Below are positions 1-64,000 of a stretch of DNA of 64,000 bases, in pieces; within the stretch, counting starts at the first letter, position 1, and every line of letters starts with the position of its first letter. Source of the DNA: a virus; IMG/VR virus record IMGVR_UViG_3300020048_000073, positions 28,419 to 92,418 of that record; one strand, 5' to 3'. The translations under genes and the position numbers were made by a program. Under the pieces are notes generated by a model. The model made no database searches, was not told the origin of the DNA, and saw only the letters and a list, made by a program, of their open reading frames with translations.

Positions 1-1
1 T

Positions 2-1048
2 GATATTGCATTAATAGGACAAGACGCATTGGGACCACCTGCCGTTGGAATTTTAACACCTACAGAAGTTGCGGCGTGTATGGCACAGATAATTCGTTTG
101 GTAGAACAACCGTTTACTGTTGCTACAAATGAAAAAGGTATTGGTAAGTATGGATTTTCTGCTCAACAACTTGAACGAGTGGGATACATTAAACCCAACA
201 CATATGAAATTTACATCAAGCCCGATCCATCTTTATTCCTTGACGTATTAAATTCGCCTAGTATTTGGAACGGGTTAAACGGAGTAACTGGATTAGACAC
301 TATTCTTACCGACGACCCAAGACAAAACGCTATTCAAATACAATTAATGGAAAACGGATATCAGGGACTGACGGCTGCCGGCACTATTCAGCCTCCGGTG
401 CAAGCAGGAGAAGCTGTGTTAACAGGAGAAGTGTACACCAACACATCAGCCACAGCACTAGCCGCGGCAAGCATTGTGGGATTGGTAACACAAAACTCTG
501 CCGCACTAATAAACATATCTACAAAATTTGGACCGCAGGTAGCAGATTTGTGGAGTAAAGGATTAACCTTGCCGTCGCTTACTCCAACTCCAGATATCTT
601 AGGTAAAGCAAGTCAATATGCTGCCAGCTTTGCCAAAGGGCAACTGGGTGCGATACAGGGTCAACTGGGTGCGATACAGGGTCAACTGGGTGCGATACCA
701 GGACAACTGTCAGGACAATTAACCGCCTTACAGGGGCAATTTGGCAGTCTAATATCAGGAGTAAAACAAGGTGCCGGATATGTCAATACCGTGAACAGAG
801 CCACAGTGGATGCGGCAGTTACTCGTATCATTGGCAACGCCAAAGTACCCACTCCAAATTACACACTACCTGGTTCCGCCACAGCACTAAACAATTTAGA
901 CATAAAACAAGCACAAACAGCATTGACTACGGTGTTACGCCAAGGACAACAAGTGTTGACACTGGCACAAAATTTACAGGGACAGGGTTCGGTGATAGCA
1001 CAGAATTTACGGTCCCAAGGGTCAGCAATAACTCAACGGATTTTATAG
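2..1048 (+). CDS. 5'-truncated virion/baseplate hub-associated protein (C-terminal part)
   Basis: Frame is open from the window edge. Lies directly upstream of gp25-like and gp6-like genes. Q/G/L-rich heptad C-terminus. Confidence 0.5.
   Translation, partial: DIALIGQDALGPPAVGILTPTEVAACMAQIIRLVEQPFTVATNEKGIGKYGFSAQQLERVGYIKPNTYEIYIKPDPSLFLDVLNSPSIWNGLNGVTGLDTILTDDPRQNAIQIQLMENGYQGLTAAGTIQPPVQAGEAVLTGEVYTNTSATALAAASIVGLVTQNSAALINISTKFGPQVADLWSKGLTLPSLTPTPDILGKASQYAASFAKGQLGAIQGQLGAIQGQLGAIPGQLSGQLTALQGQFGSLISGVKQGAGYVNTVNRATVDAAVTRIIGNAKVPTPNYTLPGSATALNNLDIKQAQTALTTVLRQGQQVLTLAQNLQGQGSVIAQNLRSQGSAITQRIL
638..700 (+). repeat. 3 x 21-bp in-frame tandem repeat encoding GQLGAIQ
   Basis: ggNcaactgggtgcgatacag repeated three times (third copy ends cca). 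Confidence 0.9.
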
Positions 1049-1063
1049 ACGGTAAATACACTT

Positions 1064-1438
1064 ATGACTACATTTATTGGGTTTAGCACTATTGATCAAT
1101 ACAAAAAATTTACACTTGTGGATTTTGAGTTAATTAAACGCGATTTGCTTAATGCTTTTAGTATTCAGCAAGGACAACTGCCAGGCAAACCAGAATACGG
1201 CACATTGTTGTGGAATTACATATTTGAAAATCAAACTCAAGATACTGAGCGAGCTATCATAGCCGAAGTACAACGAGTAGCAGGAAACGATCCTAGAATT
1301 TATATTAACGAAATAGAAATTTTTCCGCAATTAAACGGCATTTTAATACAAATTGAAGTACTAGTTGTGCCCACCACAGATGCGCAACGATTAAGCCTTT
1401 TCTTTGATCAAGATTCAAGACGAGCATCATTCGTTTAA
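1064..1438 (+). CDS. Baseplate wedge subunit, T4 gp25/GPW-like
   Basis: 124 aa. LIKRDLLN...G..PEYGTLLW.YIFE...DPRI pattern typical of gp25. Followed by a gp6-like gene. Confidence 0.8.
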   Translation: MTTFIGFSTIDQYKKFTLVDFELIKRDLLNAFSIQQGQLPGKPEYGTLLWNYIFENQTQDTERAIIAEVQRVAGNDPRIYINEIEIFPQLNGILIQIEVLVVPTTDAQRLSLFFDQDSRRASFV

Positions 1439-1444
1439 AAACTA

Positions 1445-1468
1445 CGTACATTAAAAATTAAATAAATA
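1445..1468 (+). promoter_or_regulatory. Putative late promoter CGTACATTAAA-N6-ATAAATA
   Basis: T4-late-like ATAAATA 19 nt before the ATG at 1488. The same bipartite motif occurs at 20971-20994. Confidence 0.55.
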
Positions 1469-1487
1469 TTAGAACATTGGGAATAAC

Positions 1488-4400
1488 ATGGCACGCACCA
1501 CAAGACAAACAGTCATATTTGGAGTAGAAGATTGGAAACGAATCTATCAAACATATCGCGAAGGTGACTTTCAATCCTACGATTTTGAGACTCTGCGTAA
1601 AAGTTTTGTAGATTATCTGCGTCTGTATTATCCAGAAACATTTAACGACTACATTGAGTCATCAGAATTCATTGCCTTACTAGACGTAATGGCCTTTGAA
1701 GGGCAAGCACTGGCGTTCCGTACAGATTTAAATACACGTGAAAATTTCTTAGACACTGCAGAACGCAGAGACAGTGTTGTTAAACTGGCAAATTTAGTTG
1801 GTTACACTCCCAAGCGCAACACTCCGTCAAGCGGATATCTTAAAGTTTTTTCAGTACAGACTACTGAGAATGTTATTGATTACAACGGAGTTAACTTAGC
1901 AAGCGTAACCGTAAATTGGGCCGATCCCAGTAATTTTGACTGGCAAGAACAATTCAGTGCCATTATCAATGCCAGCCTACTAGACACACAGCGAGTGGGC
2001 GTGCCTGCTAACCGCCAAGATATTCTAGGGGTAGAAACTGCCGAATACACAGTTAACCTTGTGCCTGGGTTTTTACCTATTGTGCCTTTTACCGCTACAA
2101 TAGATGGTGTTAATATGCCGTTTGAAGCGGTCAATGCCTCATCAAGAGGAGCTGATTTTGTTTACGAACCTAGTCCATTGCCCAATGGCAGATTTAATGT
2201 GTTGTTCCGTAATGACACACTGGGTTTTCAAAGTGCCAATACAGGTTACTTTTTTTACTTTAAACAAGGTGTATTACAAAATCAAGATTTTAACTTACCC
2301 GAACGAATTTCAAATCGAGTTGTAAACATAAACATTGAAGGATGTAACAATCAAGATCATTGGTTGTATCAATTAGACAATGTGGGTAACATATCTACAG
2401 AGTGGGTTTTTACACAGTCTGTTTACGGCGCTGCCGCCGAACAACTTAGTCCTAATATTCGAAACCTGTACTCAATCACATCACGGGTTAACGATCAAAT
2501 ATCATTAAACTTTGGTGACGGGGTCTTTTCTCAAATTCCAGTAGGGACATTCCGCGCCTATGTGCGTGCTTCGAACGGATTACAGTATATTATTAATCCA
2601 AGTGAAATGCAAAGCGTGTTAATTCCTATTAGCTATGTAAGTCGTACTGGACAAATTGAAACTATTACATTTACATGTGGCATTACTAATCCAATCAGTA
2701 ATGCGCAAGCTCGTGAAACAATTGAACAAATTAAACAACGTGCTCCTGCTCGTTATTACACACAAGACCGTATGGTCAACGGCGAAGACTACACTAATTT
2801 TCCGTTTACAACATACAATAGCATTTTAAAAAGCTCAGCGGTCAACAGAGCCAGTATAGGAACTAGTCGTTATTTAGATTTAGTTGACAACACAGGAAAA
2901 TACAGCTCAACAAACAGTTTTGCATCTGACGGTGCGCTGTATGAAGATAATGATAATGCATCTTTTACGTTTGCGTGGCAATCAGTTAACGATATTACCG
3001 ATGCCATTGTTAATCAAGTTGAGCCACAACTAATTAGCACAGGATTACGTCAGTTCTATTACGCAAATTTTGATCGTCCACCTTTGGAATTTTTAAATGT
3101 AGGTTGGGTGCAGAGTACCACTTTAGTCAATGAAACCACTGGCTACTTTAAAAGTAACACCGGCGGCCCTATTCCTATTGGTCCCTTTACCAGTAACAAT
3201 TTTAAATATGTTGTGGTAGGAGCCTTGGTTAAATTTGTTCCTCCGGCTGGATATTACTTTAACAAAGATAATAGGTTAGTATTGGGAACACCATTATCTG
3301 ACACTGACAAATTGGTTTTATGGGCTAGCCCCAGTGCCGTGGTCAACGAAGGAACCAATCAAGGTGCTGGAAATTTCCCTGATGGGGTAGGTCCAGTGGT
3401 GCTTAATAATTTTATTCCAACAGGAGCCATTGCTTCACAAGTTATTCCTTTATTTGTTACAGATTTACCAGCCAGCGTTGAGGTATCTGTTGCAGAACAA
3501 ATTAGTTTTAATCAAAATTTTGGACTTGGTTACAATAATTTAACACAAACTTGGTATGTAATAACTGCTTCTAACATTGATATCAATGCCCCTTACAGTC
3601 AGGCCAATCAACAAAGCACCGCCGGAGTCAATAATGATGCCAGTTGGTTAATACAATTTGTGACCAACGGAACACAATACACAGTTCAAGTTAGAAACTT
3701 GGTGTATTATTTTGGTAGTGTTTTACAAACTCGCTTTTTTTACTTTACTGATGACAAAATTTATGATCCACGAACTGGAGTTGTAATTTCAGACTTTATT
3801 AATGTATTAAAAACCAATAGTAGACCTGATAGTAATTCGCCTTTGTTGGGCGACACTGTGTTAAAGATTGTAGGCCAACCAATACAAAGTGATGGATATG
3901 TAGATGACTACCAAGTTTTAGTCAGCTTTCAAGATAACAGCGGTGACGGCGTACCTGACAATCCAGATTTTTTCAACGACATAGTTGCTCCCAATGTAAA
4001 TCCTAATCAAAAATTAGTATTTTTTCAATCAACAGTTGACTTTGACGACCTACAAAGATATTTGTTATTGGAGCCAGGCATAGTTAATTCAAATTATCCT
4101 ACACTTGACAGCATTGAGTTAGTAAAAACTGAATTTTCTCCCGGGCAAGTGTTTTATGCCTATTCAGCACAGTTATTTTACGTACTGACCTTAACAGTAG
4201 TGGGACAACTTATTCTTGTGCCATCAACAGAATACTTGGCAAAAACAGGAAGACAAGCACTGTTCTTTCAATACAGACATAATGCCCCGTTGACGGCTAG
4301 GATTGATCCTGGTAGCACTAACATTATTGACTTGTACATCGTAACATTGGCTTACTACACTGCTTATCAAAATTGGATTAAAGATATTACTGGCACAGTA

Positions 4401-4892
4401 TTGGAACCAAGTCCACCTACCATTGATGAACTAACAACTGAATACACTGGACTACAAAATTACAAAATGTTATCTGATAATTTAATTTTAAATTCTGTAG
4501 AATTCTTGCCTTTGTTTGGCAGCAAGGCGCCTGAAAATTTACGTGCTACAATTAAAGTAATTGCTGCCAGCAATACAACTGCCAGTATCAGTGAAATAAA
4601 AAATTCTGTAGTGCAGGCAATGGATGCTTACTTTAGTTTAGACAAGTGGGATTTTGGAGAAACATTTTATTTCTCAGAGTTGGCAGCATACATCCACAGC
4701 GAAATAGGTGGAATAGTGTCATCCGTTGTATTAGTTCCTTTAAACACACAAAAATCATTTGGCGACTTGTATGAAATAAGATCAGCACCATATCAAATTT
4801 TTGTCAATGGTGCCACTGTAGATAACATTGAAGTTATTACAGCCCTTACCAGCAACAATTTACAAACTGCCCCAGGCAGCGGGGTTATCTAA
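1488..4892 (+). CDS. Baseplate wedge subunit, T4 gp6-like
   Basis: YDFETLR...FNDYIESSEFIALLD...ENFLDTAERRDSVVKLA..GY.P N-terminus and ETIEQIKQRAP..Y.TQDRMV..EDY motif. Confidence 0.85.
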   Translation: MARTTRQTVIFGVEDWKRIYQTYREGDFQSYDFETLRKSFVDYLRLYYPETFNDYIESSEFIALLDVMAFEGQALAFRTDLNTRENFLDTAERRDSVVKLANLVGYTPKRNTPSSGYLKVFSVQTTENVIDYNGVNLASVTVNWADPSNFDWQEQFSAIINASLLDTQRVGVPANRQDILGVETAEYTVNLVPGFLPIVPFTATIDGVNMPFEAVNASSRGADFVYEPSPLPNGRFNVLFRNDTLGFQSANTGYFFYFKQGVLQNQDFNLPERISNRVVNINIEGCNNQDHWLYQLDNVGNISTEWVFTQSVYGAAAEQLSPNIRNLYSITSRVNDQISLNFGDGVFSQIPVGTFRAYVRASNGLQYIINPSEMQSVLIPISYVSRTGQIETITFTCGITNPISNAQARETIEQIKQRAPARYYTQDRMVNGEDYTNFPFTTYNSILKSSAVNRASIGTSRYLDLVDNTGKYSSTNSFASDGALYEDNDNASFTFAWQSVNDITDAIVNQVEPQLISTGLRQFYYANFDRPPLEFLNVGWVQSTTLVNETTGYFKSNTGGPIPIGPFTSNNFKYVVVGALVKFVPPAGYYFNKDNRLVLGTPLSDTDKLVLWASPSAVVNEGTNQGAGNFPDGVGPVVLNNFIPTGAIASQVIPLFVTDLPASVEVSVAEQISFNQNFGLGYNNLTQTWYVITASNIDINAPYSQANQQSTAGVNNDASWLIQFVTNGTQYTVQVRNLVYYFGSVLQTRFFYFTDDKIYDPRTGVVISDFINVLKTNSRPDSNSPLLGDTVLKIVGQPIQSDGYVDDYQVLVSFQDNSGDGVPDNPDFFNDIVAPNVNPNQKLVFFQSTVDFDDLQRYLLLEPGIVNSNYPTLDSIELVKTEFSPGQVFYAYSAQLFYVLTLTVVGQLILVPSTEYLAKTGRQALFFQYRHNAPLTARIDPGSTNIIDLYIVTLAYYTAYQNWIKDITGTVLEPSPPTIDELTTEYTGLQNYKMLSDNLILNSVEFLPLFGSKAPENLRATIKVIAASNTTASISEIKNSVVQAMDAYFSLDKWDFGETFYFSELAAYIHSEIGGIVSSVVLVPLNTQKSFGDLYEIRSAPYQIFVNGATVDNIEVITALTSNNLQTAPGSGVI

Positions 4893-7800
4893 TGGTTAAT
4901 CGTGTAAGATCGGTAGATTTTTTACCGCCAATATTTCAAACTCCCACTAATAGACAGTTTTTAGGTGCAACATTTGATCAACTGGTACAAGAACCAGGAT
5001 TTAAAAAGACTGAAGGCTTTATTGGTCGTCAAGTAGGCCCCGGAGTAAATCCACGGGACAGCTACATATTAGAAACTACAAAGACACGTGCAGATTATCA
5101 ATTGGAGCCAGGGGTAGTTAGTTTAAAACCAACTGACACTACAAAAATAACCAACACCATCACTTATCCAGGGATCAATGATGCGTTGAATCTACAAGGT
5201 GCTTATGTTGATGATCCTGATCGACTGTACTCTTCAGAATATTATGCGTTTGACCCTTTTGTTGATTTAGACAAATTTATTAACTACAGTCAATATTTCT
5301 GGATACCTGTGGGCCCGCAGGCCGTGGCAGTAAATGCTAGACAATACAATTTTACAGAAGATTTTACAGTTACACGAAATCCAGATACCAATGCCTACAC
5401 ATTTAGCGATACCACTGGCGCAATATTTGGCAACAACCCTACTATTACATTATTACGTACTGGTAACTACAATTTTACTGTTGAACAAAATTTAACACAA
5501 ACAGAAACTGTACCAGTTAACGTGGTGGGCAGTAACGGATACACCATTAATAATGCTGTTAACCCCACTGTGCAGTTAGTGCGTGGCAACACCTATGTTT
5601 TTGATTTTACATATGGGTTTGGTGTTAATTCTTTCTATATAAAAACTGTTATCAGTGCCGGGACGATTGATCTTTGGACCGATGGCATAACCAACAACGG
5701 TGGTACAGGTCCCACGGGCCAACTTATTTTTAAAGTTCCGCAAGATGCGCCCAATACATTGTTTTATTGTGACCTACTGGCATCATCTAACTTTCAAGGG
5801 CAGTTTGATATTATTGATGCAGTATCTGGCACAGGTCCATTATTTTCTATTCAAACTCAACCAGGTGTAGAAGGCGAAATATCGTGGAGTCCTAATATTA
5901 GTTCACGTGTGCCTACAATAGGCGGTGTAACTAACAACACTACTGATTTAGGCGTAATTAATTTTATACCGCCAACCACAATAGCACAAAATTATTTTTA
6001 CAATTTAACTAATATTGGCGGCTGTGATTTAATTAGCAACAATGTTCCGCTGGCGTATTTCCAAGGATCACCTACTGTCGCAAACTTTATTTCTACTTAC
6101 GGAAATATTGATGGAATCAATAACTTAGACGGAAGAACTATTTTCTTCCCTAGTGAAAATGACAACACAATTTATTTGATTACATATGTAGCCGGTAACA
6201 TAACAATAACTGTGTCTACTGTAGTGAGTAACGACACAAAATTTACTATTTTGTTTGGCGCTCAATACATTAATACAACATGGTACAGAGGCACAACCGG
6301 TAATGTAATACAAATGCCGTTACTGACCGCCTTGGATTCTGAACTGTATTATCAAGATAGCGAAGATCCGTTAATGTTTGGTAAGATTAACTTAATAGAT
6401 GCTACTAGTACAGCAATTTTAGACATCAATGAAATTTTAGGATCTAAGCAATACACTTCTCCTAATGGAGTTGCATTTACCTCTGGGTTAATTGTGTTTT
6501 TTGATGGATTAACTACGCCTGCTTCGTATCAAAATAGTTATTTTGTAGTAGAAGGAGTGGGTGAATCTATTACCCTTACACCATTGGCCAATTTAGTAGT
6601 GCCTGAAACATATGCGAATAATTTAAGTATTCCCTACGATAGCACAAACTATGACATGTATCCCTATGACGGTGATTTGAATGCTCCAATAGATCTTGAC
6701 TACATTGTTATGAATCGGGCTAGTCCAGACAACAATGCGTGGAGCCGATGCAATCGCTGGTTCCACGTTGACACAATTACTGCCGCTGCTCAATACAACA
6801 ATCAGGTACCAGATTTTTCTAATTTTGAACGGGCCCGCCGTCCCATTTTAGAATACAGAAGTGGAATTAAATTGTTTGACAGCGGAACATTAGGTGCGTC
6901 ACCCATTACTGTAATTGATTTGACAACAACTAATGCATTGTTGACCGTTAACGGCCAACCTGAGTTTGTCATTGACCAATTTAGTTTGTTAGAAGGATCA
7001 ACTGTAATATTTGCCGCAGACACTGATCCAAGAGTACGAAACAAAATTTGGCAAGTTAGTTTTGTCACACCAGATTCAACACCCGCAACCAACGCAGGTG
7101 ATTTTGTTGTGGGTAGAACCTATAGAATTGTAACGTTAGGAAATACTAATTTTACCGCCGTAGGTGCGACCAGCAACACAGTAGGAACTGAATTTACTGC
7201 CACTGGGGTGGGCACCGGCACCGGCACAGCAGAATTTATACAGCCGGTAATTAATTTAACTGCTATTTACACCATGCTGATTAATGACATGGTGGTGACA
7301 TTAACAGGTGCAACAACCAAAGGCACTTCGTGGTATTGGGACGGAATTGAATATCTGCGAGCTCAACAGAAAACTTCTATTAACCAAGCACCCTTCTTTG
7401 ATGTGTTTGACGTAGATAATGTTAGTTTTGGCGATCAGATAAAATATCCCAGTACGTCATTTAGGGGCAACAAATTATTCAGTTATGCGGTAGGCACAGG
7501 TCAAGACGATCCAGTATTGGGCTTTCCTTTAAGATACCGCACTATTTCCAACATATTTGACATTATTTTTGATAATAATTTGTACACAGACACATTTACG
7601 TTTACTAAAGACCGTGTGGGCAGTACGCTGAATGTAAGTACAGGGTTTGTGCACGAATACACCAACCGAACTGATTACGCTCGATTATTAGGTTGGCAAA
7701 CTGCTATTACTAGAAGTTTAGTAAGACAACAATTTAGATTTACCTACGACGGAACTCCTTTACAGTTTGATATTTTTATCAGTCCAAACTTTAGAGTCCC

Positions 7801-10800
7801 GTCTATTCAACTTTATCGAAATTCTAAATTTTTAGATCCTAGCAATTACACTGTAAGTCAAAACGACAAAGGATCTATTATTACTATTGATTCTGGGGTC
7901 GCTGAAATAGATGATATCATCGAAGCAGCAGTGTTGTCTAGTCAAATTAGTACACAAGGATTTTATCAAGTACCTATTAATTTAAGCAATAATCCATTGA
8001 ATGCCAATAGTGCCGAATTTACCTTGGGCACCGTGCGCACTCACTATCAAACTATTTGCGAAAACTTAATTGATCTGCAAGGGCCAGTTGACGGTGCCAA
8101 CAATACTCGTGATCTTGGAAATATTTTACCTTACGGGTTAACAATTTTACAACAAAGTAGTCCTGTAACATTGGCCGGCTACTTTATGCGTGAAGAACAG
8201 TATGATATTTTTAACGCATTAGACTACAACGGTCGAGAGTATATTAAATTCAAAGATAAATTGTTAGACAATGTTGTTACTAATGACTACACTAACTTGA
8301 CAATACCCGAAGTAGTTGATGCTGCTATTGCTGATATTAATCGCGGTAAAACTGACACATATCCGTTCTATTGGAGTGACATGTTACCTGCCAGTGGCAG
8401 CTACACTACTACAACAATAGAAGTTACTCCTATTACAGGCGACACATTTACTACTGTTCAAACATACAACTTTAGCAGTGCTAACTTTTTGGGATTGTTG
8501 GTGTATCTTAACGGTGAACAATTAAATATTGGTCAACAATACACAGTGGCAACTGACGGTCCACGATTGACAATCTTAGTTCCCTTGACCGTAGGCGATA
8601 TCCTTACTATTAACGAATACAATAATACCGCTGGTAATTTTGTGCCTAATACACCTAGTAAAATGGGCCTTTACCCAGCGTATGCGCCTGAGCTTTACTA
8701 TGACACTACTTACGCAGAACCTACTTTTGTTGTGTTGGGGCATGACGGTAGTAAGACTATTGCCTTCCCCGACTATAGAACACAAGTATTGTTAGAATTT
8801 GAAAAACGAATTTACAACAACATTAAAATGCAGGGTAATCCTGTACCACTGTTTACTGAATCTGTTGTACCTGGATTCTTTAGTCCAATCAGCTATGTAG
8901 ACAGTGTGGGCGTACTACCACCAGGGCTTGTAAATGTGTTACCTGGATATTTCCGAGGAATAGATTATTCCAGCCCTGAAGTCACTGCCATTCTAAGTAA
9001 AAGTTTTCTGTCATGGGTGGGTTGGAACAAATTAGACTACAAAACACAGGACTATATAGCACAAAATGCTTTCTCTTGGAATTACAGTCAATCCGGAAAC
9101 AAAATTACCAATGAACCACTACAAGGTGCTTGGCGCGGTATCTATCGTTATTTTTATGACACTGATACTCCTAATTTAACTCCATGGGAAATGTTGGGCT
9201 TTACAGTTGAACCAAGTTGGTGGTCTTTACGTTACGGCCCAGCACCTTACACAGCAGGTAACTTAGTCTTGTGGGACGATTTAGAAAACGGTATTGTTGC
9301 CGATCCTGCTGGTCCTTACATTTTACCTGAATATGTTCGTCCTGGACTTGATAAAGTAATCCCTGTAGATGAACAGGGTGAGTTATTATCACCTTTTGAA
9401 TCAGTAGTAGGTAACTATGATGAAAATTCATTCCGAAGAAGCTGGCAAGTAGGTGATGGCGGCCCTGTAGAAGCATCGTGGATTTACAGCAGTTCATATC
9501 CGTTTGCCTACATGCGATTGTTGATACTGTCGCGACCAGCAGAATTTTTTGCTTTGTTTGCTGACAGAGATCTATACAAATACAGTCAAGAATTTGGACA
9601 ATACTTGTACAACGGTCGATATCGATTAGACGCCAACGGTGTAGAAGTTTATGGTAACGGAGTAAGCAAAGCATCCTACATCAACTGGATAGTAGACTAC
9701 AATAAACAAATAGGACTTAATTCTACTAAAGATTTAACTGAAGCGTTGCAGAATTTAGACGTGCGGTTGTGCTATCGTTTAGGCGGGTACAGTAGCAAAG
9801 ATTATTTGTCTTTCTTTTGTGAACGCAGCAGCCCCAACAGCTCCAATACCAGCCTATTGATTCCTGATGTCAGCTACAATTTGTCATTGTACAAAAATGT
9901 TCCATTCTCAAATATTGAATACAGTGCGTGTATTGTTGAAGTAGTGGAGGGTGGCTATCAAATTTTTGGATACAGTAATAGTTTGCCTTACTTTACTATT
10001 CAAGTAAGCAATCCCAACGGATTTCAACAAACTATTGAAGCCGGTGGAAAAGTGGTTCAAGTCCCTGCCACCTACACACAACAAGTGGCACAAATACCTT
10101 ACGGTACAACATTTACAAATGATGCGGCAGTGGTAGATTTCTTACTAGGTTACGGAAAATACTTAGAAGACAACGGCATTATCTACGAAACGCAGGAAAA
10201 CGGTTACACAATGAACTGGCGACAAATGGCCGCTGAGTTTGTTTACTTTGCGCAACAAGGTTGGTCGCCTGGTACTATGATTAACTTAAATCCCAGTGCA
10301 ATCACACTGGCTGCGGTAAAAGCCGGTGCTGTTGTTGACACAATAGATAGTATTAGTCCTGAAAACATGGTGTTGGATCAGAATCGTGCTGTGTTACCTA
10401 CTAAAGATTTAATTATAGAACGTTATGGTAATGAATTTACTATTAATTCACCTACCAACCAAACTATTTCATATGCCAATCTCAAGTTTACATCTTATGA
10501 GCAAATAGTTGTATTTGATAATGCAGATACATTTGGCGATTTAATTTATGATCCAGTTACAGGTGCCAGACAAAACCGTCTTAAGGTTGTGGGTTCAATT
10601 ACGTCCGAGTGGGATGGCACCTTTGACACTCGTGGATTTATTTTAAATGAAAACAATATTCAAGAGTGGCAACCAAATCGTAAATATACTAAAGGTGAGA
10701 TTGTGCTGTACAAAAACACCTATTGGTCAGCTCAGACTATTGTTCAACCCAAAGAATTATTTGATTTTAATGACTGGGTAAAGAGCGATTACACTAGGAT

Positions 10801-13800
10801 TCAACAAGGCTTGTTGCCCAACATAGCAACTAAAGCAGATGAATTAACAGATGTGTATGATGTTCGAACTGTAAATTTACAAAGTGATGCCAATTTATTT
10901 GCTTATGGACTAATTGGGTTTAGACCTCGTGAGTACATGGCAGCACTTAATTTAGATGACTCTACACAGGTACAGGTGTATCAACAATTTTTAAAGTCTA
11001 AAGGCACAAGATTATCCACAGACATTTTTACTCGAGCACAGTTTGGCCGATTGTCAGGCGAATACACTATCTACGAAAACTGGGCAACATTAGCTGGCGT
11101 TTATGGTGCACAGGCCAATAAATCGTTTATTGAATTGCGATTAAATGAAGCATTACTGCGCAGTGATCCATCTACAATTCAAATACTGCAACCGCCCAAC
11201 TCCGGCATTGCTAACCAAACAATCTTTTTACAAGATGTGTGGCGAGAAAGTTACAAACTTACCAGTCCAAACGTATTCAAAACTTTTTACCCGCAAGTCA
11301 ATGACTCTACCCTGCCCACAGCCGGATATGTAAATTTTGACGACGCAGACATTACTGTGTTTAATATCAATGACCCCAAGTCAATAGAAGCAAATATTGA
11401 AATAGTGGGCACTGGCACTACCATTTGGATAGCTAAAACTAATAGTTACGACTGGGGCATTTTTAGATGTGAGGTTGAAGGTGCAAGAATTACACAAATA
11501 TCTGACAATTTAAACAGAACATCGTTGGCTACATTTGATCAACCACACGATTTAGCTGTGGGTGATTTAATTATTATTCGTTATTTTAATGAAGCTGTTA
11601 ACGGTGTGTACCGTGTGTTAAGTGTGCCTGCTATTAACTCTATTACTATTGCCTACACGTTTACTCCTTCAGATCAAACAACAATTTTTGGTACTGGCTT
11701 AGTATTTTATCTACAGTCAATGCGTGTTAGTCAAGCCAGCAACATAGCAGATTTGCCCTATGCTGATAGCTTTTTACCTGGCGCCAAAGTTTATGTTGAC
11801 AACGACGGTTTTGGTCATTGGGTAGTGTTAGAAAAAACAGATTCATTTAGCACATCGGAAGTTATTTACAGTACAGGCATTGATCCTTCGTTTAATGTGC
11901 GTTATGGCGCTAGTGTGTCACAATCGTACGACCAAGTGTCGGCATTGGTTGGGGTTCCAGGATTGGATACTGACCAAGGAATAGTTGTAGCTTATCGCAG
12001 AAATAACAATAACAACTATGTTTTTACTGCTCCGTTAAAATTAGACACAATTGGTACTCGAGGATTTGGGCAGAGTAGTTGTTACGGTGACAGTAACTGG
12101 TCAGTCATTGGTGCTCCAAGAAGTTTAAATAATTTGGGTTATGCCGCAATATTATTTCAAAGTACTGGCATTGGCGATTACAGATTTACCCAACTGTTAT
12201 TGCCTCCTGATTATTTGATTAATCCTGTTCAGTCTTTTGGTGAATATGTGTGGATGACTGATGATGATCGTTGGTGTTACGTAGGTGCTCCTGCGGCCAA
12301 CAAAGTTTACGCATACGGCCTACAAAATGTTCAAGTACAAACTGTTTCGTACACTGGTGATGGCACAACTGATACATTTAAATATTCTGATAATATTATC
12401 ATTGACAATACTAAACCCACACAATTATTTGTTAACGTAAATGGAGCCGAACAAATAGCTGGCGTAGATTACACTATTGTTTCTGTAGGATCAGGATTTG
12501 GTGTAGAATTTGTCACAGTACCGCCTGATAATGCTATTATTGGAATATCACGTCGCGAATATCGTCTTTATGGTAGTGAAAGTTACAATAACGTGCCCAG
12601 CACTGCCGTAACTGGGTCTGGCACTGGTGCTACTTTTATTATTACCAACCTTCGAGGTCAATATTCAGTATCCATTGATAACATTGGAACAAATTACGCT
12701 ATTGGTGACACCCTTACAATTTTAGGAACTGCCGTGGGTGGAACAACACCTGCTAATAATATTACTGTTACTGTAACTGCTGTGTCATTTACCGGAATCA
12801 CTGAATTTACATTTGCCGGTACTGGAAATTTTAACACTATTGTAAATGTTGGTGATTATTTCTACACAGCCACAAGTATTGAAACATTTAATCTCAAAAT
12901 AAACAACGTATTACAGAGACCTGAAATAGACTACACTTACAACGTTGGTACTGGCCTTATTGTATTTGCTGTAATCCCAGCTATTGGCGCAGAAATTGTT
13001 GTTAATGCTGGCTCTTACTGGAAATACGCAGGTGAAATAACCCCAGCTGGCATACCAGTTGACGCTGAATTTGGTGCCAGCGTTTCGGCAACTTCCACAG
13101 GCGATCAAGTGGGCATTGGTGCCCCACGTGACGACGGAGCTCAATTAAATTCAGGTGCAGTTTATGTTTACGGAAAAAGCAGTTACACATATATTGTATC
13201 TGATCCCACACAATTGGCCTATGCTATTCCTGGTAATGTTATTAACGGACCTGTAGCAGTTACTCTCAATAATAACTATTTACAAAATTCATATCAGTCT
13301 ATCAATGGTCAATTCACTGTGCCTGTCGGTAACACACAAATTGAGTTGACTACAACCGCGTACGGTAATGCCAACATAGTCAGCGCAACAGGCACATCTG
13401 TAACGTATTCTTTTAATGGGCCAGCTTCCCCTTCGTTTATTGCTGGACAAACTGTAACTGTAACTGACATTAGCCCTGTTAACTACAACGGCACTTTTGT
13501 AATTTCTTCTGTATCAGGCAACACGATTACCGTTTCGTCTACTGTAATGGCCGGTAATGTTATTACTCTAGGTAATATTGTTCAGTACCAAGCCCAGGTT
13601 GGTGATGAAATTACCATTGAAAATAATCAGTTTCAGTTAATACAAAGAATTTTAAGTCATTCCGCAATAGATGAGGAAGATTTTGGTCGTGCTGTGGAAA
13701 TTTGTAGTAATGATTGTTCGATTGTAATAGGTGCTCCCAACGACAGCACACAGTTAACACAATCGGGCTCTGTTGATAGAAATGTTTCGCAACCAGCAAT

Positions 13801-16800
13801 TTATGGAACAATAACCACTACTATTGCTAATCCTGTTCTGTCAGCTGGTGACACTATCAAGATTAACAACATATTAGTAGCAGTCCCTGTAGCTAATACT
13901 ACTGTGGCTGGATTAATTTCTGCTATTAATGCGTCAGGCATACCCAACGTTATTGCCACCCCAACCCCTGATGCTACATTTATTGGTAACAATTCAACAC
14001 AAATATTTGGAATTGGGCCAATTTACACGGCTGCGGCTTCCTACACAACTGTGGTTTATGTTAATAATGTGCTGTTAACAGAAAATATAGATTACACATA
14101 CAACGCTACGACCGAAGAAATTATCTTTGTTACACCACCAGCTAATAGAGCTGTAATTGTTGTGGTGTCCGGAAGAATGACACTCAGCGTTAAAAACGTT
14201 GAAGCATCCAAATTGTACAGCATGCTTAGTGTACTGCCTGGCGTGACCAGCACTGTGTTCAATGCTTTGGGAGTGACTCCATATGCGTGGACACAAACAA
14301 TTTATCCGCCTGAACCAACATACTTTGGCAAATTTGGATCATCGTTGGCATTATCTTTAGATGCTGAATTATTATTAGTGGGTTCACCAAACGGAAATAT
14401 TTATCAAGCAACAACATTTGACAACGGACAAACATTTTTTGATGATCGAGCCACTACGTTCTTTAATCCTATATTTAATTCCGGAGTTGTGTACAGTTAT
14501 GATTATCTATTAAGTGCCAGTGACACAGTCGAAACACCTGGCAAATTTATCTTTGGCCAACAAATTTACAATACGGTTGAACAGCCAAACGATCAATTTG
14601 GGTCTGCGTTAAGTTATGTTGATGGAAAACTATTAGTAGGCGCACCCAACGGCAACAACGGAGCCAACGGATATGTGGCTACCTTTAATAATCCTCGTGA
14701 TATTCCAGCATGGCAAGTTGTTTATGCTCAACAACCAGTGGTAGATACAAAATTAATTAACAATGCTTATTTGTTTAATAGACTATTGAGCCAAGAACAG
14801 GATTATTTAGATTTCTTTGATCCGCTTCAAGGTAAAATTTTATCTGTAGCACAAAGAAATATTGATTATGTGGGAGCAGTTGACCCAGCTACTTACAATG
14901 TTGGACCAGTACGTAATAACGGTACAATGTGGGCCAACGAACGAGTAGGAGAAATTTGGTGGGATACAGATTCAGTTAGATTTATCGACCCCAACCAGGA
15001 TAACATCATTTATCAAAGTAGACGTTGGGGCCAAGTGTTCCCTGGATCAAGAATAGACATTTACCAGTGGACGTCAAGCCCAGTGCCACCCTCAGAGTAC
15101 ACGGGTGAAGGTACACCCCTGTCTATCGAAAGCTACACGGTTAAAAGTTTTCTAACTGCTGATAATATTTTTGACACTGCATATTTCTTCTGGGTACGCG
15201 GTATCACCAGTGTAGCAACCGGCGCTGGCAAAAATTTAAGTACTACTGCCATTGCGTCTTACATTGAAAGTCCTCGTTCCAGCGGCATACCCTACCTAGC
15301 ATTTTTAAATGCCAGCACCGTGGCAATATACAACAGCGGATCTTTATTATCAGCGTTCGACACAATTCTTCATATTAACTATGACAGAAATTTCAACGAC
15401 GATAACATACATTTACAGTATGATTTAGTTCCTGAAGGCAAACCTGATGGATTTTTGACACCAAAACTTTATTTAAAACTAATTGATAGTTTTAGTGGTA
15501 TTGACAGTAACGGCAACAATGTTCCTGATCCTACATTAAGTCCAGCTGAACGCTATGGTGTACAGTTCCGCCCAAGACAAAGCATGTTTTCTAACAGATT
15601 TGCGGCGTTAGAAAATTATCTGGGTTATGTAAATAATGTTTTATTAAAATTCCCTATTCGTGAAACACGTAGTTTTAATTTGTTAAACAGTAGTCAACCT
15701 ATTCCTAGTGTTGCAAGCGGACAATGGAATCTACAAGTGCCGACTATCGAAGTCCTGTCGTATCAGGACATTTATGCCGTACCTTTGGGTTACAAATATT
15801 TGGTAACATCAGATTCAACCTTTCAAGGCAAGTGGACAATTTATGAAGTCAAATTAATAAGCAGTACCAGCGCAATTCGAGAACTGTCACTGACAACAAT
15901 AGAAAATTTTAACACAAAATTGTTTTGGAGTTACGTCGATTGGTATGAACCCGGATACAATTCTTCAGTGCAAATTGTGATAGAAGTGCCTAACAAAACA
16001 GCATTAGATGGCCTGACACTAAGTCAGTACCCAATAGGAACCAGTGCCAAAATAACCGCTAACGGCCAAGGATTGTTTGAAATTTATTTAAGAACTGATC
16101 TAGGCTGGAGACGGGTAGGTTTAGAGAGCGGGACCATTCAATTTTCTGAAACATTATGGAATTATGCCCTTGGCAAATTTGGCTATGATGCCGACGTATT
16201 TGATAATCAAGGGTTTGATCAGGAACCTGTAATTGAAACTAGAAGAATTATTGAAGCTATTAATCAAGAATTGTTAATAGATGAATTATTAATAGATCGC
16301 AACTCAGCTCTGGTGCTTATGTTTAGTTTTGTCTACAGTGAATTTGTAGCTCCAGACTGGTTGTTTAAAACTAGTTTAATTGATGTAAATCATAAAATAA
16401 GCACGCTAGACCAGACTCAAATTTATCAACAAAATAATCAAGAATTTGTATTGGATTACATACAAGAAGTCAAACCATATCACGTGCAGATTCGTGAATT
16501 TAACCTCGGTTATTCTACTACAGACTTGAATGCTTTGAGTGTAACAGATTTTGATGTGCCGGCCTATTATGACAACTCACTTGATGTGCCTCAGTATGTC
16601 AGTCCGGTGCTGTTGCCATACGAGCATGCCAACACCACAGTAAGATCAACGGTCAGTGATCGTGATTTTAACGCACAGATATGGAAAGAAGAACCTTGGA
16701 ATCAATGGTTTAATAATTTTGGTTTAGAAATAGACAGCATTACTATCGTCAACGGCGGCGCCGGCTACACAGAAATACCAGACATTGTTGTAGCAACGTC

Positions 16801-19800
16801 AAGCGGAGTATTGGAAGATGCTATTATTGTGCCTACCCTCAATAATTTGGGTACAATTACCAGCGTGGCCATTATTAATCCAGGTCAATATTATGGCGAA
16901 ATTTCTTTGATTGTATCTGGGGCCAATGCGGTGCCTGCCAATTTACAACCCACATTGAGTCCTGGTCCAGTACGTGATTTCATTATCAATATCAAATACG
17001 ACCGATATCAGTATGAGTCTAATATTGTGTCTTGGACTGCCAACGTTACATATCCATTCGGCACACAAGTTCGATTTGCCAACACAGTATTTTCAGCAAA
17101 CGTAGAGCCCAGTGTGACCAGCAGTGATTTTAACCCGTTCCAGTGGACATTAGTTCAAGCCAACGCACTAAGCGGTGTTGATAGAACCATGGGTTATTAT
17201 GTGGCTGGAAACAACATGCCAGGCCTAAGCCTGCCGTTATTGATTACCGGAGTTGAATACCCTGGCGTGCAAGTTTACGGTGATGGCTATGTCTACGGCA
17301 ACGTGACATTGGACGCAATTTATGAAAGCAACTATTTAGATACATATCTGGGCACACGCCCATTTGATGTTAATGTAAATGGTGGTGCCTACATTGGCAC
17401 CTACAGCAGCCATGCTCCTGAGGAACTTGTTCCAGGTGCAGAATTTGACACAATGGATTTGAAAGTGTACACGTCAGGTGGATTTGATCAAGAAAACGAC
17501 GGACATGGATTTCCATTGTTTAGTAAATCCTACACAGTTGAAGATTGGACGGTCAACACCCTTGATTTTGCTGGCTTGGTTGCGAATCCCACAACAATAG
17601 TAGTTACTAATCAGTCTGCTGGAGTAGTTTATGTTGAAAATATTCAATATGCTGTAAATTGGGCAACACAAACTGTGTCTTTACTAACTCCAGTAAGTTC
17701 CGGTACGGTCATTAACATTACTGTCTATGAGTTGGGTGGCGGGAACCAGTTATTTGTTACAACTGCTACCACCGGCAACGTAGACACCGTTACAATTAAG
17801 TTACCTATATCTAATTCGATAGTGACAGAATATGTGCCGTTTGTCAATGGACAATATTCCAATAGTTTTGTTGTGTCAAACACAACGTCACAAACTACTG
17901 ATCTTACATTTACGTTTGGCAATACTGCTAATAGGTTAATTACCACAGTTGCACTGGGTGCTGGCAATGCCGTGCCTAACTACAGTTGGTCTAATCCAGT
18001 ACCGCAAATTATTACTGTAACGGACCCATCTGTATCATCTTACACATTAACCAATAACATAGATTATTTAAATCCTGTTACTTGTGTCGTTAATCGTAAC
18101 GGCGAAAGATTGCGCACAGCTGCAGGTGTAGAATATGCCAATATTCAAAGTTCAACTCAATTAGTTTATGCTTTGCCACGTAGATTAAGTGACGAACCCA
18201 GTGATTTTGCGGTTAGTGCGTACACAGTAACAGGTACAGGTCCTTTCCTAGTTGAATTTAATGTAGGTTTAGTACAAGATATTTCTTCAGCTGGATCTGA
18301 GGTAGACGTAAGAAGCGACAGCAATCCGTTATTAGAAACAGGCACTACTCCGTTACCTGTAGTATCAAACACTTCAACTACAATTACAGTAGAGTATCCT
18401 ATTGATCCAGGCAACACCACTGTGGGCAACACCACTGTCACTACTGTGTCTTACAGCAACACTACGCAAGTTTACATTGACAACATTTTACAATCTGCTA
18501 ATAGTGGAAATTACCAATATTCTACACCTTACTATTCGCCCACAGGTAAAACGCCTATTACAACACAAGGTAATATCACTGTAAACGGCGCCAATGTAAC
18601 TTTTGATCTGTCTGCACCTGTAAGTTATCCTGCGTTGGTGCCTAGTGCTTGGGAAGTGTTTGATTTAGAGGGTAATAATTCCAGTTTAAACGGCACATAC
18701 CTTTGTGTGGCAGCAAACGCCACGTCTATTACATTAGAATATCCTTCAGCACCAGGTAACATTGTAGACCCAGGCAACACTATTTTGTCCAGCACGCGAG
18801 TAATACAATTTGCCAATACTACACCAGACTTAGGCAGTGATTTGTATGTAGCGACTAATCTAAATGTTGATGCTTTTGTGGCCAATGGAAATATTGTAAT
18901 TAATACTGCGCAAATAGGAAATTTAGTCACTGGTGATGTGCTTGAGGTTATCACTTGGAACGATACTCGAGAACAAAATTTGTTGAATCAAGTTTGGGTT
19001 GGGCCCACTCAATCTGTATTCACAGTGTCACAGGGATACGATACGACACCTTACGACACCGGCACTGTAGATTTTGCACCAGGCTCGTTTGATTATGGAT
19101 TTACTTTAGATGTTCCTAGAAATAATTTCATATTACAGCGCCCTGCCCCTAATTTAAGCAGATTGTGGGTGACATTAAATGGGGAACGATTATTCCCCGG
19201 AACCGGATTTACTGTTCGGGGAACCGAGCTTGTGTTGGCAGTAGGCACCGTTAATTCAGGTGACGTGGTAATGGCACTGGAAGTTTCTAATGATGTAGTA
19301 ATTACCCCATATGTCTATAGAATATTCCAAGACATGAGAGGTCTACAATTAAATTACAAAATTACTACACAAACAACCACTGAGTTGACTGAGCCTTTAT
19401 TGGCACCAGATGATCAAAACTACAACGATACAATTTATGTTGCTGATATTGATGCGTTGTCTGAACCTGATTTAGATAATAATACTTGGGGAGTATTGAG
19501 TATTAACGGTGAGCGAATTATGTATCGTGTGCGTGATGTATCAACAAGTTCAGTAAGCAGTTTGCTTCGTGGCACTTCAGGAACTGCCGCCGCTGCTCAT
19601 GAAGTAGACGCAGTGGTTACTAATTTTGGATTGATTAACCTATTACCGGCACAATATCAAAATTATGTAAATGTGTATTCTGAAATAGCCAACGGAACTG
19701 ACACCGTCTTTACTGCTCCAGATATTACGGCACCGTTTGGATCAGCCCCTACTGTTAGTTCAGTGGCTGCTACGGTGTTTGAGTTGTCACAGGCAGTTCA

Positions 19801-20161
19801 AGTAACAGTGGGTGGCGCGACCCCTGCTCAACGGTTTAATGGTGACGGATCAGCAAATCAGTTTACTCTTGACATTACAGTGCCTAACAATGAAGCTATT
19901 TTGGCATTTAATAACGGGGTAATTTTGCCCTATAATGCTTACACTGCCAACGGAACATTATTAGTAATAAATGATACCCCCCAAGAAGGTGATGTAATAG
20001 AAGTTAGATATTACAAAATTGTAACGCCAACTATTCCACCCGCACCTGTTCCAGCGGTGTTTGCAGTAGAAATAGAATTTGTGGTACCTCCGCCCGAGGG
20101 ACTTGAAGTTACTTCATCTATTAAACAAGCAAAAACAATAGATTTTGGCGAACTAGCGTAA
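4892..20161 (+). CDS. Giant (5089 aa) baseplate/tail structural protein with beta-rich and FG-GAP-like repeats
   Basis: 15.3 kb ORF translationally coupled to the gp6-like gene. Repeated FG.S/A....IGAP motifs and T/V/N-rich beta modules. Confidence 0.75.
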   Translation: MVNRVRSVDFLPPIFQTPTNRQFLGATFDQLVQEPGFKKTEGFIGRQVGPGVNPRDSYILETTKTRADYQLEPGVVSLKPTDTTKITNTITYPGINDALNLQGAYVDDPDRLYSSEYYAFDPFVDLDKFINYSQYFWIPVGPQAVAVNARQYNFTEDFTVTRNPDTNAYTFSDTTGAIFGNNPTITLLRTGNYNFTVEQNLTQTETVPVNVVGSNGYTINNAVNPTVQLVRGNTYVFDFTYGFGVNSFYIKTVISAGTIDLWTDGITNNGGTGPTGQLIFKVPQDAPNTLFYCDLLASSNFQGQFDIIDAVSGTGPLFSIQTQPGVEGEISWSPNISSRVPTIGGVTNNTTDLGVINFIPPTTIAQNYFYNLTNIGGCDLISNNVPLAYFQGSPTVANFISTYGNIDGINNLDGRTIFFPSENDNTIYLITYVAGNITITVSTVVSNDTKFTILFGAQYINTTWYRGTTGNVIQMPLLTALDSELYYQDSEDPLMFGKINLIDATSTAILDINEILGSKQYTSPNGVAFTSGLIVFFDGLTTPASYQNSYFVVEGVGESITLTPLANLVVPETYANNLSIPYDSTNYDMYPYDGDLNAPIDLDYIVMNRASPDNNAWSRCNRWFHVDTITAAAQYNNQVPDFSNFERARRPILEYRSGIKLFDSGTLGASPITVIDLTTTNALLTVNGQPEFVIDQFSLLEGSTVIFAADTDPRVRNKIWQVSFVTPDSTPATNAGDFVVGRTYRIVTLGNTNFTAVGATSNTVGTEFTATGVGTGTGTAEFIQPVINLTAIYTMLINDMVVTLTGATTKGTSWYWDGIEYLRAQQKTSINQAPFFDVFDVDNVSFGDQIKYPSTSFRGNKLFSYAVGTGQDDPVLGFPLRYRTISNIFDIIFDNNLYTDTFTFTKDRVGSTLNVSTGFVHEYTNRTDYARLLGWQTAITRSLVRQQFRFTYDGTPLQFDIFISPNFRVPSIQLYRNSKFLDPSNYTVSQNDKGSIITIDSGVAEIDDIIEAAVLSSQISTQGFYQVPINLSNNPLNANSAEFTLGTVRTHYQTICENLIDLQGPVDGANNTRDLGNILPYGLTILQQSSPVTLAGYFMREEQYDIFNALDYNGREYIKFKDKLLDNVVTNDYTNLTIPEVVDAAIADINRGKTDTYPFYWSDMLPASGSYTTTTIEVTPITGDTFTTVQTYNFSSANFLGLLVYLNGEQLNIGQQYTVATDGPRLTILVPLTVGDILTINEYNNTAGNFVPNTPSKMGLYPAYAPELYYDTTYAEPTFVVLGHDGSKTIAFPDYRTQVLLEFEKRIYNNIKMQGNPVPLFTESVVPGFFSPISYVDSVGVLPPGLVNVLPGYFRGIDYSSPEVTAILSKSFLSWVGWNKLDYKTQDYIAQNAFSWNYSQSGNKITNEPLQGAWRGIYRYFYDTDTPNLTPWEMLGFTVEPSWWSLRYGPAPYTAGNLVLWDDLENGIVADPAGPYILPEYVRPGLDKVIPVDEQGELLSPFESVVGNYDENSFRRSWQVGDGGPVEASWIYSSSYPFAYMRLLILSRPAEFFALFADRDLYKYSQEFGQYLYNGRYRLDANGVEVYGNGVSKASYINWIVDYNKQIGLNSTKDLTEALQNLDVRLCYRLGGYSSKDYLSFFCERSSPNSSNTSLLIPDVSYNLSLYKNVPFSNIEYSACIVEVVEGGYQIFGYSNSLPYFTIQVSNPNGFQQTIEAGGKVVQVPATYTQQVAQIPYGTTFTNDAAVVDFLLGYGKYLEDNGIIYETQENGYTMNWRQMAAEFVYFAQQGWSPGTMINLNPSAITLAAVKAGAVVDTIDSISPENMVLDQNRAVLPTKDLIIERYGNEFTINSPTNQTISYANLKFTSYEQIVVFDNADTFGDLIYDPVTGARQNRLKVVGSITSEWDGTFDTRGFILNENNIQEWQPNRKYTKGEIVLYKNTYWSAQTIVQPKELFDFNDWVKSDYTRIQQGLLPNIATKADELTDVYDVRTVNLQSDANLFAYGLIGFRPREYMAALNLDDSTQVQVYQQFLKSKGTRLSTDIFTRAQFGRLSGEYTIYENWATLAGVYGAQANKSFIELRLNEALLRSDPSTIQILQPPNSGIANQTIFLQDVWRESYKLTSPNVFKTFYPQVNDSTLPTAGYVNFDDADITVFNINDPKSIEANIEIVGTGTTIWIAKTNSYDWGIFRCEVEGARITQISDNLNRTSLATFDQPHDLAVGDLIIIRYFNEAVNGVYRVLSVPAINSITIAYTFTPSDQTTIFGTGLVFYLQSMRVSQASNIADLPYADSFLPGAKVYVDNDGFGHWVVLEKTDSFSTSEVIYSTGIDPSFNVRYGASVSQSYDQVSALVGVPGLDTDQGIVVAYRRNNNNNYVFTAPLKLDTIGTRGFGQSSCYGDSNWSVIGAPRSLNNLGYAAILFQSTGIGDYRFTQLLLPPDYLINPVQSFGEYVWMTDDDRWCYVGAPAANKVYAYGLQNVQVQTVSYTGDGTTDTFKYSDNIIIDNTKPTQLFVNVNGAEQIAGVDYTIVSVGSGFGVEFVTVPPDNAIIGISRREYRLYGSESYNNVPSTAVTGSGTGATFIITNLRGQYSVSIDNIGTNYAIGDTLTILGTAVGGTTPANNITVTVTAVSFTGITEFTFAGTGNFNTIVNVGDYFYTATSIETFNLKINNVLQRPEIDYTYNVGTGLIVFAVIPAIGAEIVVNAGSYWKYAGEITPAGIPVDAEFGASVSATSTGDQVGIGAPRDDGAQLNSGAVYVYGKSSYTYIVSDPTQLAYAIPGNVINGPVAVTLNNNYLQNSYQSINGQFTVPVGNTQIELTTTAYGNANIVSATGTSVTYSFNGPASPSFIAGQTVTVTDISPVNYNGTFVISSVSGNTITVSSTVMAGNVITLGNIVQYQAQVGDEITIENNQFQLIQRILSHSAIDEEDFGRAVEICSNDCSIVIGAPNDSTQLTQSGSVDRNVSQPAIYGTITTTIANPVLSAGDTIKINNILVAVPVANTTVAGLISAINASGIPNVIATPTPDATFIGNNSTQIFGIGPIYTAAASYTTVVYVNNVLLTENIDYTYNATTEEIIFVTPPANRAVIVVVSGRMTLSVKNVEASKLYSMLSVLPGVTSTVFNALGVTPYAWTQTIYPPEPTYFGKFGSSLALSLDAELLLVGSPNGNIYQATTFDNGQTFFDDRATTFFNPIFNSGVVYSYDYLLSASDTVETPGKFIFGQQIYNTVEQPNDQFGSALSYVDGKLLVGAPNGNNGANGYVATFNNPRDIPAWQVVYAQQPVVDTKLINNAYLFNRLLSQEQDYLDFFDPLQGKILSVAQRNIDYVGAVDPATYNVGPVRNNGTMWANERVGEIWWDTDSVRFIDPNQDNIIYQSRRWGQVFPGSRIDIYQWTSSPVPPSEYTGEGTPLSIESYTVKSFLTADNIFDTAYFFWVRGITSVATGAGKNLSTTAIASYIESPRSSGIPYLAFLNASTVAIYNSGSLLSAFDTILHINYDRNFNDDNIHLQYDLVPEGKPDGFLTPKLYLKLIDSFSGIDSNGNNVPDPTLSPAERYGVQFRPRQSMFSNRFAALENYLGYVNNVLLKFPIRETRSFNLLNSSQPIPSVASGQWNLQVPTIEVLSYQDIYAVPLGYKYLVTSDSTFQGKWTIYEVKLISSTSAIRELSLTTIENFNTKLFWSYVDWYEPGYNSSVQIVIEVPNKTALDGLTLSQYPIGTSAKITANGQGLFEIYLRTDLGWRRVGLESGTIQFSETLWNYALGKFGYDADVFDNQGFDQEPVIETRRIIEAINQELLIDELLIDRNSALVLMFSFVYSEFVAPDWLFKTSLIDVNHKISTLDQTQIYQQNNQEFVLDYIQEVKPYHVQIREFNLGYSTTDLNALSVTDFDVPAYYDNSLDVPQYVSPVLLPYEHANTTVRSTVSDRDFNAQIWKEEPWNQWFNNFGLEIDSITIVNGGAGYTEIPDIVVATSSGVLEDAIIVPTLNNLGTITSVAIINPGQYYGEISLIVSGANAVPANLQPTLSPGPVRDFIINIKYDRYQYESNIVSWTANVTYPFGTQVRFANTVFSANVEPSVTSSDFNPFQWTLVQANALSGVDRTMGYYVAGNNMPGLSLPLLITGVEYPGVQVYGDGYVYGNVTLDAIYESNYLDTYLGTRPFDVNVNGGAYIGTYSSHAPEELVPGAEFDTMDLKVYTSGGFDQENDGHGFPLFSKSYTVEDWTVNTLDFAGLVANPTTIVVTNQSAGVVYVENIQYAVNWATQTVSLLTPVSSGTVINITVYELGGGNQLFVTTATTGNVDTVTIKLPISNSIVTEYVPFVNGQYSNSFVVSNTTSQTTDLTFTFGNTANRLITTVALGAGNAVPNYSWSNPVPQIITVTDPSVSSYTLTNNIDYLNPVTCVVNRNGERLRTAAGVEYANIQSSTQLVYALPRRLSDEPSDFAVSAYTVTGTGPFLVEFNVGLVQDISSAGSEVDVRSDSNPLLETGTTPLPVVSNTSTTITVEYPIDPGNTTVGNTTVTTVSYSNTTQVYIDNILQSANSGNYQYSTPYYSPTGKTPITTQGNITVNGANVTFDLSAPVSYPALVPSAWEVFDLEGNNSSLNGTYLCVAANATSITLEYPSAPGNIVDPGNTILSSTRVIQFANTTPDLGSDLYVATNLNVDAFVANGNIVINTAQIGNLVTGDVLEVITWNDTREQNLLNQVWVGPTQSVFTVSQGYDTTPYDTGTVDFAPGSFDYGFTLDVPRNNFILQRPAPNLSRLWVTLNGERLFPGTGFTVRGTELVLAVGTVNSGDVVMALEVSNDVVITPYVYRIFQDMRGLQLNYKITTQTTTELTEPLLAPDDQNYNDTIYVADIDALSEPDLDNNTWGVLSINGERIMYRVRDVSTSSVSSLLRGTSGTAAAAHEVDAVVTNFGLINLLPAQYQNYVNVYSEIANGTDTVFTAPDITAPFGSAPTVSSVAATVFELSQAVQVTVGGATPAQRFNGDGSANQFTLDITVPNNEAILAFNNGVILPYNAYTANGTLLVINDTPQEGDVIEVRYYKIVTPTIPPAPVPAVFAVEIEFVVPPPEGLEVTSSIKQAKTIDFGELA

Positions 20162-20202
20162 CAGAAGGTTTTTGAGGATAATTTTTTAGGTAAATAAGTA
20201 AT

Positions 20203-20361
20203 ATGCAAAACACCAGTAAACACAATTTAGAACAGGAATTTCCGCCCAGTAGCCCCAAAAGGCCAAATGAAAAGGGCGGCATTGCTGTTACAGAATCGTT
20301 ACTTATTTTTGACCCTAAAACAGCAGAAAAATTAGTAGAAAAGGATAGAAATGCTCATTAA
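20203..20361 (+). CDS. Small 52-aa protein (not in ORF track)
   Basis: MQNTSKH...LLIFDPKTAEKLVEKDRNAH*. Preceded by TAAATA. Resembles the N-terminus of the next gene (IKIHNPSTGEIFVDKDN). Confidence 0.6.
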   Translation: MQNTSKHNLEQEFPPSSPKRPNEKGGIAVTESLLIFDPKTAEKLVEKDRNAH

Positions 20362-20965
20362 CACGTTAGGCCCCATTGTCAAAGGGCACATTAAAATACA
20401 CAACCCTTCAACCGGTGAAATATTTGTGGACAAAGACAACGCTATTAATTATGAAAATATGAGTATTTCCATGGCACAAACATTATCTAATGGGCAACAG
20501 GGCTGGATTTATGCCATGGCATTTGGTAATGGTGGTGCCAGCGTTGACGCCACAGGTGTCATCACTTATTTGCCCCCTAACACTACCGGGCAAAATGCTG
20601 ATTTGTACAATCAAACCTATTACAAAGTTGTAGATCAATACGCTACTGCTAATCAAGATCCTGCGGTAAACAAAATGACAGTGTTGCACACCGCCGGTAC
20701 TGTTTACAGTGATATTTTAGTGACATGCTTGCTAGACTATGGCGAGCCACCTGGGCAACAAGCATTTGATAATAGTACTAATTTTAATGGTGAGTTTGTG
20801 TTTGATGAATTAGGTTTAAAAGCCTACAATCCAAGCACTCCAAATAATCTAGGTAGATTATTGACTCACGTGATTTTTCACCCGGTAGAAAAAAGTTTAA
20901 ATCGTCAGATACAAATAGATTACACACTTCGTATTCAGACGTTGACGAATTTGAGTGCGACATAA
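20351..20965 (+). CDS. Virion structural protein (tail/baseplate-associated)
   Basis: 204 aa within the structural operon. MAFGNGG and FDELGL motifs. Confidence 0.6.
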   Translation: MLINTLGPIVKGHIKIHNPSTGEIFVDKDNAINYENMSISMAQTLSNGQQGWIYAMAFGNGGASVDATGVITYLPPNTTGQNADLYNQTYYKVVDQYATANQDPAVNKMTVLHTAGTVYSDILVTCLLDYGEPPGQQAFDNSTNFNGEFVFDELGLKAYNPSTPNNLGRLLTHVIFHPVEKSLNRQIQIDYTLRIQTLTNLSAT

Positions 20966-20970
20966 ATGTG

Positions 20971-20994
20971 CGTACATTAAATATTTAATAAATA
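20971..20994 (+). promoter_or_regulatory. Putative late promoter CGTACATTAAA-N6-ATAAATA
   Basis: Same motif and spacing as 1445-1468. Followed by a GGAG RBS and the ATG at 21015. Confidence 0.55.
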
Positions 20995-21014
20995 ATAAAA
21001 TACGGAGTTTGTAA

Positions 21015-22505
21015 ATGGCATACACAATTAATCAATTCAACGGCAACGTTTTAACAACATTGACCGACGGGACTATTAATCAGTCCTTCACAGTGACCTT
21101 AGTAGGTAAAAACTACTCGGGATATGGCGCTTTCTTAGATGAAAACTTCATATGGTTAATGGAAAATTTTGCTGATGTCACTGCTCCCGCTAATCCATTG
21201 GTTGGTCAGTTGTGGTATGACTCAGGTGAAAAAACATTAAAAGTTTACGACGGCACTAATTGGAAAAACATTAGTAGTTCTGCCCCAGGACCAAACCCTC
21301 CTCCGAATCCCATTGTTGGTGACTTATGGTTTAATACAACGTTGCAACAATTATTTGCTTGGAACGGCGCAGCATGGTTATTGATTGGGCCACCCAACAG
21401 TTCGGGCGAAGGCCGTACTGGTGCGTTCCCAGCTACTATTCGTGACACTGCCAGCAATGACCACATTGTACTAGAATTAATAGTTGGCGCCAATGTGGGC
21501 AACGGGTCGCCTAACTCACAGTCTGTAGCAATAGTAAGTAGAGATGCTACATTTACTCCTAATAATGTCGTACCTGGTTACTCAACAATTAATCCAGGTA
21601 TTAATCTGCCAAGCACAGTGTTGCCTTTTGTGGGCTCCAACTTGGCAGTACAAAGTCCTACTTTCTTTGGTAATGCGTTGCAGGCACTATCGTTAGGTGT
21701 GACCAGCGGTAATACAACGGTATTTGTCAACGGCAACGCATTTATGCGTGCTGATTCTAATACATCAACTACTGGAACTGTAAGTATTCTAAACAATTCT
21801 GGCTTAAACATTGGTGCCAATGGGCAATTAAATATTTCTGCTGAAACATCTTTACCAGGAAATATTATTTTCTCAGCAGAAACAGCCAATACTGGAATGA
21901 TATTCAGTGTGTCCCCTAGTGGCGCACCTTTTTCAGCTATTGTAATTGACGCCAACGGCAACGTTAACATTCCCAATTTGTCCTCAGGTGGCAACGTTGG
22001 ACTTGGAAACATCACTGTCAATAATATTTTCAACGGCAATCCGCCCTCAGGTGCTGGTAACATTGGTTCTTCGGCAAATCCTTTCAACACTATTTTTGCC
22101 AAAGCAACATCAGCTCAATATGCTGACGTAGCAGAACGCTTTGCGGCAGATGATCATTATCCATGCGGTACAGTTGTTGAATTGGGTGGCGAACACGAGA
22201 TTACATTGGCAAAAACAGAACTAAGCGACATGGTATTTGGTGTTATCAGTACTGCGCCAGCTTACTTGTTAAACTCAACCGCTGGTACTGATATAACTCA
22301 CCCAGCAGTGGCTATGACAGGTCGTGTTCCAGTTCGTGTAATTGGATCAGTTAAAAAAGGAGACCGACTGGTATCAGCTGGTAACGGAATTGCTAGAGCT
22401 GCCAAACAAGGCGAAGCCACTCCGTTTAACACAATAGGACGTGCGTTGGTAGACAAACTTGATTCAGCTGAAGGTGAAGTTGAAGCTATTGTGGCAACAA
22501 AATAA
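21015..22505 (+). CDS. Tail fibre-like protein with C-terminal intramolecular chaperone/peptidase domain
   Basis: N-terminal LVGKNY.GYG and repeated P..G.LW.D motifs. C-terminal QYADVAERF...GTVV...GVIST...VAMTGRVPVRV. Confidence 0.7.
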   Translation: MAYTINQFNGNVLTTLTDGTINQSFTVTLVGKNYSGYGAFLDENFIWLMENFADVTAPANPLVGQLWYDSGEKTLKVYDGTNWKNISSSAPGPNPPPNPIVGDLWFNTTLQQLFAWNGAAWLLIGPPNSSGEGRTGAFPATIRDTASNDHIVLELIVGANVGNGSPNSQSVAIVSRDATFTPNNVVPGYSTINPGINLPSTVLPFVGSNLAVQSPTFFGNALQALSLGVTSGNTTVFVNGNAFMRADSNTSTTGTVSILNNSGLNIGANGQLNISAETSLPGNIIFSAETANTGMIFSVSPSGAPFSAIVIDANGNVNIPNLSSGGNVGLGNITVNNIFNGNPPSGAGNIGSSANPFNTIFAKATSAQYADVAERFAADDHYPCGTVVELGGEHEITLAKTELSDMVFGVISTAPAYLLNSTAGTDITHPAVAMTGRVPVRVIGSVKKGDRLVSAGNGIARAAKQGEATPFNTIGRALVDKLDSAEGEVEAIVATK

Positions 22506-22519
22506 TTGAGTAAAAATAA

Positions 22520-23539
22520 ATGACATACACATCAGGCGGACTAATACAAGCATCTGACTACAATGATTTTGCAGGTCAAGGCGCAACACTATTAAACACC
22601 AACAACGTGAATCGTGTTTGGGGCAACGGTACAGCCACATTTGGCTACGGACAAGGCGGATCAACACCTATTCCGGCTGTAGTCGGTGGAAACACTGTTG
22701 TCACTGCCTCGCAATGGTCCACTTTAAATAATATTATTACTTCTATTGCTAGTCATCAAGGTACCGCAATTACTTCAAGAGCAAATCCAGTTGTTGGTGA
22801 TACAATTAGCGTACTGGCAGCCCTGCAGAATGACATTACTAATATTAATCTTGCTCGAGGCAATTCAGCCACACTGGGGTCACAATACGCAATATGGACT
22901 GGCCCAGCATCACAAACATCAGGCACTGGCTCTGGAAGTAGTGCATGGAGTCTTACTTGGACTCAACGGATTAATTTCCCAACGGCAGCACAAGCCAATT
23001 GGTTTTTTAACTCTGGCGGATTAATTAAATGGCAGGTCAATAAAACATCTACTGGTACAGTAGCTGATCTTGCGTGGAATACGTTTATCAATAATGGTAT
23101 TAGTGATATTTTTATCACAGCAGGTAATCAAACTCAAAATATTGCTGGCATAAACTACACCGGAGTAACCAGAGTGGGCGGAACTATTGCTCCAACAACC
23201 TTTTTACCCACTGCTGGATATTACAATTTGACCTCCACACCTCAGATTATCTATCAAGTGTTTAACAACATTAGTCCCTATGGTGGCAATAATCTGCGTT
23301 TGATTGCCTCCATGAACGGCCCAGTTCAAATGTTATTAACTACAGTTTGGAGTAGTTCGGGTGGATCTGGACCAGGATCAACCAGTGCCATTACAGGTGG
23401 TAGTGATACTCCCAGCCCGTTTGTTGGTTTTGGCACGGCACCAACTACCCTAGTAACATACATTAATCCAGAAACTGTTAATTTGACAAACAGCTGGGGC
23501 ACGCCAACTATTGCTTACGACCCAATCAGCGTTGCGTAA
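22520..23539 (+). CDS. Virion structural protein
   Basis: 339 aa, G/T/S-rich, GYGQ and FFNSGG motifs. Last gene of the structural block. Confidence 0.55.
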   Translation: MTYTSGGLIQASDYNDFAGQGATLLNTNNVNRVWGNGTATFGYGQGGSTPIPAVVGGNTVVTASQWSTLNNIITSIASHQGTAITSRANPVVGDTISVLAALQNDITNINLARGNSATLGSQYAIWTGPASQTSGTGSGSSAWSLTWTQRINFPTAAQANWFFNSGGLIKWQVNKTSTGTVADLAWNTFINNGISDIFITAGNQTQNIAGINYTGVTRVGGTIAPTTFLPTAGYYNLTSTPQIIYQVFNNISPYGGNNLRLIASMNGPVQMLLTTVWSSSGGSGPGSTSAITGGSDTPSPFVGFGTAPTTLVTYINPETVNLTNSWGTPTIAYDPISVA

Positions 23540-23563
23540 TATCACTAAACGGTAAGATAGATC

Positions 23564-23592
23564 TTTACATCTAGTAGCAATTCTGTTAAAAT
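23564..23592 (+). promoter_or_regulatory. sigma70-type promoter TTTACA-N17-TAAAAT, probably leaderless
   Basis: -10 ends 6 nt before ATG 23599. Heads the modification operon. Confidence 0.55.
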
Positions 23593-23598
23593 AGTAGC

Positions 23599-23907
23599 AT
23601 GACAACTGAATCACTAATAGCCACAGCACGAGCTAGATTCGATCACGAATCAGCTCGCAGAGTTTTAAAAGAAAAATACCAAGCCAAACTAATATTTGCT
23701 CATGCAGGCGGAATGTGGCATGCTGGACCTGAACTATTGGCAACACTAAAATGTTGCTCCATAGATAAAGAAGTAGTCATTATGGATCTGTACGAAAACC
23801 CGGTTAAAATCAATACAAAAGAATTATGGAACCTAACCGCGCAACGATGGCAAGAACAAATGAATGCTTGGTTAGTAGAATATGAATTGTTAAACAAACA
23901 ACGATGA
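23599..23907 (+). CDS. Hypothetical protein
   Basis: 102-aa ORF coupled (ATGA) to the next gene. Confidence 0.7.
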   Translation: MTTESLIATARARFDHESARRVLKEKYQAKLIFAHAGGMWHAGPELLATLKCCSIDKEVVIMDLYENPVKINTKELWNLTAQRWQEQMNAWLVEYELLNKQR

Positions 23908-24689
23908 CTGGAGCCTTAATATTTGCCTTTAACAATGAGCAAATAGATTATCTCGGAATGGCACGTTGGTCAGCTAAAAATATTTTTAGACATTTGGGAA
24001 TACCCACTGCTATCGTAACCAACCAAAGTCAAACTCCGTACGATTACGAACATTTTATCTTAATTGATCCAACTGAAACCTCGGGTAGATATTTTAGCGA
24101 CTATGCCGACACACTAACGTGGTACAACGGCGATAGAATTAACGCCTATGAGTTAAGCCCGTGGGAAAAAACATTAGTGCTTGATGCTGATTATGTTGTG
24201 GCCAGCGATCAACTACTGTCAATTTTAGCATCCAATGAAGATTTTTTAGCATACAAAACAGCATATGATATTACTGGGACACAAGATTTTAAACAATTGA
24301 ACTCTTTTGGTGATTACAATATGCCCATGTATTGGGCCACAGTAATGATGTTTAATCGTAGTGTGTATGCTCAACAAGTGTTTGAAATGATGGCTATGAT
24401 TAAGCATAATTGGGATCATTACAGAAGCATTTACAAGTTTGCCAACGCAACATATCGAAATGATTACGCACTTAGTATTGCGTTAAACACACTTAACGGG
24501 CATACTCAGCAAATTAAAAATATTCCTTGGTCAATGCCCAGCTTGACTTTAGAACATAAACTTAGCAAAGTTGATACAGATGTTTATAGAGTTGATTATG
24601 TCAAAGATTCTAATGCACGCTACATCACAGTTAATACTGATTTTCATGCCATGTGCAAACAACAATTAGGAGGGGTAATTGAACATTAA
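23904..24689 (+). CDS. GT-A fold glycosyltransferase
   Basis: SPWEKTLVLDADY DxD motif and YRNDYA. Confidence 0.7.
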   Translation: MTGALIFAFNNEQIDYLGMARWSAKNIFRHLGIPTAIVTNQSQTPYDYEHFILIDPTETSGRYFSDYADTLTWYNGDRINAYELSPWEKTLVLDADYVVASDQLLSILASNEDFLAYKTAYDITGTQDFKQLNSFGDYNMPMYWATVMMFNRSVYAQQVFEMMAMIKHNWDHYRSIYKFANATYRNDYALSIALNTLNGHTQQIKNIPWSMPSLTLEHKLSKVDTDVYRVDYVKDSNARYITVNTDFHAMCKQQLGGVIEH

Positions 24690-25419
24690 AGCAGAAAGAG
24701 GATATTTGATACCTGCGTTTAACACCACTGACGTTGATTATGTTACTTGTGCTGAAAAACTACGTGATAGTATTTTAAAATTTCATCCCACCGCTGATGT
24801 AACAATATTACAAACACATGACTTGCCTTTTGGTGATTTAGGTGGATTTAAAAATGATTGGCAAGTGTTTTATGCAAGTCCTTACAGACAAACTATTAAA
24901 CTAGAAGCGGACATGATAGCAACTTCACCTATTGATCATTGGTGGACATTATTTGAAAATAAAGATGTGGTTGTAAGTCAAGGTTGTCGAGACATGTACA
25001 ATCAACCAGCTACATCAAGAGCGTACAGAAAAATTTTTGACAATAACAAGTTACCAGACGTGTACAATGCTATTACATATTGGCGATTGAGTACAACAGC
25101 ACAAACATTTTTTGACACAGTGCATTCAATATTCGAGTACTGGGATGATTACAAAAAAATACTTAAAATGTCAGATGATACACCTACTACTGATGTTGTT
25201 TATGCTATGGCTGTAAATATTGTTGGGTTTGATTTAGTAACCTTACCTAAAGGATTGGGGCCTACTATTGTACACATGAAACAACATATCAATGGATTAA
25301 TGACTGACAACTGGGTCAAAGAATTAATATGCGAGGATACTAATTGGGGTTTTAGAATTCACACTGTGGCACAGAATGGCCTTGTGCATTATCACATAAA
25401 GGATTTTGTGTGTGAGTAA
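24679..25419 (+). CDS. GT-A fold glycosyltransferase, paralogue of the previous gene
   Basis: SPYRQTIKLEADM (ExD variant), TTDVVYA, VHMK. Confidence 0.65.
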   Translation: MNIKAERGYLIPAFNTTDVDYVTCAEKLRDSILKFHPTADVTILQTHDLPFGDLGGFKNDWQVFYASPYRQTIKLEADMIATSPIDHWWTLFENKDVVVSQGCRDMYNQPATSRAYRKIFDNNKLPDVYNAITYWRLSTTAQTFFDTVHSIFEYWDDYKKILKMSDDTPTTDVVYAMAVNIVGFDLVTLPKGLGPTIVHMKQHINGLMTDNWVKELICEDTNWGFRIHTVAQNGLVHYHIKDFVCE

Positions 25420-25774
25420 TAAAATTGTACACAACGAACAAATGATGAATGAACAAGAATTTTGGGCTGCTCTAACGCCCATTCCGCCAAACAAAACTCA
25501 GTATCGACTGTACTACGATCAAAACGGGTTGCCGTTAAAATACAGTGTTGACGAAGAACCTGGAAACTACATCGAAGTAACTGCTTTTGAATATTTAAAA
25601 GCATCGTTTAAACTCAAAGTAAAAGATGAAGTTATTGTTTACCTTAAAGAACCAGCGGTACCAAAATTAGTAATAAGTACACACGGCACAGCAACACATT
25701 TAGATGACATTACAGTGCTTTCAGATAGTGTTGTTAATAACAAATGGAGTTTAAAGATTTATGAAGAAGATTGA
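25406..25774 (+). CDS. Hypothetical protein (start may be further downstream)
   Basis: Tightly packed ORF within the operon. Confidence 0.6.
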   Translation: MCVSNKIVHNEQMMNEQEFWAALTPIPPNKTQYRLYYDQNGLPLKYSVDEEPGNYIEVTAFEYLKASFKLKVKDEVIVYLKEPAVPKLVISTHGTATHLDDITVLSDSVVNNKWSLKIYEED

Positions 25775-26687
25775 TATTGCTGATTTAGATTGTATTTTTT
25801 TAACATATGACGAACCCAACAAAGATGAGTCGTGGGTTCGTATTAAAAATTTAATACCATGGGCTCGCCGTGTTGACGGAGTTAAAGGTAGTGATGCCGC
25901 ACACAAAGCAGCAGCCGAAGCCAGCGACACAGAAAGATTTGTATTAATCGACGGTGACAATATTCCTTATCCTAGCTTTTTTAATTTAACATTAGCGTTG
26001 CCTGATGAAGAATATGAGCAAGCAGTTTTTAGATGGCGCAGTAAAAATGTCATTAATGGGCTTATGTATGGTAACGGTGGACTAAGTTGTTGGACTAAAG
26101 AATTTGTGCGCAATATGAAAACTCATGAGGCTACAGATGGCAGAGAAGAAACAAAAGTTGAGTTTTGTTTTGATCCATTGTATTGGCCCATGTATGATTG
26201 CTACAGTGTAACGGCTCCAAACGCTAGCCCGTTTCAAGCATGGCGTGCTGGATTCCGCGAAGGTGTCAAAATGTGTCTTAACAAAGGAGTAAAACCGTCT
26301 CTGTCAGAATTCAAAGATGTGGCACATTTTAGAAATCTTGATAATTTAACAGTGTGGCACAATATAGGTCGCGATGTTGAAAATGGCATATGGGCTATTA
26401 CCGGCGCAAGAATGGGCACATACATGACCATGTTAACAGATTGGGATTACACTCTTGTACAAGACTTTTCTGCTCTGGCAGATTTATGGACTACTATTGA
26501 ATCAGATGATCCTGAAATTATTGCAGGTCGGGTATCAGAAGAATTGGTTAGCCAGTTAGACATACCTATTTCAATGTTTGGTGCCAACGAAAGTGAATTT
26601 TTTAAACACCATATGAATAAAAATTGGACGAATAAGGGAGTTATGATTAGAGAAATAGATGTAATAAGGCAACAAGAAGGATGGTAA
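25761..26687 (+). CDS. Glycosyltransferase-like protein (GT2-like)
   Basis: FLTYDEPN, RVDGVKG..AAH, VLIDGDN DxD, and AWRAGFREGVKM (shared with 37562-39565). Confidence 0.7.
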   Translation: MKKIDIADLDCIFLTYDEPNKDESWVRIKNLIPWARRVDGVKGSDAAHKAAAEASDTERFVLIDGDNIPYPSFFNLTLALPDEEYEQAVFRWRSKNVINGLMYGNGGLSCWTKEFVRNMKTHEATDGREETKVEFCFDPLYWPMYDCYSVTAPNASPFQAWRAGFREGVKMCLNKGVKPSLSEFKDVAHFRNLDNLTVWHNIGRDVENGIWAITGARMGTYMTMLTDWDYTLVQDFSALADLWTTIESDDPEIIAGRVSEELVSQLDIPISMFGANESEFFKHHMNKNWTNKGVMIREIDVIRQQEGW

Positions 26688-27340
26688 AACAATTAGTTGT
26701 CCTTGGAGATAGTTTTTGCCACGGTGTCGGTACTGTTTCCCCGTTTAAAAATCCTGAGAATACACAGTATGCTTTTGGCAAATACATTGCCGAAGCATTA
26801 AATTTAGAATATGTGAATTTAGCTGAACCAGGTACAAGCATCACACGTGCCGTGGAAGTAGGATACAACTATCTTAGTAAAAACAAAGACAATATTGAAC
26901 TTGTTATTATTGGGTGGACTCATCCGAGTAGGATAGGGTTTTACTCTGATACAGCAATGTTACAAATTTTACCGCAATATGTTTTACTTGGTGATTCTGC
27001 TGATGATGATGTTTTTGTTAGCACAGACGCAAACGTTAAATTTATTACAGATAAAAACAACCAAGCACATTTGTCTATGTTACCTCAAATACATAAAATA
27101 ATGGTAGGAAATAACTTTTTAGAATCACAGTTAAGTGTAAGTCAAGTGTCAGCTGAGTGTTTTAGGTCTTGGCTGCGTGAAAATAATATTAAATATTGTG
27201 ACTTTAACGTGTTTCCAGGAGGAGTAACTGGAGCCAACTGTTCGGTGACATTTGAGGATATTATGAAACCAACTAGGCACCCTACCAAGGAAGAACAACA
27301 AAAATTTGCTAACTTATTATTGAGTAAAATAAATGACTAA
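26681..27340 (+). CDS. SGNH/GDSL-type hydrolase or acyl-esterase-like protein
   Basis: VLGDSF block I, NLAEPG block II, C-terminal HP. Confidence 0.6.
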   Translation: MVKQLVVLGDSFCHGVGTVSPFKNPENTQYAFGKYIAEALNLEYVNLAEPGTSITRAVEVGYNYLSKNKDNIELVIIGWTHPSRIGFYSDTAMLQILPQYVLLGDSADDDVFVSTDANVKFITDKNNQAHLSMLPQIHKIMVGNNFLESQLSVSQVSAECFRSWLRENNIKYCDFNVFPGGVTGANCSVTFEDIMKPTRHPTKEEQQKFANLLLSKIND

Positions 27341-28703
27341 AAGTGTTTTTATGACTGGCGCAGAACACATGAAGGAACAATTAGGGCATGCGATGTGTTT
27401 GGCTAAATGGAAGCAAGTGAGTCTACATTTGCCCACAGGGCTTAATAACTCCTGCTATCATCCTCCTTTACATCCTATTCCTGTTGACAACTTAATAGAT
27501 AATCCAGGATCACTACACAATACTCCTTACAAAAAAGAACAAAGAAAAATAATGTTACGTCAAGAACGGCCACAGGAGTGCAGTTATTGTTGGAACATGG
27601 AAGACACGGGTAATCTCAGCGATAGACATTATCGTAGCGGTGAACCTTGGGCAGCTAAAGATTTTGAAACAATCACACATTCTACTGGAGATGAAGATGT
27701 TGTTCCTAGTTACGTTGAAGTTAATTTTAATCATGTTTGTAATCTTGCTTGTAGTTATTGTAGCCCTCAGTTTAGTAGCACTTGGCAACAGGAGGTTGAT
27801 ACGCATGGCGGTTACCCCACTAGCACTACTCATAATGACCCTGATCATTTTAGAGGTCGCAATAGGCCTATACCTGTTAGGGAGCATAACCCCTACGTAG
27901 AAGCCTTTTGGGCCTGGTGGCCAACTCTATATCCTGAACTAAAACATTTTCGAATGACTGGCGGTGAACCTTTGTTGGATAAAAATACCTACCGCGTATT
28001 TGACTATGTACTAGCCAATCCTAAATCTGACTTACATTTAAATGTTACAAGTAATTTTAGTGTAGATGAAAAATCTTGGCAAAAGTATTTAAATTATTGT
28101 AAGCAACTGTGTGAAGGTGAAAAAATAGAACATTTTATGCAGTATGTCAGTTTAGATACAGTAGGTGCTCAGGCAGAATACATACGTCATGGATTAAATT
28201 ACGATTTATTGTGGAAACGTGTAGAGCAGTTTTTAACTGAAGTACCATACCGCAATAGCTTGACATTTATTATTACAATGAATAATTTAAGTGTATCGGG
28301 TCTGCGTGAACTGTTGACTAACATTTTAGAATTGCGCAAACAACACAGCACAACATACCAGCGGGTGTGGTTTGACACTCCTGTCTTACGGCAGCCCGCA
28401 TGGCAAAGTTTACAGATACTACCTAAGAGTTATGTTTACAAATTAGAAGATACATTGACATGGATGAGAAATAATCCAGATACCGGCGACTTTTGTGGAT
28501 TTAAAGATTATGAATCACAGCGATTAGAACGTGATATATCTTGGATGTCACAACAACTGCCTGCTGACGTAGCCAACTTAAACAAAGCTGACTTTTACAA
28601 ATTTTTTAGTGAAGCTGATAGGAGACACAACACTGATTTTTTAAAAGTATTTCCTGAAATGGGAGAATTTTGGAAAGAATGCAAATATTATGCTGAAAGA
28701 TAA
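27333..28703 (+). CDS. Radical SAM protein with N-terminal SPASM/twitch-like domain
   Basis: CNLACSYC and TGGEP. N-terminal CLAKW..SCYH..CSYC. Confidence 0.9.
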   Translation: MTKSVFMTGAEHMKEQLGHAMCLAKWKQVSLHLPTGLNNSCYHPPLHPIPVDNLIDNPGSLHNTPYKKEQRKIMLRQERPQECSYCWNMEDTGNLSDRHYRSGEPWAAKDFETITHSTGDEDVVPSYVEVNFNHVCNLACSYCSPQFSSTWQQEVDTHGGYPTSTTHNDPDHFRGRNRPIPVREHNPYVEAFWAWWPTLYPELKHFRMTGGEPLLDKNTYRVFDYVLANPKSDLHLNVTSNFSVDEKSWQKYLNYCKQLCEGEKIEHFMQYVSLDTVGAQAEYIRHGLNYDLLWKRVEQFLTEVPYRNSLTFIITMNNLSVSGLRELLTNILELRKQHSTTYQRVWFDTPVLRQPAWQSLQILPKSYVYKLEDTLTWMRNNPDTGDFCGFKDYESQRLERDISWMSQQLPADVANLNKADFYKFFSEADRRHNTDFLKVFPEMGEFWKECKYYAER

Positions 28704-29757
28704 TATTAATCTTGTAGTTGATATTGAATGTGAAATTTATCATTTAATACGACATTTCCCTCATAAGAAATTTTACGATTTTTCTACAGAAACTATTGTA
28801 CCTGGCTCAGTTTACATAGTAAGTAGAGAACAATTTAAAAACAATGTAGCAAAAATTAGAGAACATATTGATCAGGCACATTTTGTGTTGAGTAATCCAG
28901 CTGAAGCATCTGAAACAATAAAACGTATGTGTGCAGAACTGTACGGTGTTGATGATTTATTTTTAAACAACAAACTAGCTATGATAAGCGGCGGCGATAT
29001 TGAAACCGGCTGGGCCAATTTAAAGTTTGAAAAATTTATTACCCTTATTAGGGAAGAACGCACAAATATAGAATCTGTTGGTAGAAGCAACGAAATTTAT
29101 TCAAAAATAGTTAAGCCCTACAAATTTTTATTTTTAAATGGGCGGGCAAGATATCATAGAATAGAAATGATTAAACGATTAGCACCACTGTTGCAACAAG
29201 CACTGTGGACCAACCTAGACACAGCGGCTGGCCCTATACATTTCTTGCCTCAAGAATATGAAATTACATCTTGTCATAAACACATGGTTGAATCTGGCGC
29301 AAGATTTGAAAAACCCAACTTGTTTCAAGGTAAAAACTGGGCTGACGGAATAATAAAAGCTGATCCCTACATTGACACATACTTTAGTGTAGTAACTGAA
29401 ACAGTTTTTGAATACCCTTACAGTTTTAGAACAGAAAAAATTTGGAAGCCGATAGCAATGGCACATCCTTGGATATGTTGCTCTAATTACGGCTTTTACA
29501 GAGATATTAAAAATTTAGGATTTAAAACGTTTGCACATCTTATTGACGAAAGTTTTGATACAATTTACAGTACACAAGATAGATTAGCTAGGCTTGAACA
29601 CGTAATAAAAGATTTATGCACACAGGATTTGCCTAGTTTTTTAGCAGCCGCGGAAGATACGTGTAAATACAATCAGTCCCATATGCGAGAACTAGTTCCA
29701 AAAATTATTTCTCAATTTCCGCAACAATTCACCGACTTTATTAATGAACGATACTGA
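28690..29757 (+). CDS. Glycosyltransferase-like protein (GT-B type C-terminus)
   Basis: KFLFLNGRAR.HR and YFSVVTET...TEKIWKPI....P motifs. Confidence 0.55.
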   Translation: MLKDNINLVVDIECEIYHLIRHFPHKKFYDFSTETIVPGSVYIVSREQFKNNVAKIREHIDQAHFVLSNPAEASETIKRMCAELYGVDDLFLNNKLAMISGGDIETGWANLKFEKFITLIREERTNIESVGRSNEIYSKIVKPYKFLFLNGRARYHRIEMIKRLAPLLQQALWTNLDTAAGPIHFLPQEYEITSCHKHMVESGARFEKPNLFQGKNWADGIIKADPYIDTYFSVVTETVFEYPYSFRTEKIWKPIAMAHPWICCSNYGFYRDIKNLGFKTFAHLIDESFDTIYSTQDRLARLEHVIKDLCTQDLPSFLAAAEDTCKYNQSHMRELVPKIISQFPQQFTDFINERY

Positions 29758-31084
29758 TTTTAAACAACAAGTATTAGATCCAAAAAGTGCCAGCTTCTGT
29801 GCGGCAAAATGGTACAACGCAACTATTTGGTTAGGTTCCGGACAAACCACAAGTTGTCATCATCCGCCGGCACACAGTATTGATTTAGAAGCTATCAAAA
29901 CCAACCCTAGAGCTATCCACAACACCGTACAAAAGAAAATGGACCGTAAACTTATGCAGGCTGGTGAACGTCCGGCAGGTTGCGAGTACTGCTGGAAGAT
30001 TGAAGACATGGGAAAAGACGCAATTAGCGACCGTGTTTACAAAAGCAAAATCTATCCTGTTGAAGCACTAAATGAAGCGTACAAAGAAGACTACCACAAT
30101 GACATTAATCTTAAAACTCTTGAAATCGCATTTGACAGAACTTGCCAGTTTGCTTGCTCTTACTGTAATCCTGCTTTTAGTTCTACATGGGTCAGGGATA
30201 TTAAAGTTAACGGTCCTTACACAAATCTTGTTAGTGATGGCAGGAACCATTTCACTCATACTCACGATGCCTCGCAACTCTACACCTATGGAGAAACAAA
30301 TCCCTACACAGAAGCTTTCTTCAAATGGTGGGATTCAGACTTACACAAGACGCTTCAAGAACTCCGCATTACAGGTGGAGAACCGCTTATGTCGGGTGAA
30401 ACGTGGAAGCTCATTGATTGGTTCAAAGCAAACAAAGGCAAATCGCAAACCAAATTAGCTATTAACAGCAACTTGGGCATGGATCGTATTAAATTACAAG
30501 AATTTATTACTAAGGTCAAAGATATACCGCATTTAGAAGTGTACACCAGCAACGAGGCATATGGCAAGCAAGCAGAATACATTCGTGATGGATTAGATTA
30601 CGATCTGTGGATGCACAATGTACAAGAGTTATTAGAACACAATAGTATTAAAGCATTACACGTTATGTGCACAATTAACGCACTTTGTTTAGATTCATTA
30701 CCGCACTTTTTAACGCAGTTAATGCGACTTAAACAAGTGTATGGTAAAGAACGTGTAAGTTTTACGCTAAACATTTTACGGTTTCCTAGTTTTCAAAGTC
30801 CGTTGGTGTTACCTGATGATCTACGCACACAATTTAAATACAAACTGACTGAATGGTTGGGTGTAAACATCACTAATCCGTTGTTACATGAACATGAAAT
30901 TAATCACACGCAACGATTAATAGATTATTTAGACGTGGTAAAAACACCGCATAGTGAAGCATTTGAAATGACTAAACTATTATTAGATTTTAAAAATTTT
31001 TACAGTCAATATGATGTTAGACGTAATAAGAATTTTAAAAAAACATTTTCAACATTAACAGAATGGTATGAACAAATACAATGA
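29744..31084 (+). CDS. Radical SAM protein with N-terminal SPASM/twitch-like domain
   Basis: CQFACSYC and TGGEP. N-terminal CAAKW..SCHH..CEYC. Confidence 0.9.
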   Translation: MNDTDFKQQVLDPKSASFCAAKWYNATIWLGSGQTTSCHHPPAHSIDLEAIKTNPRAIHNTVQKKMDRKLMQAGERPAGCEYCWKIEDMGKDAISDRVYKSKIYPVEALNEAYKEDYHNDINLKTLEIAFDRTCQFACSYCNPAFSSTWVRDIKVNGPYTNLVSDGRNHFTHTHDASQLYTYGETNPYTEAFFKWWDSDLHKTLQELRITGGEPLMSGETWKLIDWFKANKGKSQTKLAINSNLGMDRIKLQEFITKVKDIPHLEVYTSNEAYGKQAEYIRDGLDYDLWMHNVQELLEHNSIKALHVMCTINALCLDSLPHFLTQLMRLKQVYGKERVSFTLNILRFPSFQSPLVLPDDLRTQFKYKLTEWLGVNITNPLLHEHEINHTQRLIDYLDVVKTPHSEAFEMTKLLLDFKNFYSQYDVRRNKNFKKTFSTLTEWYEQIQ

Positions 31085-32397
31085 CAGATAACACTAAAAA
31101 ATACAATTGGAAAGATCGAGTACCCATGTACATCGGACTTAATAAATTGAATGACACTCAAAAATATCAACTTATGGATTCAGACAGTTTCTGTATGCTA
31201 CCGTGGATACACTTACACGCTTGGCCTGACGGCAAAGCATATCCGTGTTGTGTTGCAAAAGGTGAATATCCCGTAGGTAATTTCAAAGAAAAATCTATGA
31301 AGGAAATTTGGAATGACGACCCCATGCGACAACTTCGTGTTAATATGTTAGAAGATAAACCGTGTAAAGAATGCACTAATTGTTATGAGCAAGAAAACGC
31401 TGGGTTTTCAAGTAATCGTAACAGCATGAATAAACATTTTGGTCATCACATAGACTATATAGATCACACTTTACCTGATGGAACTGCACCTGATATGAAA
31501 ATACACTATTGGGATGTTCGATTCTCTAATATTTGTAATTTAAAATGTCGCAGTTGCGGTAGTATTTTTAGTAGTCGTTGGTACGATGATGATGTTAAAT
31601 TATGGGGCAAAGCATTACGTCCGCGGGTGCAGTTTGCTGGCAAACATGATGAAGATGTATGGGAACAAATGCAGGAGCACATTCCTTACTTAGAACAAAT
31701 TTACTTCGCTGGTGGCGAACCGTTAATAATGGAAGAACACAATCGTATTCTTAATTTGTTAATTGAGAAAGGCAATACAAAAGTTTTTTTAATTTACAAT
31801 ACAAATCTTACAGAATTTAAATTTAAAAAAGAAAGTGTATTGGAATTGTGGAAACATTTCCCCAAAGTGTGCGTGGGCGCAAGTTTAGATGATATGGGTG
31901 ATAGAGCAGCAATTATTCGTAGCGGAACTAAATGGGATCAGATAGAACAAAACATTAGAGATTTGAAACGAGAGTGTCCGCATGTTGATTTTATGATAAG
32001 CCCTACCTTGAGTATTTTGAACGTTTGGAATTTTACTAAATTTCATAGATATATGGTAGAACAAGGTTACATTAGGGCATGTGACATGAATGTGAACATT
32101 TTACAGGATCCTCAAGAATACAGAATAGACATTTTACCGCTGGACATTAAATTAAAACTTAAAGCAGAGTTTGAAGAACATTTAATATGGCTTAGGCAAC
32201 ACGATCATTTCCATCGTGCCACCGGTGGATTTGAGGCAGCCATTAATTTTATGATGGCGGATGACAAATCTGAATTACTACCTGATTTTTGGCGTACAAC
32301 ATCAGACTTAGACTGGTCACGTAATGAAAAACTAATTGATGCGGTTCCAGAATTAGCCCAGTTATTAAAATACAAGCCCGCTGACACAAGAGTATGA
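31081..32397 (+). CDS. Radical SAM protein with N-terminal SPASM/twitch-like domain
   Basis: CNLKCRSC and AGGEP. N-terminal CMLPW..PCC..CTNC. Confidence 0.9.
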   Translation: MTDNTKKYNWKDRVPMYIGLNKLNDTQKYQLMDSDSFCMLPWIHLHAWPDGKAYPCCVAKGEYPVGNFKEKSMKEIWNDDPMRQLRVNMLEDKPCKECTNCYEQENAGFSSNRNSMNKHFGHHIDYIDHTLPDGTAPDMKIHYWDVRFSNICNLKCRSCGSIFSSRWYDDDVKLWGKALRPRVQFAGKHDEDVWEQMQEHIPYLEQIYFAGGEPLIMEEHNRILNLLIEKGNTKVFLIYNTNLTEFKFKKESVLELWKHFPKVCVGASLDDMGDRAAIIRSGTKWDQIEQNIRDLKRECPHVDFMISPTLSILNVWNFTKFHRYMVEQGYIRACDMNVNILQDPQEYRIDILPLDIKLKLKAEFEEHLIWLRQHDHFHRATGGFEAAINFMMADDKSELLPDFWRTTSDLDWSRNEKLIDAVPELAQLLKYKPADTRV

Positions 32398-33608
32398 ATT
32401 TGCCCCACAACAAATTTTGTGTGTTGCCTTGGATCAGTTTAGAAACTAGTCCTATTGGCACTGTACGGCCCTGTTGTTTAGCAGAAGACGAACTATTAGA
32501 TAATGCGGGTGAAAAATTTGATCTAAATACTACATCACTCACCACGGTACAAAACAGTCATAGTATGCGCAAGTTACGGCAACGGTTCATTGATAAAGAA
32601 CAACCAGAAACTTGTAAGAAATGTTGGAATGAGGAACGTGCTGGTAGAGATAGTAAACGTATTCACACGCTTAATAGACTAAAGCACATTCTGCCTGAAC
32701 AAGATTGGACATTAGATGCTAAACCCCTAATGTTTTTAGATTTAAAGTTGGGCAATATTTGTAATCTTAAATGCCGTATTTGTGGCAGTTGGAGTTCAAG
32801 CACCTTTGCTACAGAAGAACTTAAATTTTTACCTGCGAACAGCAACAAAAAAGAAAGTAATCACTACACTATGCTGTCTAAAGGAGCATGGCCACGTGAA
32901 AATAAAACGTTTTGGGACGAAATAGATCGCATTATTAATGAAGTACGTTACATAGAGTTTACCGGTGGCGAACCGTTTATGATTAAAGAACATTTTGACT
33001 TGCTACGCTCCCTGGCAGAACGTGGCATGGCTAAGAATGTAGAAATACATTACAACACTAACGGAACACAGTTTCCTGAGTATGCGGAAGAAATTTGGAA
33101 ACACTTTAAGACAGTAGAGATAGCATTTAGTATTGACGACGTTGACAACCGTTTTGAATATCAACGTTCAGGTGCCAAATGGAACGAAGTATGCAACAAC
33201 ATAGCTAAGTTTAAAGAGATGAAACAACGTAACAAAAATATGCAGTTACAAGTATGTACTACTGTCAACGTTTTTAATGTGTATTATTTAGAAGAAGTTG
33301 CTAATTGGATAGACAAGCAAGGATTTGATTTTGTTTATTGGAATATGATGCACGAAGCTAGACATTTTAGTATATCAAGTTTGCCACAACAGGCAAAAAC
33401 AGCGATAACTTCTAAATTACAATCAGCGACGGTGTCAGATAGTACACACCAAGAGTTTAAACAAATAATAGATTTTATGAACAATGGAATAGAGTTATCT
33501 GGTGATAAATTAATAGCTGAAATAGCAGAAGTTGACCGTAGGCGTAACGAAAACCTAAAAACTGTAGCACCAGAGTTTGCTAAATTGATCAATTATGAAA
33601 AAGCCTGA
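32394..33608 (+). CDS. Radical SAM protein with N-terminal SPASM/twitch-like domain
   Basis: CNLKCRIC and TGGEP. N-terminal CVLPW..PCC..CKKC. Confidence 0.9.
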   Translation: MNLPHNKFCVLPWISLETSPIGTVRPCCLAEDELLDNAGEKFDLNTTSLTTVQNSHSMRKLRQRFIDKEQPETCKKCWNEERAGRDSKRIHTLNRLKHILPEQDWTLDAKPLMFLDLKLGNICNLKCRICGSWSSSTFATEELKFLPANSNKKESNHYTMLSKGAWPRENKTFWDEIDRIINEVRYIEFTGGEPFMIKEHFDLLRSLAERGMAKNVEIHYNTNGTQFPEYAEEIWKHFKTVEIAFSIDDVDNRFEYQRSGAKWNEVCNNIAKFKEMKQRNKNMQLQVCTTVNVFNVYYLEEVANWIDKQGFDFVYWNMMHEARHFSISSLPQQAKTAITSKLQSATVSDSTHQEFKQIIDFMNNGIELSGDKLIAEIAEVDRRRNENLKTVAPEFAKLINYEKA

Positions 33609-34899
33609 CACAAGACCTGATACTCTGTGTATGGCGCCATGGACTCACACGTACCTTAGTCCACAAACAGAACGTAGACTATGTTGCGCCTCACGTGAGC
33701 CAGCCCAAAATTTTGAACAATACATAGATACTGCATCTGGCACTGGCAAATACACTCCTATTACATTAGATGAACACTGGAATAGTGAGCACATGAAATC
33801 AGTACGCCGACGTATGATGGCAGGCGAATCTCTACCTGAATGTAATGTGTGTGATAACAAATTACTCAACACCGACGTTTACCGCACGTATTTTACTCAT
33901 CTATTTGAACACAAATACGAAGAACTGTGGCAAACAACCGATGAAACAGGTTACACTACAATGAAACCTGTTAGTTGGGATTATCGTTTTAGCAACCTAT
34001 GCAATTTTAAATGTCGCATGTGTGGTGACATGCTGTCTAGTTCTTGGGAATCAGAACAACGTACTAATAATATGATTGACTGGAACAACAAAAAAAATAA
34101 TTGGATGTTGCCTGCTATTCGGGAAGAGATAACTAAATTTCAAGATACACAAATAGAAAAAGAATTTAGTGAAGCAGTAGAAGAACACCGTGTAGAGGAA
34201 GTGTACTGGGTGGGTGGCGAACCTCTAATGTACGAACAACACTGGCGGTACATGAAACGTATTGTGGATTTAGGCGATGGTCCGCGGGTCTACGCAAGAT
34301 ACAATACTAATCTTAGTCGCATTGATTATCGCGGTGTAAATTTGTTCAGAGATATTCTTTCTCAAATACGAGATTGGCAAGTGTGTGCGTCACTTGATGG
34401 AACTGGTCAGGTAGGAGAATACATTCGCACTGGATTAAAATACAAAGAATTTGTAGAAAATTTTAAACAAGGCATGAGTTATGCAAGACATCCTAGACAA
34501 ATGCGTTTAGATTTTACACTTACGTTACCTGGGTTATTTGAGATAGAAAACATAGAGCAACTGGCACAAGAATTAAACACTTTGGTTCTTGCTAAGGTGG
34601 TGTTTGCCTTCACTCCAGACATTATTATGAGCCCGTTAGCATTACCCAAGCATATTCTACATCGTAAAATAGATGAACTTTTGCCTAGCACTACTGGCGC
34701 ATTACATTCAACCTTAGTAAACCTCAAAAATCGTCCCACTTTTGAAGAACAATGGCCTGAAGAGTTTTCCAAAGGACTTGCTAAAGGCAAAGCTCGTGTG
34801 TTACAATTAGAAGACGTCCGCCACGATAACTACAAAATGGCAGACATATTAAAAAAAGATAAGGAAATTTATGAGTGGTGGCAAGCAATATCTGGATAG
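33595..34899 (+). CDS. Radical SAM protein with N-terminal SPASM/twitch-like domain
   Basis: CNFKCRMC and VGGEP. N-terminal CMAPW..LCC..CNVC. Confidence 0.9.
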   Translation: MKKPDTRPDTLCMAPWTHTYLSPQTERRLCCASREPAQNFEQYIDTASGTGKYTPITLDEHWNSEHMKSVRRRMMAGESLPECNVCDNKLLNTDVYRTYFTHLFEHKYEELWQTTDETGYTTMKPVSWDYRFSNLCNFKCRMCGDMLSSSWESEQRTNNMIDWNNKKNNWMLPAIREEITKFQDTQIEKEFSEAVEEHRVEEVYWVGGEPLMYEQHWRYMKRIVDLGDGPRVYARYNTNLSRIDYRGVNLFRDILSQIRDWQVCASLDGTGQVGEYIRTGLKYKEFVENFKQGMSYARHPRQMRLDFTLTLPGLFEIENIEQLAQELNTLVLAKVVFAFTPDIIMSPLALPKHILHRKIDELLPSTTGALHSTLVNLKNRPTFEEQWPEEFSKGLAKGKARVLQLEDVRHDNYKMADILKKDKEIYEWWQAISG

Positions 34900-35983
34900 A
34901 ATACAAATTGTCCTTAAAAATGATGATAAATTTGATCTACGTCCTATCTACATAGATGTGTTTGATAATTCGCTATCTCGAAAGTGGTTGTCTGCACTAA
35001 ATCACCTAATTAAAAATAATTATCATTTAGAAAAAAATTATTGTTTTTTTGGCTTTACTGAAAATTCTCGAAACGCACATTATCTTGTTTCGCAAATTAA
35101 TGAATCTATTGCCAATATTAATCAGGCTCGGTTAGGCTACGTTATTGATGATGTTTTTACAGTAGATAACACAATAATAACCGAGCAAACAATAAGTCCT
35201 GGCGGATTGATAGAAAGTGCTTGTTGTTTGAATCACAAAAAAATGAATAGTCTACACAGATACTTTGAAGATTTACAAGGCACAAGTGAATCAATAAGTA
35301 GCTTTTACAAAAAAGCAGATAGTACTACTCGATGGCATATTAGACAATTAAATTTGTTATGTCATGAATATGAATCGTTAGTGTTGAGTTTAAACAAAGA
35401 AGCAACGGCTCCTATGTGGAAACGTCCTAGTCAACTCATGTGTTGGCTTAAAAGTCCTAAATTTGTGTTAGATGAAGCAGATTATGACCTATTTGGTGTT
35501 GATACAATACCCCGCTCATTAGGTGGAGTGTTTGTTGGTGTCAACAAAACTATCGGCAAACATCACTGGGAGGTTTTTAATGATGAAGGACGGGATAGTC
35601 GAGTCAATGAGCTAACAACTACTGCTATGCGTGGACAAACGCAAGCAACTGGTGATTTTGATATTGAATGGGCTAACAACCCTGGCAATTTTCCTTGGAT
35701 GAAAAACAAGTTGGATGATTTTAAACAATGGTTAGTGATTAATGGGTTTGATCCCAACGATAAAACACTAACGATAGGTCATCCTCAAGTAGGACAGGTT
35801 GATTTATTGGATAGCTTTGAAACTACAGATTATCAACGTATTTGGCGAATGCTTGGGACACATCTTAATGTACACAGCATTAGCACATCTGATGCGTTTG
35901 CTGAGTATGACTACAATTGGTATGACTCTGACTATGTTAGCACGCAAATTAAAATATTGGAGGCACAATGCGTTGGATTTTAA
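34871..35983 (+). CDS. Hypothetical protein in modification operon
   Basis: 370-aa ORF overlapping both neighbours. No motif recognised. Confidence 0.7.
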   Translation: MSGGKQYLDRIQIVLKNDDKFDLRPIYIDVFDNSLSRKWLSALNHLIKNNYHLEKNYCFFGFTENSRNAHYLVSQINESIANINQARLGYVIDDVFTVDNTIITEQTISPGGLIESACCLNHKKMNSLHRYFEDLQGTSESISSFYKKADSTTRWHIRQLNLLCHEYESLVLSLNKEATAPMWKRPSQLMCWLKSPKFVLDEADYDLFGVDTIPRSLGGVFVGVNKTIGKHHWEVFNDEGRDSRVNELTTTAMRGQTQATGDFDIEWANNPGNFPWMKNKLDDFKQWLVINGFDPNDKTLTIGHPQVGQVDLLDSFETTDYQRIWRMLGTHLNVHSISTSDAFAEYDYNWYDSDYVSTQIKILEAQCVGF

Positions 35984-36069
35984 ATATTATTGACCGTATT
36001 AAATTAGAGATTAGATACAGGCGCAAGTTGAAGGAATTACGTAAAAGAGACCCGTTTAAATACAAATGA
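35968..36069 (+). CDS. 33-aa basic peptide coupled to the carbamoyltransferase (not in ORF track)
   Basis: GGAGG RBS. MRWILNIIDRIKLEIRYRRKLKELRKRDPFKYK*. ATGA overlap with 36066. Confidence 0.65.
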   Translation: MRWILNIIDRIKLEIRYRRKLKELRKRDPFKYK

Positions 36070-37562
36070 AATTAGCACCTCCAATTAACATACTTGGTAT
36101 TAGCGCAGGTTTTCATGATGCGGCGGCCACAATGATTAATACTCATGGTGATATCTTATTTGCTGGGCATTCAGAACGTTACAGTAAAATTAAAAACGAC
36201 CCCGACATCAGCACTGGGTTATTAAAAGAAATTGATCTAAGTGAAGTAACTACTATTGCTTATTATGAACGTCCGCTGGCTAAACAACTACGTCAATTTT
36301 ACTCTGGTCAAGGAATAGAATGGAATAAACTCACCGCTAAACATATTCTTCGGCAACAACTTGGACACATTACACAGTTTAACATTAAAAACTACAATCA
36401 TCATTTATGTCATGCGGCAGCAGGGTTTCAAACGAGTGATTTCTCCCGTGCCACCGTAGTTGTTATTGATGCAATAGGGGAATGGGATACTATTAGTATT
36501 TGGGGTGCGGAATACAATAACGGTAACGCAAAGTACAAAAAATTGTGGGGGCAAAAATATCCTCACAGCATAGGATTATTTTACACAGCAATCACTGATA
36601 GAATAGGGTTGAAACCTATGGAGGATGAATACATTACAATGGGCATGAGCGCATACAGTACCCACGGTAATGCGTATGCTATTGCTATGAAATCATTGTT
36701 AGTAGACAGCGTAGATGATTTAACATTTAAGCATAATTTACACGCAGGTGTGGATGAAGATTTTATGTACAACACTTCTAATGAAGATTTAGCTGGTGCC
36801 GCACAATTAGTAGTAGAAGAATTAATTTACAGTGTAATGCAAAGAGCAAAAAACTTTGGTTGGAGTAATAATTTAGTTTACATGGGTGGAGTAGCCCTTA
36901 ACTGCCTCGCTAATAGAAATTTAGGTGAATATTTTGAAAAAATTTGGATTATGCCTTGTCCTGGTGACGCTGGCAGCAGTCTTGGTGCTGCCTTATTGGC
37001 CTACGGAAAACAAGTCAATTTTACAGATGCGTTCCTTGGTCATTGTATCCCAGGAGACTATCCTGTTGATGCCGTTCTTGGTTGCTTACTCAGTGATAAA
37101 ATCGCTGGAGTTGCCTCTGGACGTGCTGAATTTGGACCAAGGGCCTTGGGTAATAGAAGTCTCCTCGCCGACCCCAGAGGACTTAATATAAAGGATCGAG
37201 TAAATGAAATTAAACGTAGACAAAAATTTAGGCCGTTTGCGCCAGTTGTATTGGCAGAGCATGTTAATGAATTTTTTGATATGCCCTGTGGCTTCAATAA
37301 TAGTCCTTACATGCAGTCAGTCGCTCGTTGCCGCAGGCCTGACGCTTTTCCTGCTATTGTTCATGTGGATGGTACTAGCCGAGTACAGACTGTTGCGGAT
37401 AACGGAAGCGGCATTAGGCAGCTCTTAGAAGCTTGGTACAAAGAAACAGGATGTCCTATGTTGTTGAATACCAGCCTGAACATACGCGGTGAACCCATGG
37501 TCAACGACCGTGCAGATGCTGATCGTTTTGAAAAACTGTATGGCATACGGGTTTTTTCGTAA
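36066..37562 (+). CDS. O-carbamoyltransferase, NodU/CmcH/TobZ family
   Basis: FHDAAA, HHLCHAA, GGVALNC, EFGPRALGNRS, FRPFAP, HVDGTSRVQTV, LLNTSLN. Confidence 0.95.
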   Translation: MKLAPPINILGISAGFHDAAATMINTHGDILFAGHSERYSKIKNDPDISTGLLKEIDLSEVTTIAYYERPLAKQLRQFYSGQGIEWNKLTAKHILRQQLGHITQFNIKNYNHHLCHAAAGFQTSDFSRATVVVIDAIGEWDTISIWGAEYNNGNAKYKKLWGQKYPHSIGLFYTAITDRIGLKPMEDEYITMGMSAYSTHGNAYAIAMKSLLVDSVDDLTFKHNLHAGVDEDFMYNTSNEDLAGAAQLVVEELIYSVMQRAKNFGWSNNLVYMGGVALNCLANRNLGEYFEKIWIMPCPGDAGSSLGAALLAYGKQVNFTDAFLGHCIPGDYPVDAVLGCLLSDKIAGVASGRAEFGPRALGNRSLLADPRGLNIKDRVNEIKRRQKFRPFAPVVLAEHVNEFFDMPCGFNNSPYMQSVARCRRPDAFPAIVHVDGTSRVQTVADNGSGIRQLLEAWYKETGCPMLLNTSLNIRGEPMVNDRADADRFEKLYGIRVFS

Positions 37563-39565
37563 TGTTTGATGTATTTTATATTGGTACTCAACCCAACCTA
37601 TTCCCTCATGAGCGCCCAGTTGAGTCTTTGGAACATGCCAGGCAACTCAGTACCACACGATATTGTTGGGTAATAAATAATTTTGTAGACTACACTGATT
37701 TTGATTTCACATGGGAGCCCGTTCCTTGGCAAGCAAGTTATATACACGTATGGCCTTCACACTGGACTCAATTTCATGGACTATGTTTAGTTCCAAAAAA
37801 TGAAGAAACTTTAAACTACCATTATCACACCCAGATTTTACCACCACGAATCCGCAAAGAATATTTTAAAACATTAATTCCTTGTGATTTTGACAATACA
37901 TGGACACCGCATCCGTGGGATTCCCCCTACATATATGTTTTTGGTAATCAATGGTACAGAGCTGAAATAATGCCCACAATAGAATACCATGTGCCTAACG
38001 CAACAGAGCGAAAATATGTAGATTACCCTAGGGCAATACTGAAACCCGAAATGACTCATTGGCATGTGCCTAATGACATTGATTGTGAACAATTTGACTT
38101 TAGTTGGCGTCCTGATCCTGGCAGCCCAGCTTACAAATATCATTTTGCAACACAGCATCAAAAAACTGGTGGGCCACAATATCATGTTCCTGGTGCCATT
38201 GATATTAAATATGTTGATCAAATCCAAGCCAAGACATCAAGCAAAGCGTCTGCTATTTACGAAATAGATCATTTAGATGGAAACGCCGGAAAAATACCCA
38301 ATACAACAAAAATGTCAAGATATTTTGACAATTATTTAGACACATTAAAACGTATTGCTAACACAGTGCCACCTGAACATGAATTTGTATGGATATGTAG
38401 TAGTATTTGTGACTACACAGATTTTGATTTTACTTGGCATCCCGAGCAATGGCAAGCCACTATGTTACATGTATTTGCCAGTGACGGACAAAAATTTGGC
38501 GACACTTTTTTTATGCATGTGCCAACTTTTAAATTGCGAACAGAAAGATTAGAACTATTGGATTGGTACGATATTAATTTTGTGGGTACGAGTGTATTAC
38601 GAAGACCGCTTCCAATAATTTATCATAACTTTGATACTCACGTTGAAGCGGTTAAAACTATAAATTTTTCAGGGCCATTGGCTATTTACACAACACAAAA
38701 AGCAATTGATAATCTAGCTGTTCCATCTGTACCGTTGTGGAGAGAAAAAACCAAAACAGTTGTGCCGTTGAGTCCAGGGGCAAGTGTTTGCATTGTACCT
38801 AAGATCAGTGTTCCTGTGATTAAAAAACAACTTTATGATTACGCACATATTGATCGCACGCAACGCCACATGTTTATCGATGAACCTTTAGACATAGTGT
38901 TTATAGACAACGGTGAACCCAACGCCGAGTACAATTGGCTACAACTGCCACATACTTCAATTAAAAATCGCATACATCGTAGCAGTGGAGTCAATGGTCG
39001 TGTATCAGCCTATCAAGCTGCTGCTCAGTTGTCAACAACTCCGTGGTTTTTTGCTGTGTTTGCTAAATTAGAGGTCAATCCATCTTTTAATTGGGACTGG
39101 CAACCTGATCGTATGCAACAACCTAAACACTACATCTTTCATGCTCACAATCCTGTCAACGATTTAGTGTATGGTCACCAAGCCATGATTGCTTACAATA
39201 AACAATTGGTGTTAGAAAATACTGCACAAGGTCTAGACTTTACTCTAGATCAAGAGCATGAAGTAGTTCCTATCCTGTCGGGTATGGCCAATTATGATGT
39301 AAGTCCTTGGATGGCTTGGCGTACAGCATTTCGCGAATGTATTAAATTGAAACATTCATTACCTGACGTAGAGAACGAGTATCGATTACGCCAATGGCTT
39401 ACGGTTGATCACACTAGTTTAAAATGGAGTCAAAAAGGTGCAGAAGATGCTGTAGAATATTATGAAGCGGTTGGGGGAGATTTTGTCGAACTTAAAAAAA
39501 GTTATGATTGGAACTGGCTAGCTAGTTATGCTATGATAAAGAGGAATCTAACACCGAATCAATGA
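37562..39565 (+). CDS. Multidomain glycosyltransferase-like protein with internal repeats
   Basis: Five FD.(T/S/D)W.P...(H/Y).F/W-type motifs. C-terminal GEPNA...AWRTAFRECIKL is homologous to 25761-26687. Confidence 0.65.
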   Translation: MFDVFYIGTQPNLFPHERPVESLEHARQLSTTRYCWVINNFVDYTDFDFTWEPVPWQASYIHVWPSHWTQFHGLCLVPKNEETLNYHYHTQILPPRIRKEYFKTLIPCDFDNTWTPHPWDSPYIYVFGNQWYRAEIMPTIEYHVPNATERKYVDYPRAILKPEMTHWHVPNDIDCEQFDFSWRPDPGSPAYKYHFATQHQKTGGPQYHVPGAIDIKYVDQIQAKTSSKASAIYEIDHLDGNAGKIPNTTKMSRYFDNYLDTLKRIANTVPPEHEFVWICSSICDYTDFDFTWHPEQWQATMLHVFASDGQKFGDTFFMHVPTFKLRTERLELLDWYDINFVGTSVLRRPLPIIYHNFDTHVEAVKTINFSGPLAIYTTQKAIDNLAVPSVPLWREKTKTVVPLSPGASVCIVPKISVPVIKKQLYDYAHIDRTQRHMFIDEPLDIVFIDNGEPNAEYNWLQLPHTSIKNRIHRSSGVNGRVSAYQAAAQLSTTPWFFAVFAKLEVNPSFNWDWQPDRMQQPKHYIFHAHNPVNDLVYGHQAMIAYNKQLVLENTAQGLDFTLDQEHEVVPILSGMANYDVSPWMAWRTAFRECIKLKHSLPDVENEYRLRQWLTVDHTSLKWSQKGAEDAVEYYEAVGGDFVELKKSYDWNWLASYAMIKRNLTPNQ

Positions 39566-40613
39566 TGTATTCAACTTCGAGGTCTGATAATTCTGGATAC
39601 ATAGGTAACGACAATACACGTCTACTTAATGCACTGGATACACTTAAAATATCAGGACTTGAGTAAGAACTGTATGCAGGTAACTCATGTAACGGTTCTT
39701 TGTAGTGTATTCTTGTTTCAATGTGTTTAAGATCTAAATTACGTTGTAAAATATCTCTATTGTCTGTTTCAATAACAAATTTATGATAAGCATGCGTTTC
39801 AAAATTTTTCGTATCTATCAAACTTCTTATGCCGCTGTTTTTTAATCGGCTTATCCAGTAACGAGCTATTTCAGCTCGACGTTGTTGCCAAGAGTCAATG
39901 TGTTGCGTTTTAACCATCATTTGCGCACATTCTATTTCACTCATGCGACTGTTGGTTCCAATATTTGTATGTTTAGGTTTGCCGTTGTTGGTCCATTCCC
40001 TAGCAAATTCCAATAAATCAATATCATCAGTTACTACAGCACCGCCGTTACCGTAAGCATTTAGATTTTTCATTGGGTCAAAACTGATAGCGCATGCATT
40101 ACCAACGCGAATGCCCTTATTAGCCAACCAGTGTTGCGCACCGTCCTCAATAATTAATTCAGTAGACCAAAAACGATCACTAAATTGCTCAACACTAGCG
40201 CCATACAGTCCTACCAACACAATAGCGTGTACGCTTAAATCTGTAGGTATTTTTTTGCTGTCTAATATGCCATACTGATCTGTATCAGCTATGTACACTT
40301 CCCATCCGGCACGTATAAATGCATTGGCAGTGGCCACATAGGTCATACTAGGAATCACTGCTCTAGGTGGTGTCACACTTGTTTGTTGTCGATAATATTC
40401 AGCGATTATTTCTAATGCCTGACTACCTGAATGACATGTTACGGCATATTTGCAATTATTGCGTTTAGCTAACCAGTTTTCGAATTCAACGGTGTAATTA
40501 CCGCTCATGAGCTGACCTGAACGCAATACTTCGTCAGTAATATCTAATATTTCTGTACGGAGATTATTGTATTGTTTTTTAAGTCCGGTGAACGGAATTT
40601 GCAAGCCAGGCAT
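39531..40613 (-). CDS. DegT/DnrJ/EryC1/StrS PLP-dependent nucleotide-sugar aminotransferase
   Basis: SGSQAL, TYVATANA, IEDGAQ, SFDPMKNL.AYGNGG, LSLPMYP. Confidence 0.92.
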   Translation of the reverse strand: MPGLQIPFTGLKKQYNNLRTEILDITDEVLRSGQLMSGNYTVEFENWLAKRNNCKYAVTCHSGSQALEIIAEYYRQQTSVTPPRAVIPSMTYVATANAFIRAGWEVYIADTDQYGILDSKKIPTDLSVHAIVLVGLYGASVEQFSDRFWSTELIIEDGAQHWLANKGIRVGNACAISFDPMKNLNAYGNGGAVVTDDIDLLEFAREWTNNGKPKHTNIGTNSRMSEIECAQMMVKTQHIDSWQQRRAEIARYWISRLKNSGIRSLIDTKNFETHAYHKFVIETDNRDILQRNLDLKHIETRIHYKEPLHELPAYSSYSSPDILSVSSALSRRVLSLPMYPELSDLEVEYIIDSVLDSSLS

Positions 40614-41547
40614 AATATTCTTTAAATCCTTGTTCTATATTTGTTTGTGGAGCATATCCAAAATCTTGATGTGCTTTATTGATATTTAATTGTCCTCGAC
40701 TAGGAAAATTATTATCCGGATCATTAACACAAATTGTTCCTTGCCCAGCAAGTTCAACTGCCAATTTGGCCGCTTCTAGTAAAGTTTTAGACTGCCCTCG
40801 AGCAATATTGTAAATGCTGTTGTTAGTATCGTCACTAATACTTGCGGCAACTATTCCGTCTGCTACATCGTCTACATACGTAAAATCCAAACTTTCGTTG
40901 CCACCATTTACTTGTATCTCGCCACCGTGTCTGGCCGCAAGTAAAAACTTACTGACTACGCGATCCTCTACATCAAGTGGACCGTACACCGCGCTGGGTC
41001 GAATAATAGTGTAGTTAAGCCCGGTGCGACGTTGATAGTCTTGAACTAACCATTCTCCCGCTAGTTTCATAATGCCGTATTGTCCCAATGGATGACACTC
41101 GTGGTTTTCATCTATGCCATCTAAATATTCATTACTGAAGTTACCGTATACCATGCTAGAACTAATGTAAACAAATTTTTTAACTCCGTGCTCAACACTG
41201 GCTTCTAATAAGTTAAGTAAGCCTTCACTCATGATGCGACTGCCCCATTGAGGATTTTTATTAACTACTTTTTGTCTTGGAAAACTAGCCAGATGAATAA
41301 CAATGTCGGGCTGATGTTCACGCATCAACCAAGAAATTCCTGCTTGATCCACAATATCAATTGTGTAAATTCTATCAGTTTTTATTTTTTTGCGACGATT
41401 AGCTATTAGATAATCTAATTCAGTTTTGGGTATTATCCCATATGTGGTTTGAGTGTCAGTTATTACACAGGTATGACGTTGAGCTTCTAATAATGCCACT
41501 ACATTATGCCCAATAAATCCTAATCCTCCAGTTACTAAAATTTTCAT
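40579..41547 (-). CDS. NAD-dependent nucleotide-sugar epimerase/dehydratase
   Basis: ILVTGGLGFIG Rossmann motif, SSSMVYG, YGIMK (YxxxK), DFTYVDDVA. Confidence 0.93.
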   Translation of the reverse strand: MKILVTGGLGFIGHNVVALLEAQRHTCVITDTQTTYGIIPKTELDYLIANRRKKIKTDRIYTIDIVDQAGISWLMREHQPDIVIHLASFPRQKVVNKNPQWGSRIMSEGLLNLLEASVEHGVKKFVYISSSMVYGNFSNEYLDGIDENHECHPLGQYGIMKLAGEWLVQDYQRRTGLNYTIIRPSAVYGPLDVEDRVVSKFLLAARHGGEIQVNGGNESLDFTYVDDVADGIVAASISDDTNNSIYNIARGQSKTLLEAAKLAVELAGQGTICVNDPDNNFPSRGQLNINKAHQDFGYAPQTNIEQGFKEYYAWLANSVHRT

Positions 41548-43055
41548 AATTGATTTTTTGCCTGCGCTAGTTCCGGTATGTAATCAACTAAATTTGATTG
41601 TCTAGACTGATCTAACATGTCGTTAAATTTGTAAAACTTAGTCAATTGTTCTACATTTATTTGATACATGGGGTTTTTGTAATATTCCAGTAACACATCC
41701 ACTTGACTTTTGATACTTCTACCGTTGTTAAAATAAACTTTGGTTTTTTGACATAGTTCCATAGATTCTATTACCATTTCTGGGCAAGGGTGGTTGTAAG
41801 GCATAAAAATATCCTCCTCCCCAGTGGCAACATTTACTAAACATCCTGATTCAGGAAATTCACTATCATAAAATTCAAATAATTCATGCATTCGAGTAAT
41901 ATTCCACATGGAAAAAACTGTTTGTAACGACACAGTGTGCCCGCGTTGCCTTAATATTCTACTGTTATCGATTACCGTGTCAAAATCTGATCCCCATCTT
42001 ATGTAATCGTTTACTTGTTTGTATCCATCAATACTTAATGCAAAGCAAACATTACTAAAATGATCTAATAGTTCTAGTAATGTGTCACTAATTTTAAGTC
42101 CGTTGGATCCAATGTTAAATTCAAAATTAGTAGCATTGTCAGCAATACATTTACGTAAGAAATCGTAAAATTCTGGCATAATAGTAGGTTCGCCACCGCC
42201 AATGTAGATACTAACTGCTGATTTAAAATCTATTTTGTCAAATGGAGTGTTATTAAACTTAAACTCCTTGTAATTTCGATAGCCTATTAACTTCCATTCT
42301 TTTTCTATTAGATGACTATGGTGTGGATCACACGTTCTACACATAATATTACATTTATTACTGGGCCTTATTTCATACATCAACGGTGATTTTATTTTTA
42401 AAAAATCTTCAACTGATGTTGCACCTATGCGTTGTGCCCACTCTAATGTTTCAAACTGTCTAGTGCTTTCTTGACCTTCTGCCTCACGAGCGTAACAGTC
42501 ACTACACCTTTCAGGCATAAGTTCACCGTTTAACATTTTATTGCGTATGATATTGTATTCTGGATCAGTACTCCAGTCTTGAATATCAGATAATTTTTTG
42601 ACAGGAACTACTTTTTTAGGGCAATGCGATGTAAAATCTGTATAATTTATTAGACTAAGAAAAGGATAAAAACAAAAACTTTTATTTTTGTTTAGATAGT
42701 CACGCCAGTACAACATATTTTTAGCGGAAAATGTGTTTTTGTACTCAACATTGACCCCTAGCTGTTCTAAGTCTTGACATAATCGTAAAGTAGTCAATAG
42801 AGTTTTGGCATGAGGATAACTATCGTGCGGTTGATCTAATAACATTATTTTATCAAATTTATTTGCTAGATTTGCAATTGCGCCTGGACTTAAATCCACC
42901 ACAGTGGTGTGGTAATACCCTGGTTGACTGATTTCAGATAATTCATTAATCAACAATCCGTGGTTAATAGTGGTGTTGCTGGTAGCAAGTGCTGTTACTT
43001 GTAAATCAGTGTCAACTGTTTCGTTACCCAGCACCAGTATTTTTTTGTTAAACAT
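41544..43055 (-). CDS. Radical SAM protein with extra N-terminal domain
   Basis: CNIMCRTC and GGGEP. CFYPF...CSDC precedes the SAM domain. Confidence 0.88.
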   Translation of the reverse strand: MFNKKILVLGNETVDTDLQVTALATSNTTINHGLLINELSEISQPGYYHTTVVDLSPGAIANLANKFDKIMLLDQPHDSYPHAKTLLTTLRLCQDLEQLGVNVEYKNTFSAKNMLYWRDYLNKNKSFCFYPFLSLINYTDFTSHCPKKVVPVKKLSDIQDWSTDPEYNIIRNKMLNGELMPERCSDCYAREAEGQESTRQFETLEWAQRIGATSVEDFLKIKSPLMYEIRPSNKCNIMCRTCDPHHSHLIEKEWKLIGYRNYKEFKFNNTPFDKIDFKSAVSIYIGGGEPTIMPEFYDFLRKCIADNATNFEFNIGSNGLKISDTLLELLDHFSNVCFALSIDGYKQVNDYIRWGSDFDTVIDNSRILRQRGHTVSLQTVFSMWNITRMHELFEFYDSEFPESGCLVNVATGEEDIFMPYNHPCPEMVIESMELCQKTKVYFNNGRSIKSQVDVLLEYYKNPMYQINVEQLTKFYKFNDMLDQSRQSNLVDYIPELAQAKNQL

Positions 43056-43301
43056 TTATTCTAAATGCCCCCAGCGTAAAATAAATTCCACCGCCTGTGG
43101 TTGCTCTAGATTGCCGGTAATTGACACTCGATGCCCATAACTATATGGATCAGGATCAGTCCAGTATTTTATGTCGCTAGCATTAAGCATACACCATTGT
43201 CCTTTTTCAGTCTGTTGCCACTCATAAATGGGCTGAGCGATGTAGATATCAATATCTTCTACATCGCCCATTCTAAATTGGTGTAACTTAATCACATTCA
43301 T
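43056..43301 (-). CDS. Small hypothetical protein (C-terminal F.LRW family)
   Basis: 81 aa ending AVEFILRWG. TTGTAA-N17-TACAAT promoter 5 nt upstream. Confidence 0.65.
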   Translation of the reverse strand: MNVIKLHQFRMGDVEDIDIYIAQPIYEWQQTEKGQWCMLNASDIKYWTDPDPYSYGHRVSITGNLEQPQAVEFILRWGHLE

Positions 43302-43318
43302 ATGCTATTGTAACATAT

Positions 43319-43987
43319 TTACTGGGGATTTACAAGAAACTCGCGCACCATTGGGAAAATACTAGACAATGCTTCGGCACATGCTTGGGCAATTTCTCTG
43401 TGTTCTTTTTGAGTTTCAGGACCTGACCGTAATTCAATGTAATGTAGCCACGATCTTAACGTACCCTGCATGTACAAGCGACTAACTGTAAGTCCTTCAG
43501 GCAACACAGCACGGGCTTGTTCTTTGGCTATGCCCTTTTCTAATGCCCAGCGATACGATCGTTGTGCGGCAGCAATAACATAGTCTTGTTGCGTTTCCCA
43601 GTTCATTTGTAGTCCAGGATTGTCTATCTCAATACTATTTTGGCGATTCTTATCGTCTTGAAGTCTAGCTTCTTTGAATTCAAAACCTAAATCGGCTACT
43701 GCATAGCGTTGACTAAACTCTTGAAAACTAAAACTACGATGCCGTAAAATTTGCCGTGCAATATCGCGAGTTGTTTCAATCTCAACGCACGCTGAAACCA
43801 TTTCCAATGGTGACCAGTGTTGATGTTTGATAAGATATCGAATTAACTTTTCAGAAGTTTCTGTGTTTAACTGATTAGAGGGATTACTAACCCTAGCGCA
43901 GTAAGCAACTAGCTCTTGAGCATTTACTATGCCTTGATCAATTAACGTTGCGCTGGGTTGGCTACTGCTTATTAAGGTTACTTTCAA
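43319..43987 (-). CDS. thyX: Flavin-dependent thymidylate synthase
   Basis: HWSPLE, RQILRHRSFSFQEFSQRY (RHRx7S), AKEQARAVLP. Confidence 0.96.
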   Translation of the reverse strand: MKVTLISSSQPSATLIDQGIVNAQELVAYCARVSNPSNQLNTETSEKLIRYLIKHQHWSPLEMVSACVEIETTRDIARQILRHRSFSFQEFSQRYAVADLGFEFKEARLQDDKNRQNSIEIDNPGLQMNWETQQDYVIAAAQRSYRWALEKGIAKEQARAVLPEGLTVSRLYMQGTLRSWLHYIELRSGPETQKEHREIAQACAEALSSIFPMVREFLVNPQ

Positions 43988-44286
43988 AGTTTTCCTAAAA
44001 GTTTGTCGGTTTCAGGCTGTACTAGGGCAACAACTGATTTAATATCAACAATAAAGTCTACATCGCGAATAAGATGATCTAATTCTGCAAATTTACGTGA
44101 TACTAAACGTTCTATTTCCTCAAATTCCATGCCTTGTTTTTTAAGAGTATGGATATTGATTGTTTGTTGTTTGCCGCCTTCTAACTTAATTACAATTTTT
44201 TTAATGCACTCTAGTGGGACATCTGTTTTGTTTACGTCTGCTATAATTATTTCCCACTGAGTTAAATAGTCATCAGTTAGTTGCAT
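43984..44286 (-). CDS. Hypothetical protein (likely start MQLTDD)
   Basis: Internal ATG at 44286 overlaps the end of the upstream gene. Confidence 0.6.
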   Translation of the reverse strand: MQLTDDYLTQWEIIIADVNKTDVPLECIKKIVIKLEGGKQQTINIHTLKKQGMEFEEIERLVSRKFAELDHLIRDVDFIVDIKSVVALVQPETDKLLGKL

Positions 44287-45019
44287 CACCCACCGCCACC
44301 TTAGCTTTAGCTGGACGACCACGGCCACGTTTTTCAGCGGCGTGTGCGTCAGATTCAGGTTGTAATGTGGCATCTGCAGGATTAACTCCTGGTGTTATTT
44401 TTTCTGCTTCTTTTTTCATGCGTGCGGCCTCGGCAATCATACCTTTGGCTTCTATTTCCATACGCTTGGCTTGTGTTAGCATATTGGCAGCAATTTGTCG
44501 ATCAGTTAAAGCACCGTTGGGTGTGGCAGTAAACGGATCAGCTGTTGCGGCAGTGGTACGTGCTGCTTGTTCTTCTTTGTAACGAGCCTCGGCCCCACGT
44601 TTGACTTCAGGTGACACCATACCGCGGCTAGCATCATTCTGTGCCATTTTTTTAATGGCCTCTTCACCCAACTTCATTTCGTTTAACATTTTGTTTAGTT
44701 CATCCAACCGAATTTTAGCATCGGTATTGGGAGTAACAATAACATCAGAGCAACGAATTTTTTTAATCATACGCTCATTGTGTAGTGTTTCAAGAATTAA
44801 TCGGCCATCAGATAATAGTGCCGCATGAAGTGCGTTGGCAAACTCGTCTGATTGTTGACCCTTTTCACTTTCAAGAACTTTCATAATAGCATCATGCCAA
44901 GCAGCCGGCAATATTTCTGGATAAATTACCAAACACATATGGCCTTCGCCTGGTACTTCTCTAAAAAGTATTGCTACTTTTTTATCACCATGTTTTCCTA
45001 CGTGTCTCATAAAATTCAT
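44273..45019 (-). CDS. Hypothetical protein with coiled-coil and AT-hook-like C-terminus
   Basis: 248 aa, C-terminal KRGRGRP. Confidence 0.7.
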   Translation of the reverse strand: MNFMRHVGKHGDKKVAILFREVPGEGHMCLVIYPEILPAAWHDAIMKVLESEKGQQSDEFANALHAALLSDGRLILETLHNERMIKKIRCSDVIVTPNTDAKIRLDELNKMLNEMKLGEEAIKKMAQNDASRGMVSPEVKRGAEARYKEEQAARTTAATADPFTATPNGALTDRQIAANMLTQAKRMEIEAKGMIAEAARMKKEAEKITPGVNPADATLQPESDAHAAEKRGRGRPAKAKVAVGDATN

Positions 45020-45228
45020 TGTGCTTCTCCTTTATTTTCCTGTGCGGCCAAGGCTTGCTGTTGTGCCTGCTTGGTTGTTTCGATTACAAACGCTGTTAGC
45101 TTGTCGTAAATTGAACCTACGTCAGCTATTTCTGATGCTTTGAATGTTCCACGACTGACAGCCAATTCAATAATACCGCGAACGGTTTCTAGATCTCCGA
45201 TAGTAATTGTATTGTTTTCCATACACAT
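45016..45228 (-). CDS. Hypothetical protein
   Basis: 70-aa ORF preceded by GTAAATA. Confidence 0.65.
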   Translation of the reverse strand: MCMENNTITIGDLETVRGIIELAVSRGTFKASEIADVGSIYDKLTAFVIETTKQAQQQALAAQENKGEAQ

Positions 45229-45272
45229 ATTTACGCATAAAAAAGGCCATTTAATATTTTTTATGCGTAAAT
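45229..45272. repeat. 16-bp perfect inverted repeat
   Basis: atttacgcataaaaaa-N12-ttttttatgcgtaaat, intergenic. Confidence 0.85.
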
Positions 45273-45310
45273 TAGCACCTTACTGTGTTAATTTGGCAAA
45301 ATTGACTACG

Positions 45311-45706
45311 CTAGTTGTCGGGCCATTCACTGGGAGTCCATCCCAGTTTAAATAAATCTTCTCTAATTTCATCAGTTATTTCGCCTTCTGGAACATACCC
45401 AAGGCGATCAAATAGTTCTTTGGCATCATTGTCGGTTTCGTCGGCAAGAGCAGCAAATCCGCCCATACCAGAGCAATACCAATCCATGTAGTCGCCTTTG
45501 CCCAATAGGTCAGCCACTATTCTCCCCGATCGCCGCCAACTACAGGACCAATACTCATCTTTTAGAATAGTAATAACTTCATTGGGTTGCCAGCGCACAT
45601 TACACATGGCCGCATACAAGTTTTGAGCATAATAGTCGTTGCTTTTTGCTTTATTCACTAACCATTCCGAGGACATCATATCTCGGAACATGTCACGATC
45701 CATTAT
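45311..45706 (-). CDS. Hypothetical phage protein
   Basis: Likely start MDRDMF. YAQNLYAAMCN, WSCSWR and DYMDWYCSG motifs. Confidence 0.7.
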   Translation of the reverse strand: MMDRDMFRDMMSSEWLVNKAKSNDYYAQNLYAAMCNVRWQPNEVITILKDEYWSCSWRRSGRIVADLLGKGDYMDWYCSGMGGFAALADETDNDAKELFDRLGYVPEGEITDEIREDLFKLGWTPSEWPDN

Positions 45707-46974
45707 CGAGTTTCCTCTTCGTAATATGCGTGTTGTCCCCAAGGAGGTGTAATAGTAGTACTACCATGAATAATAAACACAGTGTCACAATATTGCTCAT
45801 CGCCCCACGAACCGCCGGGGTATCCGTCAGTGAACATGATGTGCCGCTTGGGTTGAATATCGTTATTTTTAAAATATTCAAACACACAATCAAAATCAGT
45901 GCCGCCACCACCTTGAACTTCGTAATCACAAATACTATCTAAATTATCACTGTCGTATGTTTGCGGATTGTAAGTATTGGTATCAAATGTAACGATGTGT
46001 AATTTGTAAGCTGGAAAACTATCCATAATTCCCTGCACTTCAGCCAAAAAGTCTTTGAGCATACGTTCGCCAATACTACCCGAAGCGTCAATACTAATTG
46101 CCACGTCAATTAGCTCGTCATTTTTCATACCAGGCATAACTGCATCCATGTGCCATCCACGTCTACTACTACGCATCCAAGTAAAATCACTTTTAATAGT
46201 AGACTCAAGATTCATACGCAACAATTCACGCCAATTCATTTTGGGTTGCGTCATGTCTTCCAGTAGACGTTTAATTCCCAACGGTAAATTACCAGCTCCG
46301 CTGGCACTGGCAGCCGCCAACACAGCTTCCTTAATCTCGTCTCGAATTTTATCTCGATCAGCTTGACTAATTGACGGACGACCGGTGCCTGATTTTTCGT
46401 CGCCTTCGCCTTGTCCTTGGCCGTCTTCACCTTCTAAATGTTCATCTAACATTTTACTGATTAGATCATTGATGTCAATCTTCTCGGCATTTTCATACAA
46501 GATGTCATAGATTTGTTCACTACTCATGCCATCATATTTGGGATCATACAAGCAAGGCACAGTAGTAATTTTTTCACCCACACGATGTTTAATTAAATCA
46601 GCATTGACACAGTAGTCATTGGCAATGTTAAACAGTTGTGGGTCACGATCACCGCGACGACCAAAATGATCATAAACACAATGAAGTACTTCGTGACCAA
46701 ACAAAAACTCAATCTCTTTGGTTTTTAATAAATTAACAAATCTAGAGTTGTAATAAAAATTACGTCCGTCTGTGGCGGCAGTAGGACACCATTCATCGGC
46801 ATTGACTAATTTAAGTCGAGTAGACAAGTTACCAAAAAAGGGTGCTCGTAATAGCAGTCCTACCCGAGCGGTAATTAGTTTTTCTCGTACCTCAGCGTCT
46901 AATTTGGTATCAGTAGGCCCGCACAAGTCCTTAAACTTATCGCTGTCTTTTTTATTTTGTGTAGTAGATGCCAT
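45703..46974 (-). CDS. Metallopeptidase-like/vWA domain protein (MoxR partner)
   Basis: TAATDG, HEVLH (HExxH), IDASGSI (DxSxS MIDAS), GGGGTDF, FTDGY. Confidence 0.9.
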   Translation of the reverse strand: MASTTQNKKDSDKFKDLCGPTDTKLDAEVREKLITARVGLLLRAPFFGNLSTRLKLVNADEWCPTAATDGRNFYYNSRFVNLLKTKEIEFLFGHEVLHCVYDHFGRRGDRDPQLFNIANDYCVNADLIKHRVGEKITTVPCLYDPKYDGMSSEQIYDILYENAEKIDINDLISKMLDEHLEGEDGQGQGEGDEKSGTGRPSISQADRDKIRDEIKEAVLAAASASGAGNLPLGIKRLLEDMTQPKMNWRELLRMNLESTIKSDFTWMRSSRRGWHMDAVMPGMKNDELIDVAISIDASGSIGERMLKDFLAEVQGIMDSFPAYKLHIVTFDTNTYNPQTYDSDNLDSICDYEVQGGGGTDFDCVFEYFKNNDIQPKRHIMFTDGYPGGSWGDEQYCDTVFIIHGSTTITPPWGQHAYYEEETR

Positions 46975-47002
46975 GTGTATCCTTGTGTTCTAAGTATTGT
47001 AT

Positions 47003-47031
47003 ATTATAGCACGTTAACGAATTAAAGTCAA
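47003..47031 (-). promoter_or_regulatory. sigma70 promoter TTGACT-N17-TATAAT with extended -10 TG
   Basis: Near-consensus, upstream of the vWA gene. Confidence 0.75.
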
Positions 47032-47060
47032 CCTCAAATATTACTGTAAATCTATGTTTT

Positions 47061-47360
47061 CTAAAGATATTTAAGCTGAAACCACGTGTGTGCGGCCTCA
47101 TTAAAGAAATCCAAGTGTATTTGTTGCTCGTAACGATATCTATAGGCTAAATTAGGGTCTATTACCTCTTGGGGATCCGTTCCATCAATATTAATCGGTA
47201 CCAACCCACGATGCCGTCTAACTGTAAACCCCAGCTCACGTTTCATTCTCCAGCTGATTAAAATACTTGGGCCAAAATCTTCAACCAATTTGGTACTTAG
47301 TTTGGTCCAGTCATCTGGTTTACAAAAAATAACTAAGTTGCGTTTGATAATTGTCTTCAT
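47061..47360 (-). CDS. Small hypothetical protein (F.LKY family)
   Basis: 99 aa ending TWFQLKYL. Confidence 0.65.
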   Translation of the reverse strand: MKTIIKRNLVIFCKPDDWTKLSTKLVEDFGPSILISWRMKRELGFTVRRHRGLVPINIDGTDPQEVIDPNLAYRYRYEQQIHLDFFNEAAHTWFQLKYL

Positions 47361-47617
47361 GTATTGCCGCCATATTTTAACAAAAATATTAGATATTTTT
47401 GCTCATCAACCACATCGCGTTTGGTGTTTATTAACATGCCTTCAAAGTTTACTTGTATTCCATAATTATCTAATAGCCAAGGAAAAAATGATTCTTTTGA
47501 CCCACCAGTCTTGTCGTAATCTTTTTTTGCGTCTTTAATCTGTAGCCAAAAGGTCTTATCGTCACCCATTATGGTATCTAATCTAGCCTCAGGTGTACGA
47601 TAAAACTCGTCGCTCAT
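47357..47617 (-). CDS. Small hypothetical protein (F.LKY family)
   Basis: 86 aa ending YLIFLLKYGGNT. Confidence 0.65.
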   Translation of the reverse strand: MSDEFYRTPEARLDTIMGDDKTFWLQIKDAKKDYDKTGGSKESFFPWLLDNYGIQVNFEGMLINTKRDVVDEQKYLIFLLKYGGNT

Positions 47618-47886
47618 AATGCTGTAATATCCCTACTGCGCAACTTGACCATCAAAAAATCCTTGGGATCAACTCGTCCCCACGATGTATCGTTTCTTGG
47701 TGCCTTGACCAATGTTACCCCGTTGGCATTTTCCAACCAGACACGTTCAGCGTGAGATACTGCTGCGTCGTGCAACTTCCAGTTGAAGTCACGATTACTG
47801 GGGTGTACGTTGTAGATGGCAAGATATTCGGTATGTTTACCAAACACTGTAATATCACTGGGAATTTTGTAATAATAATTAATCAC
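47614..47886 (-). CDS. Small hypothetical protein (probable GTG start)
   Basis: GTG at 47886 overlaps the end of the upstream gene. Confidence 0.55.
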   Translation of the reverse strand: MINYYYKIPSDITVFGKHTEYLAIYNVHPSNRDFNWKLHDAAVSHAERVWLENANGVTLVKAPRNDTSWGRVDPKDFLMVKLRSRDITAL

Positions 47887-48088
47887 AGCCCCACCTAATA
47901 ATAAAAGCAGTGGCATCATGATCAGTGTCAAACTCTAGCACAGTGCCTTTTACGTGATCCATACCACGTGGTAAATTTTTTGATATCCACTCTTCAAGAA
48001 CAGATTGGTTATTAATCCACCAATCGTAATCTGATATTGTCACTATGGGCATCATATTTTGTTTAGAATAAACTAGGCGTGCTGTCAT
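47879..48088 (-). CDS. Small hypothetical protein (F.IRW family)
   Basis: GGAG RBS. 69 aa ending ATAFIIRWGCD. Confidence 0.65.
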   Translation of the reverse strand: MTARLVYSKQNMMPIVTISDYDWWINNQSVLEEWISKNLPRGMDHVKGTVLEFDTDHDATAFIIRWGCD

Positions 48089-48114
48089 ATGTACTCCAAA
48101 TGTGATTTTAAAAT

Positions 48115-48165
48115 AATGGGGGGCGGTGCGAACACAGCCCTGTGTAATACTGCCCCGCCCCCATT
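48115..48165 (-). promoter_or_regulatory. GC-rich stem-loop in the 3' UTR of the AAA gene
   Basis: ATGGGGGCGG...CCGCCCCCCAT stem starting a few nt after the stop codon. Confidence 0.6.
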
Positions 48166-48169
48166 AAAA

Positions 48170-49252
48170 TTACTGCGAGTTAATAATGTATTTGCCGTAT
48201 TTCTTCTGAAATTCATCAAACGTTTTTAACTTAGTGGGCAAGAACGGTAAGTTGTAAGTTGTCAGCGCAATACGTGATCCCATAATCACCAACTCAGTCT
48301 CAAAGTTCTTCATAATGTAAGAGAAGAAATTGTCAGCCATAGTATGGAAATCTTTATCTGGTATTTTACGTTCTACAGCAGATTTTAGCTCATAGCACAT
48401 ACTGATTACCAAAGAGTACATTGCTGATACTTCTTTAACTTCCAAGTCAGTTACCTTACCTGATAAGATATCTTCGGGTTTGGGCATACGACCAGCAAAT
48501 TTACGGTGTGCCATAAACTTAACAGCAAGACCTTCACCAACGGTACCAGCAATCAAATTCATTGTTGTGTCATCGTCAGCATCGTCATCATCAAGAATTT
48601 GACTTACAAAAGTCCAACTACGTGGTGTAGCAAAACTACGTGAACTGGATTTGGGATCAAAGTCATAAAGATCTTGTTTGGCAAAACTAAGATAACCAAC
48701 AACGTCCTTGTGAATGTTATTATTAACAGCCCAATCTTGCCATGAAGCAAAATCTACTTTCATCTCTTGGTGAATAAAACGATTTGCCAGCGGAGTAGGC
48801 ATACGATAAGTAACGCCCTTGTCACTTTCGCGGTTACCTGCGGCCACAATCACCACATTGTCTGGCAAAAAGTATTTGCCAATGCGTCGATTTAAAATTA
48901 GCTGATACGCCGCCGCTTGTACACTGGGTGCCGCACTGTTCATCTCATCTAAAAATAAAATTACCACTGGGTATTGGCTGGCAAACTCTTCGCTTGGCAA
49001 GTCCACTGGCTCAGCCCAGTCCATTTTACCATTGTCTTTGTTGTAAAATGGGATACCACGAATGTCCGTTGGCTCCATTTGTCCCAGTCGAAGGTCAATC
49101 ATGTGACCTTTGAGTTCATCGGCAATGCCCGCTACCAGCTCAGACTTGCCAATTCCTGGAGGACCCCACAAAAAGATAGGACGTTTTTTAGAAAACGCTT
49201 TTAATAAACTCTTGCGGGCTTGTACTGCTGATACTTGTCTTGTTTCGGACAT
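48170..49252 (-). CDS. MoxR-like AAA+ ATPase
   Basis: Walker A GPPGIGKS, Walker B LFLDE, AAGN sensor, LANRF, TPRSW. Confidence 0.92.
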   Translation of the reverse strand: MSETRQVSAVQARKSLLKAFSKKRPIFLWGPPGIGKSELVAGIADELKGHMIDLRLGQMEPTDIRGIPFYNKDNGKMDWAEPVDLPSEEFASQYPVVILFLDEMNSAAPSVQAAAYQLILNRRIGKYFLPDNVVIVAAGNRESDKGVTYRMPTPLANRFIHQEMKVDFASWQDWAVNNNIHKDVVGYLSFAKQDLYDFDPKSSSRSFATPRSWTFVSQILDDDDADDDTTMNLIAGTVGEGLAVKFMAHRKFAGRMPKPEDILSGKVTDLEVKEVSAMYSLVISMCYELKSAVERKIPDKDFHTMADNFFSYIMKNFETELVIMGSRIALTTYNLPFLPTKLKTFDEFQKKYGKYIINSQ

Positions 49253-49305
49253 GGGCTGTGTTTCCTTAAGTTTAGTTACAGTGGTTAAATTTTTAATACA
49301 AGTAC

Positions 49306-49334
49306 ATTATACTATTAAAACGATTATTTGTCAA
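49306..49334 (-). promoter_or_regulatory. Consensus sigma70 promoter TTGACA-N17-TATAAT
   Basis: Exact consensus upstream of the AAA gene. Confidence 0.85.
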
Positions 49335-49491
49335 CAGATTTAGTGCCATCCATAAAGGTTTCTATTGTTTTTCGACCAAAAGAGTCCAAGGTTTTGTAAT
49401 TTTTAACCAGTTTTTCCACCATAGTCAAGCTGTCAATACCGTAGTATTTGGCGCTTTCTTCAATAATATCAATGGATTCTTCTAATGTCAT
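49324..49491 (-). CDS. 55-aa hypothetical protein, probably leaderless (not in ORF track)
   Basis: MTLEESIDIIEESAKYYG...SVDK*. ATG lies 6 nt after a TACAAT -10. Confidence 0.6.
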   Translation of the reverse strand: MTLEESIDIIEESAKYYGIDSLTMVEKLVKNYKTLDSFGRKTIETFMDGTKSVDK

Positions 49492-49497
49492 AGTGCT

Positions 49498-49526
49498 ATT
49501 GTAACACTATTTGTATTATCTGTCAA
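49498..49526 (-). promoter_or_regulatory. sigma70 promoter TTGACA-N17-TACAAT
   Basis: Near-consensus hexamers with a 17-nt spacer. Confidence 0.75.
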
Positions 49527-50233
49527 CTTACTTGATGAATACGTTTTTTAATTCGACCGTGCATAGTAAAAACAGAGTTTGGCGGAACATTGACGGTACA
49601 AGTGCTACCAATGTACACTACACTATTGGGTCCAATTGACATATGATTGGTTTTTCTTGGAATTAATATGCATCCAACCCCGATTCTAGTATTGTCTAAC
49701 AAGCTGACATGAGCTGTGGTAGTGGCCGCACCAACTATGACATTGTTGTTTATTGTTGTTTCAGTGCCAATGTTACAATCCCAATCAATTACGTTGTAAT
49801 TACCAATTGAAATATGACTGGTAAATTTGGCATGACCTAAAATTAAATTGCCACGGCCAATAGTAACGGTGTCAAACTTGTGAAAAAATGTTGCGGTGGG
49901 GTGTATGAGGTTTACTACATTGACTTTACTTTTTTCTAGGAGATCTATTCTTTGTTGGCGCAGTTGACCGCCATCATGTCCTTGGCCAGATAAGTCTTGA
50001 GTGCCATCCCACCAATTGGCTAGAAAAAATGCATAGTTACGCCATTGACAACTTGGATCCATCAATTCATCTTCACTGCCTATGATAGGAATGTTATCAA
50101 TAAAATCAGTATTACCAAAATAATGTTTGTCGAGTATGCCAACTATTTCGTAACCTAGATCTTTTGCGGTGTAGACAATATCAGAAAGATTTCTGCGACT
50201 ACCTACCAGTATAAGTTTTTTGCTATTATTCAT
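49523..50233 (-). CDS. NeuD/PglD-like sugar acetyltransferase (hexapeptide left-handed beta-helix)
   Basis: N-terminal Rossmann-like LILVG...IPIIGS, NLIHPTA, repeated IG.....IG hexapeptides. Confidence 0.8.
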   Translation of the reverse strand: MNNSKKLILVGSRRNLSDIVYTAKDLGYEIVGILDKHYFGNTDFIDNIPIIGSEDELMDPSCQWRNYAFFLANWWDGTQDLSGQGHDGGQLRQQRIDLLEKSKVNVVNLIHPTATFFHKFDTVTIGRGNLILGHAKFTSHISIGNYNVIDWDCNIGTETTINNNVIVGAATTTAHVSLLDNTRIGVGCILIPRKTNHMSIGPNSVVYIGSTCTVNVPPNSVFTMHGRIKKRIHQVS

Positions 50234-50257
50234 GTAGATCTATTGTGCTATTTGAAG

Positions 50258-50354
50258 CCAGTTTTTCATATGTCAGGAAAACTGGTAAACCCCGTGAGCC
50301 CAGCCCATCCGGTTTTCGGGTCAGCGGAAGCAGAATATGGATACCGGTCTGCTT
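50258..50354 (-). ncRNA. Candidate structured intergenic RNA
   Basis: Helices AAGCAGA/TCTGCTT, AAACC/GGTTT, TGGGC/GCTCA and CCAGTTTT/AAAACTGG in a GC-richer gap. Confidence 0.4.
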
Positions 50355-50360
50355 GATTAC

Positions 50361-50708
50361 TTATCTACCGCGCCCAGCACTGCGAGTAGGCGGCTTTTTA
50401 CCTGTAGGTGGCGCTGTTTTAACTTTCTTTTTGGTATCAGTAGTGGGTGTAGCATCACTGCCATCCACATGAGTCTTGCCCTGTTTCTTTTCCAAGGCTT
50501 TCTTTAATGTTTCTGCGGTTTTGTTCATTTCGCGATCCTTTTTCTTTTGTTCTAAACGATCCATTAAGTCAAGTAATTGATCTTTAGTCAACATTGCCCC
50601 CCATTGCGGTTTTGACTCAACGGGTTTTTCTCGGGGTCTGCGAATTGGCTTGCCCGGGTCTACGTTTTTCTTTGCTACTGTTTTAGTTGGTGTTTTTTTA
50701 GTTGTCAT
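50361..50708 (-). CDS. Small basic K/T/P-rich protein
   Basis: 115-aa ORF. An internal start (MNKTAE) is possible. Confidence 0.55.
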   Translation of the reverse strand: MTTKKTPTKTVAKKNVDPGKPIRRPREKPVESKPQWGAMLTKDQLLDLMDRLEQKKKDREMNKTAETLKKALEKKQGKTHVDGSDATPTTDTKKKVKTAPPTGKKPPTRSAGRGR

Positions 50709-50719
50709 TGTATTTTATT

Positions 50720-50795
50720 TGGCTCCTCGAGCACGGCTTGAACGTGCGACCCCATGATTAACAGTCATGTGCTCTACCGACTGAGCTATCGAGGA
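50720..50795 (-). tRNA. tRNA-Asn(GTT)
   Basis: Cloverleaf, loop CTGTTAA, CCA encoded. Confidence 0.95.
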
Positions 50796-50805
50796 ATTGT
50801 TACTT

Positions 50806-50880
50806 TGGTGCCCCCACCATGACTTGAACACGGGACCTACTGATTACAAATCAGTTGCTCTACCACTGAGCTATAGGGGC
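50806..50880 (-). tRNA. tRNA-Thr(TGT)
   Basis: Cloverleaf, loop TTTGTAA, CCA. Confidence 0.95.
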
Positions 50881-50887
50881 ATACTTT

Positions 50888-51109
50888 TTATTCTACTACT
50901 ACTTCTACTTCTACTACTGGTGCTCGATATGCTGGACGACTTTTAATTACAGCAATTCTACGTGTGATTTTTGCCAAATGTTTTTTGCGTGCTGTGGTCA
51001 ACAGTTTTTCCAACTGTGTCACATTCAATGGACCCAAACGTTCTTTTCCGTTTTTGGTACGCATTGGATCTGCTTTGCGAGTTTTTTGATTTCCACCTTT
51101 AGTTGCCAT
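50888..51109 (-). CDS. Small basic hypothetical protein
   Basis: AAGGA RBS, 73 aa. Confidence 0.7.
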   Translation of the reverse strand: MATKGGNQKTRKADPMRTKNGKERLGPLNVTQLEKLLTTARKKHLAKITRRIAVIKSRPAYRAPVVEVEVVVE

Positions 51110-51166
51110 GTTGTTTCCTTGTGTTGTGTATTACTTATTAACTGTTATTAAGACAGTAGAAATATT

Positions 51167-51240
51167 TGGTTGCGGGTGAAGGATTCGAACCTCCAACTCC
51201 AGCTTATGAGACTGGTAAGATGCCATTTCTACAACCCGCG
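51167..51240 (-). tRNA. tRNA-Met(CAT), initiator-like acceptor stem
   Basis: CGCGGGT/ACCCGCA (C1xA72), loop CTCATAA, CCA. Confidence 0.9.
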
Positions 51241-51252
51241 ATAGTTGTGTAC

Positions 51253-51443
51253 TGTTAAGATTACTGTCAAATGTTTAAGAGTAACCATTAGCCCGAGGTT
51301 TCAGCCCGGTAGTTAGCTCCCCTGATTATAGCGGTCCAATCGTGTCAGCATACGATTCTACTTTTAAGGTAGTGGGTTGAATAACAGGGTGGTGTCTTCC
51401 TTGACAGTTAGGATTGCTTATTCTTTCGCTCAAAATCTTAACA
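51253..51443 (-). ncRNA. Candidate ~190-nt multibranched ncRNA
   Basis: TGTTAAGATT/AATCTTAACA and ACTGTCAA/TTGACAGT closing helices plus internal CCCTG-TTAT/ATAATCAGGG, AATCGT/ACGATT and CCGGG/CTCGG. Confidence 0.55.
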
Positions 51444-51458
51444 TTACACAATACCACT

Positions 51459-51611
51459 TTAACTAGGAATCATTCGAGGCAAATAAGGCACTGCTCTGGG
51501 TCCGTGACGTTGTTGCAGAAGCATACGGGCTTCGTGTACGTCGTTCGCGCCCACACGGTCTTTAAACTCACGACCATCGGGTGTCCTTATTGTGGCCTCG
51601 AATAATTTCAT
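51459..51611 (-). CDS. 50-aa hypothetical protein (not in ORF track)
   Basis: MKLFEATIRTPDGREFKDRVGANDVHEARMLLQQRHGPRAVPYLPRMIPS*. Starts 1 nt after the upstream stop. Confidence 0.7.
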   Translation of the reverse strand: MKLFEATIRTPDGREFKDRVGANDVHEARMLLQQRHGPRAVPYLPRMIPS

Positions 51612-51612
51612 A

Positions 51613-51777
51613 CTATCTGTTTAAAAACTGACTTTGTTTAAACGCTTTAAGAATTTCATGTGTACGCTTATTGGCCTGTGCAATGCTACGACTAACTGCG
51701 GCACGTTTTTCAGATTTAGTCCATTGCCCACTCAGCGTGCGACTTAATTCTGTTGCTGTTTTTTGTAATTTTGCCAT
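51613..51777 (-). CDS. 54-aa basic hypothetical protein (not in ORF track)
   Basis: AAGGA RBS. MAKLQKTATELSRTLSGQW...QFLNR*. Confidence 0.65.
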   Translation of the reverse strand: MAKLQKTATELSRTLSGQWTKSEKRAAVSRSIAQANKRTHEILKAFKQSQFLNR

Positions 51778-51788
51778 GATAGGTTTCC

Positions 51789-52010
51789 TTATTTAATTTT
51801 TAAAATGTAATCGCTTAACTCAATAATCCCATTCTGCACGTCTATTAGTGCGTCAACTGTAGTAGAATACTTTTGACTATCACGATCTTTACGTTTAATT
51901 TCACGTAGGCGTTGTGCGGCAATTAATACCAAATCATAGCGCCCACCCATTTTGTTTACACATTTTTCCATGTCAATAACGGGTCCGCGGCTGTCAATTT
52001 TGATCTTCAT
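51789..52010 (-). CDS. rpoZ: RNA polymerase omega subunit homologue
   Basis: C.....GRYDLVLIAAQRLREI and ..AL..V..G.I match the omega conserved regions. Confidence 0.75.
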   Translation of the reverse strand: MKIKIDSRGPVIDMEKCVNKMGGRYDLVLIAAQRLREIKRKDRDSQKYSTTVDALIDVQNGIIELSDYILKIK

Positions 52011-52040
52011 TGTATTTCCTTAGTAGTTAATAGTCTAATC

Positions 52041-52069
52041 ATTGTAACATCAGTACGACATTTTGTCAA
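52041..52069 (-). promoter_or_regulatory. sigma70 promoter TTGACA-N17-TACAAT
   Basis: Upstream of the rpoZ-like gene. Confidence 0.75.
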
Positions 52070-52112
52070 GCAGTTTGGTAGTATTTCTATTAATATTGCG
52101 TTGCGTTAAAAT

Positions 52113-52649
52113 TTATTTGTGCCACAAGTTTACTGGGTCAGATTTAAATCTAATTGACAATATTACTCTTTCATAATTCTGCATATTAGTTACGTTATGC
52201 GGTATGTTGATTTGAACCAAGGCCGGTTCAGTCAACGCAAAACTGTAGGTTGGTGGCAAATCTGATTCAAACAGATCCATTCCGGTTCCATAATATTTTG
52301 TATTGGAAATAACCTCTACAAAAGTTGCTTGTTTCCACCAATTCATTGTTGAATGCTCACACCCAATTACTGGAAGATTCAATGCTAAAAATTTAGGATA
52401 TTCTTTGTTGCCATCGGTGTGTATTGGTAAAGAATCATGTGGGCCTGTCATGAAAAATCTAGCAATATCCCACTCGAGAGAATTTTGTTTTAAAAAATCT
52501 TTAAGTGACGGGCACGCAGACAACAACACATCTGATTCAACTACATGCGCACTGGTTTTAATTTCTTTAAAAATACTAGGCACAAGCAAAATTAATTGCT
52601 GTTGAATTTCATCAAAATTTGGTATGTTAATAAACTTGTATGGGAGCAT
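52113..52649 (-). CDS. Cupin/2OG-Fe(II) oxygenase-like protein
   Basis: HTD...PHNV.N...R.ILSIRF (HxD...H triad). Confidence 0.6.
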   Translation of the reverse strand: MLPYKFINIPNFDEIQQQLILLVPSIFKEIKTSAHVVESDVLLSACPSLKDFLKQNSLEWDIARFFMTGPHDSLPIHTDGNKEYPKFLALNLPVIGCEHSTMNWWKQATFVEVISNTKYYGTGMDLFESDLPPTYSFALTEPALVQINIPHNVTNMQNYERVILSIRFKSDPVNLWHK

Positions 52650-52672
52650 TTGAATACTTATGTCTTTAAATT

Positions 52673-52776
52673 AGTGCCGGTTACGATAATACGACTTTCG
52701 TCTCATTCCGGCGTCAGTTTTCGTACTGACCGATGTTATGAATACGTCTGACCGTGTTTAAGGTGATGTCAGCACT
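52673..52776 (-). ncRNA. Candidate structured intergenic RNA
   Basis: AGTGCTG/CGGCACT ends, GTCAGT/ACTGAC hairpin, GCCGG/CCGGC helix enclosing GAC-GAAA-GTC. Confidence 0.45.
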
Positions 52777-52784
52777 GATCACAT

Positions 52785-53381
52785 TTACATGACCACCTGC
52801 GTGGTACCATTTCCGTTCTTAAAGCCCACTTGCCCGCCTTCTGCTTCAATCCGTTTGATAACGTCTTCAAACAGGATAGGAGCAAAGTCTGGAGTCTGCT
52901 CCACACACACGCAATGATAACGCACATCAACAATGTCGGTAATTTTGCCATTGAATCCAGGCAACATAACACGATTGGCGTGAGTGTGTCCGTGAATATT
53001 AACTCCAAAGCGACCAAGACTTTCAGAATGGATAGGAATATGACTCAATATCATTCCGTTCATCACATGGTAAGCACGAAGCTCACGGAAGTGCTCACGA
53101 TATTCTTCATCACGGAATATGTCGTGATTACCGCGGATCAATACTTTGTCACCGTTGAGCCTGCGCATAATGCCCAAGGCCTTGCGGTTAATAACCACAT
53201 CACCTAAATGGTACACTTTGTCGTTGGGACGAACACGATCGTTCCAAGCCGTAACCATGGCCTCATCCATTTCATCTGCCGAATCCCATGGACGAAGCGG
53301 TGTGCAACCATCGTTACGAGTAAAGCGACATACACCAGCGTGACCAAAGTGTGTGTCTGATACTAAAAATACTGCTGGCAT
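52785..53381 (-). CDS. Calcineurin-like metallophosphoesterase
   Basis: SDTHFGH, HLGD, GNHD, LSHIP, HGHTH. Confidence 0.92.
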   Translation of the reverse strand: MPAVFLVSDTHFGHAGVCRFTRNDGCTPLRPWDSADEMDEAMVTAWNDRVRPNDKVYHLGDVVINRKALGIMRRLNGDKVLIRGNHDIFRDEEYREHFRELRAYHVMNGMILSHIPIHSESLGRFGVNIHGHTHANRVMLPGFNGKITDIVDVRYHCVCVEQTPDFAPILFEDVIKRIEAEGGQVGFKNGNGTTQVVM

Positions 53382-53396
53382 AGTGTGCTCCTTTCG

Positions 53397-53927
53397 TTAA
53401 GTGTTACCTTGTTGCCTGCGTTTGCGACGTTCTGCCGCAAGAATAAAAACTTTTTCGTTGTTATTGGTCCAATCTTCTGTTAGCGCCACACCGTTAACGC
53501 TGTGCGTCTCATCCGCTTCATACGTCCAGCCCAATGATTTCATCATTTGATGTTTGACTCTAAGATTAGGGCTACGAAATTTTTCAGTATCAGTAAATCC
53601 CAACATGACACCAATTTCAACCACAGCCCCACTACGACAAATACCCGCGGTACAGTGTACCACAACATTCATGCGATTATCCAAAGCATGTTTTAATAAC
53701 TGCACAATTTCTTGAGCTTGCGCTTGACTAATTTTGTGCTGTTCTGGAACGGCATCTCTATCTTCTGCGTCTAAAAATTCAAAATCATGGCGTTCTTTAA
53801 AATATTGTTGTGCTTGAGGCCGCCGGCCTTCAGGATCAATAATGCTGATCAACATACTGTTAGGTCCCGCGGCATAATGAAACCCCGAAGAAATATTAGT
53901 GGCTGCTACATTTTCAATCCAAGGCAT
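53397..53927 (-). CDS. Protein-tyrosine/dual-specificity phosphatase-like protein
   Basis: VHCTAGICRS (CX5R). Confidence 0.85.
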   Translation of the reverse strand: MPWIENVAATNISSGFHYAAGPNSMLISIIDPEGRRPQAQQYFKERHDFEFLDAEDRDAVPEQHKISQAQAQEIVQLLKHALDNRMNVVVHCTAGICRSGAVVEIGVMLGFTDTEKFRSPNLRVKHQMMKSLGWTYEADETHSVNGVALTEDWTNNNEKVFILAAERRKRRQQGNT

Positions 53928-53979
53928 ATTATTCCTCTTTTTCTTTATTTAACACACCATTACAACTTACCGGTCAATC

Positions 53980-54053
53980 TGGAGCGGGATAGGAGAATCG
54001 AACTCCTGACTTTAGATTGGAAATCTAAGGTAATGCCATTTTACGAATCCCGC
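53980..54053 (-). tRNA. tRNA-Gly(TCC)
   Basis: Cloverleaf, loop TTTCCAA, U73-CCA. Confidence 0.95.
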
Positions 54054-54060
54054 ATTAGGG

Positions 54061-54171
54061 TGTTTGTGTTGGCGCTTGAATCCACGGTAGCCCCTCTCTT
54101 CATGGCACCTCTTGCGTCGACCGGTATCATAGCAAGTTCAGTGTTGTTCCATTGTAGCCACTACACAAACA
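54061..54171 (-). ncRNA. Candidate structured RNA between tRNA-Glu and tRNA-Gly
   Basis: Terminal TGTTTGTGT/ACACAAACA helix and internal CTTGC/GCAAG. GC-rich, no credible ORF. Confidence 0.45.
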
Positions 54172-54176
54172 TTAAC

Positions 54177-54252
54177 TGGCGCTCCCAGCGAGATTCGAAC
54201 TCGCGTACTCACCGTGAAAGGGTGATGTCCTGGGCCTCTAGACGATGGGAGC
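54177..54252 (-). tRNA. tRNA-Glu(TTC)
   Basis: Cloverleaf, loop CTTTCAC, CCA. Confidence 0.95.
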
Positions 54253-54337
54253 AAAACTTGGCAACGCATAGGTATTATCAGCGTTAGTGATTGTTAACTA
54301 CCACAGGGGCGAGCCTGAACAATCTCTTTTTAAAACT

Positions 54338-54412
54338 TGGCGGTCTCAGGGAGAATTGAACTCCCGCCTGCGCCGTGACAGGGCGCCGTGCTAACCACTA
54401 TACTATGGGACC
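54338..54412 (-). tRNA. tRNA-Asp(GTC)
   Basis: Cloverleaf, loop CTGTCAC, CCA. Confidence 0.95.
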
Positions 54413-54417
54413 AAATT

Positions 54418-54495
54418 TGGAGGTAAGGGTGAGATTCGAACTCACGGTTGTAGAGATTTGCAGTCACTTGCCTTGGGCCGCTCGGCCACCTTACC
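54418..54495 (-). tRNA. tRNA-Cys(GCA)
   Basis: Cloverleaf, loop CTGCAAA, U73-CCA. Confidence 0.92.
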
Positions 54496-54616
54496 ATATT
54501 GAAACACACTACCGGAACCGTGACTAGCGGATTTACATTTTACCCAGTTTCAACAGGCGGGGAAGGCAGCTAGTCACGCTATCGCTTCTCTACCAAGAAT
54601 TAATGTGCTTCAATAT
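54496..54616 (-). ncRNA. Conserved-stem RNA cassette A
   Basis: ATATTGAAGCACATT...AGTGTGTTTCAATAT 15-bp stem (2 G-U), inner CGTGACTAGC/GCTAGTCACG. Confidence 0.6.
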
Positions 54617-54650
54617 AGCGACCCTTCCCAGGGTGCCGTATCCTACCTGA

Positions 54651-54663
54651 ATTGTTAAGGAGC
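54651..54663 (-). promoter_or_regulatory. boxA-like antitermination site GCTCCTTAACAAT
   Basis: One mismatch to rrn boxA GCTCTTTAACAAT. Lies ~15 nt after the expected +1 of a consensus promoter. Confidence 0.5.
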
Positions 54664-54684
54664 TGTATTACTTAATATACAACT

Positions 54685-54713
54685 ATTATACAGGAATATT
54701 GATTTTATGTCAA
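54685..54713 (-). promoter_or_regulatory. Consensus sigma70 promoter TTGACA-N17-TATAAT
   Basis: Exact consensus. Heads the Cys-Asp-Glu-Gly tRNA block. Confidence 0.85.
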
Positions 54714-54734
54714 CCAATATTTTTCAGTTAAAAC

Positions 54735-54771
54735 TGGTGGAGTATCCTGGGATTGAATCAGGCATGTCTAA
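54735..54771 (-). pseudogene. 3' fragment of tRNA-Tyr (direct repeat of 56015-56051)
   Basis: 34/37 identity, covering part of the variable arm, T-arm, acceptor 3' strand and CCA. Confidence 0.85.
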
Positions 54772-54776
54772 CATTA

Positions 54777-54818
54777 TCACTCTAGCCTTGCGAAGTCAAT
54801 ATCGATATCTGCGCTCAT
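54777..54818 (-). pseudogene. Truncated ORF start MSADIDIDFARLE* (DnaE-like DIDIDF motif)
   Basis: ATGA-coupled to the upstream gene, preceded by AAGGA, stops after 13 codons next to the tRNA-Tyr repeat. Confidence 0.5.
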
Positions 54819-55675
54819 GATTTCTTTTCCTTAATATAATCTATGACCTCTGAAGTGTGTGTAAAGTATTGATTCTGCCAAAACGGCATTTCTATATTAT
54901 ATGTTTTTTCTAATTGTGCGTTTAGCCATGCTTCCTGAACAAGGTTTATTTTAGGAATTTTTTCTAATTTATTTTGTAAGATCATATCAAAAATACTTTG
55001 CATTTCTGTATCAACATTTATGTATTGGTTGTTTTTGATAAAATTATTATAAAAGTATCTAAGATCATTGTCGTCATATTTGACCTTTATGTCAAAAAAG
55101 TTAATGATGCGAGATATACCGTTTACAAAATGTTCAAAATTATAAAACCAATCAAATTCAAATTCTATATATTGTACGTCTGGCTGATAATGCAACTTGC
55201 TTAGGTGTACCATAAGTCCGGTTTTTTCTGGTTCTAGAAATCCAAATTTAAAAAACTCACGCAAAATATGTCTAGGTACCGATGGGGTTGTCGCATAATC
55301 TATTAACTGTGCCTTGTAGCTATTGTATATAATAGGTAGCATCTCTTCAAAACACGTATTTGAAAGTTTTTCTACAGTATTGTTTTCTAAAGTATCAACG
55401 TCAATATCTGTTCCACTTGCTCTTCTCATAAGTAAACACGTCAATTTTACAAGGTTATATGTTTGAAAATTTATTTTTATAACTTTTTTTAATTTCTTCT
55501 GTTTGTTATACACCGAATAATGATCAGATTGAAACATTGTCTTTGAAAAGTTTATGAATTTGTGTGCGGCTCCCGTATTATCAAATGGTAGCTCCTTTGT
55601 ACCGTTGACTAGGTTATTTAATACTTTTTGCAAAAAGTTGCCGTGTGATCCTCCAACAAAATCAATATAAATCAT
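54815..55675 (-). CDS. Hypothetical protein, possibly P-loop/sulfotransferase-like (start MIYIDF)
   Basis: ATG 1 nt after the upstream stop. IDFVGGSHGNFL N-terminal loop. Very AT-rich. Confidence 0.6.
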   Translation of the reverse strand: MIYIDFVGGSHGNFLQKVLNNLVNGTKELPFDNTGAAHKFINFSKTMFQSDHYSVYNKQKKLKKVIKINFQTYNLVKLTCLLMRRASGTDIDVDTLENNTVEKLSNTCFEEMLPIIYNSYKAQLIDYATTPSVPRHILREFFKFGFLEPEKTGLMVHLSKLHYQPDVQYIEFEFDWFYNFEHFVNGISRIINFFDIKVKYDDNDLRYFYNNFIKNNQYINVDTEMQSIFDMILQNKLEKIPKINLVQEAWLNAQLEKTYNIEMPFWQNQYFTHTSEVIDYIKEKKS

Positions 55676-55676
55676 A

Positions 55677-55919
55677 CTACCAACCTGCTTTCTGTAAAAT
55701 TTCCTGGGCATATTTCTGATCTTCTGGATAATCTTTAAATTTTTTCTGCCAGTGATCAGAGTCAATATACTGCCATATCATAGCAACTTGTTCTGAACTA
55801 AGTTCAGATAAAAACTTTTGTCCGCTTTCACAGTTATAGATAACCCATGGACTAATGCGACCATATGCAATAGCATGTAATTTCAAATGACTTTTTCTCT
55901 CATTTCTTGTCAGAGACAT
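55677..55919 (-). CDS. 80-aa ORF, probably the C-terminal fragment of a larger phage protein
   Basis: GRISPWVIYNCESGQKFL...ILQKAGW. Fragment status is inferred. Confidence 0.45.
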   Translation of the reverse strand: MSLTRNERKSHLKLHAIAYGRISPWVIYNCESGQKFLSELSSEQVAMIWQYIDSDHWQKKFKDYPEDQKYAQEILQKAGW

Positions 55920-55982
55920 ACATTCGATAATGTTAATATTTTTTATATATGTATTTATCTCAACACAAAGATATTTTTATTT

Positions 55983-56008
55983 TAGTGTTACCATTACACT
56001 ACAGCTCA
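55983..56008 (-). pseudogene. 5' fragment of tRNA-Gln
   Basis: 55983-56020 matches 57187-57224 at 37/38 nt and stops after the D-arm. Confidence 0.8.
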
Positions 56009-56014
56009 ACAGAT

Positions 56015-56098
56015 TGGTGGAGTATCCTAGGATCGAACCAGGCATGTCTAAGACGGCGGATTTACAGTCCACTGCATCACCATTGATGCTTCTACTCC
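56015..56098 (-). tRNA. tRNA-Tyr(GTA)
   Basis: Loop CTGTAAA, long variable arm, CCA. Confidence 0.92.
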
Positions 56099-56103
56099 AA
56101 ATT

Positions 56104-56182
56104 TGGTCTCGGTAGAAGGATTCGAACCTTCGCTTTCCTGCTCCCAAAGCAGGCGGATTAAACCAGACTTTCCCACACCGAG
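56104..56182 (-). tRNA. tRNA-Pro(TGG)
   Basis: Loop TTTGGGA, C1-G72, A73-CCA. Confidence 0.93.
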
Positions 56183-56197
56183 TTTAAGTGTTGTTCT

Positions 56198-56287
56198 TGG
56201 AGGAGAGTGTGGGATTCGAACCCACGGACCTTTAACAGTCGACAGTTTTCAAGACTGTTTCCTTAAACCAGACTCAGACAACTCTCC
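56198..56287 (-). tRNA. tRNA-Ser(TGA)
   Basis: Loop CTTGAAA, long variable arm, CCA. Confidence 0.93.
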
Positions 56288-56295
56288 TTAATGCT

Positions 56296-56390
56296 TGGTA
56301 GTAGACCAGGGATTCGAACCCTGTCGTTCCAGCCCATCTGACCAGTCTCCGAGCTTTATAAGTGCCCGCCGCATACCAATGCTGTCTACC
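56296..56390 (-). tRNA. Atypical 95-nt tRNA, anticodon TAT (nominally Ile)
   Basis: GGTAGAC/GTCTACT acceptor, CAGGG-TTCGAAT-CCCTG T-arm, loop CTTATAA, ~26-nt variable region, 4-nt D-loop. Confidence 0.75.
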
Positions 56391-56395
56391 GTATT

Positions 56396-56483
56396 TGGTG
56401 CCCCGGATGAGATTCGAACTCACAACTAGGTTTTTCCTTCTTCCTTTTGAGAGAAGTGCGTCTACCAATTTCGCCACCGGGGC
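56396..56483 (-). tRNA. tRNA-Leu(CAA)
   Basis: Loop CTCAAAA, long variable arm, A73-CCA. Confidence 0.93.
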
Positions 56484-56484
56484 A

Positions 56485-56958
56485 TTAACCGTTTACCACA
56501 CGCAAGCCACGCATGCGATCTGCTGCGTAGCTGGCAGCAAAACTATTGGGCTTGACCAGAGGAATAACATTACAAGTACCGCGAATGTAGCCTATGGCCT
56601 GCGCCACCACATTGCTACTGGCATGATGTTCATTGGGATTAATATCTAAATGAACTTCTACTTCACGACCTTCTAATACTTCTGCCAGTTTCAAGTACAA
56701 TTCACTGACCTTGTACACTTCCATCATGAGTCTTGTATTGGGCCGATCCACACGATCATAATCACGTTCTCTAGACACTTCTCCAAACAATTTACACCCA
56801 TTGTTACCATTGATGTGTACCACAATGGCCGCTGTGTAAACTGCGTACCACTGTTTGTCATCGCCACGCACTCGTTCGCTGTCCACACCAATATAGATAC
56901 GGGTGTCGGGACCTTGTGCGTCTATAAATTGTTTTATGTGTGGAATATTAAATTTCAT
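56485..56958 (-). CDS. Ribonuclease H-like YkuK family protein
   Basis: IYIGVDS, RLMMEV, VHLDIN, VKP.SFAASYAAD. Confidence 0.8.
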   Translation of the reverse strand: MKFNIPHIKQFIDAQGPDTRIYIGVDSERVRGDDKQWYAVYTAAIVVHINGNNGCKLFGEVSRERDYDRVDRPNTRLMMEVYKVSELYLKLAEVLEGREVEVHLDINPNEHHASSNVVAQAIGYIRGTCNVIPLVKPNSFAASYAADRMRGLRVVNG

Positions 56959-56979
56959 TTTTGCTTTCTTAAATTATAC

Positions 56980-57054
56980 TGGGGTATCATAAGAGTATCG
57001 ATCTCTTGCTACCGGCTTCACAATCCGGGGTGCTACCATTACACCAATGACACC
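56980..57054 (-). tRNA. tRNA-His(GTG), with encoded G-1
   Basis: Loop TTGTGAA, C73-CCA, atypical T-loop ATCGATA. Confidence 0.9.
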
Positions 57055-57059
57055 ATAGT

Positions 57060-57134
57060 TGGTCCGGCCACTAGGAATCGAACCTAGATTACAGGATTAG
57101 AAGTCCCGGGTATTGTCCATTATACTATAGCCAG
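57060..57134 (-). tRNA. tRNA-Arg(TCT)
   Basis: Loop CTTCTAA, CCA. Confidence 0.93.
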
Positions 57135-57138
57135 CGTT

Positions 57139-57212
57139 TGGCAGAGCTACTAGGACTCGAACCTAGAATGACAGAATCAAAATCTGTAGTGTTACCATTA
57201 CACTATAGCTCA
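57139..57212 (-). tRNA. tRNA-Gln(TTG)
   Basis: Loop TTTTGAT, unpaired U1/U72, G73-CCA. Confidence 0.93.
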
Positions 57213-57218
57213 ACAGAT

Positions 57219-57294
57219 TGGTGGTGCCTCTAGGGATCGAACCTAGTTCCATAGCTCTTCAAGCTACCGCTATGACCACATCAGCTAAAGCACC
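57219..57294 (-). tRNA. tRNA-Phe(GAA)
   Basis: Loop TTGAAGA, A73-CCA. Confidence 0.93.
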
Positions 57295-57369
57295 ATATTG
57301 AAACACACTGACTTGCCTTGAGACATCGTTCCTGTTGCCAGGGACCCAAGTGTCAATGTGTTTTAATAT
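57295..57369 (-). ncRNA. Conserved-stem RNA cassette B
   Basis: ATATTAAAACACATTGAC...GTCAGTGTGTTTCAATAT 18-bp stem, inner CCTG-GCAA-CAGG. Fills the Lys-Phe spacer exactly. Confidence 0.6.
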
Positions 57370-57547
57370 GGTCGGAGCACAGGGACTTGAACCCTGATTG
57401 ATCGATTAAAAGTCGACTATTCTGCCGTTGAATTACACTCCGGTGTTCCTGATTTTCTTGTTTGCGTAGAGCCTTGTTGCTCTTGCGGTGCGAGCCCGCC
57501 CGCCGTTTCTTTACCACTATGGCAAAGGGATTTCTTGGTTTCATCAT
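57353..57547 (-). CDS. Basic peptide ORF reading in frame through tRNA-Lys
   Basis: AAGGAG RBS. MMKPRNPFAIVVKKRRAGSHRKSNKALRKQENQEH (35 codons) abuts the tRNA +1 with no stop. Confidence 0.55.
   Translation of the reverse strand: MMKPRNPFAIVVKKRRAGSHRKSNKALRKQENQEHRSVIQRQNSRLLIDQSGFKSLCSDHIKTH
57369..57442 (-). tRNA. tRNA-Lys(TTT)
   Basis: Loop CTTTTAA, CCA. Confidence 0.93.
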
Positions 57548-57572
57548 TTTACTTCTCCTTTTTAAATAAATT

Positions 57573-57649
57573 TGGTGGGTCTTGAGAGACTCGAACTCCC
57601 AACCGCTGGTTTCGAAGACCAGAACTCTATTCCATTGAGCTAAAGACCC
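57573..57649 (-). tRNA. tRNA-Arg(TCG)
   Basis: Loop CTTCGAA, CCA. Confidence 0.93.
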
Positions 57650-57655
57650 TGTGTT

Positions 57656-57729
57656 TGGTACCCAGTAAAGGTAATGCTCCTCTGTCGCACGATTATCAGT
57701 CGTGTGCTCTACTTTTGAGCTAACTGGGT
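57656..57729 (-). tRNA. tRNA-Ile(GAT) with non-canonical D and T loops
   Basis: Loop CTGATAA, T-loop AGCATTA, D-loop AAAAGTA, CCA. Confidence 0.85.
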
Positions 57730-57731
57730 GA

Positions 57732-57805
57732 TGGTGCCTCGTGATGGAATCGAACCACCGCAACCACCGTGTAAGGATGGAGTTCTACCATTAAACTAAC
57801 GAGGC
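57732..57805 (-). tRNA. tRNA-Val(TAC)
   Basis: Loop CTTACAC, CCA. Confidence 0.94.
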
Positions 57806-57806
57806 A

Positions 57807-57882
57807 TGGTAGAAATGACTGGACTCGAACCAGTGATAATCTCCGTATGAAGGAGGTGCATTAGCCACTATGCTACATTTCT
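57807..57882 (-). tRNA. tRNA-Met(CAT), elongator type (Ile2 not excluded)
   Basis: Loop TTCATAC, paired 1-72, CCA. Confidence 0.88.
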
Positions 57883-57886
57883 ATTA

Positions 57887-57962
57887 TGGCGTCCCCCCAC
57901 GGTGACGATCCGCGCTCTTCGGTTTTGGAGACCGATGTTCTGCCAACATGAACTAGGGAGAC
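57887..57962 (-). tRNA. tRNA-Trp(CCA)
   Basis: Loop CTCCAAA, G73-CCA, atypical T-loop ATCGTCA. Confidence 0.9.
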
Positions 57963-57968
57963 ATTGTT

Positions 57969-58044
<76 letters not shown>

Positions 58045-58050
58045 ATTGTT

Positions 58051-58124
58051 TGGTGGACAGTGAGAGAATCGAACTCTCAATACCGGCTTGCAAAGCCAGT
58101 GTTATCCCATTTAACTAACCGCCC
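58051..58124 (-). tRNA. tRNA-Ala(TGC)
   Basis: Loop TTTGCAA, G3-U70, CCA. Confidence 0.95.
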
Positions 58125-58132
58125 GTATTAGT

Positions 58133-58235
58133 TGGTGGTTATCCCACCAGATGCCCGTAGCCTGCCACGTCTGACAGGTTCACTGGTAAATCCCAGCAAT
58201 ACCGTTAGTCTCTAGGAGACCTAGAGGGCCGGACA
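58133..58235 (-). ncRNA. Candidate four-way-junction RNA plus 3' hairpin ending in CCA
   Basis: TGTCCG/CGGGCA closes CTCTAGG/CCTAGAG, GCTGG/CCAGT and CCTGTCA/TGGCAGG. Followed by TGGTGG-GATAA-CCACCA. Confidence 0.55.
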
Positions 58236-58243
58236 ATTCTGTA

Positions 58244-58951
58244 CTAGTTTTTAAAATCAAGTTTGTCTAATAAAAACTGGCTAAATTTTTCATGCCCATC
58301 TTCTAGTAAATGACCAGTTGATGTTGTGGCAATATTGTTTGTCTCTGCGAATTTAGGAATACTAAATTTATGCAGGTCTATGATATTGCTATCAGTGCCG
58401 CATATTTTAAACATTTCTAAAGATTTTAAATAATTCCATTGAGCATTGCCCCAATTTTCGTTATTTGCTCCTGAAAAAATAAGATAATCTATGTTGTACA
58501 TTTTTAATGTGTTTACAAACATAAACAAATTCGTGTAAAAATGGGTTAATTGTCTGTTTATGTTTAAATCAAGTAAAATAGCCTTGGCAGTGCTCCACAT
58601 ATTGTCACTGAGTAAAAAATCTGCGGTGATTAATTTTGATTCAGGATAATGATTTAAATCTGGAATCTTTGACAGAATTTTTTGGTCATTGTCTTCGTAC
58701 CATATTTCGTCTCGTGTTACAAAACTTATTCCTATGATAGCCAGTATTTCATTATCAGGTGATGCTTGTCTTAATTTAATCAGTGATTCAATAGAAGTTC
58801 TAAATATTCTATTATTGTTAGATCCAATAACGGCTTGATTTATTACAAATTGTTGCAGTCTTTTTCGTAAAAAATCACTGTAGACTTGTTGGTTGGTCAT
58901 TCTAGCAGAATAACTGTCACCGTTGACATAAATGTGGTCATATTTTTTCAT
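58244..58951 (-). CDS. SGNH/GDSL-type hydrolase-like protein (start MKKYDH)
   Basis: YVNGDSY, NQAVIGSNN, GH near the C-terminus. The ORF-track extension overlaps tRNA-Ser. Confidence 0.65.
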   Translation of the reverse strand: MKKYDHIYVNGDSYSARMTNQQVYSDFLRKRLQQFVINQAVIGSNNNRIFRTSIESLIKLRQASPDNEILAIIGISFVTRDEIWYEDNDQKILSKIPDLNHYPESKLITADFLLSDNMWSTAKAILLDLNINRQLTHFYTNLFMFVNTLKMYNIDYLIFSGANNENWGNAQWNYLKSLEMFKICGTDSNIIDLHKFSIPKFAETNNIATTSTGHLLEDGHEKFSQFLLDKLDFKN

Positions 58952-58965
58952 AAAATTATTTATTT

Positions 58966-59053
58966 TGGCGGAGAGTATAGGAGTCGAACCTATCCACCAG
59001 TCACCCAGTGACGGTTTAGCAAACCGTTGCCTTAACCGCTCGGCCAACTCTCC
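58966..59053 (-). tRNA. tRNA-Ser(GCT)
   Basis: Loop TTGCTAA, long variable arm, G73-CCA. Confidence 0.95.
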
Positions 59054-59078
59054 AAATATTTACACACTCTTTAGAATG

Positions 59079-59158
59079 TGTGTAATAAAGCACACTACCA
59101 CTCACGGATTAGGCAAGTGTGGCACGCCATCATTTATTCAAGTGTGCTTTATTACACA
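59079..59158 (-). ncRNA. Conserved-stem RNA cassette C
   Basis: TGTGTAATAAAGCACACT...AGTGTGCTTTATTACACA perfect 18-bp stem in the operon leader. Confidence 0.55.
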
Positions 59159-59251
59159 GTAGTTTTTAGTCTCACAAAAGAGATTCCATCGTACTGTCCG
59201 CCCATTTGTTTTTAAGTGTTTCAGGATCTCGTTTCCCACCTCACTACTAAC

Positions 59252-59280
59252 ATTATACAACAATTACGATTAAAAGTCAA
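59252..59280 (-). promoter_or_regulatory. sigma70 promoter TTGACT-N17-TATAAT for the main tRNA operon
   Basis: Near-consensus, ~200 nt upstream of the first tRNA. Confidence 0.8.
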
Positions 59281-59334
59281 TCAAAAATTGTTTGGGGTAT
59301 TAGTGCCCCGGTTGACAAGACTACCTCAAGCCAC

Positions 59335-59505
59335 TTATCTGCTTGCGGGGTATTTTGACCCCCTCGCAGATGCCTCTCTTGATTTAATCAAAGCATCTGC
59401 TCGGTCTATCTTATCTTGAATCAATTGTTTTTTAGCCACAGCGTCCAACACGTGATATGCTTGTTTTACAATTCGTTCATTTAATTTACTGTAATCTATG
59501 TTCAT
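59335..59505 (-). CDS. 56-aa hypothetical protein (not in ORF track)
   Basis: AGGAAGGA RBS. MNIDYSKLNERIVKQAYHVL...PASR*. Confidence 0.65.
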   Translation of the reverse strand: MNIDYSKLNERIVKQAYHVLDAVAKKQLIQDKIDRADALIKSREASARGSKYPASR

Positions 59506-59526
59506 TTTTCCTTCCTATCGATAATG

Positions 59527-59557
59527 AAAAACCCTAGGGTTTTTAGTCCTAGGGTCC
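59527..59557 (-). terminator. Intrinsic terminator of a putative attenuator
   Basis: GGACCCTAGG-ACTAAAAA-CCCTAGGGTTTTT hairpin followed by a U-tract. Confidence 0.7.
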
Positions 59558-59583
59558 TTAAAAGTAATGATGTTAAATTTTTA

Positions 59584-59742
59584 TTAACTATCGTATCCTT
59601 TTCGGACCCTGCCATAAAGTTCTGATACACGATCTAAACTATTGATATTCCCCATGGCTGTTAAGCAAATCGCGGGCCAATACTGTAGCGAGCCACCTAT
59701 TGGTTGCTTGTTAAAAGAGGAATGGTTAAAAGTCAAGTTCAT
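59584..59742 (-). CDS. Putative 52-aa leader peptide
   Basis: MNLTFNHSSFNKQPIGGSLQYWPAICLTAMGNINSLDRVSELYGRVRKGYDS*. Lies between promoter and terminator and contains the antiterminator AGGGTCC. Confidence 0.45.
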   Translation of the reverse strand: MNLTFNHSSFNKQPIGGSLQYWPAICLTAMGNINSLDRVSELYGRVRKGYDS

Positions 59743-59753
59743 ATTATGTTTAT

Positions 59754-59783
59754 ATTGTAACACTTATTTATGTTTTTTGTCAA
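59754..59783 (-). promoter_or_regulatory. sigma70 promoter TTGACA-N18-TACAAT, with nested ATAAATA
   Basis: -10 ends 11 nt upstream of the leader ATG. Confidence 0.65.
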
Positions 59784-59865
59784 GCGTTTTATCAAATAAC
59801 ACCGTAATATGGTAAAATAAGTCTAAAAATTGCTAAATATTAGTAATTACTAAGGATACCCGAAC

Positions 59866-61041
59866 ATGACTGCTAGATTTGACTTTCCCATTCCCACAAT
59901 ATTAGGTGGTTTGGCCAATGGTGAGATAGACACCGACAGTACCACAAAAAAATATGTAGATATTTTAGACAATAACCTATTTAACGGCAACAGTAGAACC
60001 ACTATTGCTGAACCAGACGGTCCTATGACCGTTAAGATTGCCGATACACCCAATGTTGCGGTGTTTAGTCAAGACGGAGTCACAGTTCAAGGCACCACAG
60101 TCAGTACATATTTCCGCGGTGATGGTAGTCAACTTACTAATTTGCCTGGTGGCAACTATGGTAATGCCAATGTGGCTGCGTATTTGCCAACATACACCGG
60201 CGGTATTGGCGTAGTAAGTGAAATGAGTGATGTTTTTATTGGACAAGATGCTGGGGCGAATCCCAATATCACAGTGCCAGCTTACAATAGAATAGCCATT
60301 GGAAAAGGTGCAGGCAATAGTGGATCTGAAGGATACAGTATTGCTATTGGCGATGGGGCCGGACGAGACCGACATGGTTACATGGCTATTGCCATTGGTT
60401 CACGTGCGGGCACTGGCAATTCAAAAGGTATTGCAATTGGCGATTTAGCAGGCATTAACGATCAAGGTGGAGGAGCAGTTGCTCTTGGATCAAGCTCAGG
60501 ACAAGCAGGACAAGGTTCGGGGGCAGTGGCAGTTGGATATCAAGCCGGCGGAGTTCGTCAAGGCTTACTATCAGTAGCAATGGGCTTTGTAGCAGGCTCT
60601 GCTGATCAGGGCGCCAACGCTATTGCAATTGGATCCAATGCTGCTTCCAACACACAGGCCGCATATGCCATTGCCATAGGCCACACAGCTGGTAACATAG
60701 GTCAAGGCAGTTATGCAATTGCTATTGGAGCCAATGCCGCTCCCAATAATCAACCTGCGCAGAGTATTGTAATCAACGGCACCAACACAACTTTAGATTC
60801 AGCTGGCGCTAATACATTGGTTGTTAAACCAATGGCATACAATCAATCTCGCACTGGGCAAGCCATGTGCTACAACACTACCAGTGGTGAAGTATTTGCT
60901 GGTGTGCCAAGATTACCCAACTATGCTAGTCTTGCTGAATTAACAACACAAGTAACAGACGCACTGCCTGGAAGTATTGCTTACGACACTGGCAACGCAA
61001 AAATAGCAGTTTACAATGGCTCCACATGGACTAATGTTTAA
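59866..61041 (+). CDS. Fibre/adhesin-like protein with YadA-head-like AIAIG repeats
   Basis: About eleven ~14-aa G...AIAIG..AG repeats. One copy of the GDGSQLTNL..NY.NANVA.YLPTY module. Confidence 0.7.
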   Translation: MTARFDFPIPTILGGLANGEIDTDSTTKKYVDILDNNLFNGNSRTTIAEPDGPMTVKIADTPNVAVFSQDGVTVQGTTVSTYFRGDGSQLTNLPGGNYGNANVAAYLPTYTGGIGVVSEMSDVFIGQDAGANPNITVPAYNRIAIGKGAGNSGSEGYSIAIGDGAGRDRHGYMAIAIGSRAGTGNSKGIAIGDLAGINDQGGGAVALGSSSGQAGQGSGAVAVGYQAGGVRQGLLSVAMGFVAGSADQGANAIAIGSNAASNTQAAYAIAIGHTAGNIGQGSYAIAIGANAAPNNQPAQSIVINGTNTTLDSAGANTLVVKPMAYNQSRTGQAMCYNTTSGEVFAGVPRLPNYASLAELTTQVTDALPGSIAYDTGNAKIAVYNGSTWTNV

Positions 61042-61068
61042 ATTAAATTTTTAAGAGAAAAATAAATT

Positions 61069-64000
61069 ATGGCCGCAAGATTTGACTTTCCGGTATCAAC
61101 TAACTTAGGTGGACTAGCTAATGGAGTATTGGGCACTGATGCCACTACTAGCCAACAAGTAAATGCAGCAATAACTTCTGCGGTGGCCAATGTTTCAGGC
61201 AACTATGGCAATGCTAATGTTGCTGATTTTCTGCCCACTTACACTGGTGGCCTAGATAGTTTAACTGGTAATGTGGTCACTACAGGTCATATCAACGCCA
61301 ATTTCTTTGTGGGCAACGGCAGACAATTAACAGGTATTGTTAGTTCTTACGATGACAGTAACGTGGCCAGCTATTTGCCCACTTACACTGGAAATTTATC
61401 AGCCGCCAATGTAACTGCTAATTTCTTTATTGGTGATGGCAGTCAGCTGACCAATGTGCCCAACGGCAACTACAGTAATGCCAACGTGGCCAATTACTTG
61501 CCCACTTACACCGGTGAGTTAGCCAATTTAACTGGTAATGTAATTACAACAGGTCATATTAATGCCAACTTCTTTGTGGGCAACGGTCGCCAATTAACAG
61601 GCATAGTAAGCAGTTACACCGACAGTAATGTTGCCAATTATTTGCCCACTTACACCGGTAATTTAGCGGCATTAACTGGTAATGTAACTACAACTGCCAA
61701 CATCACTGCTAACTTCTTTGTAGGTGACGGTAGTCAACTAACCAATTTACCTGCTGGCGATTATAGCAATGCCAACGTGGCCAACTATTTGCCCACTTAC
61801 ACCGGTAATTTAGCGTCTTTAACTGGTAATGTAACTACAACTGCCAACATACAAGCCAATTTCTTTGTGGGCAACGGCAGTCAGTTAACCGGCATTGTTA
61901 CAAACTACAGTAACGCCAATGTTGCCAACTACTTGCCCACATACACAGGTAATTTAGCCAGCTTAACGGGCAATGTTACAACAACAGGCAACGTTCAAGG
62001 TAATTTTATTATTGGTGATGGAAGTCAACTTACCAACTTGCCAGCTGGAGATTACTCCAATGCCAATGTGGCCAATTACTTGCCCACTTACACTGGCAAT
62101 TTAGCAAGTTTGACTGGTAATGTTACAACAACCGGCAACGTCCAAGGTAATTTTATTATTGGTGATGGAAGTCAAATTACCAACTTACCTGTTCAACCAG
62201 GAACTTATTCTAATGCCAATGTTGCCAACTACTTGCCTACCTATTCAGGTAATTTAACTTCATTAATCGGTAACGTTACAACCACTGCTAATATTCAAGG
62301 TAATTTTATTATCGGCGACGGCTCACAACTTACCAACCTACCAGCAGGTGATTATTCCAATGCCAATGTGGCCAACTACTTGCCTACTTATTCAGGTAAT
62401 TTAAATAGTTTAACAGGAAATGTTACAACTACTGCTAATGTAAGTGCTAATTTCTTCTTGGGAAATGGCAGTCAGTTAACTGGTATTGTTACAAACTACA
62501 GTAACGCCAACGTGGCCAACTACTTGCCTACCTATTCAGGTAATTTAACCTCATTGACTGGGGATGTCACTACAACTGCCAACGTAAGTGCTAATTACTT
62601 CTTAGGTAACGGTTCACAACTTACCAACCTACCAGTACAGCCAGGCACTTATTCTAATGCCAATGTGGCCAATTACTTGCCCACGTACTCAGGTAATTTA
62701 AGTAGTTTAACAGGTAACGTTACTACCACTGCCAACATTAGTGGTAATTACATACTTGGTGATGGCAGTCAGTTAACCAACTTACCTGCTGGCGATTACT
62801 CCAATGCCAACGTGGCCAATTACCTACCTACCTACACAGGTAATTTAAGTAGTTTAACTGGTAATGTTACTACCACTGCCAACATTAGTGGTAATTACAT
62901 ATTTGGTGATGGAAGTCAACTTACAAATTTGCCACCTGGCAATTATTCCAATGCCAATGTGGCCAATTATTTGCCCACGTACTCAGGTAATTTAAGTAGT
63001 TTAACAGGTAACGTTACTACCACTGCCAACATTAGTGGTAATTACATACTTGGTGATGGCAGTCAGTTAACCAACTTACCTTTAGGTAACTACAGCAATG
63101 CCAACGTGGCCAATTACTTGCCCACTTACGCTGGCAATTTAGCGTCACTTACTGGCAACGTTACTACAACTGCTAATATTAATGCTAACAATTTACAAGT
63201 TAGTTCAAATGTGTTGGTTACCAATTTAAACGCCAACTTATTACAAGGTAGAAATTTAACCAGTTCGAGAACAGCAAATACCATCGTAGCACGTGATGGA
63301 TCTGGAAACTTTGCTGCCATTGGGGTAACAGCCAACACACTCACTGCTAACGATTCCTTAATTAGTCAGGGCAATGCCAGCATCACTGGTAATACTACAG
63401 TGGGCAACTTGTCAACAGCTGGACAAATCACTGCCACAGGCAATGTAACTGCCAACTTCTTCTTGGGCGATGGCAGTCAGTTAACCAACTTACCTGCTGG
63501 TGATTACTCCAATGCCAATGTGGCCAATTACTTGCCAACATATTCGGGTAATTTGGTGTCATTGACTGGTAACGTTACAACTACTGCTAATGTTCAAGCT
63601 AATTTCTTTATTGGTAACGGTAGTCAGTTAACAGGTATCGTCGCAAACTATTCCAATGCCAATGTTGCCAACTACTTACCCACATACTCAGGTAATTTAA
63701 GCAGTTTAACTGGCAATGTAACCACAACAGCCAATGTAAGTGCTAATTTCTTCTTAGGAGATGGTAGCCAACTTACTAACTTACCTGTTCAACCAGGCAC
63801 TTATTCCAATGCTAATGTTGCTAATTATTTGCCAACATATTCTGGTAATTTGGCGTCATTAACTGGCAATGTCACAACAACAGGTAATATTAGTGGTAAC
63901 TTTATTATTGGTGATGGATCACAACTTACTAATTTACCAGCAGGCGATTACTCCAATGCCAATGTGGCCAATTACCTACCTACCTACTCAGGTAATTTAG
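61069..64000 (+). CDS. 3'-truncated (>977 aa) repeat-rich fibre/surface protein (not in ORF track)
   Basis: ATG at 61069, MAARFDFPVSTNLGGLANG paralogous to 59866. No stop seen to the window end. Confidence 0.85.
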   Translation, partial: MAARFDFPVSTNLGGLANGVLGTDATTSQQVNAAITSAVANVSGNYGNANVADFLPTYTGGLDSLTGNVVTTGHINANFFVGNGRQLTGIVSSYDDSNVASYLPTYTGNLSAANVTANFFIGDGSQLTNVPNGNYSNANVANYLPTYTGELANLTGNVITTGHINANFFVGNGRQLTGIVSSYTDSNVANYLPTYTGNLAALTGNVTTTANITANFFVGDGSQLTNLPAGDYSNANVANYLPTYTGNLASLTGNVTTTANIQANFFVGNGSQLTGIVTNYSNANVANYLPTYTGNLASLTGNVTTTGNVQGNFIIGDGSQLTNLPAGDYSNANVANYLPTYTGNLASLTGNVTTTGNVQGNFIIGDGSQITNLPVQPGTYSNANVANYLPTYSGNLTSLIGNVTTTANIQGNFIIGDGSQLTNLPAGDYSNANVANYLPTYSGNLNSLTGNVTTTANVSANFFLGNGSQLTGIVTNYSNANVANYLPTYSGNLTSLTGDVTTTANVSANYFLGNGSQLTNLPVQPGTYSNANVANYLPTYSGNLSSLTGNVTTTANISGNYILGDGSQLTNLPAGDYSNANVANYLPTYTGNLSSLTGNVTTTANISGNYIFGDGSQLTNLPPGNYSNANVANYLPTYSGNLSSLTGNVTTTANISGNYILGDGSQLTNLPLGNYSNANVANYLPTYAGNLASLTGNVTTTANINANNLQVSSNVLVTNLNANLLQGRNLTSSRTANTIVARDGSGNFAAIGVTANTLTANDSLISQGNASITGNTTVGNLSTAGQITATGNVTANFFLGDGSQLTNLPAGDYSNANVANYLPTYSGNLVSLTGNVTTTANVQANFFIGNGSQLTGIVANYSNANVANYLPTYSGNLSSLTGNVTTTANVSANFFLGDGSQLTNLPVQPGTYSNANVANYLPTYSGNLASLTGNVTTTGNISGNFIIGDGSQLTNLPAGDYSNANVANYLPTYSGNL
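61201..64000 (+). repeat. ~18 tandem units, mostly 144-153 bp (48-51 aa)
   Basis: Consensus YSNANVANYLPTY(T/S)GNL.SLTGNVTTT.N....F..G(D/N)GSQLT. Interrupted at ~63190-63420. Confidence 0.9.

Follow-up and report, generated by a model that had tools for sequence, protein, structure and literature searches.

The window that we analyzed, namely the whole stretch of 64,000 nt that corresponds to positions 28,419–92,418 of the IMG/VR record IMGVR_UViG_3300020048_000073, carries on its minus strand, on which the switch is read throughout, a sigma70-type promoter, a short leader open reading frame (ORF1), an intrinsic terminator, a second small frame (ORF2), and an array of tRNA genes. The original prediction had placed the promoter, the leader frame, and the terminator in that order, and each of those elements was confirmed. 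The promoter (59754–59783) consists of a −35 box TTGACA (59783–59778) and a −10 box TACAAT (59759–59754) separated by an 18-nt spacer; it agrees with the consensus at 11 of 12 positions, possesses a TG preceding the −10 box, and ranks first among the matches in 6 kb. The spacer contains a conserved TAAATAA motif (59770–59764), whose combination with the −10 box is unique within the window. ORF1 (59584–59742) runs from an ATG at 59742 through 52 codons to a TAA at 59586–59584. Because the −10 box ends 11 nt before that ATG, the 5′ UTR should measure about 4–5 nt, which figure agrees with the earlier description of a 52-codon frame with almost no 5′ UTR. Since, in addition, the ORF1 of the window has no Shine–Dalgarno sequence, its efficient translation is only assumed.

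The terminator (59527–59556), located 26 nt past the ORF1 stop codon as had been stated, reads in the DNA as GACCCTAGG, a 9-nt loop, and CCTAGGGTT, followed by a T run; the corresponding RNA has a GC-rich stem of 9 bp (GACCCUAGG/CCUAGGGUU), the loop ACUAAAAAC, and a U5 tract (59531–59527). The consensus terminator scanner skipped this hairpin solely through its 8-nt limit on loop length. Near the end of ORF1, AGGGTCC (59610–59604) is indeed the exact complement of GGACCCT (59557–59551) in the 5′ arm of the terminator. The antiterminator thus delimited has a 5′ strand (59598–59610) composed of AGGGUCC and the extension AAAAG (59602–59598), which strand is part of the MFE fold; a variable apical hairpin (59565–59597; GUUAA-loop-UUAAC), which holds the ORF1 stop codon; and a 3′ strand (59551–59564) composed of CUUUU (59564–59560) and GGACCCU (59557–59551), the last of these being common to the antiterminator and the terminator 5′ arm. 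Judged from the window by itself, a complementarity of 7 bp is only moderately unusual: the 7-mer is present there two times, against 2.8 occurrences expected by chance, and the best duplex reaches −13.7 kcal/mol, against −7.5 for shuffled sequences, none of 100 shuffles attaining the former value. We nevertheless consider the complementarity to be more than a chance occurrence because it is conserved with compensatory changes in the relatives. As minor features, AAAAACCCUAGGGUUUUU is a perfect palindrome able to fold, when transcription reads through, into a small hairpin of its own as an alternative, and CCCTAGGG was rejected as a repeated terminator motif of the phage, with just two occurrences in the window.

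The first gene 3′ of the terminator is ORF2 (59335–59516; 56 aa), which is preceded by the ribosome-binding site AGGAAGGA. A second sigma70-type promoter (59252–59280; TTGACT-17-TATAAT) follows, and then the co-oriented tRNA array (50720–59053), in which ARAGORN located 23 tRNAs, with small ORFs between them. The assertion that this set covers all 20 amino acids is correct once a tRNA-Tyr(GUA) at 56098–56015 is counted in addition to those 23.

The same module was present in about 115 IMG/VR contigs, many of them from jumbo phages, in the order sigma70-type promoter, ORF of 41–52 codons, antiterminator, terminator, usually an ORF2 of 53 aa, and co-oriented tRNA array. The exact terminator pattern was found in 46 IMG/VR contigs, and 70 additional loci were collected through ORF2 alone, the terminator not having been used in that search. 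The position at the head of the tRNA array, observed originally in the window, recurs in every relative with enough downstream sequence, the co-oriented arrays beginning 265–1200 nt past the terminator. Of 62 distinct relatives, 56 have a promoter at the same place and 55 retain the TAAATA motif. At 50% identity ORF1 comprises 178 cluster representatives, nearly all of 41–53 aa, that align from residue 1. Across the family the ATG is placed either 6–11 nt past the −10 box, which spacing applies to about 44% of the members, or some 30–70 nt past it; and those relatives with long UTRs possess Shine–Dalgarno sequences of the AAGGA type. Neither the region nor the neighboring proteins had a match among cultured phages by blastn and tblastn, and searches for related loci with the neighboring DUF6071 protein and the fiber protein found nothing. 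The covariance model R1 recovered only the window's own copy when run on the window's own record, and gave only weak, terminator-like matches of 18–24 bits in the phages Atu_ph07 (Agrobacterium), XbC2 (Xanthomonas), CBB (Pectobacterium), and GAP32 (Cronobacter), so that the element was not found by that model in the closest cultured relatives, and no cultured carrier phage was encountered. One contig had been binned with a Polynucleobacter MAG, which is a weak pointer to a host.

As a check on the original prediction it had been proposed to see whether the antiterminator/terminator pair covaries in related phages, and that check was passed, with compensatory changes that keep the pairing. In the relatives the terminator helix is 99.1% paired and six of its nine pairs have changed on both sides, a result matched by 0 of 500 shuffles, though alignment shifts and shared ancestry may have inflated the compensation statistics generally. 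Of 72 distinct sequences, 71 retain the antiterminator complement as at least 6–7 contiguous pairs, 32–51 nt upstream. In an alignment-free analysis the duplex energies lay between −11 and −16 kcal/mol and those of the shuffles between about −6 and −9 (median z, −3.25). The formal count at the antiterminator in the MAFFT alignment A4 was 89.9% paired, which figure understates the alignment-free result because several divergent rows are out of register there. Matched changes include AGGGTCC/GGACCCT, GGGGTCC/GGACCCC, and GGGGTTC/GAACCCT as well as AGGGTTCC/GGAACCCT, GGGGTTTCAT/ATGAAACCCC, and AGGGTTCGG/CTGAACCCT. The first pair of the helix is found 24 times as A-U, 12 times as G-U, and 10 times as G-C, the G-U forms being the intermediates; and the extension likewise covaries, as AAAAG/CUUUU in the window and GGAG/CUCC in relatives. 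The median hairpin energy is −26 kcal/mol for the antiterminator versus −13.9 kcal/mol for the terminator, and the MFE fold contains the antiterminator in 63 of 72 sequences, from which stability and dominance we deduce that read-through should be the default state when no ribosome is present.

The coding frame is maintained around that structure. ORF1 was open in all the relatives that had been found without reference to it, the other two frames of the region containing 2.8 and 3.7 stops on average. The 5′ strand of the antiterminator sits in three different reading frames among the relatives, encoding RV, GS or GF, or GP; the constraint on the strand must therefore act on the RNA, with the ORF staying open through it. 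In all the relatives, moreover, the ORF1 stop codon falls inside the antiterminator loop, 7–26 nt after the 5′ strand and 19–32 nt before the terminator arm, and the divergent relatives have unrelated peptides and yet keep the layout of the switch.

The composition of the peptide is the property that is new here: the leader peptide is a pangram, and is so throughout the family. The observations that the peptide of the window uses all 20 amino acids and lacks a run of any single one proved valid far beyond the window. No such run exists in the family; instead, the peptides contain a mean of 19.6 amino-acid types in 47.6 residues, and all 20 are present in 82 of 122 family representatives and in 58 of the 79 ORFs read from the loci, one of the latter of just 40 aa. 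In background windows there are 16.7 ± 1.9 types, and the full 20 are attained in 2–5% of instances; a null model preserving column composition yields 21 ± 4 complete peptides, with a maximum of 36, against the 82 observed; and the neighboring ORF2 family, taken as a control, gives none in 114. Residues present in a single copy relocate and are not lost (His, odds ratio 0.009, p = 3e-15; Cys, p = 5e-11; Tyr, p = 6e-10). The complete set is found even in 7 of 13 peptides that are less than 40% identical to one another, and the share of distinct codons in ORF1 is 0.749 versus a background of 0.610 ± 0.007. These comparisons indicate that ORF1 is selected, and strongly, to hold all 20 amino acids and a very broad range of codons. 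Of the 20 types, only 18–19 lie clearly upstream of the point at which stalling would still permit the antiterminator to form; Glu is usually borderline.

Candidate RNA structures occur within ORF1 as well. The hairpin P1 (59677–59703; CCAAUA…UAUUGG enclosing GUGG/CUAC) belongs to both the MFE fold and the RNAalifold consensus; in the relatives it appears as UAGGC/GCCUA or GGC/GCC, with 26–30 of 36 sequences paired and mostly one-sided changes, and its support is moderate. The helix P2 (59622–59680), obtained with RNAalifold from the codon alignment, pairs UUGGcccGCGAU (59680–59669) with AUCGUguaUCAG (59633–59622), which is to say the "YW" motif of the peptide with the "DR..E" motif; per-pair counts are 23–32 of 33–35, with mainly G-C to G-U changes and a few double ones (loci L012 and L027), and P2 is only a candidate pause hairpin. 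Both the invariant Trp and the D-R..P-E motif fall on this candidate helix. The third codon position of ORF1 is barely more variable (1.22) than the first (1.12) and the second (1.07), which similarity implies that much of the conservation of ORF1 resides at the RNA level. A classical 1:2 anti-antiterminator was not identified, nor was any pairing found that would compete with the antiterminator 5′ strand. AlphaFold2 predicted no fold for the peptide (pLDDT 56.6); neither ORF1 nor ORF2 matched entries in Pfam, PHROGs, or the ESM Atlas; and an Rfam scan of 58000–60200, extended up to E = 5, returned tRNAs and noise only, the T-box not being matched. A type I toxin was rejected, for the peptide has no hydrophobic segment.

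Downstream of the terminator, ORF2 represents a conserved family of about 53 aa with 301 homologs, none of them reliably named. The conserved element that follows it was rejected as a mere promoter and is taken to be an RNA because its stems covary around an invariant loop. The original prediction had further held that a second promoter at 59252 would make any control partial; that promoter is present in the window, where it would bypass the switch, but is lineage-specific and not conserved: under a strict pattern, only 3 of 20 loci have a full sigma70 match in the interval from the terminator to the first tRNA, and at the locus L015 there is a weaker match, embedded in the conserved RNA. In most relatives, therefore, control by the switch is probably fuller than in the window.

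The element may thus be read as a ribosome-dependent transcription attenuator that gates the flow from a strong promoter into the phage tRNA array, to which reading, made from sequence comparison, we assign a probability of about 0.7. Its support comes from the pair conserved with covariation, the maintenance of the ORF with its stop in the loop, the pangram, and the synteny with the tRNA array, the last being presumably the regulated target. Among the features by which attenuators are recognized, the locus has a short promoter-proximal ORF, an intrinsic terminator, an antiterminator that excludes it, and an ORF overlapping the switch; a cluster of regulatory codons for one cognate amino acid is absent, which absence constitutes the main departure from the classical family. 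According to this scheme, the nascent leader RNA would fold by default into the long antiterminator hairpin, in which AGGGUCC and the extension are engaged with GGACCCU and its counterpart; with the 5′ arm of the terminator so occupied, the RNA polymerase would read into ORF2, the conserved structured RNA, and the tRNA genes. An undelayed ribosome, in turn, would cross the 5′ strand of the antiterminator and rest at the stop codon within the loop, in which circumstance the antiterminator would be blocked, the weaker terminator hairpin would form, and transcription would end at the U tract. If, alternatively, any usable aminoacyl-tRNA were in short supply, the ribosome would stall upstream—since ORF1 holds all 20 amino acids, the shortage of any one of them should have that effect—and the antiterminator would be freed, leading to a greater synthesis of phage tRNAs and thus to a feedback loop on decoding capacity. 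A mechanism of the pyrBI type, in which the ribosome itself blocks the terminator, was rejected on account of the distance between the end of the ORF and the terminator arm.

We infer from these patterns that ORF1 is translated and that the fold depends on where the ribosome stands, as well as which way the response runs and what its physiological trigger is. That trigger may be tRNA depletion or anticodon nucleases and not the general status of translation; extra tRNA being no cure for amino-acid starvation, the adaptive logic needs tRNA loss or shortage to be the usual cause of stalling. The most specific form of the proposal—a universal decoding sensor in which the pangram leader enables a stall at any codon to flip the antiterminator and turn on the complete tRNA array of a jumbo phage, the stall being caused, for instance, by host anticodon nucleases or by a phage-induced loss of host tRNAs—remains tentative, and we would put it at somewhat short of an even chance.

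If, as another possibility, the leader were an RNA sensor, whether of the riboswitch type or with a protein or tRNA as the partner of P1, P2, and the antiterminator, the ORF would be secondary or irrelevant. The strong nucleotide conservation, with nearly invariant choices of GAT, AAT, TAT, GCC, GGC, and GTC, is what would then be expected, as are the helices proposed within the ORF, the weak third-position excess, and the conserved motif in the promoter spacer. An irrelevant ORF, however, should not have been kept in every lineage despite peptide identities of 16–49% and many indels, nor should frame shifts around the antiterminator have been so compensated that the stop still falls in the loop; the Shine–Dalgarno sequences of the long-UTR relatives likewise count against this reading, the all-20 property has no explanation at the RNA level, and no Rfam family, the T-box included, was matched. 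We consequently regard such a sensor as unlikely.

A slightly lower likelihood attaches in our view to ORF1 encoding a regulatory arrest peptide comparable to TnaC, SecM, or the Erm leaders and responding to one specific small molecule or factor instead of a general failure of decoding, for which reading the conservation of Trp in 122 of 122 representatives, of Asp-Arg in about 93%, of Glu in 91%, and of Pro in 74% could speak; the W…D…P spacing is, as we take it, reminiscent of that in TnaC, and is a lead only. The W and D-R-x-P-E motifs nevertheless double as the two strands of a candidate helix and are missing from divergent relatives that retain the switch; a ribosome halted at D-R-x-P-E would lie right on the border of the antiterminator 5′ strand, and the pangram would be left unexplained. 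The lowest likelihood of all we give to an ordinary small gene with its own terminator, whose product would be a micro-protein and in which the complement would stabilize or process the 3′ end or release a trans-acting small RNA. Although conserved peptide motifs accord with this explanation, as does the knowledge that terminated leader RNAs and peptides can act in trans, as with the Sinorhizobium trpL (PMC6614838, PMC7298713), a helix that takes up the 5′ arm of the terminator itself, has twice the stability of that hairpin, and is preserved by compensation would be hard to understand without a switch; and the reading of the C-terminal third of the peptide in three frames, the lack of a predicted fold, and the tie of the module to tRNA arrays all weigh against it.

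The proposed attenuator resembles those of trp, his, leu, thr, ilv, and pheA in having a promoter-proximal short ORF, a terminator before the regulated genes, an antiterminator that shares a strand with the terminator, and an ORF overlapping that RNA, so that the position of the ribosome presumably chooses the fold. Those attenuators, however, have codon runs for one amino acid and control biosynthetic operons, whereas the phage leader carries all 20, has its stop codon inside the antiterminator loop, and precedes a tRNA array. Moreover, as no 1:2 anti-antiterminator was identified, the absence of translation should give read-through and not super-attenuation. A leader ORF adjacent to the transcription start and without a Shine–Dalgarno sequence is also found in ilvBNC of Corynebacterium glutamicum (PMC11857589) and trpL of Sinorhizobium meliloti (PMC6614838), though these leaders sense branched-chain amino acids or Trp by codon runs and control cellular biosynthetic genes, in which respects the phage element differs. 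With the T-box riboswitches the element would share a terminator/antiterminator decision within a leader that reports the state of tRNA; T-boxes, nevertheless, make direct contact with a single uncharged tRNA and do without an ORF, whereas the phage element appears to read tRNA function indirectly, by way of the translating ribosome and for all the amino acids at once.

The role of phage tRNA genes has been debated for fifty years, with codon compensation and, recently, escape from tRNA-cleaving defenses as explanations; of their regulation, to our knowledge, essentially nothing is known. Phage tRNA sets have been found to counter host defenses that target tRNAs (PMC10264068, PMC11555353, PMC12409363), which studies provide a reason for a phage to own a complete set when host tRNAs are cleaved or depleted. 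That work concerns what the tRNAs do, whereas we propose a sensor that would regulate the transcription of the array, of which kind of sensor there was no description in the literature searched. If the proposal is true, the element would be without known precedent both as an attenuator of tRNA genes and as a leader peptide tuned to every amino acid instead of one, and would give the phage an inbuilt means of sensing tRNA-targeting immunity; in jumbo phages of a large, uncultured group, as the family suggests, tRNA-array transcription would be coupled to a direct read-out of translation quality. The classical attenuator principle would thereby be generalized, one codon sample per amino acid replacing the run of a single amino acid. 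Confirmation would provide a compact and portable genetic sensor of global decoding capacity, establish compositional completeness as a new criterion for finding regulatory leader peptides, and connect phage tRNA sets with tRNA-targeting immunity in a way that can be tested. Since the promoter is of the near-consensus sigma70 type, reporters in E. coli should be suitable for testing the element.

The leader elements were all found on the minus strand, at the places indicated by the original prediction. A near-consensus sigma70 promoter (59783-59754; TTGACA-18-TACAAT, with a TG ahead of the -10 box), ranking first among the promoter-like sites of the surrounding 6 kb, precedes ORF1, the 52-codon leader reading frame (ATG at 59742, TAA at 59586-59584), whose start lies 11 nt past the -10 box and is without a Shine–Dalgarno sequence; given that distance, the ORF1 mRNA is nearly leaderless, in agreement with the almost absent 5' UTR that had been proposed. 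The intrinsic terminator was located at 59556-59527, 26 nt past the ORF1 stop, as a hairpin GACCCUAGG / ACUAAAAAC / CCUAGGGUU followed by U5, which hairpin had gone undetected by our terminator scanner solely because of the 8-nt loop limit of that program. The AGGGTCC at 59610-59604, moreover, complements the GGACCCT at 59557-59551 exactly, and in the minimum-free-energy (MFE) fold of the window leader those two strands were paired as an antiterminator, in a helix lengthened by AAAAG/CUUUU and enclosing a small hairpin that contains the ORF1 stop codon. In the window sequence alone, this complementarity is only mildly improbable by chance.

Two further features of this leader were observed in passing. 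The sequence AAAAACCCUAGGGUUUUU (59527-59544, minus strand) is a perfect 18-nt palindrome that in the read-through fold forms a small hairpin sequestering the U tract, and that is absent from divergent terminator types such as those of the related loci L101 and L112. In addition, a TAAATAA motif at 59764-59770 (minus strand), within the promoter spacer between the -35 and -10 boxes, was kept in 55 of 62 distinct relatives and, together with the -10 box, occurred only once in the 64-kb window; a factor of phage or host origin may bind there and work on the leader promoter.

Exact matches to the pattern GGACCCTAGG-N8-CCCTAGGGTTTT came from 46 IMG/VR contigs, of which several measured 214-354 kb; all had the whole module in common: promoter, short ORF, AGGGTCC itself or a wobble form, variable hairpin, terminator, and usually ORF2, the first gene past the terminator. 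A search with the ORF2 alignment, chosen to avoid a bias toward the terminator sequence, yielded 70 additional loci, and the ORF1 profile retrieved representatives of 178 clusters at 50% identity, with few exceptions 41-53 aa in length and aligned from the first residue. The module was sought in cultured phages and not found there. The window itself derives from a 92-kb IMG/VR virus record with a CheckV completeness estimate of 27%; the baseplate wedge protein encoded there shares about 35% identity with the counterparts in the jumbo myoviruses CBB, GAP32, XbC2, and Atu_ph07, and, as in those phages, the wedge gene is followed by that of a giant structural protein, here an ORF of 5089 aa directly 3' of it (4892-20161, plus strand). 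A full module was also located at 5600-6223 of JBBAKF010000113.1, a contig of 6.2 kb assigned by binning to a Polynucleobacter sp. MAG and encoding an ORF1 of 48 aa with all 20 amino acids; this binning gives a weak hint that freshwater Polynucleobacter may be a host of the phage group, the alternative being a binning artefact.

Comparison among these relatives argues that the terminator/antiterminator switch is real, the pair being kept with matched changes in the related phages. In a 48-sequence alignment the terminator stem was 99.1% paired, and both partners had changed in 6 of its 9 pairs; this was matched by none of 500 shuffles, and the slid-partner controls dropped sharply. An alignment-free duplex search recovered a complement to the terminator 5' arm in 71 of 72 distinct sequences, always 32-51 nt upstream, with duplex energies far below those of shuffles (median z = -3.25). 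The antiterminator strands varied by lineage in a matched manner: in addition to AGGGTCC with the arm GGACCCT, we found GGGGTCC with GGACCCC (the terminator 3' arm being altered to match), GGGGTTC with GAACCCT, AGGGTTCC with GGAACCCT, GGGGTTTCAT with ATGAAACCCC, and AGGGTTCGG with CTGAACCCT. In a MAFFT alignment, 24 sequences had A-U as the first antiterminator pair, 12 had G-U, and 10 had G-C, the G-U forms being intermediates, and the extension of the helix covaried likewise (AAAAG/CUUUU in the window versus GGAG/CUCC in relatives).

The antiterminator hairpin had a median energy of -26 kcal/mol versus -13.9 for the terminator, about twice the stability, and won the MFE fold in 63 of the 72 sequences, so that read-through should be the default in the absence of interference. 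The position of ORF1 with respect to this helix was constant: the frame always remained open through the antiterminator 5' strand, and the stop codon always fell within the antiterminator loop, 7-26 nt past that strand and 19-32 nt ahead of the terminator arm; the other two frames contained means of 2.8 and 3.7 stops. The 5' strand was translated as Arg-Val in most relatives and as Gly-Ser, Gly-Phe, or Gly-Pro in others, and is thus conserved as RNA. This layout was retained even in very divergent relatives, with peptides beyond recognition by the family profile.

In architecture the module corresponds to a leader-peptide attenuator. We propose that, as the leader is transcribed, the antiterminator is the first structure to form and permits read-through; that a ribosome on the nearly leaderless ORF1, whose translation we assume, would melt the antiterminator 5' strand if keeping pace with the polymerase and would then sit in the antiterminator loop at the stop codon, allowing the terminator to form; and that a stall at any of roughly the first 35 codons would leave the antiterminator intact. 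Some 18-19 of the 20 amino-acid types lie far enough upstream for a stalled ribosome to spare the antiterminator, Glu being usually borderline.

In the 56 distinct sequences whose promoter could be recognised, the start codon was 6-7 nt past the -10 box in 13, 10-11 nt in 14, and 31-73 nt in the remainder, these last having a UTR hairpin and AAGGA-like Shine–Dalgarno motifs. In one subgroup (L002, L004, L008, L013, L015, and other loci) about 45 nt are inserted between the -10 box and the start codon, in the form of a hairpin (ACAUGCGCCAAUAAAAAGGUGUAUGU) and then an A-rich stretch, and there the initiation of leader translation may be controlled differently. The entropies of the three ORF1 codon positions (1.12, 1.07, and 1.22) show a mixture of RNA and coding constraint. 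Conservation of the peptide was highest in the motifs YW and DR..PE, which correspond to the two strands of P2, a candidate helix inside ORF1 (59622-59680, minus strand) that draws its support chiefly from G-C to G-U changes and could be a pause hairpin. Another helix inside ORF1, P1 (59677-59703, minus strand), is likewise a candidate. AlphaFold2 predicted no fold for the ORF1 peptide.

That the window peptide uses all 20 amino acids was borne out, and the property extends to the whole family: 82 of 122 ORF1 representatives (mean 47.6 aa) contained all 20 and a further 34 contained 19, with a mean of 19.6 types, versus 2-5% and 16.7 ± 1.9 types in length-matched random windows taken from the proteins of this phage, and versus none of 114 and 16.1 types in the ORF2 family (53.6 aa), both comparisons being alignment-independent. 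A null that kept the composition of the alignment columns gave 21 ± 4 of 122 (36 at most over 300 runs) and 18.55 types. The full set was likewise present in 58 of the 79 distinct ORF1 sequences extracted from the loci (19 types in 16 more), in 7 of 13 peptides mutually less than 40% identical, and even in one divergent ORF1 of 40 residues. Scarce residues relocated instead of vanishing: 60 of 61 peptides without His in the usual column carried it elsewhere, and only 21 of the 61 with it there had a second copy (p = 3e-15; some p-values of this analysis are inflated by alignment shifts and shared ancestry), with the same pattern for Cys, Tyr, and Phe. Codon diversity also exceeded the background (0.749 versus 0.610 ± 0.007).

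In sampling every amino acid and many codons, such a leader could make the output a general gauge of decoding capacity, the response to poor decoding being more phage tRNA, upon a trigger that is hypothetical. Phage tRNAs are currently viewed as making up for host tRNAs lost through nucleases and defence systems (PMC10264068, PMC11555353, PMC12409363), a role that the attenuator would fit. Leaderless leader ORFs, which the nearly leaderless ORF1 of the window resembles, are known from C. glutamicum ilvBNC and S. meliloti trpL. Classical leader-peptide attenuators, however, are defined in part by a run of cognate codons, which the phage module does not contain; the module further differs in its tRNA-gene targets, in being carried by phages, and in that no super-attenuation is expected. 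Full-text searches, with most subscription journals outside their coverage, turned up neither an attenuator described upstream of phage tRNA arrays nor a leader peptide sampling all amino acids.

Downstream, the window contains in order ORF2, a second promoter, a structured RNA, and the tRNA array. ORF2 (59335-59505, minus strand; 56 aa, about 53 aa in the family) has a good ribosome-binding site and encodes a helical conserved protein with the motif EHTLT.EQ..KLIQ.K.ERA, which had 301 homologues, all metagenomic, and no match in Pfam, PHROG, or Atlas; the "Spy/CpxP" labels on homologues, from one source, look spurious. Six lineages lack ORF2, and in them the structured RNA and the tRNAs come immediately after the terminator. 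In every relative with sufficient downstream sequence, a co-oriented tRNA array started 265-1200 nt past the terminator. ARAGORN detected 23 tRNAs in the window and missed a tRNA-Tyr(GUA) at 56098-56015 (minus strand; Rfam 29.1 bits and a cloverleaf fold). This tRNA, in which the variable arm is long and the CCA is encoded, completes the predicted coverage of all 20 amino acids. Of 20 loci covered by a strict search, only 3 had a second full promoter in the interval from the terminator to the first tRNA; in L015 a weaker match lay inside the structured RNA. In most relatives the attenuator should thus be the main gate to the array. The window is among the three, and the control there would be, as anticipated, only partial.

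The structured RNA (59245-59060, minus strand), which separates the attenuator module from the first tRNA, was conserved in all relatives, lying just past ORF2 or the terminator in L003, L006, L012, L015, L020, L024, L027, L040, and others, and matched no Rfam family. This element may serve in processing or as a leader of the pre-tRNA transcript. Its hairpin has covarying stems about an invariant AACGAGG loop, closed by AGUGU/ACACU; the stretches AAACGGGCGG, GGAUGGAAUCCC..GUGUGGGA, and GUAUUAAAGCA, also conserved, come after it.
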